Shown one piece after another: positions 1 through 64,000 of a stretch of DNA of 64,000 nucleotides. The position numbers and the translations under genes were made by a program. The first letter of the stretch is position 1, and each line of letters starts with the position of its first letter. The notes beneath the pieces were generated by a model. That model was given only the letters and a program-made list of their open reading frames with translations, did no database searches and was not told the origin of the DNA. Source of the stretch: Lewinellaceae bacterium (GTDB lineage: Bacteria; Bacteroidota; Bacteroidia; Chitinophagales; Saprospiraceae); NCBI GenBank assembly GCA_016713985.1, contig JADJOD010000005.1, positions 40,012 to 104,011 of the forward strand, read 5' to 3'.

Positions 1-3000
1 CTACAACAACGGTTGTCGACGACGAATATGTAGACAATGGCCTGTGCGCCAATCCGCGCGCCGTATTGACACGCACCTGGTTTGTCACGGACATTTGGGG
101 CAACCAATCGATCTGCGTACAGACGATCACCATCGTACCGTTCGACCTGGCGGCAGTAATCTTCCCGGCCAACGTGACGGTGAATTGTGAAAGTGCAAAC
201 CTGGATCCCTTAGCGGTTGATCCCGCCAACACCGGCCAGCCGAGCATCAACGGATTCCCGATCGGTCAGGGCGGCTTGTGCAGCGCTTCGGTCAATTTCA
301 CGGACGAATTGTATGACATCTGCGAAGGCAGTTATGAAATACTGCGCACCTGGAAAGTTCGCAACACCTGCTTACCCGTGGGTGCGGACAATCCGGTGGA
401 ACACACACAAGTCATTCAAGTGCTGGACCTCGGTGGACCGCAGTTTGATTGCCCGGTTGATGTAACGGTATCTACGGATCAGAACACCTGCTGCGCCACC
501 GCGCCGCTACCCGATGTAATTGTGTCGGAAGGATGTTCGGGTATCGTAAGCCTCGAAGCAAAGGTAACGGGGACGAACCCCGCCAACGGCAACGTGATCA
601 CGTTTACGGTGGCAGGTCACTTAAGCGATTTCGCGGGCAACAACTACTGGAACCCGGATACGCTGGCAGTATTCCCGTACACGCAGTGCCTGCCTTTGGG
701 CGACTACACGGTGCGTTATACCGCACAGGATGCCTGCGGCAACATCTCGACCTGCGAGTTTACGCTCACGGTAGCCGATATCGTTGCACCGGCCGTATCC
801 TGCGACGAATTCACACAGGTTGCGCTGGGCAGCAATGGCCTGGCCCTGGTGAATGCAACTACTTTCGACGACGGCACTTACGACAACTGCTGCATCGACA
901 AGTTCGAAGCACGCCGTATGAACGGCACCTGCGACGGTGTACCGGATGATTTCGGCCCGACAGTAGAATTCTGCTGCACCGATATCAACGATACGATTAC
1001 AGTGGTGTTCCGCGCTTACGACTGCCACGGCAACTCGAACGACTGCATGGTTCAGGTATTTGTGGAAGACAAGATCAAACCGACATGCAGCGCTCCGGCC
1101 AACGTGACGGTTTCCTGCGAAGCCTTCGACCCGAGCCTGTGGGCTTACGGTACGGCTACGGGAGTGGACAACTGCTGCATGGATACGATCACGGAATCGC
1201 GCAACTACAACCTGTTCGATACCTTGTGTAACCGCGGCACGATCACCCGTACGTTCCGCACCTTCGACTGCGCGGGTCAGCAAAACCAGTGCACGCAGCG
1301 TATCATCGTGAACTACGAACAGGATTACTTCGTAAAATTCCCGAACGACGTGATCGTTACGAAATGCGACGGCACGGGTAACTACGGCGAACCCACGTTC
1401 TACGGCAAAGATTGTGAATTGCTGGGTGTAACGTTTGAAGACGACGTGTTCACGGTAGTACCGGATGCATGTTTCAAGATCGAACGGACGTGGAAGATCA
1501 TCAACTGGTGTACGTACAATCCGAACGGCACCTGTGTGATTGTCCCGAACCCGAACCCGAACGCGACATCGAACAGCCCGCAGAACCTGCCGGGTCCGAT
1601 TGTATCGGCAGCAGGCACACCTGCACCCTGGAACCCGACGATCGTATCGATCGCTCCGGGCCAGCCGCAGACGAACTTCTCGACGTTCTACGATCCGAAT
1701 GCAAACTGCTACATCTACAAGCAGATCATCAAGATCATCGATACCGAAGATCCTGTTCCAACCTGCACGATACCAGATAGTTGCGACTTGACGGTGAATG
1801 ACCCGCTGCTGTGGAACCAGTCGTACTGGTGGGATCCGATTGTTGGCCAGCACGATTTGTGCGAAGGCGACGCCGGCCTGACGATCACGGCTACGGACTC
1901 CTGCTCCGGCGCAAATGTGAACATCTCGTACCTGTTGTTCCTCGACCTGAACGGCGACGGCACGATGGAAACGGTGGTGAGCAGCAACAACACCCCTGCT
2001 CCCGGTACGGTGAACGTTGGCAACGCAGGCAACCCGAGTTATACCGGCGGCACGCCGCAGGTATTCGACGGACGCCCCGTACTGCCGAACGAAGTATACC
2101 GCTGGGCGAATCACCAGAGCGTGAGCGGCACGACGCGCACGGCCAGTGTACAGTGGAAAACGTTTGCACAAATGCCGACACCGACGAACCAATTGGGTTC
2201 GGCGGGTATCGCACCGCAACTGCCGTACGGCACACACAAGATCAAGTGGACGATCACGGACGGCTGCGGCAACGAAACGTACTGCGAATACACTTTTGTC
2301 GTGAAAGACTGCAAAGCGCCGACGGTGGTATGCCACAACGGCCTGAGTGTGAACATCATGCCGACGCAGATGGTACAATTGTGGGCGACCGACTTCCTGC
2401 AGTACGCAGAAGACAACTGTACGCCTCCGACGCCTTACACGACGGGCCCGAACCAGTTGAAATTTGCGATCAGACCCGCAGGCGCCGGCACCGGCTTCCC
2501 GGTAGACGCCTTGGGCAACCCGATCACAAACGTGACGTTTACCTGCGCCGACCTCGGCAAAAAAGACGTTGAGTTGTGGGCGATGGATTTGGCCGGCAAC
2601 GCGGACTACTGCCTGACATTTGTAGACGTACAGGACAACAACAACAACTGTGTACCGAACGACCCGAACAACGTGACGGTAGCGGGCGCTTTGGCCACCG
2701 AAATGAGTGAAGGTGTCGAAGAAGCCAACGTGAACCTGCAATCGGGTGCGATCAGCAAGTTTGTCATGAGCGACGATCAGGGTATTTACACCTTTAACGA
2801 CGCTTTGCCGCTTGGATCGAACTACACGGTAACACCGACGAAAGACGACAACCCGCTCAACGGCGTATCGACGTATGACCTGGTGTTGATCAGCAAGCAC
2901 ATCCTCGGATTGGAGCCGCTGAACAGCCCGTACAAAATGATCGCGGCGGATGCCAACAAATCCAACTCGATCACGACGTTCGACATCGTAGAGATCCGCA

Positions 3001-3873
3001 AGTTGATCCTCGGTATTTACAGCGAACTGCCGAACAACACTTCGTGGCGTTTTGTGGACCAGGACTTTGCGTTCCCGCAACCGAACAATCCGTTTGCGAC
3101 GCAATTCCCCGAAACGAAAGACGCGGCTGACGTACAACTCGACCAACTGGGCGACGACTTCGTGGGTGTAAAAATCGGCGACGTGAACAACACGGCGATA
3201 GCCAACTCGCTGATGAGCACGGATGACCGTTCGACGAGCACCTTGTTGTTCGACGTACAGGATCGTATGGTGAAAGCCGGCGAGGTATTCGAAGTGACGT
3301 TCAAAGGCGTCGGAGAAAGTACAGGGCTACCAGTTCACGCTGAACCTGGCAGGTCTGGAAGTGACGGACATCCTTGAAACGGACGGTGTAAAACGCGACA
3401 ACTTCGGTGTGTTCGCCGACGCTTTGACCACTTCGGTGGATGGAGCAGGGGAGTTCACGGTGAAATTCCGCGCCAGCCGCCCGGGCCGCCTCAGCGAAAT
3501 GCTGGGTGTATCGAGCCGGATCACCCGCGCGGAAGCGTACGGTCTGACGAACGATCGCAAAGACGTGGCGCTTCGTTTCAACAACGGCACGACGAGCACG
3601 ATTGCCGGCGTAGGTTTCGAATTGTACCAGAACCAGCCGAACCCGTTTGTGAACAAAACACTGGTAGGATTCCACCTGCCGGAAGCCACGGAAGCAACGC
3701 TGACGGTGTACGACGAAACAGGTCGTATGTTGTTCACGCAGAAGGGTCAGTTTGGCAAGGGTTACAACGCCATCGCCATCGACCGCGCGCTGTTGAACAC
3801 AACGGGTGTGATGTACTACAAACTCGAAACCGCAACGGATGCGGCTACGAAGAAGATGATTCAGACGAAATAA
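1..3873 (+). pseudogene. Large Cys-rich Ig/HYR-like repeat surface adhesin with dockerin-like and cohesin-like modules and a T9SS C-terminal sorting domain. The 5' end lies outside the window. The frame is interrupted once near 3305-3312.
   Basis: The frame is open from base 3 (TTTVVDDEYVDNGLCANPRAVLTRTW...), so the gene is 5' partial. It has repeating Cys-rich modules ending in C.Q.I.V-type motifs, a dockerin-like DANKSNSITTFDIVEIRKLILG segment and a cohesin-like segment. The T9SS CTD reads FELYQNQPNPFVNKTLVGFHLPEATEATLTVYDETGRMLF...MYYKLETATDAATKKMIQTK. ORF 66..3377 and ORF 3361..3873 (+1 frame) join as ...EVFEVTFK-ASEKVQGYQFTLNLAGLEVTD if one base is removed in aaaggcg at about 3305-3309. 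Confidence 0.8.
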
Positions 3874-3921
3874 AAAACGTCTGAAATTTAGAAAGGCTTA
3901 GTAATTGAGATACAAGAGCAT

Positions 3922-3953
3922 GCGCCGTCTCCACAATAGCGTGGGGGCGGCGC
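3922..3953. terminator. GC-rich hairpin between convergent genes, likely a bidirectional terminator
   Basis: gcgccgtctccac-aatagc-gtgggggcggcgc forms the stem (with G-U pairs) and is followed by a T-rich tract (tgttattttattt). It lies between the stop at 3873 (+) and the stop at 3961 (-). Confidence 0.6.
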
Positions 3954-3960
3954 TGTTATT

Positions 3961-4938
3961 TTATTTCAATAATTTGCCCACTTCACGCCACGTAATCAAT
4001 TGAATACCTTGCTCTTGTAATATTTGCCGGCAGATATCGCCGGTAAAGAAATCAAAATCGGCCTGCCGCCATTCGGCGCCCCAGTCCGGATGATCGGCCG
4101 CCACACCCTGCATTTCATTTTCGTCGTGGGCGAGGTGCATCAGGAGCACGCTGACGCCGGGTTCGAGCGAGCGGAATACCCGTTCGTAATAAGCCGCCAT
4201 ACCTCCTTTAAAATCATCGGGCGATGCCGTGATCACGTGATCCAGCACAATATCCTTCTCCGACACACTTTTTCGAAAAGACTCCGGCAGTTGTTCGAGC
4301 ATATCGCGGCTGACCATTGAGGGAATGCCATAAACGCGCCCGAGCCTCAGGTAGATTTCAAAAAATTCCGGCGTGCTAAAAAACAGGCAACCCATGTGGG
4401 AATCGAGGTGAGTAGGTGTGATACCCATGGCGATGGCCTTGTCGATCTGGGCGCGTAATTCCAGTTCCACGTCTTCGGGCTTGGCATGGGCGGCCAGGGT
4501 CGCGCAGTTGTCGTAAAAATAACCGAGGCTGTCGACAAGACTGGCTATATACTCACACGAGGCGACCGGCCCCCATTTGAGGTATTTCCATTCGCTGGTC
4601 AGGGTAAGGTGCATACCGAGATCGGCGCCGGGGTTGTTTTTTGCAAAAGCCGCCACTTCCGGCAGCCAGGGACAGGGCGCCATGATGCTGGCGGAATTGA
4701 CCGGACCGGCAGTGATGGCTTTAAAACTGGCCTGGTTTTCCGAATGCGCCACCGCCAGGTCGTCGGCGTGCAGAATCAGCAATTTGGCGTCGGCGGGGTA
4801 GCCGAGCCGCTCCGCGAGGGTGGGCGATGCCTGGGCATAAATCGCCGCCCCGCCAGGCAGCAGGGCCGCCAGAAAAACGAAGCGGCAAAATCCGGCAGCG
4901 CGCCGGAAGGGGAGAAAAAATGGCTGGTTGTTCGTCAT
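3961..4938 (-). CDS. ChbG/HpnK (YdjC) family carbohydrate deacetylase, with an N-terminal signal or anchor
   Basis: 325-aa ORF. YdjC-type motifs are present: LILHADDLAVAHSENQA, GMHLTLTSEW and PTHLDSHMG. The N-terminus is hydrophobic (FVFLAALLPGGAAIYAQ). Confidence 0.75.
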   Translation of the reverse strand: MTNNQPFFLPFRRAAGFCRFVFLAALLPGGAAIYAQASPTLAERLGYPADAKLLILHADDLAVAHSENQASFKAITAGPVNSASIMAPCPWLPEVAAFAKNNPGADLGMHLTLTSEWKYLKWGPVASCEYIASLVDSLGYFYDNCATLAAHAKPEDVELELRAQIDKAIAMGITPTHLDSHMGCLFFSTPEFFEIYLRLGRVYGIPSMVSRDMLEQLPESFRKSVSEKDIVLDHVITASPDDFKGGMAAYYERVFRSLEPGVSVLLMHLAHDENEMQGVAADHPDWGAEWRQADFDFFTGDICRQILQEQGIQLITWREVGKLLK

Positions 4939-5042
4939 AATGCATCAATTTTAAAAGAGTGTTTAAAAAAAACGGATAAATGTGTAAAGAAATGGACGGA
5001 TTGTGTGAATTATAACACCGGGCAGACGACTGAAATAACGTG

Positions 5043-5050
5043 TATCTTTG
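5043..5050 (+). promoter_or_regulatory. Candidate Bacteroidota -7 promoter box (TAnnTTTG) for xseA
   Basis: TATCTTTG lies 48 nt upstream of the xseA ATG, in the divergent intergenic region. Confidence 0.4.
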
Positions 5051-5057
5051 GAACGGG

Positions 5058-5100
5058 CAACAATCCCAACAATCCCAACAATCCCAACCATGCAACCATG
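5058..5100 (+). repeat. Short tandem repeats in the xseA leader: 3 x 9 bp (caacaatcc) followed by 2 x 8 bp (caaccatg)
   Basis: Read directly: caacaatcc caacaatcc caacaatcc caaccatg caaccatg. The second ATG is the in-frame xseA start. Confidence 0.9.
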
Positions 5101-6477
5101 AAGTTATACACCCTTTTCGATCTCAACGAACACATCCGGCGGGTGTTGGCGCTAAACTACCAGCAACCGGTGTGGATCACGGCCGAAATTGCCCAGTCCG
5201 GGCAATCACGCGGGCATTTTTACCTCGACCTCGTGCAAAAGGTGGAAGGGGAACAACTCCTCGCGCAGGCGCAGGCCGTTTTGTGGGCCAACGACTACCG
5301 CCGCCTCCGCCAAAATCTCGGCGCCGACCTCGACCAGGTGCTGCGTGAAGGGCTGGAGGTAAAAATGCAGGTGCGGGTCGATTTTCACGAACGATACGGG
5401 CTGAAACTTGTCGTCGCCGACCTTGATCCGGCATTCACGTTCGGTCAACTCGAACTGGAGCGCCGCAAAACGATTCAAACCTTGCGCGAACTGCGCCTGC
5501 TGGAGCGCAACCGCTCCCTGCCCCTGCCGCCCGTATTGCAACGCATCGCAGTGATCACATCCGAAGGCGCGGCCGGTTTCCAGGATTTCCGGGAGCACCT
5601 GGAAAAAAACGCGTTCGGCTATCACTTCCAATGCCGGCTGTTTGCGTCTTCCGTGCAGGGAAAAAACGCCGAAACGGAACTGACCGGAGCCCTTCGCTCG
5701 GTATCCGACCTTCACGGGGAATTCGACTGCGCAGTCATCGTGCGCGGCGGCGGCGCCCGCCTCGATCTCGCGGCCTTCGACGGACTGGAGCTCTGCAAAA
5801 CAGTCGCTCAAATGCCCCTGCCCGTCTTCACCGGCATCGGCCACGACGTGGACGAGTCCGTGCTCGACCTCACGGCATTTGCCGCGCTGAAAACGCCGAC
5901 CGCAGTGGCCGACTTTCTGCTGCAACACAACCTGTTTTTTGAAAATGAAATTTTTCGCTGTGCCCGACAAATTCGGATCGAAGGTGATAATCGACTAAAA
6001 ATCAGTCAATTGGAACTGGACCGCATAGAAACAAATGCCCGTTGGGGCGGCCGCGAACGCCTGGGTATTGCCGGCCAAAAAATCGATGTTATAGCGGAAA
6101 ACCTGCCACTGCTTGCCCAACAATCGCTGCCGCGCCAACGCCGGTTATTGGAACAGGCCGAAACCATTTGCGCCGCCCTGAACCCCGAAAGTATACTTCG
6201 GCGGGGTTACAGCATGACGCTGCACCGGGGAAAGATCGTCACGGCGTCTTCGGATGTTGCGGCGGGGGATGTTTTGGAAACGCGCGTATCCGGCGGGGCG
6301 ATCGTTTCCAAAGTGGAGAAAAAAATCAGCTTCCCAGTAGGCAAGGGGCTTAGGTGTGGCATGAATTTTTTGTATAAAAATTTGATTTTCAAATTTTTAT
6401 ACAAAAAATTCATGCCACACCTAAAGTACTACCCTTTATGCTTCGAACTCATCGGCACCGGATATTTCTTTGCATAA
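5098..6477 (+). CDS. xseA: Exodeoxyribonuclease VII large subunit. The C-terminal ~45 aa reading through a palindrome are doubtful.
   Basis: MKLYTLFDLNEHIRRVLALNYQQPVWITAEIAQSGQSRGHFYLDLVQK... is a typical XseA OB-fold N-terminus, and the body is colinear up to ...RRGYSMTLHRGKIVTASSDVAAGDVLETRVSGGAIVSKVEKK. The longer ORF from 4486 is antisense to the deacetylase gene. Confidence 0.85.
   Translation: MKLYTLFDLNEHIRRVLALNYQQPVWITAEIAQSGQSRGHFYLDLVQKVEGEQLLAQAQAVLWANDYRRLRQNLGADLDQVLREGLEVKMQVRVDFHERYGLKLVVADLDPAFTFGQLELERRKTIQTLRELRLLERNRSLPLPPVLQRIAVITSEGAAGFQDFREHLEKNAFGYHFQCRLFASSVQGKNAETELTGALRSVSDLHGEFDCAVIVRGGGARLDLAAFDGLELCKTVAQMPLPVFTGIGHDVDESVLDLTAFAALKTPTAVADFLLQHNLFFENEIFRCARQIRIEGDNRLKISQLELDRIETNARWGGRERLGIAGQKIDVIAENLPLLAQQSLPRQRRLLEQAETICAALNPESILRRGYSMTLHRGKIVTASSDVAAGDVLETRVSGGAIVSKVEKKISFPVGKGLRCGMNFLYKNLIFKFLYKKFMPHLKYYPLCFELIGTGYFFA
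6351..6423. terminator. Perfect 35-bp-arm AT-rich palindrome (3-nt loop) between convergent xseA and the M48 gene; bidirectional terminator or palindromic element
   Basis: The left arm is taggtgtggcatgaattttttgtataaaaatttga, the loop is ttt, and the right arm is tcaaatttttatacaaaaaattcatgccacaccta. I checked the arms base by base and they are exact reverse complements. Confidence 0.75.
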
Positions 6478-7259
6478 GCTTTTGCCCGCGGCACCAATTT
6501 GCGCAGCGTATCCGAACGTTTGGCGGGATCGGGGTGCGTGCTCAGAAACTCCGGCGGGCGGCTGCCGCCCGATTGGGTCATACGGCCCCAGAACGGCGCG
6601 GCTTCGCTGGGATTGTAGCCGGCCATAGCCATGATGTAGAGGCCGATCTCGTCGGCTTCCGATTCGTGTTTGCGGCTGAACGGCAGCAGGACGCCGAGTT
6701 GTGCGCCGGCGCCGGCGGCGGTCATCAGCAGGCTGCGGGTGGCTGCGGGTTTTTGCGACAAGGCTAAGTCGAGCGAGGTGAGGCCGAGTTGGGCAACCAA
6801 GCCCTGGCTCATCCGTTCGTTGCCGTGGTTGGCCAGCGCGTGGGCGATCTCGTGACCCATCACAACGGCCAGTGCGTCTTCATTTTGGGTCACTTTCAGG
6901 ATGCCGGTGTACACCACCACCTTGCCGCCGGGCATACAAAAAGCATTCACCGTGTTCGGGTCGTCCACAACGTTGAATTCCCAGGCGAAATCTTTCAGTT
7001 CGGCCTGTTTGCCGATTGATTTGTAGTACACTTCCGTAGCCGCCTTGATGTCTTTTCCGACGCGGCGCACGAGGTCCACGTCTTTACCCGAAGAAAGGGT
7101 TTTGTTCTGGCTCAGAAAGGATTTATACTCGCTGAAACTCAATTGGTTAATCGTAGCGGTCGGGATGAGGTTCAGGGACTTGCGCCCCGTGAAGGCGTTT
7201 TTGGTGCAGGCGAACAAAAGAAGCGCCGCGAAAAGGCTGAACGAGATTTTTTTCCACAT
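6429..7259 (-). CDS. M48 family zinc metallopeptidase, lipoprotein
   Basis: The HEXXH motif is in VVMGHEIAHALANHGNE, with a downstream ESEADEIG. A lipobox-like signal (LLLFACTKN) is present. Confidence 0.8.
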   Translation of the reverse strand: MWKKISFSLFAALLLFACTKNAFTGRKSLNLIPTATINQLSFSEYKSFLSQNKTLSSGKDVDLVRRVGKDIKAATEVYYKSIGKQAELKDFAWEFNVVDDPNTVNAFCMPGGKVVVYTGILKVTQNEDALAVVMGHEIAHALANHGNERMSQGLVAQLGLTSLDLALSQKPAATRSLLMTAAGAGAQLGVLLPFSRKHESEADEIGLYIMAMAGYNPSEAAPFWGRMTQSGGSRPPEFLSTHPDPAKRSDTLRKLVPRAKAYAKKYPVPMSSKHKG

Positions 7260-7456
7260 AAGCGTTGGATATTTTGTTTTCGGAAAATGCCGGTTGCAAA
7301 TTTAGCATTTAACGCCAAAACAAGGGCCGGGTCACATGCCGGGGAATGGTTTAATAGTATAATAACAAATATCAGAATTTCAATGTTTTCGGATATATTG
7401 TGTGTTTTTTACCCTCGGATAATTTATTACGGCAGTCTTGGATCAAATTTCCCACC

Positions 7457-9164
7457 ATGAAAAACTTCGCCTTATACTTGTTACTACTAATTCCCGTCAT
7501 TACCCAGGCACAACAAATCAACCCCTTGTGGGTAAGCACGGAGGAAACAGATGGAAACAATGACGTCATCGTTCTGGTAGATTCTTCCCACGATGTGATC
7601 GTTTGCGGCAGCACATATTCACCCGGTCCCGTCCTCGGATTTGTGACCACGAAATACGATCCCGACGGCAACCAATTGTGGCAACGGCGCTACGATACTT
7701 TTGCTACGGACCTGATCACTACCGCAGCCACGGATATTACCAATGCAGTGTACGTGGGGGGGAGTTCGGTCAACCCTTTTACGGGTCAAACCCAGTTCAT
7801 CGTGATCAAATACTCCGCCAACGGCGATACCTTATGGCAATATACTTATGGAAGCATACCGGGCGCAGGCACCTATTTAAGCAGGATATTGGTCGATTCA
7901 GCGCAAAATTTGCTGATTTTGGGCTACACCCATCCTGCCGCAAACGAGTTTGGCTTATTAGCCGTAAAACTGAACCCTGCCGGAAATGAAATCTGGAACA
8001 CGACGTATGAAGAAGGAGAGTACGGGTACGGCGGCCTCGACGCCGCCCGGGTAGATGACCATATTGTATTCTGGGCACAGAACGGTTCCCCGGAAGGATT
8101 GCGTTTTTTTGCCTGGCAGATTGATATGGATGGCCAAACGATAAAAACTGCCCACACTGACCCTTATAGTGATTACTTCGAGTCCGGGTACTACATAGAT
8201 CAGGTGGGCGATCTGTATATTGGTGACCATGCCGGAGAGTATAAAGTTACAAAATTCACGCTTGACGGGATAAAAGCATGGGAATATAAGAAACCCCTTA
8301 TTTATTCTAACCCAAACGGCGTTTCAGCCCGATTGCGTTGTATTTCGAGCGATGAAGAGGGGCTGTTTATATTTCTGGCCCGTTTTATCTGGATGATACG
8401 ACAGGTCTGATCGGGGTAACGTCAAAATTGACCTCTTCCGGCAATCTGGCTTGGGAGCACACAATCGATTTTGACGGTATCGATCTCATTTTCCCATACA
8501 AAAGTGGGTGGATTAGCGATAATATGTTGTTAGTTACCGGTGTGGCCTATACCAATTTGGATAGTAACTACTATGAATATTTTCTGACTTCATACGACCA
8601 GGATGGGTTCGTGAAAGGCGGGATATCGGATGTTTCAGGGCGGCGAAACGTCCCATCCTCTATTGCTTCAGATGGCTCATATTTCTATATTGCTGGAGAA
8701 GCATATGCCGAAAAGCGTTTTCTCGAGCCAAGCAATTTTTATGCAAATACTCGCTGGATGCCGTCGTCTCTGCGGCCGTTCCGTCGGGTCCCGGAACCCT
8801 GCCGGAGCCCTTGGTTTTATATCCCAATCCTGTGTACGATCACATCAAGGTATCGCTCCAGCACACTGGCGAAACGACTCAAGGTATTCTGGAAGTAAAT
8901 GATTTTCAAGGAGTTATTATGCTCCGCAAGGAAGTGTCACTCACTTCCGGCACAAATGATTTCGTGCTGGAAATACCTGCTTCACTACCGGCAGGTGTGT
9001 ATGAAACAAACCTGCGCACTACGGGAAAGGTGTATGGTGCACGGTTCGTCAAAATGAGGGCGCCCGCCGGGGGGAAAGATGGGGGGCAAAGCGTTGAATG
9101 TTACCACTTTGCGTCTTTGCGTGAAACCTTTGCGTCTTCGCGTGAAATAAATCAGGCACCGTGA
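7457..9164 (+). pseudogene. Secreted beta-propeller (SBBP-like repeat) protein with a T9SS C-terminal domain; frame broken twice
   Basis: The signal peptide is MKNFALYLLLLIPVITQAQQ. Repeated ...KY(D/S)..G..LW... propeller-like units follow. The CTD is LVLYPNPVYDHIKVSLQH...LPAGVYETNLRTTGKVYGARFVKM. Three ORFs (7400..8410, 8428..8898, 8811..9164) join if one G is added to the G4 run at 8359-8362 (...SSDEEG-AVYISGPFYLDD) and one A is added at about 8744-8746 (...NFYA-KYSLDAVVSAAVPSGPGTLPEPLVLYPNPV). Confidence 0.7.
9107..9147 (+). repeat. Two tandem copies of a 20-21 bp unit (ctttgcgtcttYgcgtgaaa)
   Basis: The copies are at 9107-9126 and 9128-9147 and differ by one mismatch. They are translated as ASLRETFASSRE at the doubtful 3' tail of the previous ORF. 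Confidence 0.8.
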
Positions 9165-9226
9165 CAAATCACATCCCCAACCCCCACCCGTCCCTATACT
9201 CCCGCCCCACAAAAGCATTGGCGTCT

Positions 9227-9466
9227 TCAAAATTGGTGATGCGCATATTGGCGGCGTCCCATTCGAGGCGCACCTTCATGGAATTTGCTGTATCGAGACA
9301 GGTTCTCAAAGTTGACCCTGCCTTGTATCGAAAATACCAGGACGAATAATTCTTTGAAGAATTTGGTCGTCCATTTGTTTGTCTCGCCTGTCCGTGCGAA
9401 TATTGTGTCGAGTATCCCTGCGATGCTTGTCATAGGTCGTATGTTCGAGTGTGAGAACCCTAACAT
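9227..9466 (-). mobile_element. Possible N-terminal remnant (~70 aa) of a DDE transposase (IS4/IS701-like)
   Basis: SIAGILDTIFARTGETNKWTTKFFKELFVLVFSIQGRVNFENLSRYSKFHE resembles, from memory, the conserved N-terminus of a transposase family (..RVNF.NLSRY..). There is no continuation in any frame and no terminal repeats. Confidence 0.3.
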
Positions 9467-9548
9467 TACGACCTTTTTTTATTTCAACACTTTGATGCGC
9501 AGTAAACTGCGCGGACTATTGTTTTTTCAAAGATACATTTATTTGTTC

Positions 9549-12500
9549 TTATTTCAGCAAATCGGCCGGCGATTTGCCGAACCGCTCCCGGAAAATCTGC
9601 GAAAAATGCTTCTCATCGCGGAAACCGACGGCCCAGGCGGCTTCCTTCAACGATTGTACCTGTCGTTGTTCCAGCAGGCGGCGGGCTTCCTGCAAACGCA
9701 CCTCGCGGATATAGGCGTTGGGCGCCAGGCCGGTGAGGCGGTTGATGCGGCGTTGCAACTGGCGCTCGCCGAGATACAGGCGCCCGGCCAGCCAGGTAAC
9801 GGAAATCTGGTCGTTTTGCAATTCCCGGCGCACCAGTGTTTCCAGTTCCTCCAGCCAGGCCAGTTCGGAAGCGGTGGGTTCGTCGGCAATGGCTTCCGGC
9901 ACTTCCGCCGGAGCGCCTGCCCCGGGAAGTTCAGCGGCTTCCACGCGCCAGCGTTCACGCCCGCGAAAACCTTCCAGCAACGCGGCCACGCGGGCGAGCA
10001 ACTCCTCTTCCTCAAAAGGTTTGAGCAGGTAGTCGTCCACACCGATACGCAAGGCGCGCAACTGGTCCTGCACTTCGGCTCGGGCGGTGAGCATAATCAC
10101 CGGAATATGTTGGTATTGCGCATGGTTTTTCAGGTTTTCCAGCAATTGAAAACCATCCATCACCGGCATCATGATGTCGCTGATAATTAAATGAGGAGTT
10201 AGGAATGATGAGTGATGAATGATGAGTGATGAATGATGAGTGATGAATGATGAATCTTTCGGGTTTCCATTCATCATTCCTGATTCATCATTCATCATTC
10301 CTAACTCATCATTCATCATTAACAATGCTTCCTGCCCGTTTTCAGCGGTGGCGACATGGTATTTTTCCGATAAAATCAGCTGAATATAATCCCGCAGGCT
10401 TTTGTTGTCTTCCACCACCAACACGGTATGCTCTTTATGTCCGGCGGCGATGGTCACGGGCCTTGCGACGTCCGGCCCCGTTTCGTCCTCTTCAATGGCC
10501 TCCCCTTCTTCCGCAGTCACCACACCAAGCACTTCTTTTTGCGGAATTTCCAGGAAAAACCGGCTGCCGGCGCCGGGTTCGGGGCTTTCGACCCAAATCC
10601 GGCCCTGCATCAGTTCGGCCAGTTCCTTGCAAAGCGCCAGCCCGATGCCGGTGCCGCCTTCGGTGGGGGCATTGGGTTGCGCGGACTGATAAAAACGATT
10701 AAAAACATGCGGCAGGTCGTCGGGATGGATGCCACGCCCGGTATCGCTCACGGTCAGACGGAGGGTATGCGCCAGGTTTTCCACCGCCAGGCCCACTGTG
10801 CCGCCGGCATCGGAGGGGGTGAATTTCAGGGCATTGGAGAACAGGTTGTTGAGGATGGTTTCCAGTTTGGCCGCATCGACGAGGATACGCAGGTCTTTTT
10901 CCGGTTGAAACTGGAAAATGAAACGAATGCCCCGCTGGTCGGCATGACTTTCAAAAGCGGCGACGATACGGCGCAGCAAGGGGTACAATAACACGGGGGA
11001 TTCGTGCAATTCGAGTTTGCCGCTTTCTAATTTGCTGAGATCGAGGATCTGGTTGACCAGCTGGAGCAATTGCTTAGCATGTAACTGGGCGAGTTTGGCG
11101 AGAGTAAAATCCTGATTTTCAAGCCTTTTTCGTTTGATCATGGTGCCGATAGGGCCGAGCAGCAGCGAAAGGGGGGTGCGTAATTCGTGGCTGACATTGG
11201 CAAAAAAATTGGATTTTATCTTGTCTAAGTGCCGCAGTTCTGCCGCTTGTTTTTCGATGGTTTTTTTATCCTGTTCGATGCGGTCGGTCGCTTTGGCAAC
11301 CAGCACCTCTAATTTTTTTTGTTCCAGGATGTGTTGCCGGTGTCGCCGGCGAATATAAACCCGTATGCCGGCGCCCAGCAACAGCGCAGCCAGAATCAGG
11401 AACCACCACTGCAAGTACCAGGGCCGCAGCACCCGGACGGTAAGTGCCACTTCTTCCGACCATTGGCCGTCGGCAGCCCGTGCTTTGATGCGAAGCCGGT
11501 AGGTTCCGTATGGCACCCCCCCGAAGTTAAAATTTCGTTCTTTTTGGTAGTGCCAATCCTCGTCCAAACCTTCTATTTTCCAGGCATACTGGATCAGTTG
11601 TGTTTCGTCGTAACTCAGGAGTGCCAGTTCGAGGTTAAAAAAGCGGTCGTCGGGCCGGATCACGATTTCACGGGTGCGCAGCAACTCCTCCGTACGATCT
11701 TCGAGTTTGTTGGATACCCCTTCCAGTTGCTGAAAAGTGGTGATTTTCAACGGACTATGTGCTGTTTCCTTTTCATCCCGGGCAAAATCGGCGGGATTAA
11801 AAGCCGTAATTCCGTTGAGGCCGCCAAAATACATCACCCCGTTCGAATCCTGAAAATGAGACATGCGGTTGAATTCGGCATCCGTTATGCCGTCGGAAAC
11901 GTAATAGGTTTTGCCTCCCCCGTTTTTTTATCCAAACGAATGATGCCGTTGTCGGTGGGCATCCACAACTTGCCTTGTTTGTCCTCGTGAACGGCGTAAA
12001 TAAAATCATTCGACAAACTGTTGGCGCGGTTGTACCATTTGCCCGTTTTTTCGCTCCAAACCGGATACCGCCTGCCGTCGCTTCCGGTTTGGGATGCTGC
12101 ACGCACCAATCCGGTCGCCGTGGCGAACCAAAACACCCCGTCTGCATCGATGCAAAAATGCAGGAAGTTGAGGGCGGGCAGGAAAGAAGCGCCGGTGCCG
12201 CCCGACCAATACCGGGCGACCACACCTTTTTGCGGGTCGATTTGATAAAATCCGTTGCCGGCACAGGCCCACAAGGTCCCGGATTTGTCCTGTTCGATAT
12301 AGTGAACAAGCGCGGTAGAGAGCTCGCGGAAATTATTGTACTGGGTATAAGGCGCCAGGCTTGTTGCGCCGGGCGGGCAGGTATAAAGCCCCTTTTTCAA
12401 GGTGCCGACCCACAGTTTTCCCGTATTGTCTTCACAGATACCCCATACTTCGCTGTCTATCGGGAATTTGAGTACGGAATTTGCGCCGGGATTAAAACGG

Positions 12501-13825
12501 AGCAGGGCGTCTTGTTTTCCGATCAGGATATCGCCGTTTTTGGCGAACAAGAGTGCGTGGTAGCTCCATCCCGATCCCGTAGCTTCCAACCGGTGGCTTT
12601 GCCCGCTGCGGAGATCCAGTTCAAAACACCCGTTCCTTTCCAGGTTTGCATACAGTTTGCCCTGTGCAGCCAGGATACCGCGTATCGTAAATCCCTGGCC
12701 GGGTTTTATATCTTTTGTATAAAAATAGCGCTTAAAACGGTTTTTTTTGATCTGCAGGATGTAAAAACCGAAATCGTCGCCCAACCAATACCGGCCGGTA
12801 TTGTCTTGCATGAAAGAGCGCCACATAAAATTGTTCCGGTCGTGTTTGCTGAAATCCCAGGCGGCTATTTCCACACCTGCAGGGTCTACAAGGCGGTTGT
12901 GAATTATAAAGGTGCCGTCGTTTCCAAAGGGAACGATGAGTGCGGGGTGTGGCGCGTTGGCGTCCGTTAAACCTGCCGGAGTATAGGGTTGTTTTTCTCC
13001 TTTCAGGTTATAAAAAATCAGTTTTTCCTTGCCGCCTGCGGGTTTTGTAATGGTTAATAAGCCCTTATCGGATATGGACCAGTTGCCATACAGCCAGGAA
13101 TTTTCGATCAGTTTTAATACCTTGCCCGAGCGGTCCAGGAGTACCATTTTGTGGTCGTCTGCCCGGGCCCAAATCGTTTTGTCCGGCGTAAAATAGACCG
13201 GGATAATGTTGCGCAATCCGGCAATCTGAAGGGCCTGAACGCCGTTTGCCGGGTGATACAGGAACAACAGATTGGTATCCCGGGCGGACATCCACATCAC
13301 GCCCTCGTCGTCGCGCCGGATATAGAGGTTTAAAGGGGTTTCGCTGAACTCCGGCGCGGATGTTCCGAATTTTTCTGGAAGCGAGCGTATTTCACCGCGT
13401 TCGGGATGGAAGAGGCAAATTTCTTTTAGTCCCTGTTTTTGTCCTTCCTGCCCTTGCAACCACAACCAGCCTTCTGTGTCTTCGGCAACCGTCAGAATAT
13501 TATTAAACGGGAGCCCGTCTTTTTCTTTGGTATACGGGCGGAAAGAGTAACCGTCGAATCGGTTGAGTCCGTTGAGTGTCCCGATCCAAACAAAACCGTG
13601 GCGGTCCTGACAAATGGCGTTGACCTGCCGGTGCGACAGGCCCTGGTCGATGTTGTAATATTGTACTTTGGCAATATACTCCTGGGCCGCGAGCGGCCAG
13701 GCAGTAGCCATGGCCAACAAACCAAAAAACGTGATCCCGAAACGGGCAAACGGGTATGGAAGTGCCAACATCATTCTTTCATTTGTGCGGCGGGGAAGTG
13801 TTCCGGATGCCGGTGCAAGAGCCAC
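9549..13825 (-). pseudogene. Hybrid two-component system sensor kinase/response regulator with AraC-type HTH (HTCS #1). The frame is broken once, and a palindromic repeat is inserted in the receiver domain.
   Basis: The N-terminal ORF 11885..13825 holds periplasmic propeller repeats. ORF 9549..11864 holds a Y_Y_Y-like region, a TM segment, the H-box SHELRTPLSLLLG, the G-box GGTGIGLALCKELAELMQG, a REC domain (VLVVEDNKSLRDYI...IISDIMMPVMDG...PVIMLTARA) and an AraC HTH (YIREVRLQEARRLLE...GFRDEKHFSQIFRERFGKSP). The ORFs join as ...DKKTGEAK-TYYVSDGITDAEFNRMSHFQDSNGVMYFGG if one base is added to the T4 run at 11909-11912. The gene is colinear with the intact paralog at 25093..29151. The start may be at 13774. 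Confidence 0.85.
10194..10322. repeat. Palindromic AATGATGA-rich repeat element (~129 bp = 43 codons) inserted in frame within the REC domain of HTCS #1
   Basis: The outer arms are gagttaggaatgatga / tcatcattcctaactc. An inner hairpin is gaatgatgaat...attcatcattc. There are three tandem 14-bp units (gatgagtgatgaat). The coding frame translates it as NDELGMMNDESGMMNGNPKDSSFITHHSSLIIHHSSFLTP. The paralog has only ~10 aa at this position. Confidence 0.85.
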
Positions 13826-14010
13826 AAAAATAAAGAAAGAATATCATGTGGGTACATTACTCCTTCAGCAACGCCTCCGGCGCCTGCGTCTTTGGTAAAA
13901 CCCGGATTTACCTGACCGCCAACATCTTTCGCGCGACACTTCCCCAACCGGTCACCAGCTCGGCGTACAATATCCCTGAAGCACCTTCCGGCCGCAGCGA
14001 CACTTCGTGT

Positions 14011-16179
14011 TTACCCGCTGCGTATCAATTTGCCGCCGCTTTGTAATACCGTGAATTTGAGCCGGAAAACCGGGGCGTTTTCGCTGACAAAAACACCCGC
14101 TGCCTGCGACCAAACCACCCGAATCTCCCCGTCGGCAATATGGTATGTGCCAAAATGCTCCATCGCGAGTGGTAGCGCCGCAAAGGGCTGAATTTCAACA
14201 AATTGTAACTGATTCGGGTCAAAACGCAGGGCCATTTGGAAGGCCGCCAGGTCGTCCGTTTGGCCTGCGATGAATTCAACGACGACTTCTGCTCCCACCT
14301 CCAGGGTTTGCTCTTTTACCCGCCAGACCAGCGCATTGCCCGAACCGCTGAGGTTGGCGGGATTAGCCGTCGGCGTCACCACGTCACCGGTTTTGAAACC
14401 GTAAAAATCCTTGCCGGCCTGGTTGCCCGATACGTTCGTCAGTACGATGGTTTCCGGAAAACCCCACGGCGGATTGTTCATCGTATAACCCGCCGGCGCA
14501 AACCGCCACGAGGTTTTGATCTGCAACAGCGACGACTGGTTGCCCAGCAAGGCCTGGTTGATCAGCGATGCGTCGAGGCTTGTGACGGAGTTGCTTTTGT
14601 TCACGTCCGCCGCCACGATTTTATACGGGTCTGTGATCAACACCGCATTGGCCACGTGCTGCTGAATGGCCGTCGCGTCGGCGGTTGTCAGGCCATTCAA
14701 CTTGTTGATGTTTTTGGTCGGCGTGATCGTAAAACTCCCGGTATTTACGGTTGTGGTAAAATTGTAATTGCCGTCCGTGCCGGTCGTCATGTTTTCCGTC
14801 GCCGATCCACTGAGCGCTACCCCGGTGGTATTCACGCCCTGGTTGGGATCGGGTTGCCATTTGATCGCGCCGCTGATATTGATGTTGCAGCCGCCCACCG
14901 TGACGGTGAACGAACAATTGCCCGTATGACCTTCCGCGTCGGTCGCGTGCCAAACAACGGTGGTGATCGTGTTGCTCTGAAACACGTAACCGGCGAGTGA
15001 CGACCCGTTGTTCAGGCTGTTGCTGTTGTCTGTTATCACGCCGCAATTGTCGACGGCCGTCGCGTCGAACTCGTTGCCGGCACTCGTGTACATACAACCT
15101 GCGCCGCCGGGTGTGCGTATGGCGTCGGCCGGGCAGGTCATCGTGGGGATTTCACTGTCATTAACCGCCACCGTGAAGGAACATTCGGCGTTGCCGCCGC
15201 CCGCTTCGCCAGTATTAACGGTGTAGGTTACGGTTGTTGTTCCTGCGTTAAATAATTGATTTACAGGTACATTTCCGATGCCGCCGCCGGTCGTCGCCCC
15301 CGTAAGCAGGTAGGTGTGTAAATTACTGCATTGATCCGGCGAACCGGCCAGGCCAATGCCCGTCACGATTGCCGAGCAGTTGCCTGCGCCGTCGTCGCCG
15401 GTGCCGGCCGTTTTGCCTGCCGGGCAATTGGCCGTCGGGGGGAGGTTATCGGATACGTTCACGGTAATCATTTGCACATCCGAGTAGCCGGATTGGTCCG
15501 TCACTTCCACCTGCACTTCGTATTTGTTGTCGCCGTTTGCATCGGCCGGGTTTTCAAAATCAGGCTCAACATTGAACCATGATAAAATGCCCCATTGCAC
15601 GTCAATACTGAATTTTGACGCATCCGGGCCGCCCGTTATGCTGAAAGTCAGGCCGTCTGCCTCCACGTTTGCATTATCCGAGGCCTGCACGTCGTGGAGT
15701 GTGTCGGGGCAGGAAAGTTCGATAAAATCAACACTTGCGGGGGACGAAATAAACGGCTTTTCACTCGGCGCAAAATGGAGCGGGAGGGGATTGCCGGGAC
15801 TCCCCAGCACTTGCAGGTGTTTAAAAACAATGGTGTCGGAGGATTCGTACAATTGGTTTTGAATCAATAAATAAGCGCGGAATGAGAGCGAGTCGCCCGC
15901 ATAACTGTTGCTGTACAAAGTCAGGAAATAATACGCCTGGCCATCGCCCGGCAACAATGCTTCGGCTCTTCCGCGCACCACACCGTCGTGAAAAGCGGCG
16001 ATGACATTGTCCGGCGTGTGGTCGGGCTGCCCGCCCACTTGCAACCGGGCTACCACGTTCATGCTGAACTGGTAGTCGGCCGCGTTGACCGCCCAGGCGG
16101 GTTGCGCCAGTGCGTTTTGCACCGGCGCACAAAGCGCGCAAATCAAAAACAGCCACTTGTTTATGACGCGATGTGTCAT
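14011..16179 (-). CDS. Secreted cadherin-like / HYR-like repeat protein with dockerin-like and cohesin-like C-terminal modules; no T9SS CTD seen
   Basis: The signal peptide is MTHRVINKWLFLICALCAPVQNALAQ. A cadherin-like segment reads DFENPADANGDNKYEVQVEVTDQSGYSDVQMITVNVSD. Cys-containing HYR-like modules include GNCSFTVTV. The dockerin-like segment is ADVNKSNSVTSLDASLINQALLG. The C-terminus is colinear with gene 1..3873 but stops before the CTD. Confidence 0.75.
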   Translation of the reverse strand: MTHRVINKWLFLICALCAPVQNALAQPAWAVNAADYQFSMNVVARLQVGGQPDHTPDNVIAAFHDGVVRGRAEALLPGDGQAYYFLTLYSNSYAGDSLSFRAYLLIQNQLYESSDTIVFKHLQVLGSPGNPLPLHFAPSEKPFISSPASVDFIELSCPDTLHDVQASDNANVEADGLTFSITGGPDASKFSIDVQWGILSWFNVEPDFENPADANGDNKYEVQVEVTDQSGYSDVQMITVNVSDNLPPTANCPAGKTAGTGDDGAGNCSAIVTGIGLAGSPDQCSNLHTYLLTGATTGGGIGNVPVNQLFNAGTTTVTYTVNTGEAGGGNAECSFTVAVNDSEIPTMTCPADAIRTPGGAGCMYTSAGNEFDATAVDNCGVITDNSNSLNNGSSLAGYVFQSNTITTVVWHATDAEGHTGNCSFTVTVGGCNINISGAIKWQPDPNQGVNTTGVALSGSATENMTTGTDGNYNFTTTVNTGSFTITPTKNINKLNGLTTADATAIQQHVANAVLITDPYKIVAADVNKSNSVTSLDASLINQALLGNQSSLLQIKTSWRFAPAGYTMNNPPWGFPETIVLTNVSGNQAGKDFYGFKTGDVVTPTANPANLSGSGNALVWRVKEQTLEVGAEVVVEFIAGQTDDLAAFQMALRFDPNQLQFVEIQPFAALPLAMEHFGTYHIADGEIRVVWSQAAGVFVSENAPVFRLKFTVLQSGGKLIRSG

Positions 16180-16247
16180 GGTTTGTATCTTGTATAAAGT
16201 TTATTGTTCAGACTTGCGAGCCCCCCGCCACAGTGAAATGTCATTGC

Positions 16248-19200
16248 CTACTCCCGCACCACTTTTCGCGCCATCGTGCCTTCCGCCGATTCCATTTTTA
16301 CAAAATAAACCCCGGCTGGAAGTGATTTTTCCGGCAGCCATGTGTATACGTTTTTCCCTTGCCGCACTTCCCAGCGGAAGTGCTCCAGTGCCCGGCCCGA
16401 AACATCCGTAATGAAGACGTCCAGTTCCCCGCCGTGGTCGGCGTCATAAAGCAAGGTTGTCGCCTCGTTGAACGGATTGGGCTGTATATCAAAGCGTTGC
16501 GATATCGAAAGGTTGGCAATAGCACTTGTTTGCAACGTAAACGGAACGGGGTCTTCGATGGTCCCCTGGTGCAGGTCGGAGGCGAAATACATCGTCTCCG
16601 ACAAGTCGTTGATGCTGCCGTCGGCCGGATCGTACAGTTTGAAATGCAGCAATTCGCCCGTTGTGTTGGCATAGGTCGTCAGGAAATACAGGTGCGCGCC
16701 GAGGGGCTCCACCCACACCGCCTGCGCCGCGCCGCGCAGTTCGCCGCCTGCAAATGCGCCGAGTTCCGTGTTCGAAGGCGTGGTATTCTCCCCGTTTTGC
16801 GAACGCATTCCGATCAGCGTCATACTGTGTTCGTACTGCGCCGGGTTTACCTGCCAGAAAGCCGTCGCCGTCGGGTCGCCACGTTCGTCCACCGGCCCGT
16901 CCGGTTTGAAATGGTCGTCGGGATAGGTCAGGGCGCCGGCATTGCCCAGGCGAATTTGATAACCCAGCGGGGGTTGCATAAATTTCAGGTTGCCCAGCCA
17001 GCCGAAGCCGCTGATATACTGCGCGAAAGCGGTCTGGCTTTTGATGATGTCGCCGTTTTGGGGTGTCAGCGACGAGAGGGCCTCGTTCACCGGGAGGGCG
17101 AAATTCGGCAGGTAGCCCAGCCAATTCCAGCCGCTCACTAACGGAATGTTCACCGACGACGGGTCGATCAGATTGCCCAGCATGTTCAGGGTATCCGGTT
17201 GGTCGGCCCGGAACTGATACATCGTGGTGTTTGTCAGCGACGTGAGCGAACCGAACCAGCCGCTGCTGTACATCGAAAACACGCTTTGGCCTTTGATCAG
17301 GTCGTTGTCCGGGTGGTTCAGCGACGCCAAAGTCGGGTTAATCATCGGGTCCGGAAACGCGAGGTTGAACGACACCCAGTTCCAGCCGTCGCTGAACGGG
17401 ATTTCCCGCAGCACCAGGCTATTGGTATGCACCATTTGCGGCGCAATCGGCGTACCGATCACGTTGTCCGGCTGGAAGGTGAACACCTCCTGTACCGTGC
17501 CGTAACGCAGGCAGGCGGAAGCATCCCATATCTGGAGCAGCACCGGTTCGCCGGACTCATCCGATTCGCCGTAAATGGTGAGATAGGCCAGGTACTGATT
17601 CACCTGGGGCACGTACATTACGTGGGCCCGGCCGCGCAGTTCGTCGCCGATGTAGGCAGCCACAATATCCTCCGCATCCAGGGAAAATTCGCCCTCGATA
17701 TCGGGCTTCACCACCATGTTCATCGTCACTGGGTAAATACCCGCATCCAGGTCCCAGTCGGGCGGGCGGCACACCACACGAACACCAAAAGGCAAAGGTT
17801 CGTCGCCGCCCATGAAGAAGGGGTTGAGACCCGTTTCGGTGTGTAATACGATGGTATCGGCCCAGTGGCCGAAGGCCAGCGTGGAATCCACCTCGAATGT
17901 AATGGGGCGTACCTCATTGGCTACCAGCGTGCCCGAATTCGGCACCACACGCACCCAGTCGGGCGCCCCGGTAATGGTGAACGGCACCGGGTAACCGCCC
18001 CGGTTGTGGATACTGGCCGTCACCGTTTTGGTTTCGCCTTCATTTTTCGTCATGCCCGCGCTGTCCGTCAGCCAGGCCAGTTCGTTGCGGTCAACGTAAA
18101 ATTCCCATTCACTTTGCAGGAGGGTGTTTCCTGTTTTATCCTGTATGTCGTGCAATTCCGCCCGCAGGATATGGTTTTCAAAAAATTCGTTCTGAAAACT
18201 CGGATCGAGGACGATTTTGTTTTCAAAACAAGTGACGGCGATGTCGATAAGTTCCCCGGAAACGGCGTCGTAAAGCCCGACGTTATTGGGTTGTGTCACA
18301 TCCGCCGGGATCAGTTTGTCACAATTGATGTGTTTGTTGAAGGTGAAGGATATTTCGTCGCCGACCTGATATACTCCGTCCGAGGGCTGAGGCACACCGA
18401 CGAGGCTGGGCGGTTCCCGGTCGATACGCCCCTTAATAACCTGCGAAAAACCGGGTTTGTCGGAAGCGTCGCCGGTGCAAACGGCCACGGCACGTATCTC
18501 GTAGGGGCCGTCGGACAGGCCTTCCGTTTCCCAGAAAAACTGTGTGAATGTCGGCTGCAGTACGGGTGGTTTTGGATTGGGCAAGGCGGCGTACCCGGAC
18601 CAGTTGGGGTTGTAACGATCCGATATCCCCGGGATGTTGATCCACGCCCCGTCGCCATCGGAGCGCCGGTACTGCACCCGGACGAGTTGGAAGTCGGTGA
18701 CCGTGGTATCGTAGCCTGAAACGGTGATGCGCCGTTCGTTGTCGGGGCCGGGTGTAAGCGGGTCGGGAAAAATCACCCAGTCTTGCTCCGGAACGTTGAT
18801 GGCAACTTCGCTGCACGGGCGGATGAAGTGAGCGCTGATATAGATGGGCGAGTACAAAATGGTGTGATCATCCGGCGCAATACCAAGGGCGGTAGCCCGC
18901 TCATCTTCGCAGAGGGAGTAAAACACCACTTCCAGGCTGTCGTAGTCGTATTCCTCCGGTCCGCGCTCCAGCGTGATCGTAACCGGAATAGAAGTACCCC
19001 AGGGAATGGCATAAAGTACATAGCCATTTAGCGAACCCCCATTTACCTTGATTTGAGCGCCGTGCGGATTACTTTCCGGCCCGGCAGTGAGGGCATAGGT
19101 CCAGGTTTCGTTGGTGGAACTGGTGTTGCTCAGGGTCATTTTGAAGACTGCCGGCTCGTTGGCGGGAACATCCACTTTTACCGGGCCGTCGCCATCCCTC

Positions 19201-22200
19201 ATGGACAGCAGGCAACCTTCGCGGTGGGCGGTGCCCGGCTCCCAGGGGCAGGAGGATTGGCCCGCTGCCAGTCTGAAAATCGGTGTGTTATATACGGGAT
19301 CAAGACCTACATCAAAAGTAAAAAAATCGCCCATATCATCATCATTGAGCGTATATCCAACGGTAACGCCACTTTTGGCTTCTGTGCCGGCGCTTCTGCT
19401 AAAGGTCCTTGATTTTGAAAACTGGGCGTATGCGTTGAAACCCGCATTATTAAAGTATACGCCGGCGACAAATTCCCCTTCCGAACCCCGTATGCTGTCA
19501 CTGCTTACCAAAGTGGTATTTGTGGTATCCGAGGTAATGGAATACTCATAATTCGAGCCGGAGCCGAAAGTGATGTTTTCGTTGTACTGGGCGGTGTCTT
19601 TCCGGGTGCGGTTGTCAGCGATGATTTGGTTCCACCGCTGAATGGACAGGTTGTACGTGCTGGCATCATCGGGTGATGTACCGGGGTCGCTGGCCAGTTT
19701 TTCCAGGTTAGGAATTACATACTCCGTGATTTCAAATTCGGAGTAAATAAATTTCGTGGCAAAATCCCCCGGCGACACAAATACGGACTCGATGACCGAT
19801 GCTTCACAGTCTTCAAAAGTAACTTCATCTATATTGCCGAATTTCAGGTTTTGCGCAAACCCAACAAACACATCGCCGCCTTGTGCGTCGCCTACAATCA
19901 GGTCTCCATCGTTTGTCGAAACACGTTCATCAAAAGTGATGCAGGTCTGGTAGATCGTGTCTGTCAAATCCTGATAAGCGATAATACCGCCGCCGCTTCC
20001 TCCCAGTAATGGCGTAAAATCTTCCACGGTACCGATCAAGGGTAGCACGATTTCCAACTCTGGCAGTGTATTAAACTGAACCCCGCCGTGGTTGGCCGTA
20101 TCGATGGCAAAACCGACCGAGGTTTCATTACAAATGGTCGTGTTCTTTTCTATGAATGCATAACTGCCATCCCCCGGCGGGTCATGCAATACAAAGAAGG
20201 GGGTTTCCGGCAACTTGGTCGTGAAGGTCGTTTCCTTTATTCGTGTCCCGGTCACGACAGCCTGCACCACCAAACTGGTCTCATTACCACTCAGCGGAGT
20301 CGCGACAATCTGCATTGTTTTCAGATACGGCGGCGTTGAATTGGGAACCCCTACCGTAAAGGTGTATTGGAGCGTCCCCATACTCATAGCGGTGTCTTTT
20401 AACTCGTCGGCAAAGCCATTGATGATCTTGAAATGAGCGGTGTCCACATAACAATCGCCCCCGGCATATACTTCTTTAAGCCGGATAGTCATCGTCTTCT
20501 GCTCAAATTGGTCCATCACAATAACCTGACAATCAGGACTGTAAGCCTCCAGGCCGCTGCTTACCTCTATTACAGGAGGCGCATAGTAGATGAAATCGGT
20601 CACAGCAGTATCTTTTTGGGTCAAATCCGCCGTGATACCGCCCGACACCTGAAAAAACGTTTTGATGGCTGGATCGGAGTGTTCGGTCACGGCTACGGTC
20701 ATGGCGATGGGAGGCAAGTTGCCGAACTCAAATTTACCTTCTTCATTATCAAGCGTTATGATTCGTTCGAAACAGCCGTCCGTCGAACGCACTTTTACCG
20801 TACAAACGGTGCCCTGAGGGGTGCCGACATTTTTCAAAACCGGTTTTCTGCATTCGCCGCCAGCCACCTGGCCGGTTATTTTACGTGTTGTGATGTCGTT
20901 AAAAAGAATACCTGCAACAGGGTTGACGACATTGGCAAGGTCCCAAAAAGCAGGCGTGAATACGTGGTCTTCAAACTTCGGCGATAAGGTTACCGTAGCG
21001 CCGGGGTCCAGATCGATCAAAAATTTGCCGGTTGAGTCGCTGAAAATGGGTGGACTGTACGACTCGCCATTGATCAGAATTTCCACCTGCTCCGCAAAAC
21101 AATCGGTGTTTTTGTAGCGCACGAAACCCGATACCGCCACCGTCGAACGATCCGTAAAATCCACCTGGTCGACAGAAGTCACGCTGGGGTTGAGCGTCAC
21201 CTGGCGGGTGGTGGGGGTGAATTCGTGCGGCGTGGTGCTTTGATTCGGCGCAAAAGGCGACCATTCCGTGCCGAAACTGGTACCGGACCCGGTAAGCAGG
21301 GAGCCGCTGTTGTTCAGCCGGTTGCCGCTGCCTTCGTCGAAGGAGAAATAGGCGTGGAGGCCCCGTTCCTGCGGGTCGCGGGAAATTTGGGCGTGTTCCT
21401 GGATTTTGGCTTCCGTCAGCGTGGTGTCGTAAAAAGCCACTTCATCGATCAGGCCGTCAAAAAAAGCCGTGTAGCCGGCTCCTTGCTTGCGGGTGCCGAG
21501 AAGCCAGGTTTCCGTGGTATCCGACCAGTTTCCGCTTATACCGGAGAAGGTGAAAGAACCGATCGGGGCGCCGTTTTTGTAACCCGTCACGGTGCGATCG
21601 GCGCCACTGCTGTCGATGGTGAATGCCAGGTGCTGATAGCCATTTCCAAGCAATCCGAAATCCTGGTTTACGCCGTTGAAATGAATCCGGATGATGTTGT
21701 CGGTGCCGGATTGGGTCAGTACAAGGCGAAATTCGTTACTCGTATCCCATTTTTTGGACAAAATAACCTGATTGCCGTTGGGCGAAGCATTATTGACCCA
21801 TGCTTCGATGGTGGCTTTCGGAGGCAGCGAAAAATCGGGCAGGGTGGCATAATCCAGCATAGAGCGGTTGAATTTGAGCGCCCGGTGCCTGTAAAAATTC
21901 TTGAACGGCTCTGCCAGGAACGTGGTACCCGTGCCATAACTGGCCGATTCGATGCGATAGTAGCCGTCGTCATTGGTGATGGCCGATGTGCGCACGGGCG
22001 GGCGGTCAGTATCGAACTGCGCGCCGCAGAAATACAACTTGTTGCGTCGCACCACATCGAACGATTTGCTGCCTTGTTCCTCGTCCATTTTCCAGTACGT
22101 CATCAGTCCGGGGGTAGTGGACGAAGCCGTGCCTTCCATAATTTCTCCCAAATCCAGTTCATCCAGTTTTCGGGTATAAATTCGCAATTCATCCATCCGG

Positions 22201-23237
22201 CCCTGCCATCCTCCGTTGGTGGTGCGGGCGCCGAGATTCAGGTCGGTCGTCAAACCTGCAGGCGCATTCATCGCACTGATGTCTGCGAGTACGCCGTCGA
22301 GGTAAAGTTGGCCCTGGTTGTTGCTGTACGTCAGCGCAATGTGGTGCCAGGCGTTTTTGGTGCTGTCCGGGAAATTGACGGAAAAAGTACCCGCTGCCAC
22401 ACCCGGCGCATTGACCATGATACCTTCCTGAGCGCCGGCACTGTTAAGCGCCTGAATATAAAGTGAATACGGTGCGAACTGAATCACTCCTGCATTGGCC
22501 GCCGCCGTGTTGGTTTTTATCCAAAAAGCCAGGGACCACTGCGACAGGATCGGCAAGAGGGTATTGACGGATGTGTCGGCTTCGGCAAAAGCGCCGTCGG
22601 TTGCCCCGAATTTGGCCGAAAAACCCTGCATCGGCATAAGCGTCACCAGGGCGCCGGGCACCGGGCTGCCATTTACGGTTTCTACCAAACCCGTCACCAC
22701 GCCGTTGGGCACCTGAAATCCGAGGGCCTTACCCGGCACTCCTTCGCCGTAAATATTCACGCCGCGCACTTCATAGTTGTAAGGTTGGCCGGCGATGACG
22801 TTGAAGTCGTTGTAACTCCGGGTGTTTTTGTCGACAGAGGCCAGAAAAATGCCGTCGCGATAAATATTAAAGCCGCCGTCGAAGCTGGGGCTGAGCGGAT
22901 CCACGGCCCAGCGGAGCTGGATGCGGTCGAGCAGATCGCCCTGTGTGGCCACCACGGAGGGGGCGGTGGGCGGCGCGACGAAGCGCATCCAGAAACCTGC
23001 CCCGGCACTGTAATACTGGTTGTAAAACGTGCCGACCAGCGGTTCGCCAACGGAAGAGTTGTGACGGTTTTTGTTGTTAAAAGCGCCCGTGACACTTCCG
23101 TAATTGAAAAAAATGCCTCCTGTATACGTCTCCGTGCCCGTTGCGCCGCCTGCACAGTTGGCATCCTGTGCCAACAATTGCGACCCCGAGGCACACCAAA
23201 GCGTGAGCAGGAAAAATATGCTGCGGATATTTTTCAT
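16248..23237 (-). CDS. Giant (2329 aa) secreted protein with an FN3-like domain, at least two LamG/concanavalin-like domains and a T9SS C-terminal sorting domain
   Basis: The signal peptide is MKNIRSIFFLLTLWCASGSQLLAQ; the ORF-track start at 23306 reads through upstream repeat sequence. LamG-type segments are WHHIALTYSNNQGQLYLDGV...GRMDELRIYTRKLDELDLGEI and YQHLAFTID...FDGLIDEVAFYDTTLTEAKIQEH. The CTD is FDIQPNPFNEATTLLYDADHGGELDVFITDVSGRALE...LPAGVYFVKMESAEGTMARKVVRE. Confidence 0.85.
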   Translation of the reverse strand: MKNIRSIFFLLTLWCASGSQLLAQDANCAGGATGTETYTGGIFFNYGSVTGAFNNKNRHNSSVGEPLVGTFYNQYYSAGAGFWMRFVAPPTAPSVVATQGDLLDRIQLRWAVDPLSPSFDGGFNIYRDGIFLASVDKNTRSYNDFNVIAGQPYNYEVRGVNIYGEGVPGKALGFQVPNGVVTGLVETVNGSPVPGALVTLMPMQGFSAKFGATDGAFAEADTSVNTLLPILSQWSLAFWIKTNTAAANAGVIQFAPYSLYIQALNSAGAQEGIMVNAPGVAAGTFSVNFPDSTKNAWHHIALTYSNNQGQLYLDGVLADISAMNAPAGLTTDLNLGARTTNGGWQGRMDELRIYTRKLDELDLGEIMEGTASSTTPGLMTYWKMDEEQGSKSFDVVRRNKLYFCGAQFDTDRPPVRTSAITNDDGYYRIESASYGTGTTFLAEPFKNFYRHRALKFNRSMLDYATLPDFSLPPKATIEAWVNNASPNGNQVILSKKWDTSNEFRLVLTQSGTDNIIRIHFNGVNQDFGLLGNGYQHLAFTIDSSGADRTVTGYKNGAPIGSFTFSGISGNWSDTTETWLLGTRKQGAGYTAFFDGLIDEVAFYDTTLTEAKIQEHAQISRDPQERGLHAYFSFDEGSGNRLNNSGSLLTGSGTSFGTEWSPFAPNQSTTPHEFTPTTRQVTLNPSVTSVDQVDFTDRSTVAVSGFVRYKNTDCFAEQVEILINGESYSPPIFSDSTGKFLIDLDPGATVTLSPKFEDHVFTPAFWDLANVVNPVAGILFNDITTRKITGQVAGGECRKPVLKNVGTPQGTVCTVKVRSTDGCFERIITLDNEEGKFEFGNLPPIAMTVAVTEHSDPAIKTFFQVSGGITADLTQKDTAVTDFIYYAPPVIEVSSGLEAYSPDCQVIVMDQFEQKTMTIRLKEVYAGGDCYVDTAHFKIINGFADELKDTAMSMGTLQYTFTVGVPNSTPPYLKTMQIVATPLSGNETSLVVQAVVTGTRIKETTFTTKLPETPFFVLHDPPGDGSYAFIEKNTTICNETSVGFAIDTANHGGVQFNTLPELEIVLPLIGTVEDFTPLLGGSGGGIIAYQDLTDTIYQTCITFDERVSTNDGDLIVGDAQGGDVFVGFAQNLKFGNIDEVTFEDCEASVIESVFVSPGDFATKFIYSEFEITEYVIPNLEKLASDPGTSPDDASTYNLSIQRWNQIIADNRTRKDTAQYNENITFGSGSNYEYSITSDTTNTTLVSSDSIRGSEGEFVAGVYFNNAGFNAYAQFSKSRTFSRSAGTEAKSGVTVGYTLNDDDMGDFFTFDVGLDPVYNTPIFRLAAGQSSCPWEPGTAHREGCLLSMRDGDGPVKVDVPANEPAVFKMTLSNTSSTNETWTYALTAGPESNPHGAQIKVNGGSLNGYVLYAIPWGTSIPVTITLERGPEEYDYDSLEVVFYSLCEDERATALGIAPDDHTILYSPIYISAHFIRPCSEVAINVPEQDWVIFPDPLTPGPDNERRITVSGYDTTVTDFQLVRVQYRRSDGDGAWINIPGISDRYNPNWSGYAALPNPKPPVLQPTFTQFFWETEGLSDGPYEIRAVAVCTGDASDKPGFSQVIKGRIDREPPSLVGVPQPSDGVYQVGDEISFTFNKHINCDKLIPADVTQPNNVGLYDAVSGELIDIAVTCFENKIVLDPSFQNEFFENHILRAELHDIQDKTGNTLLQSEWEFYVDRNELAWLTDSAGMTKNEGETKTVTASIHNRGGYPVPFTITGAPDWVRVVPNSGTLVANEVRPITFEVDSTLAFGHWADTIVLHTETGLNPFFMGGDEPLPFGVRVVCRPPDWDLDAGIYPVTMNMVVKPDIEGEFSLDAEDIVAAYIGDELRGRAHVMYVPQVNQYLAYLTIYGESDESGEPVLLQIWDASACLRYGTVQEVFTFQPDNVIGTPIAPQMVHTNSLVLREIPFSDGWNWVSFNLAFPDPMINPTLASLNHPDNDLIKGQSVFSMYSSGWFGSLTSLTNTTMYQFRADQPDTLNMLGNLIDPSSVNIPLVSGWNWLGYLPNFALPVNEALSSLTPQNGDIIKSQTAFAQYISGFGWLGNLKFMQPPLGYQIRLGNAGALTYPDDHFKPDGPVDERGDPTATAFWQVNPAQYEHSMTLIGMRSQNGENTTPSNTELGAFAGGELRGAAQAVWVEPLGAHLYFLTTYANTTGELLHFKLYDPADGSINDLSETMYFASDLHQGTIEDPVPFTLQTSAIANLSISQRFDIQPNPFNEATTLLYDADHGGELDVFITDVSGRALEHFRWEVRQGKNVYTWLPEKSLPAGVYFVKMESAEGTMARKVVRE

Positions 23238-23302
23238 GGTAAAAACAAGGGAATGATGAATGATAAATGAAAAGTGGGGAATTCCCGGGCAGCAATCGGA
23301 AA

Positions 23303-24861
23303 TCACTTCCGATCGCTGCCGCTGTTACCGCGGGTGCTGCTGCTTGCCCGGAGTGCGTTCACGTCGGCACGGAGTTCGTTCAATGCCTCGCGCAAGGCGG
23401 CGTTTTCAGCCTGGAGGTTTGAAAAATCTGCCCGGTTTTGCGCTTTTTCCTGCTTCAAAGCGGCGATCTGTTGTTGTTGTTCGCGCAACAACGGAATGAT
23501 GTACACCACCATCCGGTCGTACATCAAGGCATCCGGGCGGCCCTGTTCGTCGTACACGACCAATTGTTTCAGACCTAAAACGTCGAGTTCTTCGGCAATA
23601 AAACCAATCTCCCACTCGTGGGGGCGCCCGGGACGGGTATACTTTTTCGGTTCGGCAAGCAACAGCCGGCTGAAATCTGCCGTCAGGGGCGTAATTTGCT
23701 CTTTATATCGCGCCGACGAAGTGGCTTTTACGATTCTTCCATCGGACTGAATGCCGAGCGCGGCGCCCGTGCCCGTAGAAACTTCAGCATAGACATCGGA
23801 GGAAGTGATCCGCATTTTCTGGGTATTATCCGCATAAAAACTCACGGATCCGGCATCCAGGGAAAACATACCGGAATCATCGTCGCCCCCCGTTTGAAAG
23901 GCGTAACCATTGTGGTTTGCACCAAAAGCGCCGGGTGCGCCACCGCGGGCGAGCATGCCGCCGGCTAAATACAGGCGATCCTGGTTCAGTTCAAGCCGTT
24001 CCACGTTGTTGGTAAAAAGGCTTACAGTGCCATCACCGAGGCTGTACAGGCCGGAGTCGTTGTCACCGTTGTTGCCGGCAAAGGCGTAGCCGTTTTTGTT
24101 TGAGCCGCTGGCGCCGGGCGCGCCGCCACGCGCAACAATATTTTGTTCGGCCAGCACCGGCCCACCAATCCGGACAAGCCCGCCGGAGGGTGGGTTCAGT
24201 TGAATTTCACTGGCTGAGCCGAAGCACAACAGTTGCAGGTTGCCCTGATTGTTACCGATCCGGAATGTATTGCCGCTTACCTGTTGGTTGAAGCCCAAAT
24301 ATCCGCCCAATACGTCCGCTTTTTTCAGGTACAATTCCGTGACGCCATTATCGGGGCCTTCCACCAGAATTTTGGCTGAGCCGCCGGAAACCGTGTTTTT
24401 TACGTGGAGTTTCTCCGTAGGTGTTGCAGCGCCGATCCCCACATTTCCGGAAGAGGGGAATTTGTTGTCCTGCCCGATCAACGACAACGCATACGGCGCC
24501 GAGGTAAGCGGGATACGTGGTATCATCTCGGAACCTGAACCCACCGCCACACTGACAAAATAAGGCTCCGTGAAAGGAATATTGAGGGCAGTGACCGATC
24601 CCAGCACCGCGCTGTAGATGCCGCCGGTCACTTCCACCGTGGGTTGTATTTCCGTCCAAATGGCCGAGCCGCCGGTTTCGACGTTGTAAATACGAAACTT
24701 GAGGGAATACTCGCCATCCGTCAATGCAGTGCCGTCGCTTTTTTTAAGGAAACCCTGGATACTCAACTTGGCCTGGGCATGAAGGGTTGTAGTAAAAGCA
24801 GCAAAAACAAAATCGTCAGAAGTGTTGCCGGGATAGTGTGGAATGCAAAACTGCTTTTCAT
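23303..24861 (-). pseudogene. Tail-fibre-like protein with a C-terminal peptidase S74 (intramolecular chaperone, endosialidase-type) domain and a coiled coil. The signal peptide is separated by one frame break.
   Basis: The S74-type segment is SSARYKEQITPLTADFSRLLLAEPKKYTR...EIGFIAEELDVLGLKQLVVYDEQGRPDALMYDRMVVYIIPLLREQQQQIAAL. Fibre-like VGIGAATPTEKLHVKN is present. The upstream ORF 24763..24948 encodes MKSSFAFHTIPATLLTILFLLL.... It joins as ...LLLFTTTLHAQAKLSIQGFLKK if one base is added to the run at 24794-24797. Confidence 0.8.
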
Positions 24862-24961
24862 AGTAGAAAAAAAATTGAACAAGTGAAGAAGTAGGTGCGG
24901 TGCCGAAGGTTTCATTGCCGGGGCTGCGACAAAGGTGCCGGCAGGCACACGTACCGGTTTC

Positions 24962-25037
24962 CCACTATCTGTTCAACGCAGTGGAGCATTTGTTCCGACA
25001 GGCGGACTATTTATTCGGAAAGGTGGACTATTTGTTC
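24962..25037 (-). promoter_or_regulatory. Array of four 13-bp direct repeats (minus strand GAAYARATRSTSS; best copies GAACAAATAGTCC and GAATAAATAGTCC) at exact 21-bp spacing, upstream of the tail-fibre/giant operon
   Basis: The plus-strand copies start at 24962 (ccactatctgttc), 24983 (ggagcatttgttc), 25004 (ggactatttattc) and 25025 (ggactatttgttc). The array lies 100-176 nt upstream of the start at 24861 and 56 nt downstream of the HTCS #2 stop. Confidence 0.6.
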
Positions 25038-25092
25038 AGGAGAGCCGGCGACTGGCGTCTAATTTACTCTTTTTCAGATCATTAGACCTTTT

Positions 25093-28000
25093 TTATTCGC
25101 AAGGCGGAAGGCGTTGTCTCAAATTCTTCTGAAAAGGCCCGGCTGAAAAATTTCGGATCGTTGAACCCACTTCATAAGCGATTTCGGACACAGTGAAGGT
25201 CGTGGAGAGCAGTAACTGACGCGCTTTTTGCAGCCGGATGAGTCGGATGTAGATATTAAGCGAGCGACCGGTCAGGGCGGATAATTTTCGATACACCACC
25301 GGATAACTCATGCCGAGAGTTCGGCACACGTCTTCTCCGGTCAGGGTGGAGTCCCCAAGGCGGCTTTCTACGGCGGCCCGCAATTTTTGCAAAAAAACGT
25401 CCTCGTTGTTCGGTGATTGGAAGTCTGTAGACGGAGTGGTCGATTCACCCGTCGCCAAACCCCAATCTTTATTCGAATACTTCGCCTGCAATTTCCGGCG
25501 CAGCTCCAACAAGTTGCTCAACACTGCCCGCAATTCGTCGGGGTGAAAAGGTTTGGCCAAATAAGCGTCTGCGCCCTGGCGCAGCCCGGCGATACGGTCG
25601 TCCACACCGGCTTTTGCCGTCAGCAACACAATGGGAATATGGCTGCTGCGCTCGTCGTTTTTCAGCGTATCGCACACCTCAAAACCGTCTTTTTCGGGCA
25701 TCATCACGTCAGAAATGATCAGATCGGGGATACTTTCGACAGCCCGTTCGATACCCGCCCGGCCATTGCGGGCCAGCATGACCTGGTACTGTTCGCGCAC
25801 ACAAGCGGCCACATAATCCGCCACATCGGCGTGGTCTTCCACGATCAGCACCGAGGGGCGTTGGTCGGAATCTCCGGTATGATCTTGTACCGGCAACAAG
25901 GGCGCGGTCGGGGTGGGGAAGGCTGGCAAAGCCGGCGGGAAGGCCGGCAAAGCCGGAACGCCGGCTTCCAGGCGGCTCGTCAACGGCAGTAACACCGTAA
26001 AAACAGACCCTCCCCCTCCCGATATTGGGTCGGGGCTGCTCACCGAAATGTCGCCCTGCATGAGTCTGACTAATTCGCGGGCCAGGGCGAGTCCGATACC
26101 GGTGCCGCCGCTGTGGCGGGTGGAAGAATCATCGGCCTGGTAAAAACGGTCGAAAACATATGGCAATTTTTCGGGCGCGATGCCTACACCCGTGTCTTTC
26201 ACCCGCAGCGACAACCAGGGTTGATTTTTTTGCACGATCTCCTTGATTTGCACATAAATATGCCCGCCGTCGGGGGTGAATTTGATGGCATTGGAGAGCA
26301 GATTGACAACAATCGTCTGCATTCTTTCCGGGTCGTAATCCATTTCCACTGCGGGGCTATCCGACAAAAAATGCAGTTGTACGCCCTGCCCTGTGGCATA
26401 GGAGTGAAAGGATTCGGTGATGTATTTGATGAACATCACCACGTCGCCCCGCTGCAACTGGAGCCTCATGTTACCCGATTCGAGTTTGGAGAGGTCGAGC
26501 AGTTGGTTGATGAGTTGCAGCAGTTGCGATCCGTTGCGTTGTACCGTTTCCAGCAGCAACTCCTGGGGCCTTGCTCCCTGCCCGGCCAGATATTGCTTGA
26601 CTTGCTCCGTCACACCGAGAATGACGGTCAGCGGTGTGCGAAACTCGTGCGTAATGTTGGTGTAAAGCCGGGTTTTGACCTGGTCGAGTTCCTGGAGGCG
26701 CCGGGTTTCGGCATGGTCGAGCCGGCGGCGCAACTGGATTTGATAGAAGCCGTAAGCCGCGCCTGCTGCCAATAACAAATACAGCGCGCAGGCCCACCAC
26801 GAGGCATACCAGGGCGGGTGGATCAGGATGCGCAGGGTGGCAGGTGCGTCATTCCATACGCCATCGCTGTTGGCCGTTTTTACTTTAAATGTATACGTAC
26901 CGGGCGACAGGTTGAGGTATTGCGCCGTATGTTCGAAGCCCTTGTGCGCCCATTCGGATTCGGCCCCTTCGAGGTAAAATTGGAACTGGTTGCGCTCCGG
27001 TTTTGCATAGTCTAAGGCGGCGAATTGAAGGAGCAGGTTGTTTTGGGAATAATCCAGTTCGAGCATTTCCGTGAACTCGATACCCCGGGTCAGGAGGGAA
27101 GCCGAGTCCCGGGGGTCCAGCAACCGGCCATTGATATTCAATGCCGTAAGGCGCACTTTCGGCGCTTGCGCATTAACCGACAAGTCATTGGGGTCAAAAA
27201 TCGTCAGGCCGTTTACGCCGCCGAAAACCAGCCGGCCATCCGGCATTTTGCCATAAGAATAAGTGTTGAACTCATTACCCGGCAAACCATCCGATTGCAG
27301 GAAATATTGAAACCGCCGGGTGGCGGGGTCAAATTTGTTCAAACCTTTGTTGGTGCTGAGCCACAAGTTATTGCCTTCCGGTACAATGCCGTATACCACA
27401 TCATCCGACAGGCCGTTGCGGGTATTAAAATGGGTGAAGTGACCGGTGCGTGTGTCCAGCCGGCTCATCCCCCCGCCACCGGTACCGATCCACAGGATGT
27501 TGGCATCCGCCGGGTCGATCAGCAGGCATTTGATGTTGTTGGCGGGCAGGCTGTTGCGATTATTGGGATCATTTTGCAACTTGCTGAAGCGGTAGCCACC
27601 CGCAGCATCCGGTTGTGCCCGGACGATATTTTTGGTCAGCGCAATCCAGTGGCTGCCGTCTGCGGTCACCGCCGCTGCCAGCACGCTGGGTTCACCCACA
27701 CCAAACGGGCTGTAATCGTATGCCGTGAATTGCCGGCTTTTTTGGTCGAAACGCAGCATCCGGTAAGGCAGATAAACCCAGATAACATCGGGCGCTTCGT
27801 GGCGCAATGCGAGCACGTCGAAATAACGTTGCGGGTCAAGGGCGTATTGAAAAACCTCCGTGCGGCCACTGCCTGGCTGGTAATGGATCAATTTGCCCTG
27901 CTGTTTCCGTGTATCCTGGCCACTTGTCCACAGGTCGCCGGCATTGTCGGATACGGTGAAAAGCGAAACCATATCCTGCGCCGCTTTCGCAAACGGGTAA

Positions 28001-29151
28001 GGCATCAACTGTCCGGTAGTCAGGTTCAGTCGATTGAATAATGATCTTTTAAAAACGGGCTGGTTGATACGCCCGAGCCAAATATCGCCCTGCGCGTCTG
28101 TAAAAGGCGGGCTGTAAATTGAAAGCCCCGGCAAGTAATTTTTGAAAGCGGCAGCGCGTGGGTTGAACCGACGGATGCCGTGTGCATTGGTGCCAAACCA
28201 CACGATACCGAACTGGTCGGTAAGGCTGCTCACCACACCTTCGGGTATTGTTAAACGCAATGCAGCTTGTGCCGGCCCAATGGTCGGCGGCAAATGTTGC
28301 AAGTCAAAATGAAAACCGCAGATCTCCTCCATATCTATCCAGATCAGCTGCTTGCGCGGGTCGAAATGCCGCAGGGCGTTCACCGGGCGCTCTGTACGAA
28401 TCAAATGCCAGGGAGCATTCAGCCGGGTCGCGTCTAAGTGCGCAAGCAGATGGCGGTTACCGAGCCAAACCCCGTTGGCGCCGTCATTCGCCAGGTACAT
28501 CATCGTGTCCCGGCCCGGTACCTCGAATCGCCGGATTTGGCGCGAAGCCGGGTCCAAACGATACACCTCCCGCCCGTTCGGCTCAAGCAACCACAACATA
28601 CGCCCGTCTTCGCTCAATACCACATCCCGGCAGTTTATTTCCGCCGATAAGTCTTCCAAATTCTGAATCTGTTGCTGCGGGCCGGCGTTCCTGATTTTTT
28701 CCTTCACTTCGGGTGTCAGCACCAAACGTCGTATCGGGGTTTTTCGCTCGAAAATATACAAGGTACTGCCTCCATCACTCAATGCGTACGCGGCCTTCGA
28801 GGCAACATGATAAAAACGGCGTGTTTGCCGGTCGAGCAAGTCAATACCTGCATAAGTCAGAACGCACAAAAACTCGCCCGCTTCCGCCACGTTTAGAATG
28901 CCGTTGTGCGAAATGGAATAGGGATCGTAAGGGTCGTGCTGGAAGACCAAAAACTCGTATCCGTCGTAGCGGCACAAGCCGTCGTTGGTGCCAAACCACA
29001 GAAATCCTTCGCGGTCCTGGCAGATAGACACGACATAGCCCTGCGGCAACCCCTGCTCGATGGTTATTTTTCCCAACTCCAGCGAGGTTTGTGCGGGCAT
29101 TGATCGCTGCACAAAAAAGATCAGGCAAAGCAGGGTGAACGAGCGGAGCAT
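25093..29151 (-). CDS. Hybrid two-component system sensor kinase/response regulator with AraC-type HTH (HTCS #2, intact, 1352 aa)
   Basis: The gene encodes a signal peptide and periplasmic propeller repeats, then a Y_Y_Y-like region (GTYTFKVKTANSDGVWN) and a TM segment. It also has the H-box ITHEFRTPLTVILG, HATPase GGTGIGLALARELVRLMQG, a REC domain (VLIVEDHADVADYV...DLIISDVMMPEKDGFEV...PIVLLTAKA) and an AraC HTH (IRLIRLQKARQLLLSTTFTVSEIAYEVG). Confidence 0.9.
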   Translation of the reverse strand: MLRSFTLLCLIFFVQRSMPAQTSLELGKITIEQGLPQGYVVSICQDREGFLWFGTNDGLCRYDGYEFLVFQHDPYDPYSISHNGILNVAEAGEFLCVLTYAGIDLLDRQTRRFYHVASKAAYALSDGGSTLYIFERKTPIRRLVLTPEVKEKIRNAGPQQQIQNLEDLSAEINCRDVVLSEDGRMLWLLEPNGREVYRLDPASRQIRRFEVPGRDTMMYLANDGANGVWLGNRHLLAHLDATRLNAPWHLIRTERPVNALRHFDPRKQLIWIDMEEICGFHFDLQHLPPTIGPAQAALRLTIPEGVVSSLTDQFGIVWFGTNAHGIRRFNPRAAAFKNYLPGLSIYSPPFTDAQGDIWLGRINQPVFKRSLFNRLNLTTGQLMPYPFAKAAQDMVSLFTVSDNAGDLWTSGQDTRKQQGKLIHYQPGSGRTEVFQYALDPQRYFDVLALRHEAPDVIWVYLPYRMLRFDQKSRQFTAYDYSPFGVGEPSVLAAAVTADGSHWIALTKNIVRAQPDAAGGYRFSKLQNDPNNRNSLPANNIKCLLIDPADANILWIGTGGGGMSRLDTRTGHFTHFNTRNGLSDDVVYGIVPEGNNLWLSTNKGLNKFDPATRRFQYFLQSDGLPGNEFNTYSYGKMPDGRLVFGGVNGLTIFDPNDLSVNAQAPKVRLTALNINGRLLDPRDSASLLTRGIEFTEMLELDYSQNNLLLQFAALDYAKPERNQFQFYLEGAESEWAHKGFEHTAQYLNLSPGTYTFKVKTANSDGVWNDAPATLRILIHPPWYASWWACALYLLLAAGAAYGFYQIQLRRRLDHAETRRLQELDQVKTRLYTNITHEFRTPLTVILGVTEQVKQYLAGQGARPQELLLETVQRNGSQLLQLINQLLDLSKLESGNMRLQLQRGDVVMFIKYITESFHSYATGQGVQLHFLSDSPAVEMDYDPERMQTIVVNLLSNAIKFTPDGGHIYVQIKEIVQKNQPWLSLRVKDTGVGIAPEKLPYVFDRFYQADDSSTRHSGGTGIGLALARELVRLMQGDISVSSPDPISGGGGSVFTVLLPLTSRLEAGVPALPAFPPALPAFPTPTAPLLPVQDHTGDSDQRPSVLIVEDHADVADYVAACVREQYQVMLARNGRAGIERAVESIPDLIISDVMMPEKDGFEVCDTLKNDERSSHIPIVLLTAKAGVDDRIAGLRQGADAYLAKPFHPDELRAVLSNLLELRRKLQAKYSNKDWGLATGESTTPSTDFQSPNNEDVFLQKLRAAVESRLGDSTLTGEDVCRTLGMSYPVVYRKLSALTGRSLNIYIRLIRLQKARQLLLSTTFTVSEIAYEVGSTIRNFSAGPFQKNLRQRLPPCE

Positions 29152-29231
29152 ATTTGTTTTCTTGGAGGCAAAGATACAGCATCATCCTTCTGCCCCTGCT
29201 AATTAGAAAGCGGCAACACAAATAAGTAGTA

Positions 29232-29308
29232 GGACGGAAATCTTCTCCGTCCAGATGATTCATTCTCAGAATGTTCGGAAGAAAACTAGTATCATTAATT
29301 TTGTCCAC
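29232..29308. repeat. Copy 1 of a ~78-bp hairpin-containing intergenic repeat, inverted relative to copy 2
   Basis: The sequence is ggacggaaatcttctccgtccagatgattcattctcagaatgttcggaagaaaactagtatcattaattttgtccac. Its reverse complement matches 35099-35175 with 3 mismatches by my hand alignment, and weaker similarity extends ~10 bp on each side. Confidence 0.85.
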
Positions 29309-29332
29309 TCACTTAGTTTTAATTAAAGATCC

Positions 29333-30643
29333 TTACCGCCTTTTCAAAACAACAAACACCCCCGCCCCCACCACCAGCAGTCCCAAACCCGGAAGCGCCT
29401 GCTCCGGCCGCTCCAACAACGTATTCACCGCAAAAGCCGCCGAAATTGCCACAAAAATTGCAGGAACCCAGGGATAACCCCAGGCCCGGACGGGGCGTTC
29501 GGCATCCTTCCTTTTGCGGCGCAACACAAAAACGGCGGCGCCGGCAAGCCCCATAAACGCGATATCCATGAAGGTGACGAAGGTGATGATCCGGTCGAAA
29601 AAGCCCTGAAAAAACAAGAGCACCGCTATGGCCCAGACGACCTGCACCAGCATGGCGACCACCGGCGTACGCCAGCGGGGATGTACAAATGCCAATTGTT
29701 TGAAAAAAATGCCGTCCTCGGCCATAGCGAAGTAAATCCGCGGCGCCGACATGGTGTAGATGCTGATGGTGCCGAAAATGGAGAGGGCGATGGCCACCGC
29801 CACGGCTTTGCCACCCCAGGGCGCTATCGTGGCCATGGCGTCGCCGGCTACACGCGGCGTTTCGGCTATGGCTTCGAGCGGCAGGAGGAACATGTAGGCG
29901 AGATTGACCAACAGGTACATGGCGATGACAATGAGCACACCCAGAAACATCGCCCTTGGCACCGTACGCGGGGCGTCGATGGCTTCACCGGCGAGATAAG
30001 ACGCGTGGTGCCAGCCGCCCACCGAAAAAAGCACGCCGATCAGGCCGGTCAGCATGGCAGTGGTCAGGTTGGCCGGTATGTTTGTGTCGAGCGAAAAGTC
30101 GAGGTGGACTTTGGCCGGGTCGAAAAAAACAAATCCGGCGACAATGATGCCGCCGATGGCCAGCAACTTCAACCCGGTAAAGAAGTTGGACAAACCCTGG
30201 CTCACATTGACGCCGAGGATATTGATTCCCGTGAGCACCAGCATGGTAGCGGCGGCGATGGCCGTTTTGGCGCCCTGGCTGATGTCGGGCACAAAAATTT
30301 TCAGGTACTCGGCAAAGGCGACACAAAGCCCGGCCAAAGCGCCCGTATTGATCACGAGTAAAATAACCCACCCGTAAAGAAATCCCGTCATCTCGCCGTA
30401 AGCTTCTTTCAAATAAACATACACGCCGCCCGATTTTGAAAACATACCGCCTAACTCGCTGAACGTCAGCGCTCCCGTCAGCGCGATCACGCCGCCGAGC
30501 GCCCATACGGCCAGCACCAGCGTCGCGTTGGGAACCGCCCCGGCAATCTGCGCGGGGGTGACAAAAATACCGGAACCGATGCAGGACCCGACCGCGATCA
30601 TCGTCAGGCCGTAGAGGGTGAGTTTTTTTTGAAGATTGGACAT
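29333..30643 (-). CDS. APC superfamily amino acid permease
   Basis: MSNLQKKLTLYGLTMIAVGSCIGSGIFVTPAQIAG is a typical APC N-terminal signature, and the protein has about 12 hydrophobic segments. The start is taken at the second Met; the ORF extends to 30676. Confidence 0.8.
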   Translation of the reverse strand: MSNLQKKLTLYGLTMIAVGSCIGSGIFVTPAQIAGAVPNATLVLAVWALGGVIALTGALTFSELGGMFSKSGGVYVYLKEAYGEMTGFLYGWVILLVINTGALAGLCVAFAEYLKIFVPDISQGAKTAIAAATMLVLTGINILGVNVSQGLSNFFTGLKLLAIGGIIVAGFVFFDPAKVHLDFSLDTNIPANLTTAMLTGLIGVLFSVGGWHHASYLAGEAIDAPRTVPRAMFLGVLIVIAMYLLVNLAYMFLLPLEAIAETPRVAGDAMATIAPWGGKAVAVAIALSIFGTISIYTMSAPRIYFAMAEDGIFFKQLAFVHPRWRTPVVAMLVQVVWAIAVLLFFQGFFDRIITFVTFMDIAFMGLAGAAVFVLRRKRKDAERPVRAWGYPWVPAIFVAISAAFAVNTLLERPEQALPGLGLLVVGAGVFVVLKRR

Positions 30644-30880
30644 AAGCTGGAAAATGAGCGGGTTTCCCGGCTGCACCTGAATCCTGAGGCAAGCGGGTAC
30701 ACGGATGCCGGCAAAACCCCGTGTGTTTTTATGGCAAGTATAGCTGTTTTAAAGTGAAAGCAAGGCAAATTAAAATCCGGCACTTTCCCTCAAAGTCCGC
30801 AAGGGCCTTATGTCGCGGAAAGCCGTTCCACATAATCAGTAATCTGTTTACTTTGGCGCGTTTTCAGTAAAAAAGCCGCG

Positions 30881-31819
30881 ATGAACGCAAAAGAAACCCT
30901 TACAGAATGGCTGGCAGAAGGCGACCTCGAACGGGTCGTCTCCGGGCTCCGTATCGTTTGCAAAAAATGGGGCGACAAAGACCTGGCCGCAGCGATCAAT
31001 TTTCAATCGGGTCGACATAATGACTTGAAAAACAGCCACTTAAAAGGCTTAGTCAGTCACGCAGACTATTCGATAGAATTGGCCAAAATCCGCCAGTCGC
31101 TCTCCGGCATGGTCGGTAATCTGGCGGAACACTGGACGGCGGAAGGATTGGAAACCGTCCCGAAAACCCGGCTTTCCGAAAGTTCGGCCACACCCCGGCA
31201 GTGGTGGCAGAAATGGGAATATATCCTCGCCACTTTAGCCACGATTGCCGGGGTGACGGGTTACACGTTGAAAGATTTTTTCGGTGGAAATTCCGAAAAA
31301 GGCCGGCCCGTTTCCCTCTCCGTTTTTGCATTTGATGCCAAAAAAGGCAAGCAATACCCGGTTTTGCGCCAGCAAGGCCACATCTGGCTGGACATCAACG
31401 GGGAACGAAAACAGGAGGCCATTGACGACAAAGGCAAGGCCGTTTTTCAAAACCTGCACGTGGGCGACAACATTTTGCTCGAAGTCAACTTTTCCGAACC
31501 CTACCACGCCGTGCGGCCCGATTCGCTTTTTGCCGTACCGGAAAATGGCCGGATTTACCTGCCGGTCGAATTGAAAGGTTTGGACAAAATCGCCGGACGG
31601 CTTATTTCCCGGGATCAGCCTTTGTCCGGGGTCATCGTGTCGCTTGCCGATGTACGCGATACCTCCGACGCGCTGGGCAACTATGAGTTGCGTATCCCCG
31701 AAGCCTTGCAGAAAAAAGAGCAGCAGGTACAGTTTTTTAAACCCGGCTACAACATGCGTATTGAAACCATTCATCCGCAAACGGGGCAGTCGTGGGATTT
31801 TGTACTGGAGAAACAATAA
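30881..31819 (+). CDS. Single-pass membrane protein: helical N-terminal EAD-like adaptor module, TM segment, and C-terminal carboxypeptidase-regulatory-like beta-sandwich
   Basis: The N-terminus is LTEWLAEGDLERVVSGLRIVCKKWGDKDLAAAINFQSGRHNDLKNSHLKGLVSHADYSIELAKIRQSL. From memory this matches the L..L...G.l..a...L....n.l..l..r.n.l.....G.is...y..e..ki pattern of effector-associated domains. The TM segment is WEYILATLATIAGVTGYTL. GNYELRIPEA is typical of CarboxypepD_reg-like folds. Confidence 0.55.
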   Translation: MNAKETLTEWLAEGDLERVVSGLRIVCKKWGDKDLAAAINFQSGRHNDLKNSHLKGLVSHADYSIELAKIRQSLSGMVGNLAEHWTAEGLETVPKTRLSESSATPRQWWQKWEYILATLATIAGVTGYTLKDFFGGNSEKGRPVSLSVFAFDAKKGKQYPVLRQQGHIWLDINGERKQEAIDDKGKAVFQNLHVGDNILLEVNFSEPYHAVRPDSLFAVPENGRIYLPVELKGLDKIAGRLISRDQPLSGVIVSLADVRDTSDALGNYELRIPEALQKKEQQVQFFKPGYNMRIETIHPQTGQSWDFVLEKQ

Positions 31820-31885
31820 GTAAGTAGTATCACGGATTTTCAAACCTGCCGTACTACTTAATCCATTGAATACCAAATTAAAACG

Positions 31886-34800
31886 ATGAAAAACACCAAC
31901 CTCCCCCTTCTTCTTTTTGCCCTCTTTTTTTCATTTCCAACCGGCAACCACGCCCAGCAAAGCACCCTGCACGGCAGCATCGTCGTGCAAAACAGCCAGT
32001 ATGACAAGGGTAAAGTGGAATACGTCCAGTTTGCCGAAGTGGACGAAGGCTCTCAGCCCCGAAAAGGCCACGCGCTCACGGACGCGCAGGGCCAGTGGCG
32101 CATGGAACTGGTAGGCGTTGCGGAGAAAAGCCCCGTATTCCTCAAAATCCGGAAAGAGGGCTACCAGGTGGTGAACACCGACGGCCTGCAAGCAGCAGCA
32201 GCCCAAACCGCCCCCGTGCGCCTCTACATGGCCACCAACAAATACATCACGGATGCCAAACGCCGCTATTACAACACGGGTTACACCGAGGCCGAAAAAA
32301 ACCTGACCAAAAAACTGAACGCCAAAACGGAAGAACTCATCGCGCTGCAAAAACAAACCAACACCGATCAGCAGAAAATCAACGCATTACAGGAAGAAAC
32401 CACCCTGCTGCAAAGCCAGTATGAAAAACTCGACCAATTCGCCCGCGACCTGGCCGACAAGTACGCCCGGATCAACCTCGACGATGCCGGGCCTTTGTAT
32501 CAAGATGCTTTCCGCTTGTTTCAGGCGGGCGACCTGACGGCGCCATGCAACTCTGGCGCAGCGCAAACCTCCAGCGGGCAGGTAACTGATATTCTGGAAG
32601 AGGAAAAACGCCTCGGCGATCTGAAAAAGGAAGTTGCCGAGCGCGACTCGGTAAAAACCCGCCGCAAGGAAGACCTGATGCAGAATCTCCGGTTGAAAGC
32701 GGATGCGCACCGGCTGCGGTTTGAATGGGATAGTGTGGGAGCGACTTATGCAGAGTTGATCCGGCTGGATTCGACGAACTACGACAACCTGATCGGTTAT
32801 ATCAACTTTCTTTCCGAACAACACCAGTATCCTGTGGCCATTAATCTTGCAGAAAAGGCCCTCACATTTATTGAAACCCCGGAAAAGCGCTTTATATTAT
32901 GGCTTGGGCTCAGCACACTATATGCCGGAAAAGAACGGATGCAGCAGTCGGAAAACGCACTGATCGAAACAATGAGCATCGCCCGCAAACTGGCGGAGCA
33001 AAACCCCGAAGTATTCCTGCCTTATTTGGCGGAATCGTTATATTTACTCGGCGATATGTATGTTGACAAAGAACAGCGATCGCAAGCGAAAAAAGCATAC
33101 ACAGAAGCCGCAGATATATACCGGAAACTGGCTCAAATAAACCCCAGGGCGCATACCCTGGATTTGGCTGACGCCATCAGGAACCTCGGAAACTATTATG
33201 GAATAACCAACCAAGCTCAGGAGGCGGAGAACGCTTACAGCGAGTCCGAACGTATTTGCCGAAATTTAGCAGAACGGGAGCCTTCCATCAAGGTCTGGAT
33301 TTATTTGAGCCAAACCCTTAGCAATCTCGGTGATTTTTATTTTCAAAACGATCAGCCGGAAAAAGCGAAAAATGTGTACGCGGAGATCGAAAAGATTTGC
33401 CTTACGATAGCAACGCAAAACCCCGACACAATTATTCCGGGTTTGGGTTACACTTTCATGAGTCTCGGCAACTCTTACTTTGAATGCAAACAAATACCTG
33501 CGGCCGAAAAGGCATACAAGGGAAGCCTTGACATTTATCGCGCCTTAGCCCGGCAAAACCCCAATACTTTTTTGCCCGAACTGGCTGATATTCTGGAATC
33601 TCTCGGCGATACCTATTCCTATGCGTTTTTTGAATCGGAAGACTGGGAAGAGGACCCGAGCATGGCATTGGGAGCCGAACAGGATATGAACCTGGCATTG
33701 GAAGCGGAGAAAGCCTACTCCGAAGCCACGGATATTTACCGCAGGCTGGCGCAGCAAAACCCCGATGCTTTTTTACCTGAATTGGCACAAAGCCTCCATG
33801 ATCTTGGCAGTTGCTACGTCGATCAGGAAAAAGCAGGCGATGCAGAAAAAGTCTATGTGGAAAGCGTGGGTATTTACCGCAAATTGACGGATAAAAACCC
33901 GGAAGTTTTCCTGCCCGGCTTAGTGAGAAGTCTTTCCCGGCTCGCCGGGTTTTACCTGGGTACAAAAAAACCGGAATCTGCCGAAAAAGCCTACACAGAA
34001 TCAATAAACATCTGCCGCAAATTAGCGGATAAAAACCCGGATGTTTTCCTGCCTGTGCTGGCCGAAAACCTGGTTAATCTCGCCGGGTTTTACAACAGGA
34101 TAAAAAAAACGGGCAATGCTGAAAAGACCTATCTGGAAGCGCTCGATGTTTATTCAAAATCGCTGCCCGAAGACCCCGACATGGCGGCAAGGGACTTGTC
34201 TGAAATCGGCGAATTTTTCCTATACACAGATTCCAAAAATGCAGAAAAATCTTTCCTGAAAGCGTTGGATTTTTACCGGGCTTTGGCGGCACAAAATCCT
34301 GAAGAGTATACGAGTGATATTGCTTCAATACTCATCCAACTGGAAAGTATCTATATCGCTGACGGGAAGCCGGAAAATGCCAAAAAAGTCCATGCAGAGG
34401 CCCTAAATATCAGTCAGGCCTTGGGCGAGCAAAGCCTCCGGGACCTTCAGAAAGACCTGATCAGAACATTAAAAGACGCTGGCAAACACTACATGTCCGC
34501 ACAGGAATGGGAAAAAACCCTCAATTGTTACGGTGAAGTAATGGTGATCTGTCATTCCAATGCAAAAACCAGCGACCTTTCAGATGATTATTTTTTGAAT
34601 TGGCAGTCCATGACCATTAAAATCCGTGTGCTGAAAGATTCCACCGTAAAACGCCAGCAATACGATATCGCCATCCGCGCTACCCGCCTCCTTGCAGAAA
34701 GTACGGAAAAAATGCAACGTATTAGTCCTCAACTAAATACACTGCTCTATTACGGTTCCCTGTCCTGGTACTACCTCTTCACCCGCCAATACCCCGACGC

Positions 34801-35050
34801 CGTCAAAGCCGCAGAAAAAACCCTTTCACTCGATGTTACGCAAAACTGGGCGCGCATCAACCTCGGCCATGCCTGGCTCTTTCAGGGCCGGTGGGATAAA
34901 GCGCAACAGGTCTATCAAGAGTACCTGAAAAATGAAACAAATCCGGCTGCCGCCAAAAATGCATTGATCAAAGACTGGGACGACCTGGAAAAGGCCGGAG
35001 TGACCCATGCGGATATGGCAAAAGCAAGGGAGTGGCTGAACCGGAATTAA
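31886..35050 (+). CDS. Secreted 1054-aa protein: CarboxypepD_reg-like N-domain, coiled coil, and about 12 or more TPR (TPR_12-like) repeats
   Basis: The signal peptide is MKNTNLPLLLFALFFSFPTGNHAQQ. A coiled coil follows (KLNAKTEELIALQKQTNTDQQKINALQEETTLLQSQYEKL). A repeating unit AEKAY.E...IYR.LA..NP..FLP.LA..L..LG..Y recurs. A short segment at about 32537-32580 (AGDLTAPCNSGAAQTSSGQV) reads more naturally in another frame (LDGAMQLWRSANLQR), which may indicate a pair of compensating indels. Confidence 0.8.
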   Translation: MKNTNLPLLLFALFFSFPTGNHAQQSTLHGSIVVQNSQYDKGKVEYVQFAEVDEGSQPRKGHALTDAQGQWRMELVGVAEKSPVFLKIRKEGYQVVNTDGLQAAAAQTAPVRLYMATNKYITDAKRRYYNTGYTEAEKNLTKKLNAKTEELIALQKQTNTDQQKINALQEETTLLQSQYEKLDQFARDLADKYARINLDDAGPLYQDAFRLFQAGDLTAPCNSGAAQTSSGQVTDILEEEKRLGDLKKEVAERDSVKTRRKEDLMQNLRLKADAHRLRFEWDSVGATYAELIRLDSTNYDNLIGYINFLSEQHQYPVAINLAEKALTFIETPEKRFILWLGLSTLYAGKERMQQSENALIETMSIARKLAEQNPEVFLPYLAESLYLLGDMYVDKEQRSQAKKAYTEAADIYRKLAQINPRAHTLDLADAIRNLGNYYGITNQAQEAENAYSESERICRNLAEREPSIKVWIYLSQTLSNLGDFYFQNDQPEKAKNVYAEIEKICLTIATQNPDTIIPGLGYTFMSLGNSYFECKQIPAAEKAYKGSLDIYRALARQNPNTFLPELADILESLGDTYSYAFFESEDWEEDPSMALGAEQDMNLALEAEKAYSEATDIYRRLAQQNPDAFLPELAQSLHDLGSCYVDQEKAGDAEKVYVESVGIYRKLTDKNPEVFLPGLVRSLSRLAGFYLGTKKPESAEKAYTESINICRKLADKNPDVFLPVLAENLVNLAGFYNRIKKTGNAEKTYLEALDVYSKSLPEDPDMAARDLSEIGEFFLYTDSKNAEKSFLKALDFYRALAAQNPEEYTSDIASILIQLESIYIADGKPENAKKVHAEALNISQALGEQSLRDLQKDLIRTLKDAGKHYMSAQEWEKTLNCYGEVMVICHSNAKTSDLSDDYFLNWQSMTIKIRVLKDSTVKRQQYDIAIRATRLLAESTEKMQRISPQLNTLLYYGSLSWYYLFTRQYPDAVKAAEKTLSLDVTQNWARINLGHAWLFQGRWDKAQQVYQEYLKNETNPAAAKNALIKDWDDLEKAGVTHADMAKAREWLNRN

Positions 35051-35098
35051 GGTGTTTGACCAGCCGGGAATAGCCCCTTGTTTACAGAAAATAAGTAC

Positions 35099-35175
35099 GT
35101 GGACAACATTAATGATACTAGTTTTCTTCCGAACATTCTGAGAATGAATCATCCGGACGGAAAAGATTTCCGTCC
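35099..35175. repeat. Copy 2 of the ~78-bp intergenic repeat, inverted relative to copy 1
   Basis: The sequence is gtggacaacattaatgatactagttttcttccgaacattctgagaatgaatcatccggacggaaaagatttccgtcc. It contains the ggacgga...tccgtcc hairpin and the cattctgagaatg palindrome. Confidence 0.85.
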
Positions 35176-35381
35176 TTTGACTTAAGGTTTTTTGAGGTGT
35201 CATCTGCCGAGGCACGAGGCAGGTGGCACCTCAAAAAACGGGCTTCGTTCCTGCAAAAACAGAGATTACACCTCCTCCTGCGTCGGAGATGTCACCTCCA
35301 TTTTCGCTAAATTCAATGACATTGACCTTTCGGGGTCGTGCAAAACAATCTTGTTTCCCAGTCCAGCACATTTTTCCATCT

Positions 35382-36695
35382 ATGCCCATCGCTATTGTTT
35401 TTACCGGAGTCCTGTTGCTGTTGCTGCTCATCACCGTCGGCAAACTCAACGCCTTTATCGCTTTTATCTTAGTGGCCTTGTTTGTGGGTGTGGCGCAGGG
35501 CCTGCCGGTACTCGGCGTGGTGGGCGCCATTCAAAAAGGTATCGGAGATACGCTCAGTTCACTCGTGATGATCCTCGGGTTCGGGGCCATGCTGGGAAAA
35601 TTGGTGGCCGACAGCGGCGCCGCCCAACACATTACGCAGCGACTGGTCGCTGCATTCGGCCTGAAATACGTACACTGGACCCTGATGTTTACCGGCCTGA
35701 TCGTCGGTATCCCGATGTTTTACAACGTCGGCTTTGTGATCATGGTGCCGCTGGTTTTTACCGTTGCCGCTTCCACGGGCCTGCCGCTGCTGTACGTGGG
35801 GCTTCCGATGCTGGCTTCCCTGTCGGTTACCCACGGGTTTCTGCCACCCCACCCTTCCCCGACGGCGATCGCCGGCATGTTTAAAGCGGACATGGGAAAA
35901 ACCTTGTTGCTGGGGCTGGTTTTATCCATTCCAACTGCCGCGCTGGTGGTGCCGGTATTTTCAAAACGATCGAAAAAATACGACGCGAAACCCAGGGACG
36001 TGTTTAAGGTGGACCTGATACCCGGGGACCAACTGCCGTCATTGGGCATCAGTTTGTTCGCGGCGCTGCTGCCCGTTCTCCTGATCGGAATATCGGCGCT
36101 GGTGCGGATTTTTACCGGGGAGCAGGATTGGATCAGAAAAGTTGCGGACATCGCCGGCGACCCGGTGCTGGCCATGTTGATTTCGGTCCTGGCGGCCATT
36201 TATTTTCTGGGCGTCCGGCGCGGGAAAAAGATGCAGGATATCACGGATGCACTGTCCGATTCGGTGGCCGGCATCGCGATGGTGCTGCTGGTACTCGGCG
36301 GCGCCGGGGCATTAAAACAGGTTTTGGTGGAAAGTGGCGTCAGCAACTACATCGGCGAACTGATGAAAGCCTCGGATATTTCGCCGCTGGTGCTGGCCTG
36401 GCTCGTTGCCGCCGTGATCCGGGTATGTGTCGGCTCGGCCACCGTAGCCGGCATGACGGCCGCAGGCATCGTGCTGCCGATCGTCAGCCTGGGCGGTGTT
36501 TCGCCGGAACTGATGGTATTGTCCATCGGCGCCGGCAGCATTTTTTTCTCCCATGTCAACGACGGCGGTTTCTGGATGTTCAAGGAATATTTCAACCTTT
36601 CCATCAAGGAGACCCTCGCCACCTGGTCGATGATGGAAACCACGGTTTCCGTAGCCGGCCTGATCGGGGTGCTGGTTCTTGATATTTTTGTTTAA
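35382..36695 (+). CDS. GntP family permease (gluconate/D-serine DsdX-like transporter)
   Basis: MPIAIVFTGVLLLLLLITVGKLNAFIAFILVALFVGVAQG...GIGDTLSSLVMILGFGAMLGKLVADSGAAQ is a GntP-type N-terminus, and the protein is polytopic. The upstream ORF extension from 35223 has no coding character. Confidence 0.8.
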   Translation: MPIAIVFTGVLLLLLLITVGKLNAFIAFILVALFVGVAQGLPVLGVVGAIQKGIGDTLSSLVMILGFGAMLGKLVADSGAAQHITQRLVAAFGLKYVHWTLMFTGLIVGIPMFYNVGFVIMVPLVFTVAASTGLPLLYVGLPMLASLSVTHGFLPPHPSPTAIAGMFKADMGKTLLLGLVLSIPTAALVVPVFSKRSKKYDAKPRDVFKVDLIPGDQLPSLGISLFAALLPVLLIGISALVRIFTGEQDWIRKVADIAGDPVLAMLISVLAAIYFLGVRRGKKMQDITDALSDSVAGIAMVLLVLGGAGALKQVLVESGVSNYIGELMKASDISPLVLAWLVAAVIRVCVGSATVAGMTAAGIVLPIVSLGGVSPELMVLSIGAGSIFFSHVNDGGFWMFKEYFNLSIKETLATWSMMETTVSVAGLIGVLVLDIFV

Positions 36696-36803
36696 TCGAT
36701 TTGTAAATATGACACTGAAGGAATTTGCTGACTTACAGCAATTTACAGTCCAAACACCCCTTCAGAGTCTCGCTACCACCTGACAGGCAAAACATTCATT
36801 CCC

Positions 36804-37259
36804 ATGATAGAATCACAATTGAAAAAACTGGACCTCGAACTGCCGGCGCCTCCACCCCTCGGCGGCATTTACCATCCGGTGGTCATCACAGGCAATATGT
36901 TGTACGTATCGGGCCAGGCGCCGAGACGCACGGACGGGTCGCTGATCACCGGCGTGGTGGGCAAGGATCTGAGCATGGAAGAAGCAAAGGCGGCGGCCCG
37001 CCAAACCGGGCTCACCATGCTGGCCACCATCCGTTCACAAATCGGCGACCTCGACCGGATCAAACGCCTGATCAAAACGCTCGGCATGGTCAATTGTGAG
37101 CAGGGATTCACTAATCAGCCCCAGGTAATCAACGGCTTCAGCGAACTGTGGGTGGAACTGCTCGGGGAAGAAAACGGCAAGGGCGCGCGGAGTGCCGTGG
37201 GAATGATCCTGCCCGGAAATATCGCCGTTGAGATTGAAGCAATTTTTGAATTGCACTAA
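36804..37259 (+). CDS. RidA (YjgF/UK114) family reactive-intermediate deaminase
   Basis: 151 aa. It has GNMLYVSGQAP...G and a C-terminal ARSAVGMILPGNIAVEIEAIFEL, typical of the RidA fold. Confidence 0.8.
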   Translation: MIESQLKKLDLELPAPPPLGGIYHPVVITGNMLYVSGQAPRRTDGSLITGVVGKDLSMEEAKAAARQTGLTMLATIRSQIGDLDRIKRLIKTLGMVNCEQGFTNQPQVINGFSELWVELLGEENGKGARSAVGMILPGNIAVEIEAIFELH

Positions 37260-37341
37260 GCAGGATGGCAAAACGGATGGCACGGACGAACCGGATAAAA
37301 ATCCGTTCAAATCAGCAAAATCCGATTTATCCGTTTGCCAT

Positions 37342-37431
37342 CCTGTCAATCCTGTCAATCCTGTCAATCCTGTCAATCCTGTAAATCCTGTCAATCCTGT
37401 CAATCCTGTCAATCCTGTCAATCCTGTCTAT
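37342..37431 (+). repeat. Tandem repeat, 10 x 9 bp (cctgtcaat; unit 5 is cctgtaaat, unit 10 is cctgtctat), directly upstream of the D-TA family gene
   Basis: Counted unit by unit from the sequence. The array ends 15 nt before the ATG at 37446. It is preceded by an imperfect hairpin, ggatggcaaaacggat (from about 37263) paired with atccgtttgccatcc (to about 37342). Confidence 0.95.
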
Positions 37432-37445
37432 TTTTAAAACAACAC

Positions 37446-38555
37446 ATGTCCCCCAACTGGTACACCATCACAAACGAAGCCACGGTCGAATCGCCTGCCA
37501 TTCTCCTCTTCCCCGACCGTATCCGGGAAAATATCCGGCGGATGATCGCCATTGCCGGCAGCGCCGGTCGCCTGCGCCCGCACGTCAAAACCCACAAACT
37601 GCCCCAGGTGATCCGGATGCAGACGGACGCCGGGATCACCCGATTCAAATGCGCCACCCTGAGTGAAGCCGAAATGGTGGCGGCAAATGGCGGCAAGGAT
37701 ATTTTAATGGCTTATCCCCTGTACGGCCCGGCCCTCGACCGCCTGTTCCGGTTGATGAAAAATTACCCGGAAGTCCGGTTTTCTGTGCTGATTGACAATG
37801 AATTACAGGCCCGAAACATCGCCCGGCAAGCCGAATCCGCCCAACAAACGCCCGGCGTTTTTATCGACCTCAACGTGGGTATGAACCGGACCGGTATCCC
37901 GCCCGGCCCGGAAGCCCTCGCCTTGTACCGTTTTATTAAAAACAATCCTTTTTTGCACCTGCGCGGGTTGCACGCCTACGACGGCCACCTGCACCAGGCA
38001 GACCGGGTGGAACGGGAAAGGTTTTGCGACGCCGGTTTCGAAGCCGTCGACGCCATGCTCGCCGTGCTGGAAAAGGAAGGTCTGCGCCCCGAAGAACTGG
38101 TCTGCGGCGGAACCCCCACGTTTCCCATCCACGCCCAACACCCGGAACGCACCCTGAGCCCCGGCACCATTTTGTTGTGGGACTGGGGGTATTCGTCCAA
38201 ATTCCAGGACCTGGATTTCCAACACGCGGCGGTGCTTCTGTGCCGGGTGGTCAGCAAACCCGGCCCCGGCATACTCTGCCTCGACCTCGGCCACAAAGCC
38301 GTCGCCTCGGAAATGACGCCGCCTCGCGTACATTTTATGGATATTCCGGATTACACACACCTCGGCCACAGCGAAGAACACCTCGTGATCACCTTCGACG
38401 GTGCGGACCGTTTTAATCCGGGAGATTGCCTCTACGGTATTCCCACTCATATTTGCCCCACAATGGCCCTGCACGATGCCGTGTGGGCGGTTTCGGGCCA
38501 TCGAGCGGTAGAAAAATGGAGCGTTACGGCGCGAACAAGGGAAGTAATATCCTGA
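37446..38555 (+). CDS. D-TA family PLP-dependent enzyme (D-serine dehydratase DSD1-like / D-threonine aldolase-like, alanine racemase N-terminal fold)
   Basis: RLRPHVKTHKLPQV carries the PLP-lysine motif H.KTHK. FKCATLSEAEMVA is present, and the C-terminus has GHSEEHLVI...GDCLYGIPTHICPT. The ORF-track start at 37335 translates the tandem repeat (CQSCQSCQ...). Confidence 0.8.
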   Translation: MSPNWYTITNEATVESPAILLFPDRIRENIRRMIAIAGSAGRLRPHVKTHKLPQVIRMQTDAGITRFKCATLSEAEMVAANGGKDILMAYPLYGPALDRLFRLMKNYPEVRFSVLIDNELQARNIARQAESAQQTPGVFIDLNVGMNRTGIPPGPEALALYRFIKNNPFLHLRGLHAYDGHLHQADRVERERFCDAGFEAVDAMLAVLEKEGLRPEELVCGGTPTFPIHAQHPERTLSPGTILLWDWGYSSKFQDLDFQHAAVLLCRVVSKPGPGILCLDLGHKAVASEMTPPRVHFMDIPDYTHLGHSEEHLVITFDGADRFNPGDCLYGIPTHICPTMALHDAVWAVSGHRAVEKWSVTARTREVIS

Positions 38556-38679
38556 TATTCAACAATCTTCTCCACAATACTCAGTGCAGACACATTAAAT
38601 TTTATAACCGGGAAGTGACAGGAGCAAAATATCGTCCTTTTTTTTAAAAAAAACAAAAAGTTTTAAATGTAATTTTAAT

Positions 38680-38687
38680 TATCTTTG
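38680..38687 (+). promoter_or_regulatory. Candidate Bacteroidota -7 promoter box (TAnnTTTG) for the TcmP/DUF5131 cassette
   Basis: TATCTTTG lies 24 nt upstream of the ATG at 38711, in a very AT-rich leader. Confidence 0.45.
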
Positions 38688-38710
38688 TCTCAACAAAATA
38701 CGACCCAATC

Positions 38711-39811
38711 ATGAGTAAAAATCTTCATGAAAAGCCTTTTGATGAAACCACCATCGCCAAGTTGGAAATCTTTGAAGATTATGCCCAAGCATGGATACCG
38801 GCCTTCGTTATGTGGGGCGAACCTGTGATTTGTATTTTTGATTTTTTTGCCGGAACAGGCTTTGACAAAAACGGTGTACCCGGCAGCCCAATTCGTATTT
38901 TGAAAAAAACAAAAGAACAGATTGGGCATATTTTCCAGAAAAAGGTTCAATTGAAAGTATTTTTCAATGAATTCGATCCAAAGAAATGTGAACAGCTTTC
39001 CAGGTCTTGTGACGATTTTCTCAAAACCCACTCTGATGTACGTCGCGCTATTGAACTCAAAATCTCCAATGAGGATTTCGATGTTTGCTTTGAAAGATTG
39101 CTACCCACCATCAAAGCACACTCAAGTCTTGTTTATCTTGACCAAAATGGGATCCGTTTTTTGGCCGATAAGTATCTTCTCGAACTTGAAAAAACGACTC
39201 GCACTGATTTTCTTTACTTTGTATCATCCTCTTATTTTTGGCGATTTGGTGAAAAGGAAGAATTTAAATCTCATGTAATTCTTGATATGGAAGAAGCGAA
39301 GAAAAATCCTTACCAATTCATTCACCGCAGTCTGATTACCCAACTTCGGACGAAGTTGCCTTTGGACTCCAAACTCAAACTTTATCCGTTTTCGCTGAAA
39401 AAAGGAGCTAATATTCACGGCATTATTTTCGGCGCTTCGCACCCGCGTGCAGCGGAAAAATTTTTAAGCATTGCTTGGAAGCGCAACGAGATAAACGGGG
39501 AGGCAAACTTTGATATTGACGAAGACCATAAAAAAAACCAACTCAACTTTTTTGAACCACCTCAGCTCAAAAAAATCGCATCATTTCAGCAACGCCTGCG
39601 GGAAAAAATACTGAGCGGAAGCATTTCCAACAATTTTGAAGCATTCAATTTCGCATTAGGGGAGGCTTATCTTGGCAGCCATGCTGCTGAGGAACTGAAA
39701 AAGATGAAAAAAGAAAAATTGATTGATTATGATGGCCTTTCCCCATTGGTGACTTACGTAAATGTATATCAAAAGGAGAGACTGGTAACCTTCAAACTTG
39801 TGAAAAAATGA
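38711..39811 (+). CDS. tcmP: Three-Cys-motif partner protein (TcmP family)
   Basis: 366 aa. The sequence reads ...KLEIFEDYAQAWIPAFV...ICIFDFFAGTGFDKNG...LVYLDQNGIRF. I recall this family mainly from its obligate pairing with a Gp37/Gp68 (DUF5131) gene, which overlaps it here by 4 nt. FDFFAGTG resembles a Rossmann/SAM motif I. Confidence 0.6.
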   Translation: MSKNLHEKPFDETTIAKLEIFEDYAQAWIPAFVMWGEPVICIFDFFAGTGFDKNGVPGSPIRILKKTKEQIGHIFQKKVQLKVFFNEFDPKKCEQLSRSCDDFLKTHSDVRRAIELKISNEDFDVCFERLLPTIKAHSSLVYLDQNGIRFLADKYLLELEKTTRTDFLYFVSSSYFWRFGEKEEFKSHVILDMEEAKKNPYQFIHRSLITQLRTKLPLDSKLKLYPFSLKKGANIHGIIFGASHPRAAEKFLSIAWKRNEINGEANFDIDEDHKKNQLNFFEPPQLKKIASFQQRLREKILSGSISNNFEAFNFALGEAYLGSHAAEELKKMKKEKLIDYDGLSPLVTYVNVYQKERLVTFKLVKK

Positions 39812-40560
39812 AGTATTCAAAAATAGAATGGACAGAAGCCACATGGAATCCCAGCACAGGTTGTAATAAAGTAACGGCTGGTTGTAAAAATTGCTATGCC
39901 GAAGCCATGGCGAAGCGCTTACAGGCAATGGGTGCGCCGGGCTATGAAAACGGTTTCGAGTTTACGCTTATGCCAGAACGCTTAAATATGCCTCTAAAAA
40001 TTAAGAAACCTACCAAGTTCTTCGTCAATTCCATGAGCGACCTATTCCACGAAAAGATGCCTTTCGGTTTTTTGGATAGGGTGTTTGACGTCATCGAACA
40101 AACACCTCAGCACAAATATCAAATCCTCACTAAGCGGGAAACAATACTTCAAGAGTATTGCAGTACCCGAAAAATGCCGGATAATGTGTGGCTTGGCGTC
40201 AGTGTCGAATCCTTCAAGACTAAACACCGGATTAATATTTTACAGAAGATTCCAGCCAAAATCCGATTCTTGTCTGTTGAACCACTCATTTCCGATATAG
40301 GTAAATTGGATTTGAATGGCATTCATTGGGTCATTGTCGGAGGAGAAAGCGGCCCTAAAGCGAGGCCCATGCGGCCGGAATGGGCAATTCATGTACAAAG
40401 CCAATGCGATCAACAAGGTGTGGCTTTTTTTTTCAAGCAATGGGGCGCTTGGGGCGAAGACGGCGTGAAAAGAGGCAAAAAAGCAAATGGCAGGCTGTTT
40501 TTAGGGCGCGAATGGAATGAAGAACCTCGCTTTACAGAAACAGAATCGGTTCTAACCTGA
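39808..40560 (+). CDS. Phage Gp37/Gp68 family protein (DUF5131), three-Cys motif
   Basis: [38 protein letters not shown] matches the hallmark IEWT..TWNP..GC...S.GC..CYA N-terminus (C-x6-C-x2-C). [14 protein letters not shown]...W is also present. The start overlaps the tcmP stop (ATGA). Confidence 0.8.
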   Translation: [250 protein letters not shown]

Positions 40561-40588
40561 AAACATAAACTCACCTTCGACCCTCTAC

Positions 40589-41665
40589 ATGACGACCACC
40601 CCACCCCGCATCTTCGACGGCCACCTCGACCTGGCCATGAACGCCATAGAATGGAACCGCGACCTGACCCGGCCGGTGGAAGACATTCGCCGGCGCGAAG
40701 CGGATATGGAGGACAAACCCGACCGCGCGCGTGGCACCGTATCCTTACCGGCCATGCGGGAAGGCAGGGTCTGTTTGTGTATGGCCACTCAAATTGCACG
40801 TTTTGTAAAAGAAAACAACCCGCTTCCCGGCTGGCACTCTCCACAGCAGGCCTGGGCCATGACACAGGCACAACTGGCCTGGTACAAAAGCATGGAAGAC
40901 CTGGGACAAATGACCCCGATAACGGATAAAAAAAGCCTCGACGCCCATCTTCAAAAATGGAACGAGCCGGAAGGAGGTAAACCCATCGGTTACATTCTGA
41001 GTCTCGAAGGCGCCGATTCTTTATCGTCCATGGAATACGTGGAAAAGGCGTACGGCCTGGGGCTGCGCGCCATAGGCCCCGCACACTACGGTCCGGGCAC
41101 CTACGCACAGGGGACCGACGCGACCGGCGGTATCGGGCAGAAGGGGCGTGAACTGCTGAAAAAAATGGAAGAACTCGGGATCATTCTTGACGCCACCCAC
41201 CTCTGCGACGACAGTTTTTGGGAGGCTTTGGATGCCTGGCACGGCCCTGTGTGGGCCAGCCACAACAATTGCAGGAGCCTCGTGCCGCACAACCGCCAGT
41301 TCAGCGACGAACAAATACAGGCGCTGATCGAACGTGGAGCGGTCATCGGCGCTGCTTTCGACGCCTGGATGCTGACCCCGGGATGGGTAAGGGGAGTGTC
41401 GGAACCCCATGCCGCCGGCGTCACCCTCGAAAAAGTGGCCGATCACATCGACCACATCTGCCAGCTCGCCGGAAACGCCCGGCACGCTGCCATCGGCTCC
41501 GACCTCGACGGCGCTTTTGGAAAAGAACAGTGCCCCTCTGACCTCGAAACCATTGCCGACTTGCAAAAACTGCCCGAAATTCTGGGGAAACGGGGTTATT
41601 CGGAGGCCGATATCGAAGGAATTATGTGCGGGAACTGGGTGCGTTTTTTGCGGGAAACATGGTGA
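40589..41665 (+). CDS. Peptidase M19 family dipeptidase
   Basis: Motifs seen: IFDGHLDLAMN, LSLEGADSL, GLRAIGPAHY, ILDATHLCDDSFWEALD, WASHNNCRSL and IGSDLDG. Confidence 0.75.
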   Translation: MTTTPPRIFDGHLDLAMNAIEWNRDLTRPVEDIRRREADMEDKPDRARGTVSLPAMREGRVCLCMATQIARFVKENNPLPGWHSPQQAWAMTQAQLAWYKSMEDLGQMTPITDKKSLDAHLQKWNEPEGGKPIGYILSLEGADSLSSMEYVEKAYGLGLRAIGPAHYGPGTYAQGTDATGGIGQKGRELLKKMEELGIILDATHLCDDSFWEALDAWHGPVWASHNNCRSLVPHNRQFSDEQIQALIERGAVIGAAFDAWMLTPGWVRGVSEPHAAGVTLEKVADHIDHICQLAGNARHAAIGSDLDGAFGKEQCPSDLETIADLQKLPEILGKRGYSEADIEGIMCGNWVRFLRETW

Positions 41666-41693
41666 TTAACTCCACAAAATCAATGAATTACAA

Positions 41694-42044
41694 TCATTCA
41701 TCGTCCGGAGGCAAATACAAGTCCGCCAACTTTTTGGGCGCCGCTTCACAATAGGCAACCGTGAGTGCGTCGCGCAGCATTTCTTCGTCCGCCCGGGCCA
41801 GGTCCACAAGCGTCCAGCCGTACTTTCCCCATTTGTTGGGCACCGGGTAAAACGGACTTTCGGCAAACGAACAAAACACATCCTGATCAACGTCCGAAAA
41901 ACGCAGGCAGGCGCGGTTTTCGGGCGCGTTGAGCGTGGCGAAGATTTTTTTCTTTACCCGGAAACACGTCACCGCCATGTGTGGCGCTTCGTCGGTTTCG
42001 GGAAAAGACAGCGAAATCGTCCGGATTGTATCGGGTGTAACCAT
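41694..42044 (-). CDS. MmcQ/YjbR family DNA-binding protein
   Basis: 116 aa. The sequence LSFPETDEAPHMAVTCFRVKKKIFATL...W is typical of YjbR. Confidence 0.7.
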   Translation of the reverse strand: MVTPDTIRTISLSFPETDEAPHMAVTCFRVKKKIFATLNAPENRACLRFSDVDQDVFCSFAESPFYPVPNKWGKYGWTLVDLARADEEMLRDALTVAYCEAAPKKLADLYLPPDDE

Positions 42045-42079
42045 GTTTTGCGATATTGCCCGCTAAATGTACAAAAAGC

Positions 42080-42829
42080 ATGAAAAACATCCTCCTGCTC
42101 GTTTTACTCCTTTCTTGCCAAACCCTTGTAACAGCGCAAACCCCCGACACCCTCTGTTACGAACTGCGCATTTACACCGCTCCGAAAGGCAAACTCAACG
42201 ATCTGTTGAATCGTTTCCGCAACCATACCACCGCCCTGTTCGAAAAACACGGCATGACCAACGTGGGGTACTGGACGCCGATAGACAATCCGGATGAAAA
42301 ACTCTACTACATCCTGTCGTACCCCAGCCGGGCAGCGCGGGAAAGTTCCTGGAAGGCCTTTATGGCGGATACCGTCTGGCAACGTGTGTGGAAAGAAAGT
42401 GAAGTTAACGGCAAGATAATCAGCAACATCGAAAGTATTTTTTTAAAAACGACCGATTTTTCGCCGAACAATCTGCAATCGGACTGCGGGCACGTGTGGG
42501 AATTGCGGATTTATACCGCTTCACCCGGCAGATTGCCCAACCTGCTCAGCCGTTTTCGCAACCACAGCATGAAACTGCTCGCACGTTACGGCATGACCAA
42601 CAAGATCTACTGGACACCCACCGACGCCGCGCAGGGGTCCGACACCATGCTCTATTACTTCCTGACCCACCCTTCCCGGGCAGCAGGATTAGACGCCTTC
42701 ACCCGCTTCCGCAAAGACCCCGATTGGCTGCGCGTCCGTCAGGAATCGGAAACGCAGGCCGGCGGCTCCCTCACAACCAAGGTAGAGTCGATTTATATGT
42801 ATCCGACGGATTTTTCGCCGCTGAAGTAA
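42080..42829 (+). CDS. Secreted protein with two NIPSNAP domains
   Basis: The signal peptide is MKNILLLVLLLSCQTLVTAQ. There are two copies of ELRIYTA.(P)G+L..LL.RFRNH...L..++GMTN..YW. Confidence 0.75.
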   Translation: MKNILLLVLLLSCQTLVTAQTPDTLCYELRIYTAPKGKLNDLLNRFRNHTTALFEKHGMTNVGYWTPIDNPDEKLYYILSYPSRAARESSWKAFMADTVWQRVWKESEVNGKIISNIESIFLKTTDFSPNNLQSDCGHVWELRIYTASPGRLPNLLSRFRNHSMKLLARYGMTNKIYWTPTDAAQGSDTMLYYFLTHPSRAAGLDAFTRFRKDPDWLRVRQESETQAGGSLTTKVESIYMYPTDFSPLK

Positions 42830-42915
42830 AAGCGGGTATTGTTCCTGCGGGTTGTGGATAACCCAGGCTTTTCACACCCGCCTTGTGTGTTTATTGGCCA
42901 CAACTTGCGTGAATT

Positions 42916-44127
42916 ATGACTGCTGAAATTGCAAAATCAACCTTTCAAAACCACTTTTCCACCCCGCCGGAACTCGTCATTCGGGCGCCGGGCCGGATCA
43001 ATCTGATCGGTGAACACACCGATTACAACGGCGGTTTTGTACTGCCTGCTGCGATTGACAAAGCCATCTGGATGGCTGCCGGGCGGCGCGACGACGGGCG
43101 TTTTGCCTTTTTTGCCCGCGATCTGGGCGAGTTTTTTATTTCTGATAACGAAAAACCCGTTTATCAGGAACGGCAAACCTGGGTCAATTACCTGCTTGGC
43201 GTGGTGAGCGAGGCGCAAAAGGACGGCCTGGTTTTCGGCGGCCTGAACCTGGTTTTTGGAGGCGATGTGCCCCTGGGCGCAGGCTTGTCGTCGTCGGCTG
43301 CGATTGAAAGCGGGGCGATGTTTGTCATCAATGAACTGTACCGGCTGGGGCTTTCAAAAATGGACATCGTGCGGCTGGCGCAACGCGGAGAAAACCATTT
43401 TGTGGGTATGAAATGTGGCATCATGGATATGTTCGCTTCGGTGATGGGGCGTAAAAACCAGGTGGTGCGCCTGGATTGCCGGAACCTCGAATTTGAGTAT
43501 TTCCCGTTCGAAACACCCGATTTTTCGCTCGTTTTGTTCGATTCCGGCGTAAAACACGCCCTTGTCGACAGCGAATACAATACCCGCCGCGAAGAATGTG
43601 AGGCCGGGGTCGCGATATTGAAAAAATTCAATCCGGGCATTTCCAGTCTGCGCGACGTGTCTTTCCCTTTTTTGAAAAAACACCAACACGATCTGCCGCC
43701 GACGGTTTTTAAACGCTGCAAGTTTGTGGTGGAAGAGATCGGACGGGTGGAACGGGCCTGCCTGGCTTTGCAAAAAAACGATTTCGAAACCCTCGGAGCT
43801 TTGATGTTTGAAGGCCACGACGGCTTGAACCTGGAATACGCGGTTTGTGTGCCCGAAACCAACTTCCTGGTGGAATCGGCCCGGCATTTCGCCCCGAAAG
43901 GTCTGGTGGCCGGCGCCCGGCAAATGGGTGGCGGCTTTGGCGGATGTGTCATCAACTTGCTAAAAATCAGTGTTTTATCCGAGTTTTCGGAACAAACAAA
44001 CGCGGCATACCGGCGGGCTTTTGGTATTGATTTGAAAATTTATCCGGTCCGGTTGGCGGCCGGGACGGAGATTATTTCCGGGCAGGCGCCCGACCCGGCA
44101 ACCCTTTCCATCCGGTCAACCCTGTAA
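42916..44127 (+). CDS. galK: Galactokinase
   Basis: The galactokinase signature GRINLIGEHTDYNGGFVLPAAID and the GHMP motif PLGAGLSSSAA are both present. Confidence 0.9.
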   Translation: MTAEIAKSTFQNHFSTPPELVIRAPGRINLIGEHTDYNGGFVLPAAIDKAIWMAAGRRDDGRFAFFARDLGEFFISDNEKPVYQERQTWVNYLLGVVSEAQKDGLVFGGLNLVFGGDVPLGAGLSSSAAIESGAMFVINELYRLGLSKMDIVRLAQRGENHFVGMKCGIMDMFASVMGRKNQVVRLDCRNLEFEYFPFETPDFSLVLFDSGVKHALVDSEYNTRREECEAGVAILKKFNPGISSLRDVSFPFLKKHQHDLPPTVFKRCKFVVEEIGRVERACLALQKNDFETLGALMFEGHDGLNLEYAVCVPETNFLVESARHFAPKGLVAGARQMGGGFGGCVINLLKISVLSEFSEQTNAAYRRAFGIDLKIYPVRLAAGTEIISGQAPDPATLSIRSTL

Positions 44128-44130
44128 AAA

Positions 44131-45152
44131 ATGAACGATTTTCCACACCGCCGTTTTAATCCGCTGACGGAAAGTTGGGTGCTGGTTTCGCCGCACCGGT
44201 CGAAACGTCCCTGGCAGGGGCAGGTTGAAAAACCGGCGCCCGAAACACGACCGGCTTACGACCCGGCCTGCTACCTCTGTCCGGGAAACATCCGCGCCGG
44301 CGGCATTCAAACGCCTGATTATCAGGATATTTTTGTGTTCGACAATGATTTTTCGGCTTTATTGCCCGGCAAGCCGGGTGATGATTTCAGGTCCTCAACC
44401 GGTTCCGTTTTTTCAAAGCCCGACCCGAACGCGGCATCACGCGGGTCATCTGTTTTTCGCCGCGTCACGATCTGACGATGGCCGGGATGAGCACTCCGGA
44501 AATCCGGAAAGTTGTGGATGCCTGGGTCCGGGAATACCAAAACCTGGGCGCTTTGGATTTTATCAACTACGTCCAGATTTTTGAAAATAAAGGCGCCATC
44601 ATGGGCTGTTCGAACCCGCATCCGCACGGCCAGATCTGGGCGCAGGCCAGTATCCCCGACGAGCCCCTGAAAAAACAAAAGGCGCAATGGAAATATTGGA
44701 AAAAACACGGAACCCCCCTTTTGGGCGATTACCTGACGGAAGAACGGGCAAAAAAAGAGCGGATTCTTTTTGAAAATCAGGAATTTGTGGCGCTCGTCCC
44801 GTTCTGGGCCGTGTGGCCCTTCGAAGCGATGATTGCCCCCAAACGGGCAATGCCGCGTATTACCGACCTTTCCGATTCCGAAAAAACCGGCCTGGCGGAT
44901 GCCTACCGGCGCCTGGCGTTTATGTACGACGGCCTTTTTCAAACCGCTTTCCCGTATTCGGCCGGTATCCATCAGGCGCCCACAGATGGAAAACCACACC
45001 CGGAATGGCACTTCCACCTGGTTTTTTATCCGCCGCTTTTGCGTTCGGCCTCGATCAAAAAATTTATGGTCGGGTATGAAATGCTGGCCAACCCGCAGCG
45101 GGACATCACACCGGAGCGGGCGGCGGAGATGCTGCGGGCGGTTGGGAATTGA
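44131..45152 (+). pseudogene. galT: Galactose-1-phosphate uridylyltransferase; frame broken once in a T6 run
   Basis: The N-terminal part is [24 protein letters not shown]...CYLCPGN. The C-terminal part is GCSNPHPHGQIWA (the HPH active site). ORFs 44131..44475 and 44478..45152 join as ...[31 protein letters not shown] if the T run at 44408-44413 is lengthened by one. Confidence 0.85.
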
Positions 45153-45219
45153 GTTTTTAGAAAATAATTCCATTCCGTCGGGGTGTTTCCATTAATAATT
45201 TTTAAGTTGCAGCCCAATA

Positions 45220-45387
45220 TTAGAGCCTATCCGAAAACCTCCATTGGCCTGAAAAACCCATCTTATGTAATCATCCGGCGTTAAATTTTCAAGCCGTAGG
45301 CACCCGGCTACGCCCTGAAAATTTGCCTTGCCTGATTCCATATTCTGGCCTTTTCAGCCTCAATGGAGGTTTTCGGATAGGCTCTTA
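45220..45387. repeat. About 170-bp nested imperfect palindrome between galT and the giant-protein cluster
   Basis: The outer arms are tagagcctatccgaaaacctccattggcctgaaaa (45220-45254) and ttttcagcctcaatggaggttttcggataggctctta (45351-45387), which differ by about 2-3 positions. An inner imperfect palindrome is aaattttcaagccgtagg...cggctacgccctgaaaattt. Confidence 0.8.
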
Positions 45388-45416
45388 GACCGCACCTTAA
45401 AAAGTTTTAAGGACCG

Positions 45417-48400
45417 ATGAAAACGCTACTTCTGGTACCCGTCCAGACCGATGCCCTGTACCTGTCGGAAGACACTTTGATCACAGAGGCTTCGGTGGAT
45501 TTTTCCCGCCTCCCCTACTTCAACGGCACCCGCGACGTCAACGCCGACGTGGCCAATATCAGCGAGAGTTTTGTCTCCCAACCGCTTCAGGATCAGAATC
45601 TTCGCCTGCGCAAGGGCCTGCACCTGCACTGGGCTTTGCCCGATGCGCTCAACCGCGGCCGGCACCGGGACGACGGAAAAACGGATTTCCCCCTGGTACC
45701 CAACCGCTGGCTGGTGACCCGAACCCGGGGCGGCGTGGTAAAAACCTGGGTGGTGGAAAGCGATTACCTCTTTCCCGAAGAAAAAGACCTCCTGCAACTG
45801 CCGGATAACGACCCGCTGCGGCTTGCCCGTCGCGAAAGTGTTACGATGCCGATGCCCATTGCCGGACGGGAAAGTGGACAGCAGCCTTTCCGCTACATGG
45901 GCCGCAAGGTGGACGGCGACAAATTTAACCCCGGCCAAGCCGCTGACCGGTACCCCGAACTCACGACCGTCGGGTACGGCGAACCCAGTTTTGCCGCTTT
46001 TTACCCCAACTGCCACAGCGTATTCGGATTCCACGACCCGGAGATCGGCGAAAATTCCGGCCCGGTGACCTACGATATCATCGGCTGGTACGGCGACCCC
46101 GCGAATGATTTTTACAAAAAACTCAGTGCGGGCATCGCAAGTACCGAGCTCGCACAACACCTGCGCGACCGGGCCGGCTGGGTGTTGTCGCCCGCCGGAA
46201 CCGCCGCCCCGGACCAGACGCTGCTTTATTCCCGCATCGAAGTAAATACCACGGGTATAGCGGGCAAACTGCCGCAGGGCGAGCTGGAAGGATTGTCCGT
46301 CGTGATTGGCAACACCGGCACGGAGGCTTTGTCGGTGTACCTCGCGAAACAACTGGAACAAACCTGGACGGGGGCCAACGGCAAAGCCCTGAACATCGAA
46401 GAGCAACTCGAAGCCCTTTATCTGCGCGATAAACTGGATCACCGGGTGCTCGATCTCGACGCCAAATTCGACGAGGCCCGCCACGAAAACGGCTTCAATT
46501 CCTTAGCCGGCGGATATCTCTGGACCATCACCGCCGAATCCGGCGCCAACCAACCCGCCGACGCCCGGCAAGCCGCTGAAAAACCCGGACTGAGCGCCGA
46601 ATTAGCCGGCCTGCTCAACGCCGCCAACAGCCTGCAATCGGAATACGACCGGGCACTCCTGGAATTACAATCGCTTGGCGCACAGTTATATGTCGACTGG
46701 TACAAGTACATGGTGAGCACCTACCCGCCGGAAGACACCCGCGTGGATTATCCCGAAATTGACGAAGTGCGGTATTTCATCGGAGAACAGGTAACCGGGC
46801 CGATTCGGGCCAGGGAACAACAAACCGGCCGGCTCATTTTGGCGACCGCAGCGGAAATCGCCGCCGGAGCGCTGCCCGCCCGTGCCGAAAACAATGACAA
46901 CGAATCCGTGGCAGCAAGGTTAGCCGCAGCCATCAACAACCTGCTCCACCGGCTTACGGTTTTTAATGAGGCGCAGCCCGACGGCAGCGATGTTTTTGTG
47001 CTCAAACGTACGGGCGGCCCCCGGTACTGGGAGCCGAAAGAACCCGTGGTGTTGCTCGCCAACGATACCGCCGGCAACTCCGTATTGCGCCCCACCGACC
47101 GCCACGGCCGCGACGGCCGGCTGCGCCCCGACGGGCTGCTGGAATGCCCGCTTGTGAGCGTCGCAGACGTTTTTGACGGGAAAAACACCGCCGTAATCGC
47201 CGAAATCCGGGGTAAAATCAACGAACTGACCAAGCCTGCCTCGGGCGAGAAGATGGGGTTCACCCGCTGGACCGGGCAACCCTGGAACCCTTTCCGGCTC
47301 GACTGGGAGGTAGAACTGGCGCCGCTCAGTCAGGGTACCAATATGGAAGAGCGGGATTATGATCCGGATTTTTTGACCAAAAAATACAAACTGAAGGCGG
47401 GAAGCGCCACGGTGGAAAACCCCAATTTCAGGTTGCCGGTCAATGCCCCCGATCTTGTTCCTGTGCTCGATTCCCGGGTCGATTTTCAGGGCCGCAACCC
47501 GAATATTTACACCGGCCGCAGCTTGCTTACCCCGCAAGCCAGGCGAAATTTGCGGGAAAGGCTGGAAGTGTACCTGAAAGAAAAACTGCTGGCGCCTTTT
47601 TTGGAAAAAAATCCCGGCCATGCCGCCAAAATCTCCGCAGACCCGCTGCGGTTGTTCGGTCGGGAAATGGCCAAAGCCTTGAAGATCGAAGGCGCGGACA
47701 ACCCCGTTGCCACAGCCCTGGAAGCGTTTTTTGTGTTGGAAAACAACAACCTGCACCTGCTCTCCCAGGCATTCAGCGGTTTCAACAGCGCCATGATTCA
47801 GCTCCGGCAAACCTTTCAACTGCCGGTTACCGACCCCATCGGGTTTAAAGATTACCAGCCCTTCACCGCCGAGATCGCCGGGTTCGCGGAAAACAGTACC
47901 TGGCTCGCCCCGCAACCCCTGACCGATTTTAACCCCATCCGGACCGGCGCCATGGTCATCAACCAACTCCGGCTGGTAGACACCTTCGGGCAGGTGCGGA
48001 ACATCGCGCTCGGCAAAATCGACCGCGTGCTCGGCTCCGGCCCGACGCCGACACTGAATGCCGGATCAAAAATAGAAGTGCCGCTGCCGCCGAGGCTGGC
48101 CCAACCCGCCCGCCTGCATTTTCGCTGGCTGAACGCCACCGACGGCACACAGGAGATGAATACACACCCCGATACCAGCCCCGTCTGCGGCTGGATTTTG
48201 ACCAACCAACTCGACGACAGCATCGTGGTGTACGACGCGGAAGGCAGCATGCTCGGCTCCATCGAAGCGGAAGCGGAAAGTGGCAACCCCAACCTCGCCC
48301 GCTGGAATCCGGCTCCCGGCGCGCGGCAACCCGTTCAGGCAGAGGCGATTAAAAACCCGTTTTTGAATAAAATAGTCGCCAAACTGCGCGCAGGCGGCCC

Positions 48401-49586
48401 CGCGTTTGTGGCGCAATTCCTCGACGGACTTGACGCCGCCATGAGCTCCATCGAACCGGAAGTTTTTGAAAGTCAGCAGGCTCTATCGCTGCTCATGGGC
48501 CGGCCCCTGGCGCTGGTCCGGGCTTCGCTGAACCTGGAAACAATGGGCGCGCCCGCCGTCGATCAGGGCTGGAATGCCTTTTACGGCGACCGCACAGACG
48601 GCAACAACGACCGAAACCGGGATGGTTTTACCAAAGTGAAATTCCCCGTGCGTATCGGCAAACACAACCAGTTCAACGACGGGCTGGTGGGCTACTGGAA
48701 AGAAAAAAGTGGAGAACTGGACGGCCCGTTTATGCTGAATCAACTGCCGCTGGCCAATATCACCCACAAAAACATACAGCCGCTGAACAACGACGTGGTG
48801 CCCATTTTCCAAAGTATCGAAGATGCTCCGCTGATCGTTTCCATGCTCATCGACCCGCGGGGCACGGTGCATGTGACGACGGGTATTCTCCCGGTTAAGG
48901 AAGTCAACGTACCGACCAACCAGTACCTGCCCGCCATGCAGCGCCTCGGCGTGACCTTCCTCACCAGCCCGCTGCTTTCTCCCGCCGGAAGAATCGCCTC
49001 CCTGCTGCCCACAGAAGAAGGTTTTGACTGGAGCTGGCTGGAACGCCGGGGCACAAACGACTGGCGCGAAACATTCACATTCCCAACCATAGAACGGGAA
49101 TCTTTCCTGCGGGCTTTTTCCGACCTGGTTTTTGGCGAATTGCTGGCAAAAAAATGGCTGGCGCCCGGCGCCGGCGACAGTTACCCGCTCGGGCCAACCG
49201 ACGACCGGGAAGGGTTAAACGACCAGTTCCAACTCGTGGAAGCCGATATCTTAACGCTGACCACGGAAAGCAGCGCCGGTAACCACCTGTCAAAATCAGT
49301 ATTCGATCAAAAGCTGTTTGCCCCTGCCGGCCCCGGCGGCCGGCTATGGACCCTGCTGACCGGTGACGATATCCGGTGGCTCAAATCCATACCCGACCTG
49401 ACGGATACGATGGCGTTGCAGCCGAAATCCAGCCGCATTTCCCAGGCTCTGCCCGACTTCGGAATGGAGTTTTTGGTAGAGGATATTTTGCAAAAACACG
49501 CCCGGTTGTTACAGGAACCCGGCGCCGCAGCCGCTTTTGGAAGCGACAGTATCTGGATCAGGGAAGGGTGGCTGAAACTGAGTTAA
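45417..49586 (+). CDS. Uncharacterised 1389-aa protein (cluster protein A), no signal peptide
   Basis: Long uninterrupted ORF with host-like codon usage. The N-terminus is MKTLLLVPVQTDALYLSEDTL... and includes LHLHWALPDALNRG...FPLVPNRWLV. I recognise no named domain. Confidence 0.8.
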   Translation: MKTLLLVPVQTDALYLSEDTLITEASVDFSRLPYFNGTRDVNADVANISESFVSQPLQDQNLRLRKGLHLHWALPDALNRGRHRDDGKTDFPLVPNRWLVTRTRGGVVKTWVVESDYLFPEEKDLLQLPDNDPLRLARRESVTMPMPIAGRESGQQPFRYMGRKVDGDKFNPGQAADRYPELTTVGYGEPSFAAFYPNCHSVFGFHDPEIGENSGPVTYDIIGWYGDPANDFYKKLSAGIASTELAQHLRDRAGWVLSPAGTAAPDQTLLYSRIEVNTTGIAGKLPQGELEGLSVVIGNTGTEALSVYLAKQLEQTWTGANGKALNIEEQLEALYLRDKLDHRVLDLDAKFDEARHENGFNSLAGGYLWTITAESGANQPADARQAAEKPGLSAELAGLLNAANSLQSEYDRALLELQSLGAQLYVDWYKYMVSTYPPEDTRVDYPEIDEVRYFIGEQVTGPIRAREQQTGRLILATAAEIAAGALPARAENNDNESVAARLAAAINNLLHRLTVFNEAQPDGSDVFVLKRTGGPRYWEPKEPVVLLANDTAGNSVLRPTDRHGRDGRLRPDGLLECPLVSVADVFDGKNTAVIAEIRGKINELTKPASGEKMGFTRWTGQPWNPFRLDWEVELAPLSQGTNMEERDYDPDFLTKKYKLKAGSATVENPNFRLPVNAPDLVPVLDSRVDFQGRNPNIYTGRSLLTPQARRNLRERLEVYLKEKLLAPFLEKNPGHAAKISADPLRLFGREMAKALKIEGADNPVATALEAFFVLENNNLHLLSQAFSGFNSAMIQLRQTFQLPVTDPIGFKDYQPFTAEIAGFAENSTWLAPQPLTDFNPIRTGAMVINQLRLVDTFGQVRNIALGKIDRVLGSGPTPTLNAGSKIEVPLPPRLAQPARLHFRWLNATDGTQEMNTHPDTSPVCGWILTNQLDDSIVVYDAEGSMLGSIEAEAESGNPNLARWNPAPGARQPVQAEAIKNPFLNKIVAKLRAGGPAFVAQFLDGLDAAMSSIEPEVFESQQALSLLMGRPLALVRASLNLETMGAPAVDQGWNAFYGDRTDGNNDRNRDGFTKVKFPVRIGKHNQFNDGLVGYWKEKSGELDGPFMLNQLPLANITHKNIQPLNNDVVPIFQSIEDAPLIVSMLIDPRGTVHVTTGILPVKEVNVPTNQYLPAMQRLGVTFLTSPLLSPAGRIASLLPTEEGFDWSWLERRGTNDWRETFTFPTIERESFLRAFSDLVFGELLAKKWLAPGAGDSYPLGPTDDREGLNDQFQLVEADILTLTTESSAGNHLSKSVFDQKLFAPAGPGGRLWTLLTGDDIRWLKSIPDLTDTMALQPKSSRISQALPDFGMEFLVEDILQKHARLLQEPGAAAAFGSDSIWIREGWLKLS

Positions 49587-49656
49587 GCACTGGTTCGATG
49601 ATGCAGGGCCGCGATTTTAAAGGGCCTGCGCTCCTTTCAAACAAACAAAACGTCAG

Positions 49657-50325
49657 ATGTTGCAGAAAGATACCATTTTCCACAACCCGACAACACGCAA
49701 GGGGTTTAACAACGCCAATCCGCTGGATTTCAACCTCTTCGACGACGAGGGGCAACAGGCCGTCTACATCCTCAATGATCAGGCGCCGGGCCGGACGCAG
49801 CACCTCGTGATCTTCAACAACGGAGACGACGACCTGGTGTTTCAATCGACCGCCGTCCGGAGCAGGCACATGCCCGCCGCCGATAACCACCATTTCGAGT
49901 TGCGTTTCCGGCCCGGCACCATCGACCCCGAGTATATCTCCTGGCTCGCCGTCGGCACCAGCGACTGGCGGCTGCGGGTGGAGGAAATTTCGGTCGGCGG
50001 CGACGGCATTCACGACGGCACGGTGGCGTTTTACCTGCTTTATTTTGGAGAAGAAGAACTGGTATTGCCCGCCGGCAAAACCCTCGTACTCATCCTGCAC
50101 CACGTAAAAGCGGGTGTAACCGGCGGCAGCCGGGGCAGCAGGATGGAATTGCGCTACCACATCGGTTACCACACCGACGGCAGTCAGCAATTATTAACCA
50201 CCGACCTGGAGGCCAACCTGAAGGTCAACCTGTTGCTGCCTTTTTTAAAAATCAATCCGAACCACGCGGCCAAAACTTCAAAAGGCCCATTCAGGAGCAC
50301 GGCCGCGAAATGGCCACATCCCTGA
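49657..50325 (+). CDS. Uncharacterised beta-sandwich-like protein (cluster protein B); possibly the N-terminal part of a B-C-D fusion
   Basis: 222 aa. The module ...LVIFNNGDDDLVFQ...HHFELRFRPG...WRLRV...LVLPAGKTLVLILHHVKAGVTGGSRGSRMELRYH has the same pattern as the module in C. The ORF overlaps C by 16 nt in a different frame. Confidence 0.6.
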   Translation: MLQKDTIFHNPTTRKGFNNANPLDFNLFDDEGQQAVYILNDQAPGRTQHLVIFNNGDDDLVFQSTAVRSRHMPAADNHHFELRFRPGTIDPEYISWLAVGTSDWRLRVEEISVGGDGIHDGTVAFYLLYFGEEELVLPAGKTLVLILHHVKAGVTGGSRGSRMELRYHIGYHTDGSQQLLTTDLEANLKVNLLLPFLKINPNHAAKTSKGPFRSTAAKWPHP

Positions 50326-51110
50326 TGGCCGGCGGGCTGGACGATGCCGTGACCGCCCTGCTGGACGTCTTTCTCGCACTCGATCACGAAAGCCTGCATT
50401 ACCGCCAGGAGCGGCTTCAGGTCGTCAGCAACCGCGGCAAAAAGGAATTGCCCATGATGGCTGCTTTCGAAGGCAGCAGCACCGTGCTCAACGACGGCTC
50501 CACCGCCAACCACCTCACGCTGCAAGTCAGCAATTTCTTGCAAAACAACACGATACGGCTCGGCGCCCGCGACGGCGAAAGTCCCACAAAATTTATCCTC
50601 TCTTTCGATACCAGCGAGGAACCCGCCGCCTGGGCGCTCTGCGATGCCGATGATGCCGCAGCCATCGACATCGAACTGCACTTTGAAGGAAAACAAGGCA
50701 CAAACTGGCACATCCGCCCGGAATTGCAGGGGGAAAGTCCACAGTGGATCATCACGCTCATCGACGATATCGACGTACAGGTGGGTGAATATTTCCACCT
50801 GCACCTGTCCGGGCTGAAAACAAATATGCCTTCCGGTTTCACCAAACTTTACCTGCTGTACGAAAACATCCCCGGTTTCTGGGACGGGCGTTTTGAAGTG
50901 CCTATCGAAAAGTCGCCGCTGAAATTTGACGACCAGAAAAGTTCCGAAGACCACCGCGAAGACGGCCATTTTATCCAGCGCACAAAAGTGGGCATCGGCA
51001 ATACCGAACCCGTGGACACCCTCGACGTGAATGGCGGCGTGCAGGCGGAAACCCTGGTTTTGAGAAACTGGAAAGGTGCTGATCCCCCGAAAAGGTCGCA
51101 TTCCCCCTAG
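50310..51110 (+). CDS. Uncharacterised beta-sandwich-like protein ending in a fibre-type VGIG...LDVNG motif (cluster protein C); very likely continuous with D
   Basis: The sequence includes ...NHLTLQVSNFLQNNTIRLG...FILSFDTS...VQVGEYFHLHLSGLKTNMPSGFTKLYLLYENIPGFWDGRFEVPI and ends ...KVGIGNTEPVDTLDVNGGVQAETLVL. The frame of D is already open from 51083 (SPEKVAFPLDVDGKIKATG). Confidence 0.6.
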   Translation: MATSLMAGGLDDAVTALLDVFLALDHESLHYRQERLQVVSNRGKKELPMMAAFEGSSTVLNDGSTANHLTLQVSNFLQNNTIRLGARDGESPTKFILSFDTSEEPAAWALCDADDAAAIDIELHFEGKQGTNWHIRPELQGESPQWIITLIDDIDVQVGEYFHLHLSGLKTNMPSGFTKLYLLYENIPGFWDGRFEVPIEKSPLKFDDQKSSEDHREDGHFIQRTKVGIGNTEPVDTLDVNGGVQAETLVLRNWKGADPPKRSHSP

Positions 51111-51112
51111 AT

Positions 51113-51889
51113 GTGGACGGGAAAATCAAGGCTACAGGGGCGGAATTAAACGGAACTGCAAACGATGATTTCACCTTGAAAATCACGGGAAATGCTAAAG
51201 TAGACGGGCTAACCGTTGATGAAGGCATCAGTGCCAAAACACTCACGCTGACAGGCAAGTTGACCACAACACAAGGCAGCGAGTCCAAGTCAATAGCCAT
51301 TTCCGAAAGCATCACCATCGGTGCAAAAAAAGTTGTAGTGACGGAAGAAGGTGGAAATCTGAAAGTTGCGGGTCGTATCAAGGACTCCACCGGGTTCGTT
51401 ATTCCACCCGGCGGCATCATCATGTGGTCGGGAAAAACTGTGCCGGAAGGATGGAAACTTTGTGACGGCACCAATAACACGCCCGATCTTCGGGGACGTT
51501 TTATCGTGGGTTATAACGGTAGCCAGAACACTACTGATCCTTCCGAGATAAACGATGGCATATACAATCAGCCGGGTAACCTGAGTGAAAATGGGACAAC
51601 ACCAGGGAAAAACGGTGGGGAAAAAACGGTAACACTTACTGTTGATCAGATGCCAAGCCACAACCATGACTTCGGCAATGATACAACAGATCGCCATTTT
51701 CATATTTTACTGTCGAATAAAGCCGAGTCCGGTGATAAAGCACTATTGCCTGACGACGGCTTCAAAGAAAGAGGAACTCGTACGCGTCCAAATCTTTTTT
51801 GGTGGGGTTCCATCGTGCCTCAAGGCGGCAACCAGGCCCACGAAAACAGGCCGCCCTATTACGTACTGGCCTTTATCATGAAAACATAA
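51113..51889 (+). CDS. Phage tail collar domain protein (MdpB-like receptor-binding domain; cluster protein D)
   Basis: The collar-domain hallmarks are IIMWSGKTVPEGWKLCDGTNNTPDLRGRFIVGYNG...GGEKTVTLTVDQMPSHNH...GGNQAHENRPPYYVLAFIMKT. The ORF is open upstream to 51083 and joins C across the C5 run at 51084-51088. Confidence 0.85.
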   Translation: MDGKIKATGAELNGTANDDFTLKITGNAKVDGLTVDEGISAKTLTLTGKLTTTQGSESKSIAISESITIGAKKVVVTEEGGNLKVAGRIKDSTGFVIPPGGIIMWSGKTVPEGWKLCDGTNNTPDLRGRFIVGYNGSQNTTDPSEINDGIYNQPGNLSENGTTPGKNGGEKTVTLTVDQMPSHNHDFGNDTTDRHFHILLSNKAESGDKALLPDDGFKERGTRTRPNLFWWGSIVPQGGNQAHENRPPYYVLAFIMKT

Positions 51890-51999
51890 AGCGGATGTTT
51901 CACCCGCTGTACGGCGGACTTCCAAGTCCGTCCCAGCCGCGGGCGGGACATCCGGGTAAAATTCCACACGTCGATTTCAACCGTTCTAAACTCAGCCTT

Positions 52000-54237
52000 A
52001 TGGCCAAATTAGAAAAAATACGCCAGGTCCGCGAAAAAGCGCGGAATCAGGCACAAACGGAACTCACAAACATCAACAAGGCGATCAAGGACCTGAACTT
52101 AGACGCCGAACTGACCGACGTGAAAAACTTCCTGAGCGAGGTATTGACGGCAAATGCCCTGAAAGTTGAAAAATTAGGCAATCTGCCCCTGCTCGATACT
52201 GCCACAGCGGGCAAGATCACCCTGCAGGGCAGGTCCGATATCCTGGTCTTTCTGTTGAATACCACTGGCGCCTCCAATTTTTCTGCGCCGAAGACAGAAT
52301 TCACGCTCGTTTTCACCGAACCGGCGGACGGGCAATTAGACCTGGATGCGACCATCGTTTTGCCCAAAGGTGTGGCGGCAAAGTTTGGCTTTTTGCCGAC
52401 ATTCAACCTCACAAGCCCCACGCAGGACGTGGTGATGAACCTGACCAAAACGGGCAATTCTTTTAGCCTGAACATGGCCGGCAAGGACAAACTGCCCGTG
52501 CAACTCCCGGGTATTGCTGCGGTAGCAAATCTGACGGAAGGAGAAGCCTTAGCCAATCTGGTACCCGCCTCGCTGCTCGACGCGCTAAAAGGAATCGCTT
52601 TTAACACACTCGAAGCAACGTTTAACCCAAAAGAAAAATCGGTATCCCACATCGGCTTAGACCTGCAGTATATGTTCGACGCCGATACTTCCGGCGCCTG
52701 GCAGATGGCGCCCGGCGTCCAGATCGGCAGCCTGCGGTTCCGGCTCGACGTGAACAACGTGATCAAACCGCCGCCCGGAAATACCCGTTCTGCAACGGCA
52801 ATGGTTTCGGGAAGCCTGCAAATCGGCGACACCCCGATCCCGCTGGAACTCAGCACCGCCAACGCCGGCGCCGAATTCTGGACCATCCGGGTACCGGAAG
52901 ACGAAACGGTGGTGCTGCCCACACTGGGCGGGTTGTTAAACGCCGTGCTGGATGCTGCTACCGCAGCCGCTATTCCCGCACAAATCATTGACATACCGGG
53001 CATTACGATCAATACACTGGTACTCGAATTTGACCCGCGAAAAAAGACCGATCCCCAGGAAAAAACCGTCAAAAACCTGCACGTCGACGTCAGTTTGAGC
53101 AGCGACTGGGTACTGGCGCCGGGGTTTCTCTCCACGCAGGACAACCGCCTGGATTTTACCTTTCAAAACCTGCTGGACAGCGCCACCCGGAAGATTTTCG
53201 GCACGGCTACCAGTTCGCTCGTGGTGTCAGGCGTGCCCTTTGTTTTTTCCCTTGAAAAAAAGGCCGACGACGAGCAATGGACCATGAGCGGCAACCTGGC
53301 CGCTGGCCGCAGCCTGCCGCTTTCCGCCATCCTCAGCCGCTTCCTCAGCGGGTTTAACGCCCCCGCCCGGATACCCGACTTTTCCATCGATGAAGCGGGT
53401 TTTTCGCTGGAAATGAAGACAAAACGGGTCACTTTTCACGCCACCAGCCAGGATGGGCTGGAGATCATTCCCGGATTTGCACTCGAAAAATTAGGCATCG
53501 ACATCGATCATACACCCGCTCCGGCGCCCGGCGGGCAGGCAACTACCGCAGCGGAACTGACCGGCACCCTGAGAGTCGCCGGAATCGACCTGAACCTCCG
53601 GGCGGCCCTGCAAAAGACCACAAATACCGCCACCACGCTGATCTTTCAAACAACCGCAGCGACGGAGCAGGATATTCCCATCGGCAGCCTGATCAACAGT
53701 CTGGCGAATTTCGGCGGCATCGAGGTGCCCGCCAGCATCGCCGGCGCCACCATTTCCAATCTGACCGCCACCTACCAGCCGGGTGTGGAACTCAGTTTTG
53801 GTTTCGACGTGTCCTTACAAACGGATGCCCGGGAGGTGAACATCAACGTATTACTCCGCATGACAAAAAGCGGGAACGTGTGGAACAAGGTATTTGAAGG
53901 TCTGGTCGCCGCAGGCAGTCTCGAATTCGAGGTAACGTTTAGCCAAAACCCCTTGGAGCAGAGTTTTATCGCCGCCTTGCGCCCGGGCGAACCGGGCGAA
54001 CTTAGCCTGGACGATTTGCTGCTCCACTTTGTGGATGACCCCGACCACCTTATTCCTTCGGTGCGGGTGTCGCTGCGCGAAGCATTTGTTTCTTATACCA
54101 AACCCGCCAACCAGCCCAAAGGCATCCTGGTGTTCGGAGTATCCGTCGGCGCGGGCATGACTTTTTCCGACCTCCCGCTGGTGGGGCCCATGCTCAACGG
54201 GCAAAGCATCGGGGTGGACTCGGTGGTCGTCACGTAG
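52000..54237 (+). CDS. Uncharacterised 745-aa protein (cluster protein E), N-terminal coiled coil. It ends at a TAG that is in frame with the next ORF.
   Basis: MAKLEKIRQVREKARNQAQTELTNINKAIKDLNLDAE... is followed by long beta-rich repeats. An alternative in-frame ATG at 51895 lies 6 nt after the stop of D. I recognise no domain. Confidence 0.75.
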   Translation: MAKLEKIRQVREKARNQAQTELTNINKAIKDLNLDAELTDVKNFLSEVLTANALKVEKLGNLPLLDTATAGKITLQGRSDILVFLLNTTGASNFSAPKTEFTLVFTEPADGQLDLDATIVLPKGVAAKFGFLPTFNLTSPTQDVVMNLTKTGNSFSLNMAGKDKLPVQLPGIAAVANLTEGEALANLVPASLLDALKGIAFNTLEATFNPKEKSVSHIGLDLQYMFDADTSGAWQMAPGVQIGSLRFRLDVNNVIKPPPGNTRSATAMVSGSLQIGDTPIPLELSTANAGAEFWTIRVPEDETVVLPTLGGLLNAVLDAATAAAIPAQIIDIPGITINTLVLEFDPRKKTDPQEKTVKNLHVDVSLSSDWVLAPGFLSTQDNRLDFTFQNLLDSATRKIFGTATSSLVVSGVPFVFSLEKKADDEQWTMSGNLAAGRSLPLSAILSRFLSGFNAPARIPDFSIDEAGFSLEMKTKRVTFHATSQDGLEIIPGFALEKLGIDIDHTPAPAPGGQATTAAELTGTLRVAGIDLNLRAALQKTTNTATTLIFQTTAATEQDIPIGSLINSLANFGGIEVPASIAGATISNLTATYQPGVELSFGFDVSLQTDAREVNINVLLRMTKSGNVWNKVFEGLVAAGSLEFEVTFSQNPLEQSFIAALRPGEPGELSLDDLLLHFVDDPDHLIPSVRVSLREAFVSYTKPANQPKGILVFGVSVGAGMTFSDLPLVGPMLNGQSIGVDSVVVT

Positions 54238-54249
54238 GCCACGGCCGCA

Positions 54250-56544
54250 TTGAGTCTGCCGGAGATCAAAAAACTGAACCTGAACCTGCCGAAAGGCAAG
54301 CCGAGATTGCCCAAAACCGGCGGCGGCAACGCCAACCTGCCCGCTTTACCCGCCATCAGCCTGCCCAAACTGCCCGAAATTGACCTGAAAAGTGGTGTGG
54401 GTATGTCCTTTTTGATGGCTTTCGGCAAATTGAAACAATACCTTTCGCTGCCCGTGACGGAACAGCCGGCGCCGGCCGGCCCGGGCGCTCCGCCGCCCCG
54501 GCCGGTCAAACCGGCAGCAGAGGGCAAGTGGGTTGCCGTCAACAAACGGATCGGCCCCCTGAGTATAGCGCGGGTGGGTGTGAACCTGAAATCTTCCGTC
54601 ATCACCTTCGGGCTGGATGCCTCGGTAGCCGTCGGGCCACTCACCTTGCTGCTGGAGGAAATGACTTTTGGGTCGTCGCTCGACAAGTTCGACCCGGTAT
54701 TCGGACTGCGGGGTTTCGGCCTGGAATACAGCACGGGTCCGGTGGCTATCAGCGGTTTTTTTATTCGCAAACCCAACGAAGAATATTTCGGCGCCGCCCT
54801 GATCAAAACGTCCCAACTCACCCTGAAGGCCGTCGGCGCGTATGCCATGACGGCACGGGGGCCTTCCTTTTACCTGTACGCCTACCTGAATTACCCCATC
54901 GGCGGACCGGCGTTTTTCTTTGTGGAAGGTCTGGCGGCGGGTTTCGGCTTCAACCGCTCCGTGCGGGTGCCGGCCATCGAAGACGTAAAAAACTTCCCGC
55001 TGGTGGCGATTGCCGTGGGCAGCGAATCGTTCCTGACCGTAGCCGAACGTATGGCCGACGGCAATTTTGTCCCCATCGATCCCGGTAAAATATTCCTGGC
55101 GGTGGGTGTACGCTTCACCACGTTTAAACAACTGGATTCGTTCCTGCTGATCATCGCCACCTTTGGCGATTCGTTCCGGCTCGACCTGCTGGGCCTGTCC
55201 AAATTAGTGATCCCCACACCCATACCCGGCGAGGCGCCCAAAACGCCGCTGGCCGAAATCGAACTGGCCATCAAAGGCACCTTCGCCCCGGCGGAAGGTT
55301 TTGTCGGCGTGCAGGCGCAGTTGACGAGCAACTCCTATATCCTTTCGAGGGATTGTACCCTGACGGGTGGGTTTGCCTTTTTCACCTGGTTTGAAGGCAG
55401 CAAATTCGAGGGCGACTTTGTGATAACGCTGGGGGGGTATCACCCCGACTTTAAACGCCCCGGGCACTACCCGGTGGTGCCGAGGCTGGGTTTCAACTGG
55501 AATATTTCCAGCGAGATCAACATAAAGGGCGGGATGTACTTCGCCCTGACCCCCTCCTGCGTGATGGCGGGCGGACGGCTCGAAGCGACCTTTTCTTCGG
55601 GCGGTTTGAAGGCCTGGTTCATCATCGGCGCCGACTTTATCATCGGCTGGAAACCCTATTTTTACGACGCCCGGCTTTACCTGAGCATGGGCGTGTCCTA
55701 CACCTTCTGGTTTTTTGGAAAACAAACGATTTCGTTCGACATCGGCGCAGCGCTGCACATCTGGGGGCCCGAATTTTCAGGCACCGCCTACGTCGACCTC
55801 GGCATCGTGGATTTTACCGTCGAATTTGGCAGCGGCGCGTCGCAGGAAGTGAAACCCATTGACTACGACGAGTTTAAAAAGACGTTTTTGCCTTCGGCCA
55901 ACGTGGCCGGCGTGTCGGTCGCTTCCGGCTTGCTGAAAGAAATTAAGCAGGGAACCGAAACCGTCTGGGTAGTAAATCCGAAAGAATTCCAACTCGGCAC
56001 CGATTCGATCATCCCCGCAGGTATCGTCGGCCACAACGACAATGCCGTGCCGGCCGCCGGAGCATTTGGCATCGGCACGATGGGGCTGGCAAAAAACGCG
56101 GTGCAAACCCTGCACAAGGTGGTGATCAAGAAAGGGGGCGACGATTTTACCAATGAATTCATCTACGAAACCGCCACAAAATCCTATCCCGCCGCGCTTT
56201 GGGGCGACAAACTGAAGCCGGACAAAAACGATAACAACCGGGTCATTAAAAACCTGATATCGGGGGTCCGGATCAAACCCAAACCACCCGCTGACCCCGA
56301 CCAGATGGGTTTCCTCGACCAGGATGAATTCGAATTCCAGACCCTGACCATCCCCGGCGCGTTTGCCGTGGAGAACGGGCCGGCTTTTTCCAAAGAAACG
56401 AGCGCGGCAGTGCTTGTCCCGAAACAAAACCCGCTCCGCAATCAACTGCTCGGCTCATTGGGCTTCGACCCTGTCGCTGATTTTGAAACGGCCGGTGAAA
56501 CCGACTTCGCTTTTGCCGAAAACCCGCTTGTCGGCAGTTATTAA
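54250..56544 (+). CDS. Uncharacterised 764-aa beta-rich protein (cluster protein F), same frame as E and possibly its C-terminal half
   Basis: There is no ATG start: the ORF track uses TTG at 54250, and the first ATG is about 160 nt in. The conserved-looking core is GGFAFFTWFEGSKFEGDFVITLGGYHPDFKRPGHYPVVPRLGFNWNISSEINIKGGMYFALTPSCVMAGGRLEA. I loosely associate this with a DUF6603-like family, but that is unverified. Confidence 0.7.
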   Translation: MSLPEIKKLNLNLPKGKPRLPKTGGGNANLPALPAISLPKLPEIDLKSGVGMSFLMAFGKLKQYLSLPVTEQPAPAGPGAPPPRPVKPAAEGKWVAVNKRIGPLSIARVGVNLKSSVITFGLDASVAVGPLTLLLEEMTFGSSLDKFDPVFGLRGFGLEYSTGPVAISGFFIRKPNEEYFGAALIKTSQLTLKAVGAYAMTARGPSFYLYAYLNYPIGGPAFFFVEGLAAGFGFNRSVRVPAIEDVKNFPLVAIAVGSESFLTVAERMADGNFVPIDPGKIFLAVGVRFTTFKQLDSFLLIIATFGDSFRLDLLGLSKLVIPTPIPGEAPKTPLAEIELAIKGTFAPAEGFVGVQAQLTSNSYILSRDCTLTGGFAFFTWFEGSKFEGDFVITLGGYHPDFKRPGHYPVVPRLGFNWNISSEINIKGGMYFALTPSCVMAGGRLEATFSSGGLKAWFIIGADFIIGWKPYFYDARLYLSMGVSYTFWFFGKQTISFDIGAALHIWGPEFSGTAYVDLGIVDFTVEFGSGASQEVKPIDYDEFKKTFLPSANVAGVSVASGLLKEIKQGTETVWVVNPKEFQLGTDSIIPAGIVGHNDNAVPAAGAFGIGTMGLAKNAVQTLHKVVIKKGGDDFTNEFIYETATKSYPAALWGDKLKPDKNDNNRVIKNLISGVRIKPKPPADPDQMGFLDQDEFEFQTLTIPGAFAVENGPAFSKETSAAVLVPKQNPLRNQLLGSLGFDPVADFETAGETDFAFAENPLVGSY

Positions 56545-56606
56545 TGATGGTAGCAGATCGTAATCATATATCGGGATGACACGATACCGCAACAAAAAAC
56601 AAAACA

Positions 56607-64000: not shown

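Follow-up and report, generated by a model that had tools for sequence, protein, structure and literature searches.

A four-site 21-bp direct-repeat array before a surface-protein operon of Saprospiraceae as a probable operator of the adjoining hybrid two-component system

Between a gene for a hybrid two-component system (HTCS) and an operon for fibre-like and LamG proteins, four direct repeats stand in line in a Saprospiraceae genome. What purpose would such repeats serve, which protein would read them, and would it switch the operon on or off? A sequence-only reading had taken them for an operator through which one or both of two flanking HTCS proteins control the operon. We examined this proposal in the stretch of DNA analysed here (64,000 nucleotides, hereafter the window) and in related loci elsewhere. 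The minus-strand order is permease, HTCS#2, repeats, fibre-like gene, LamG gene, cohesin-domain gene and HTCS#1:

30676-29333, minus strand: amino-acid permease, upstream of HTCS#2 in transcription order
25082..29151, minus strand: HTCS#2 gene, with Reg_prop propellers, Y_Y_Y, TM, HisKA, HATPase_c, REC (Response_reg) and an AraC-type HTH_18 domain (Pfam)
25037->24959, minus strand: repeat array, four head-to-tail copies at an exact 21-bp period
14011..24861, minus strand: target operon of three genes
24861-23303, minus strand: gene 1, fibre-like protein; its C-terminus is weakly S74 chaperone-like
23306-16248, minus strand: gene 2, LamG protein (2352 aa); its match to a T9SS C-terminal sorting domain is weak
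16179-14011, minus strand: gene 3, 722 aa, cohesin domain, weak dockerin/cadherin-like matches
13825-9549, minus strand: HTCS#1, last after the operon in transcription order

The array and its core promoter

The plus-strand starts given by the sequence-only reading (24962, 24983, 25004 and 25025) were reproduced exactly, and a repeat search and Tandem Repeats Finder returned the same 21-bp period. As a chance test, each position was scored at all periods from 15 to 30 by adding up the pairwise matches among four 13-mers. At one fixed period the array scored 60 of 78; the best scores of 100 simulated first-order Markov windows averaged 43.6 (sd 1.75) and reached at most 49. The array is far beyond chance. 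The only higher score in the window belongs to one 9-bp microsatellite. Matches to the 13-mer with up to three mismatches number 19 in the window, against 16.4 expected, and cluster only in the array's four copies. With a PWM built from 35 sites, the 64 kb gave no 21-bp pair beyond those of the array. Within the window the motif is thus not dispersed and forms a single array; the earlier reading had named a dispersed repeat family unrelated to promoters as fatal to its proposal. Isolated PWM matches at 7804 (+) and 4185 (-) are single sites within open reading frames and were treated as chance, and a partial motif past the HTCS#1 stop (9513-9525) is single and degenerate. Short-read contigs from wastewater metagenomes (run X1) reproduce positions 24826-25400 with the same repeat spacing; the differences are a substitution at 25056, which lies outside the repeats, and one base inserted after 25165. 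Since these contigs are independent, the 21-bp spacing is not an assembly artefact.

The four copies are real, and the conserved unit spans 16 nt (GAACAAATAGTCCACC) rather than the 13 first proposed. Each half-site has the form GAAnnnATAsTCCACC and is followed by a 5-nt spacer. Across 35 canonical sites in 13 arrays, positions G1 A2 A3, A7 T8 A9 and T11 C12 C13 A14 C15 C16 are near-invariant, and positions 4-6 and 10 vary. The sites and the predicted core promoter of the window are:

25022..25037, minus strand: half-site 1 (distal), GAACAAATAGTCCACC, followed by spacer tttcc; predicted position -112..-97; PWM score 23.1 bits
25001..25016, minus strand: half-site 2, GAATAAATAGTCCGCC, followed by spacer tgtcg; predicted position -91..-76; PWM score 18.9 bits
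24980..24995, minus strand: half-site 3, GAACAAATGCTCCACT, followed by spacer gcgtt; predicted position -70..-55; PWM score 17.6 bits
24959..24974, minus strand: half-site 4 (proximal variant), GAACAGATAGTGGGAA; predicted position -49..-34
24930..24937, minus strand: predicted sigma-A -7 box, CACCTTTG, 21 nt past the proximal site, from conservation at a fixed offset

The fourth copy does belong to the array, as had been claimed, and is a conserved special variant, not a decayed copy. The first 10 nt of GAACAGATAGTGGGAA are canonical and its last 6 form a conserved GTGG-type variant, whose columns G78 T79 G80 G81 are invariant in all 14 aligned arrays (alignment A1, below) and which was found at loci L040, L041 and L047 as well. 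The variant reads GTGGGAA at most loci, GTGGACC at L014/L038 and, more weakly, GTACCCC at L039 and GTGCGAA at L042. With its four units the array shows what has been defined as an HTCS operator, namely at least two head-to-tail half-sites of ~14-16 bp at a ~21 bp period (PMC3878776). Some similarity extends to the spacers of neighbouring units in the window (TTCCGACAGGCGGAC / TTCGGAAAGGTGGAC, 80%). The proximal site and codons 7-10 of gene 1 also form an inverted repeat, which L001 does not conserve; it was set aside as chance.

In Bacteroidota, TAnnTTTG is the sigma-A -7 box, at positions -12..-5 (PMC7366714, PMC9723704). In the window, conservation is what points to this role for CACCTTTG: the A and the TTTG are invariant at a fixed offset in 14/14 arrays. 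The predicted transcription start would lie near 24925, with a 5' UTR of ~64 nt. The distance from the proximal site to [C/T]AnnTTTG is 21 nt in 15 of 18 arrays and 20 nt in L016; the box occurs in this form in 16 arrays and is one base off in L042 (TATTCTTG) and L047 (GACTTTTG). A C replaces the T at -12 in 16/18 arrays, the window's -7 box also has this C, and no TTTG stands at -33. Both features are as expected of an activator-dependent promoter, and on this basis the window promoter looks like one. Because the proximal site ends 21 nt before the weak -7 box, it would lie at about -49..-34, in the usual place of the -33 element. The array precedes the operon; it would abut the predicted core promoter and not be a remote upstream element. 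The operon start at ATG 24861 was confirmed as the true one, although the assembly lacks 1 nt after 24802, within the codons of the signal peptide.

Other promoter types were considered and set aside. Directly 5' of the -7 box, the window has a sigma-54-like GGCAC-N5-TCGCA that L001 and others do not conserve, and GGGAA as an ECF-type -35 comes with no conserved CGT-type -10, the conserved element being the sigma-A-like AnnTTTG. A scan for sigma-70 promoters and terminators gave nothing useful, its promoter type being wrong for this phylum. RNA contigs from the operon were four in number, short and low-level, and all lie within the coding sequence of gene 1.

The same architecture in other loci

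The same architecture recurs in about 18 further arrays in genomes and metagenomes of Saprospiraceae and other Bacteroidota. Each has 2-4 sites at a 21-bp period, a GTGG-type proximal site and then a -7 box. A protein-guided scan of species-representative genomes yielded three orthologous fibre/LamG loci:

L001: orthologous fibre operon, 85% identity; four sites at exactly 21 bp
L002: orthologous fibre operon, 64% identity; two sites
L003: orthologous fibre operon; two sites

In metagenome contigs, a DNA pattern scan made without regard to genes gave 32 loci, nine of which (L010, L014, L015, L016, L024, L026, L027, L030 with two, and L031) hold ten arrays of the same architecture. Look-ups of HTCS relatives added those of L038-L042 and L047. 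The remaining pattern matches (L006, L008, L009, L011-L013, L017-L019, L021, L022, L025, L028, L029, L032-L037) were coding or chance, and L023, from human gut, has 21-bp repeats 5' of parA with no adjoining HTCS and was not retained.

Overall, alignment A1 (14 arrays) shows invariant site and -7-box columns and varying spacers and flanks. Between loci whose proteins are 64-85% identical, the site columns do not change although the spacers have diverged, and orthologous and paralogous loci alike keep the 21-bp phase, so that the array has the form of a phylogenetic footprint, an upstream element conserved amid diverging surroundings. An HTCS gene ends 40-130 nt 5' of the array in the window, L001, L002, L014, L015, L016, L024, L026, L030, L038-L042 and L047. 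Three arrays are placed otherwise: that of L010 follows rsmF, that of L027 and a DEAD-box helicase gene diverge, and that of L031 has no HTCS in the sequence available around the locus. These three would be remote members of the regulon. At L030, two tandem arrays each precede one of two successive genes; three-site arrays occur at L015, L027 and L030b. Related genomes also hold duplicates of the entire promoter cassette (L030a/b, L015, L024, L026).

The arrays also vary together with the adjoining regulator. Four classes of recognition helix 1 can be told apart in the AraC-type domains, and half-site positions 4-6 carry a different variant with each:

Helix 1 YRKLS: half-site 5' part GAACAAATA; window, L014/L038, L039, L047
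Helix 1 HRKVT: half-site 5' part GAAAGrATA; L001, L002, L015, L016, L026, L030, L040
Helix 1 QPQLHR[RK]LT: half-site 5' part GAATG..; L003, L041
Helix 1 TNLHNKLS: half-site 5' part GAAC-AATA; L042

Helix 2 (FNDPKFFSR) is constant, and so is TCCACC. The helix classes were defined on the first loci and then applied to L038, L039, L040, L041 and L047 before their DNA was read; at all five loci, which represent four further lineages, the helix class predicted the motif class correctly. This makes HTCS#2 the likely binder in the window. In our own alignment to MarA, the Y/H position of helix 1 falls on a residue of MarA helix 3 that presumably contacts bases, which is a lead rather than a test. The identity of the DNA-binding domain (DBD) tracks the motif class, and that of the sensor does not:

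Window-L014: DBD 70%, sensor 41%
Window-L002: DBD 59%, sensor 64%
L001-L002: DBD 88%, sensor 39%

L047 has the DBD class, the site variant and even two spacers in common with the window, and it drives a different gene; DBD and operator therefore behave as a module.

The regulator and the competing explanations

HTCS#2 required correction before it could be assessed. In the assembly, single-base homopolymer deletions shift the frame of its DNA-binding domain at ~25165 and of the fibre-gene signal peptide at ~24802, and Illumina-based contigs carry one inserted base at exactly these two sites (after 25165 and after 24802). The HTCS#2 stop formerly placed at 25093 is an artefact of the 1-nt deletion, and the true stop is TAA 25084-25082. 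The 56 nt given for the distance from stop to array accordingly become 44 nt to the first site. The array thus lies 44 nt past the corrected stop and 98 nt before ATG 24861, an arrangement that recurs in more than 12 other loci. Corrected HTCS#2 is intact at 1356 aa, with H-box ITHEFRTPL, receiver Asp ISDVMMP and an SSHIP latch, a motif described for Bacteroides HTCSs (PMC11253607). A single uninterrupted chain thus carries periplasmic sensor, HisKA/HATPase, REC and AraC-type HTH, as would be expected of a cognate regulator. The best PDB match of its DBD is the HTCS REC-DBD 12aw (E=2e-16), and the DBD also aligns with the structures of XylR, SoxS, Rob, AraC and MarA. The sequence-only reading had left recognition between AraC/XylS-type and OmpR-type domains; the output domain of HTCS#2 is AraC-type, and the OmpR alternative is therefore moot.

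Published HTCS operators share this anatomy. All 16 HTCS motifs predicted for B. thetaiotaomicron are direct repeats, on average 21 bp apart, and the authors deduced dimeric binding (Ravcheev 2013, PMC3878776). An example motif has two 16-bp sites and a 5-bp spacer, and the BT0366 sites at BT0367 read TGTCCACC...TGTGCCACC, with TATTTTTG 20-21 nt on (PMC3878776). A DNase footprint of BT4124 at bt4114 covers four half-sites (Ia, Ib, IIa, IIb) ~21-22 bp apart, BT4124 acting there as a repressor (2026 JBC, PMC13292587); its sites were footprinted at bt4108 too. The window array resembles the Bacteroides operators in its direct-repeat half-sites of 14-16 bp, its ~21 bp period and its place next to an HTCS gene, shares with the BT0366 operator the TCCACC core and the 20-21 nt to TAnnTTTG, and has four half-sites like bt4114. 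The common core, the common -7-box distance and the four-site precedent together place the window array within the known HTCS operator type. It differs in host, a Saprospiraceae from activated sludge and not a gut Bacteroides; in targets of the window type, which are fibre, LamG, ricin-lectin and Tectonin-MACPF genes with no susC/susD or CAZyme genes; in the single uninterrupted 21-bp register of its four sites, with a dedicated conserved proximal variant GTGGGAA; and in that the Saprospiraceae-type set includes a one-component version of the regulator (L003). The L003 protein has 991 aa and a sensor-TM-AraC layout without kinase or receiver domains.

Similarly, AraC at araI1-araI2 and XylS at Pm bind with two-HTH domains to direct-repeat half-sites 21 bp apart centre-to-centre, and the proximal half-site lies against the -35 region or overlaps it. 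Both are functional analogues of the window array. The window regulator differs from them as a membrane-anchored hybrid kinase under control of phosphorylation rather than of a cytoplasmic ligand, and the window promoter is of the Bacteroidota sigma-A type (-7/-33) and has four sites instead of two. No DNA-looping O2-type site as in AraC regulation is evident in the window.

Taken together, we hold it probable that HTCS#2, encoded immediately upstream, uses the array as its operator: conservation, HTCS linkage, helix-1 co-variation and the published anatomy speak for it. The earlier proposal of one or both flanking HTCSs is in this way narrowed to HTCS#2, and HTCS#1 is an unlikely partner. Against the assignment to HTCS#2, some close HTCS relatives (L043, L045, L046, L048) have no array downstream, and the 3' end of the regulator gene adjoins the operator, so that co-inheritance or a single recombination tract could give co-variation without function.

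The only HTCS with four footprinted half-sites, BT4124, represses. HTCS#2 might accordingly repress from the same sites: by occupying -112..-34 it would keep RNA polymerase off or mask an upstream element, and the signal would lift or impose the block. We judge this unlikely, although not negligibly so. In its favour, the proximal site covers the -33 region, and the one HTCS for which tandem half-site pairs have been footprinted, BT4124, lowers the expression of its targets (PMC13292587). Against repression, the core promoter looks activator-dependent, with no TTTG at -33 and C at -12 in 16/18 arrays, and its geometry equals that of the promoter of BT0367, whose assigned regulator is the arabinan-sensing HTCS BT0366. 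BT0366 activates its own PUL, and the same geometry is that of class II activation by AraC at I1-I2 and by XylS. We therefore lean, with some reserve, towards class-II-like activation by HTCS#2.

That another protein binds the array, be it HTCS#1, a LytTR-type response regulator or an unlinked factor, appears improbable. HTCS#1 does flank the operon, but it is an unlikely binder, because both its recognition helices differ (LQRRINRLTG; FRDEKHFSQIFRERFG) and its receiver domain is disrupted by a ~40-aa repeat insertion; its gene is also split near 11864-11885 by an assembly deletion. LytTR operators of the AgrA, ComE and AlgR type are likewise direct repeats 5' of a promoter with a typical ~21 bp period. 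They consist, however, of 9-bp repeats and 12-bp spacers, against 16 nt and 5 nt in the window; no LytTR domain occurs among the scanned window proteins, no LytTR regulator is linked to the array, and the motif class tracks the adjoining AraC helix 1 over four classes. The arrays of L010, L027 and L031, which lack an adjoining HTCS, would fit an unlinked factor, whereas the TCCACC core is common to the predicted Bacteroides HTCS sites.

A non-functional tandem duplication or a dispersed repeat (MITE/REP-like, iteron or DnaA-box cluster) is very improbable. The spacer similarity of adjoining window units (TTCCGACAGGCGGAC / TTCGGAAAGGTGGAC, 80%) and the duplicated promoter cassettes of relatives would suit it, and TCCAC is loosely DnaA-box-like (about 6/9 in our own hand alignment). 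Yet the 64 kb hold one array only, no replication genes lie nearby, the site columns are invariant where spacers diverge, and every Saprospiraceae-type array identified points to a downstream gene at a fixed -7-box distance. An RNA-level element in the HTCS#2 mRNA 3' UTR or the operon's 5' leader is scarcely credible: read-through transcripts would contain the array, because no clear terminator separates it from the HTCS#2 stop, but the intergenic region has no Rfam match at E<=1, the direct repeats form no conserved hairpin, and the arrays of L010, L027 and L031 keep the -7-box offset without a preceding HTCS gene, which indicates a function at the DNA or promoter level.

For the operator of HTCS#2, we infer a scheme covering binding, helix-to-base assignments, stoichiometry, transcription start, activation and ligand. 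The periplasmic propeller/Y_Y_Y sensor would detect a ligand, probably a glycan, and phosphotransfer would free the DNA-binding domain from the receiver domain. One AraC-type output domain would then occupy each 16-nt half-site through its two helix-turn-helix motifs, helix 1 reading the variable 5' part (positions 4-6) and the invariant helix 2 the invariant TCCACC. At a period of two helical turns (21 bp), successive domains would sit head-to-tail on one face of the DNA. An HTCS dimer may fill two adjoining half-sites, four sites taking two dimers, although the three-site arrays of L015, L027 and L030b do not fit a strict two-dimer model. Bound HTCS#2 would recruit RNA polymerase, like AraC at araI1-I2, and would switch on the surface-protein operon (fibre / LamG / cohesin-like).

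Target genes and a possible rewired regulon

The operon does not show the susC/susD genes that are typical, if not strictly defining, of PUL targets. The N-terminus of its fibre-like protein is weakly like Bdellovibrio MAT fibres ("mosaic adhesive trimer", prey recognition); this similarity and that to the S74 chaperone are both below the family cut-offs. Elsewhere the arrays precede genes for Tectonin-MACPF proteins (L016, and L024 by sequence similarity to L016), for ricin-B lectin proteins (L031, L038, L040) and, at others, for small unknown proteins. The literature searched contained no paper naming both Saprospiraceae and hybrid two-component systems.

It is a possibility, though not the more likely one, that a glycan-sensing HTCS subfamily of Saprospiraceae has been rewired from PULs to secreted adhesive fibres, ricin-type lectins and Tectonin-MACPF pore-formers, with DBD and operator as an exchangeable cassette and a helix-1 code that insulates paralogues. 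If this is true, the rewired HTCS regulon would be a sensor-controlled toolkit for attachment or predation.

With half-site, phase, -7-box distance and proximal variant defined, the array exemplifies a probable HTCS operator in several genomes beyond gut Bacteroides, and the motif enables regulon prediction in Saprospiraceae MAGs. Its main interest lies in the non-PUL regulon and in a natural specificity series: the four helix-1 / half-site pairs are material for testing how AraC-type HTCS output domains read DNA. In abundant activated-sludge bacteria, HTCSs may govern secreted fibres, lectins and perforin-like proteins and not glycan catabolism, and the non-PUL targets point to surface-glycan sensing in cell-cell attachment or predation.

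Reading frames and a palindromic repeat in the fibre / LamG region

Three genes of the window appear to be pseudogenes: the fibre gene (24861-23303, minus strand), which opens the fibre / LamG operon, and HTCS#1 and HTCS#2, the two hybrid two-component sensor-regulators with AraC-type output domains that flank it. They are frameshifted by single-base homopolymer deletions in the assembly, located as follows:

24802: hits the signal peptide of the fibre gene
25165: hits the DNA-binding domain of HTCS#2
about 11864-11885: breaks HTCS#1 into two ORFs

In Illumina contigs, the fibre gene and HTCS#2 regain their reading frame, and the apparent pseudogenization of all three genes probably reflects assembly errors. 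The receiver domain of HTCS#1 also carries an in-frame insert of about 40 aa, formed by a palindromic AATGATGAATGATGA.../...TCATCATTCATCA repeat (window 10190-10320). We found further copies of this GAATGAT repeat, apparently a small, dispersed hairpin element:

window 23251-23270: between the fibre gene and the LamG gene
L001 7675-7715: directly past the HTCS stop in an orthologous fibre / LamG locus

Forms of the regulator in relatives

In L003, the orthologous operon has a different form of regulator upstream of it (about 990-3961): a 991-aa one-component protein, consisting of a propeller/Y_Y_Y sensor, a TM segment and an AraC domain, with neither kinase nor receiver. Even so, two half-sites spaced at 21 bp come after its gene. 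In other comparison loci (L040 1-3738, L041 1-3777 and L046 471-3780), the sensor-kinase and REC-AraC parts are called as separate neighbouring genes, which in L041 overlap by 4 nt. Such calls could reflect true two-component pairs split over two genes, or else artefacts of frameshifts. For P0022, a protein from these split-gene relatives, the garbled N-terminus of the receiver suggests a frameshift.

The fibre-like protein and a second, possibly tail-like cluster

The N-terminus of the fibre-like protein (window 23303-24861) weakly resembles the N-domain of the Bdellovibrio "mosaic adhesive trimer" fibre (NCBIfam NF053851, E=8e-5, under the cut-off), and Bd2133 (PDB 8ond) is likewise a weak match to it (E=1e-4). 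The C-terminus weakly matches an S74 intramolecular chaperone. Homologues of the N-terminal domain were found in a Saprospirales MAG at L004 7680-7800 and L005 5500-5620, where the HTCS and the 21-bp array are both absent. Common to these two loci are ATGTCCAnnnTTTGTCCA and a conserved leader of about 60 nt (atgacccgcgta..ttgc..cgaaaac..gaaagc), for which Rfam returned nothing significant (one weak snoRNA match, E=0.46).

Elsewhere in the window (49657-59162, plus strand), a second cluster encodes phage tail collar, Gp10 baseplate-like, DUF6603 and LamG domains, and is possibly a tail-like or contractile-injection-type locus. An HTCS-type array is absent upstream of it.

Tandem 21-bp repeats and duplicated promoter cassettes

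Tandem 21-bp units with an ATAyTCCACC-like core occur on other Bacteroidota contigs (L023 1880-1990, L007 about 1830-1990, and L020). L007 has at least seven units; L023, from human gut, has four, which precede parA and are divergent from surE-lpxB, and no HTCS is encoded in the neighbourhood. The window itself holds two more 21-bp tandem repeats, each two-copy:

9107-9147: CTTTGCGTCTTCGCGTGAAAC, downstream of HTCS#1
25916-25956: within the HTCS#2 linker, coding for a duplicated PALPAFP peptide

Positions 37340-37428 hold a microsatellite with a 9-bp unit (ATCCTGTCA x 9.9, 97% matches), which sits at the 5' end of an Ala_racemase_N / D-Ser-dehydratase-like gene (37335-38555) or immediately upstream of it.

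In related strains, the entire promoter cassette, comprising the HTCS 3' end, the four sites and the -7 box (a predicted sigma-A element), is duplicated before different genes:

L030 364-1504: duplicated cassette, with two tandem arrays about 1 kb from each other
L015, L024, L026 and L016: duplicated cassette
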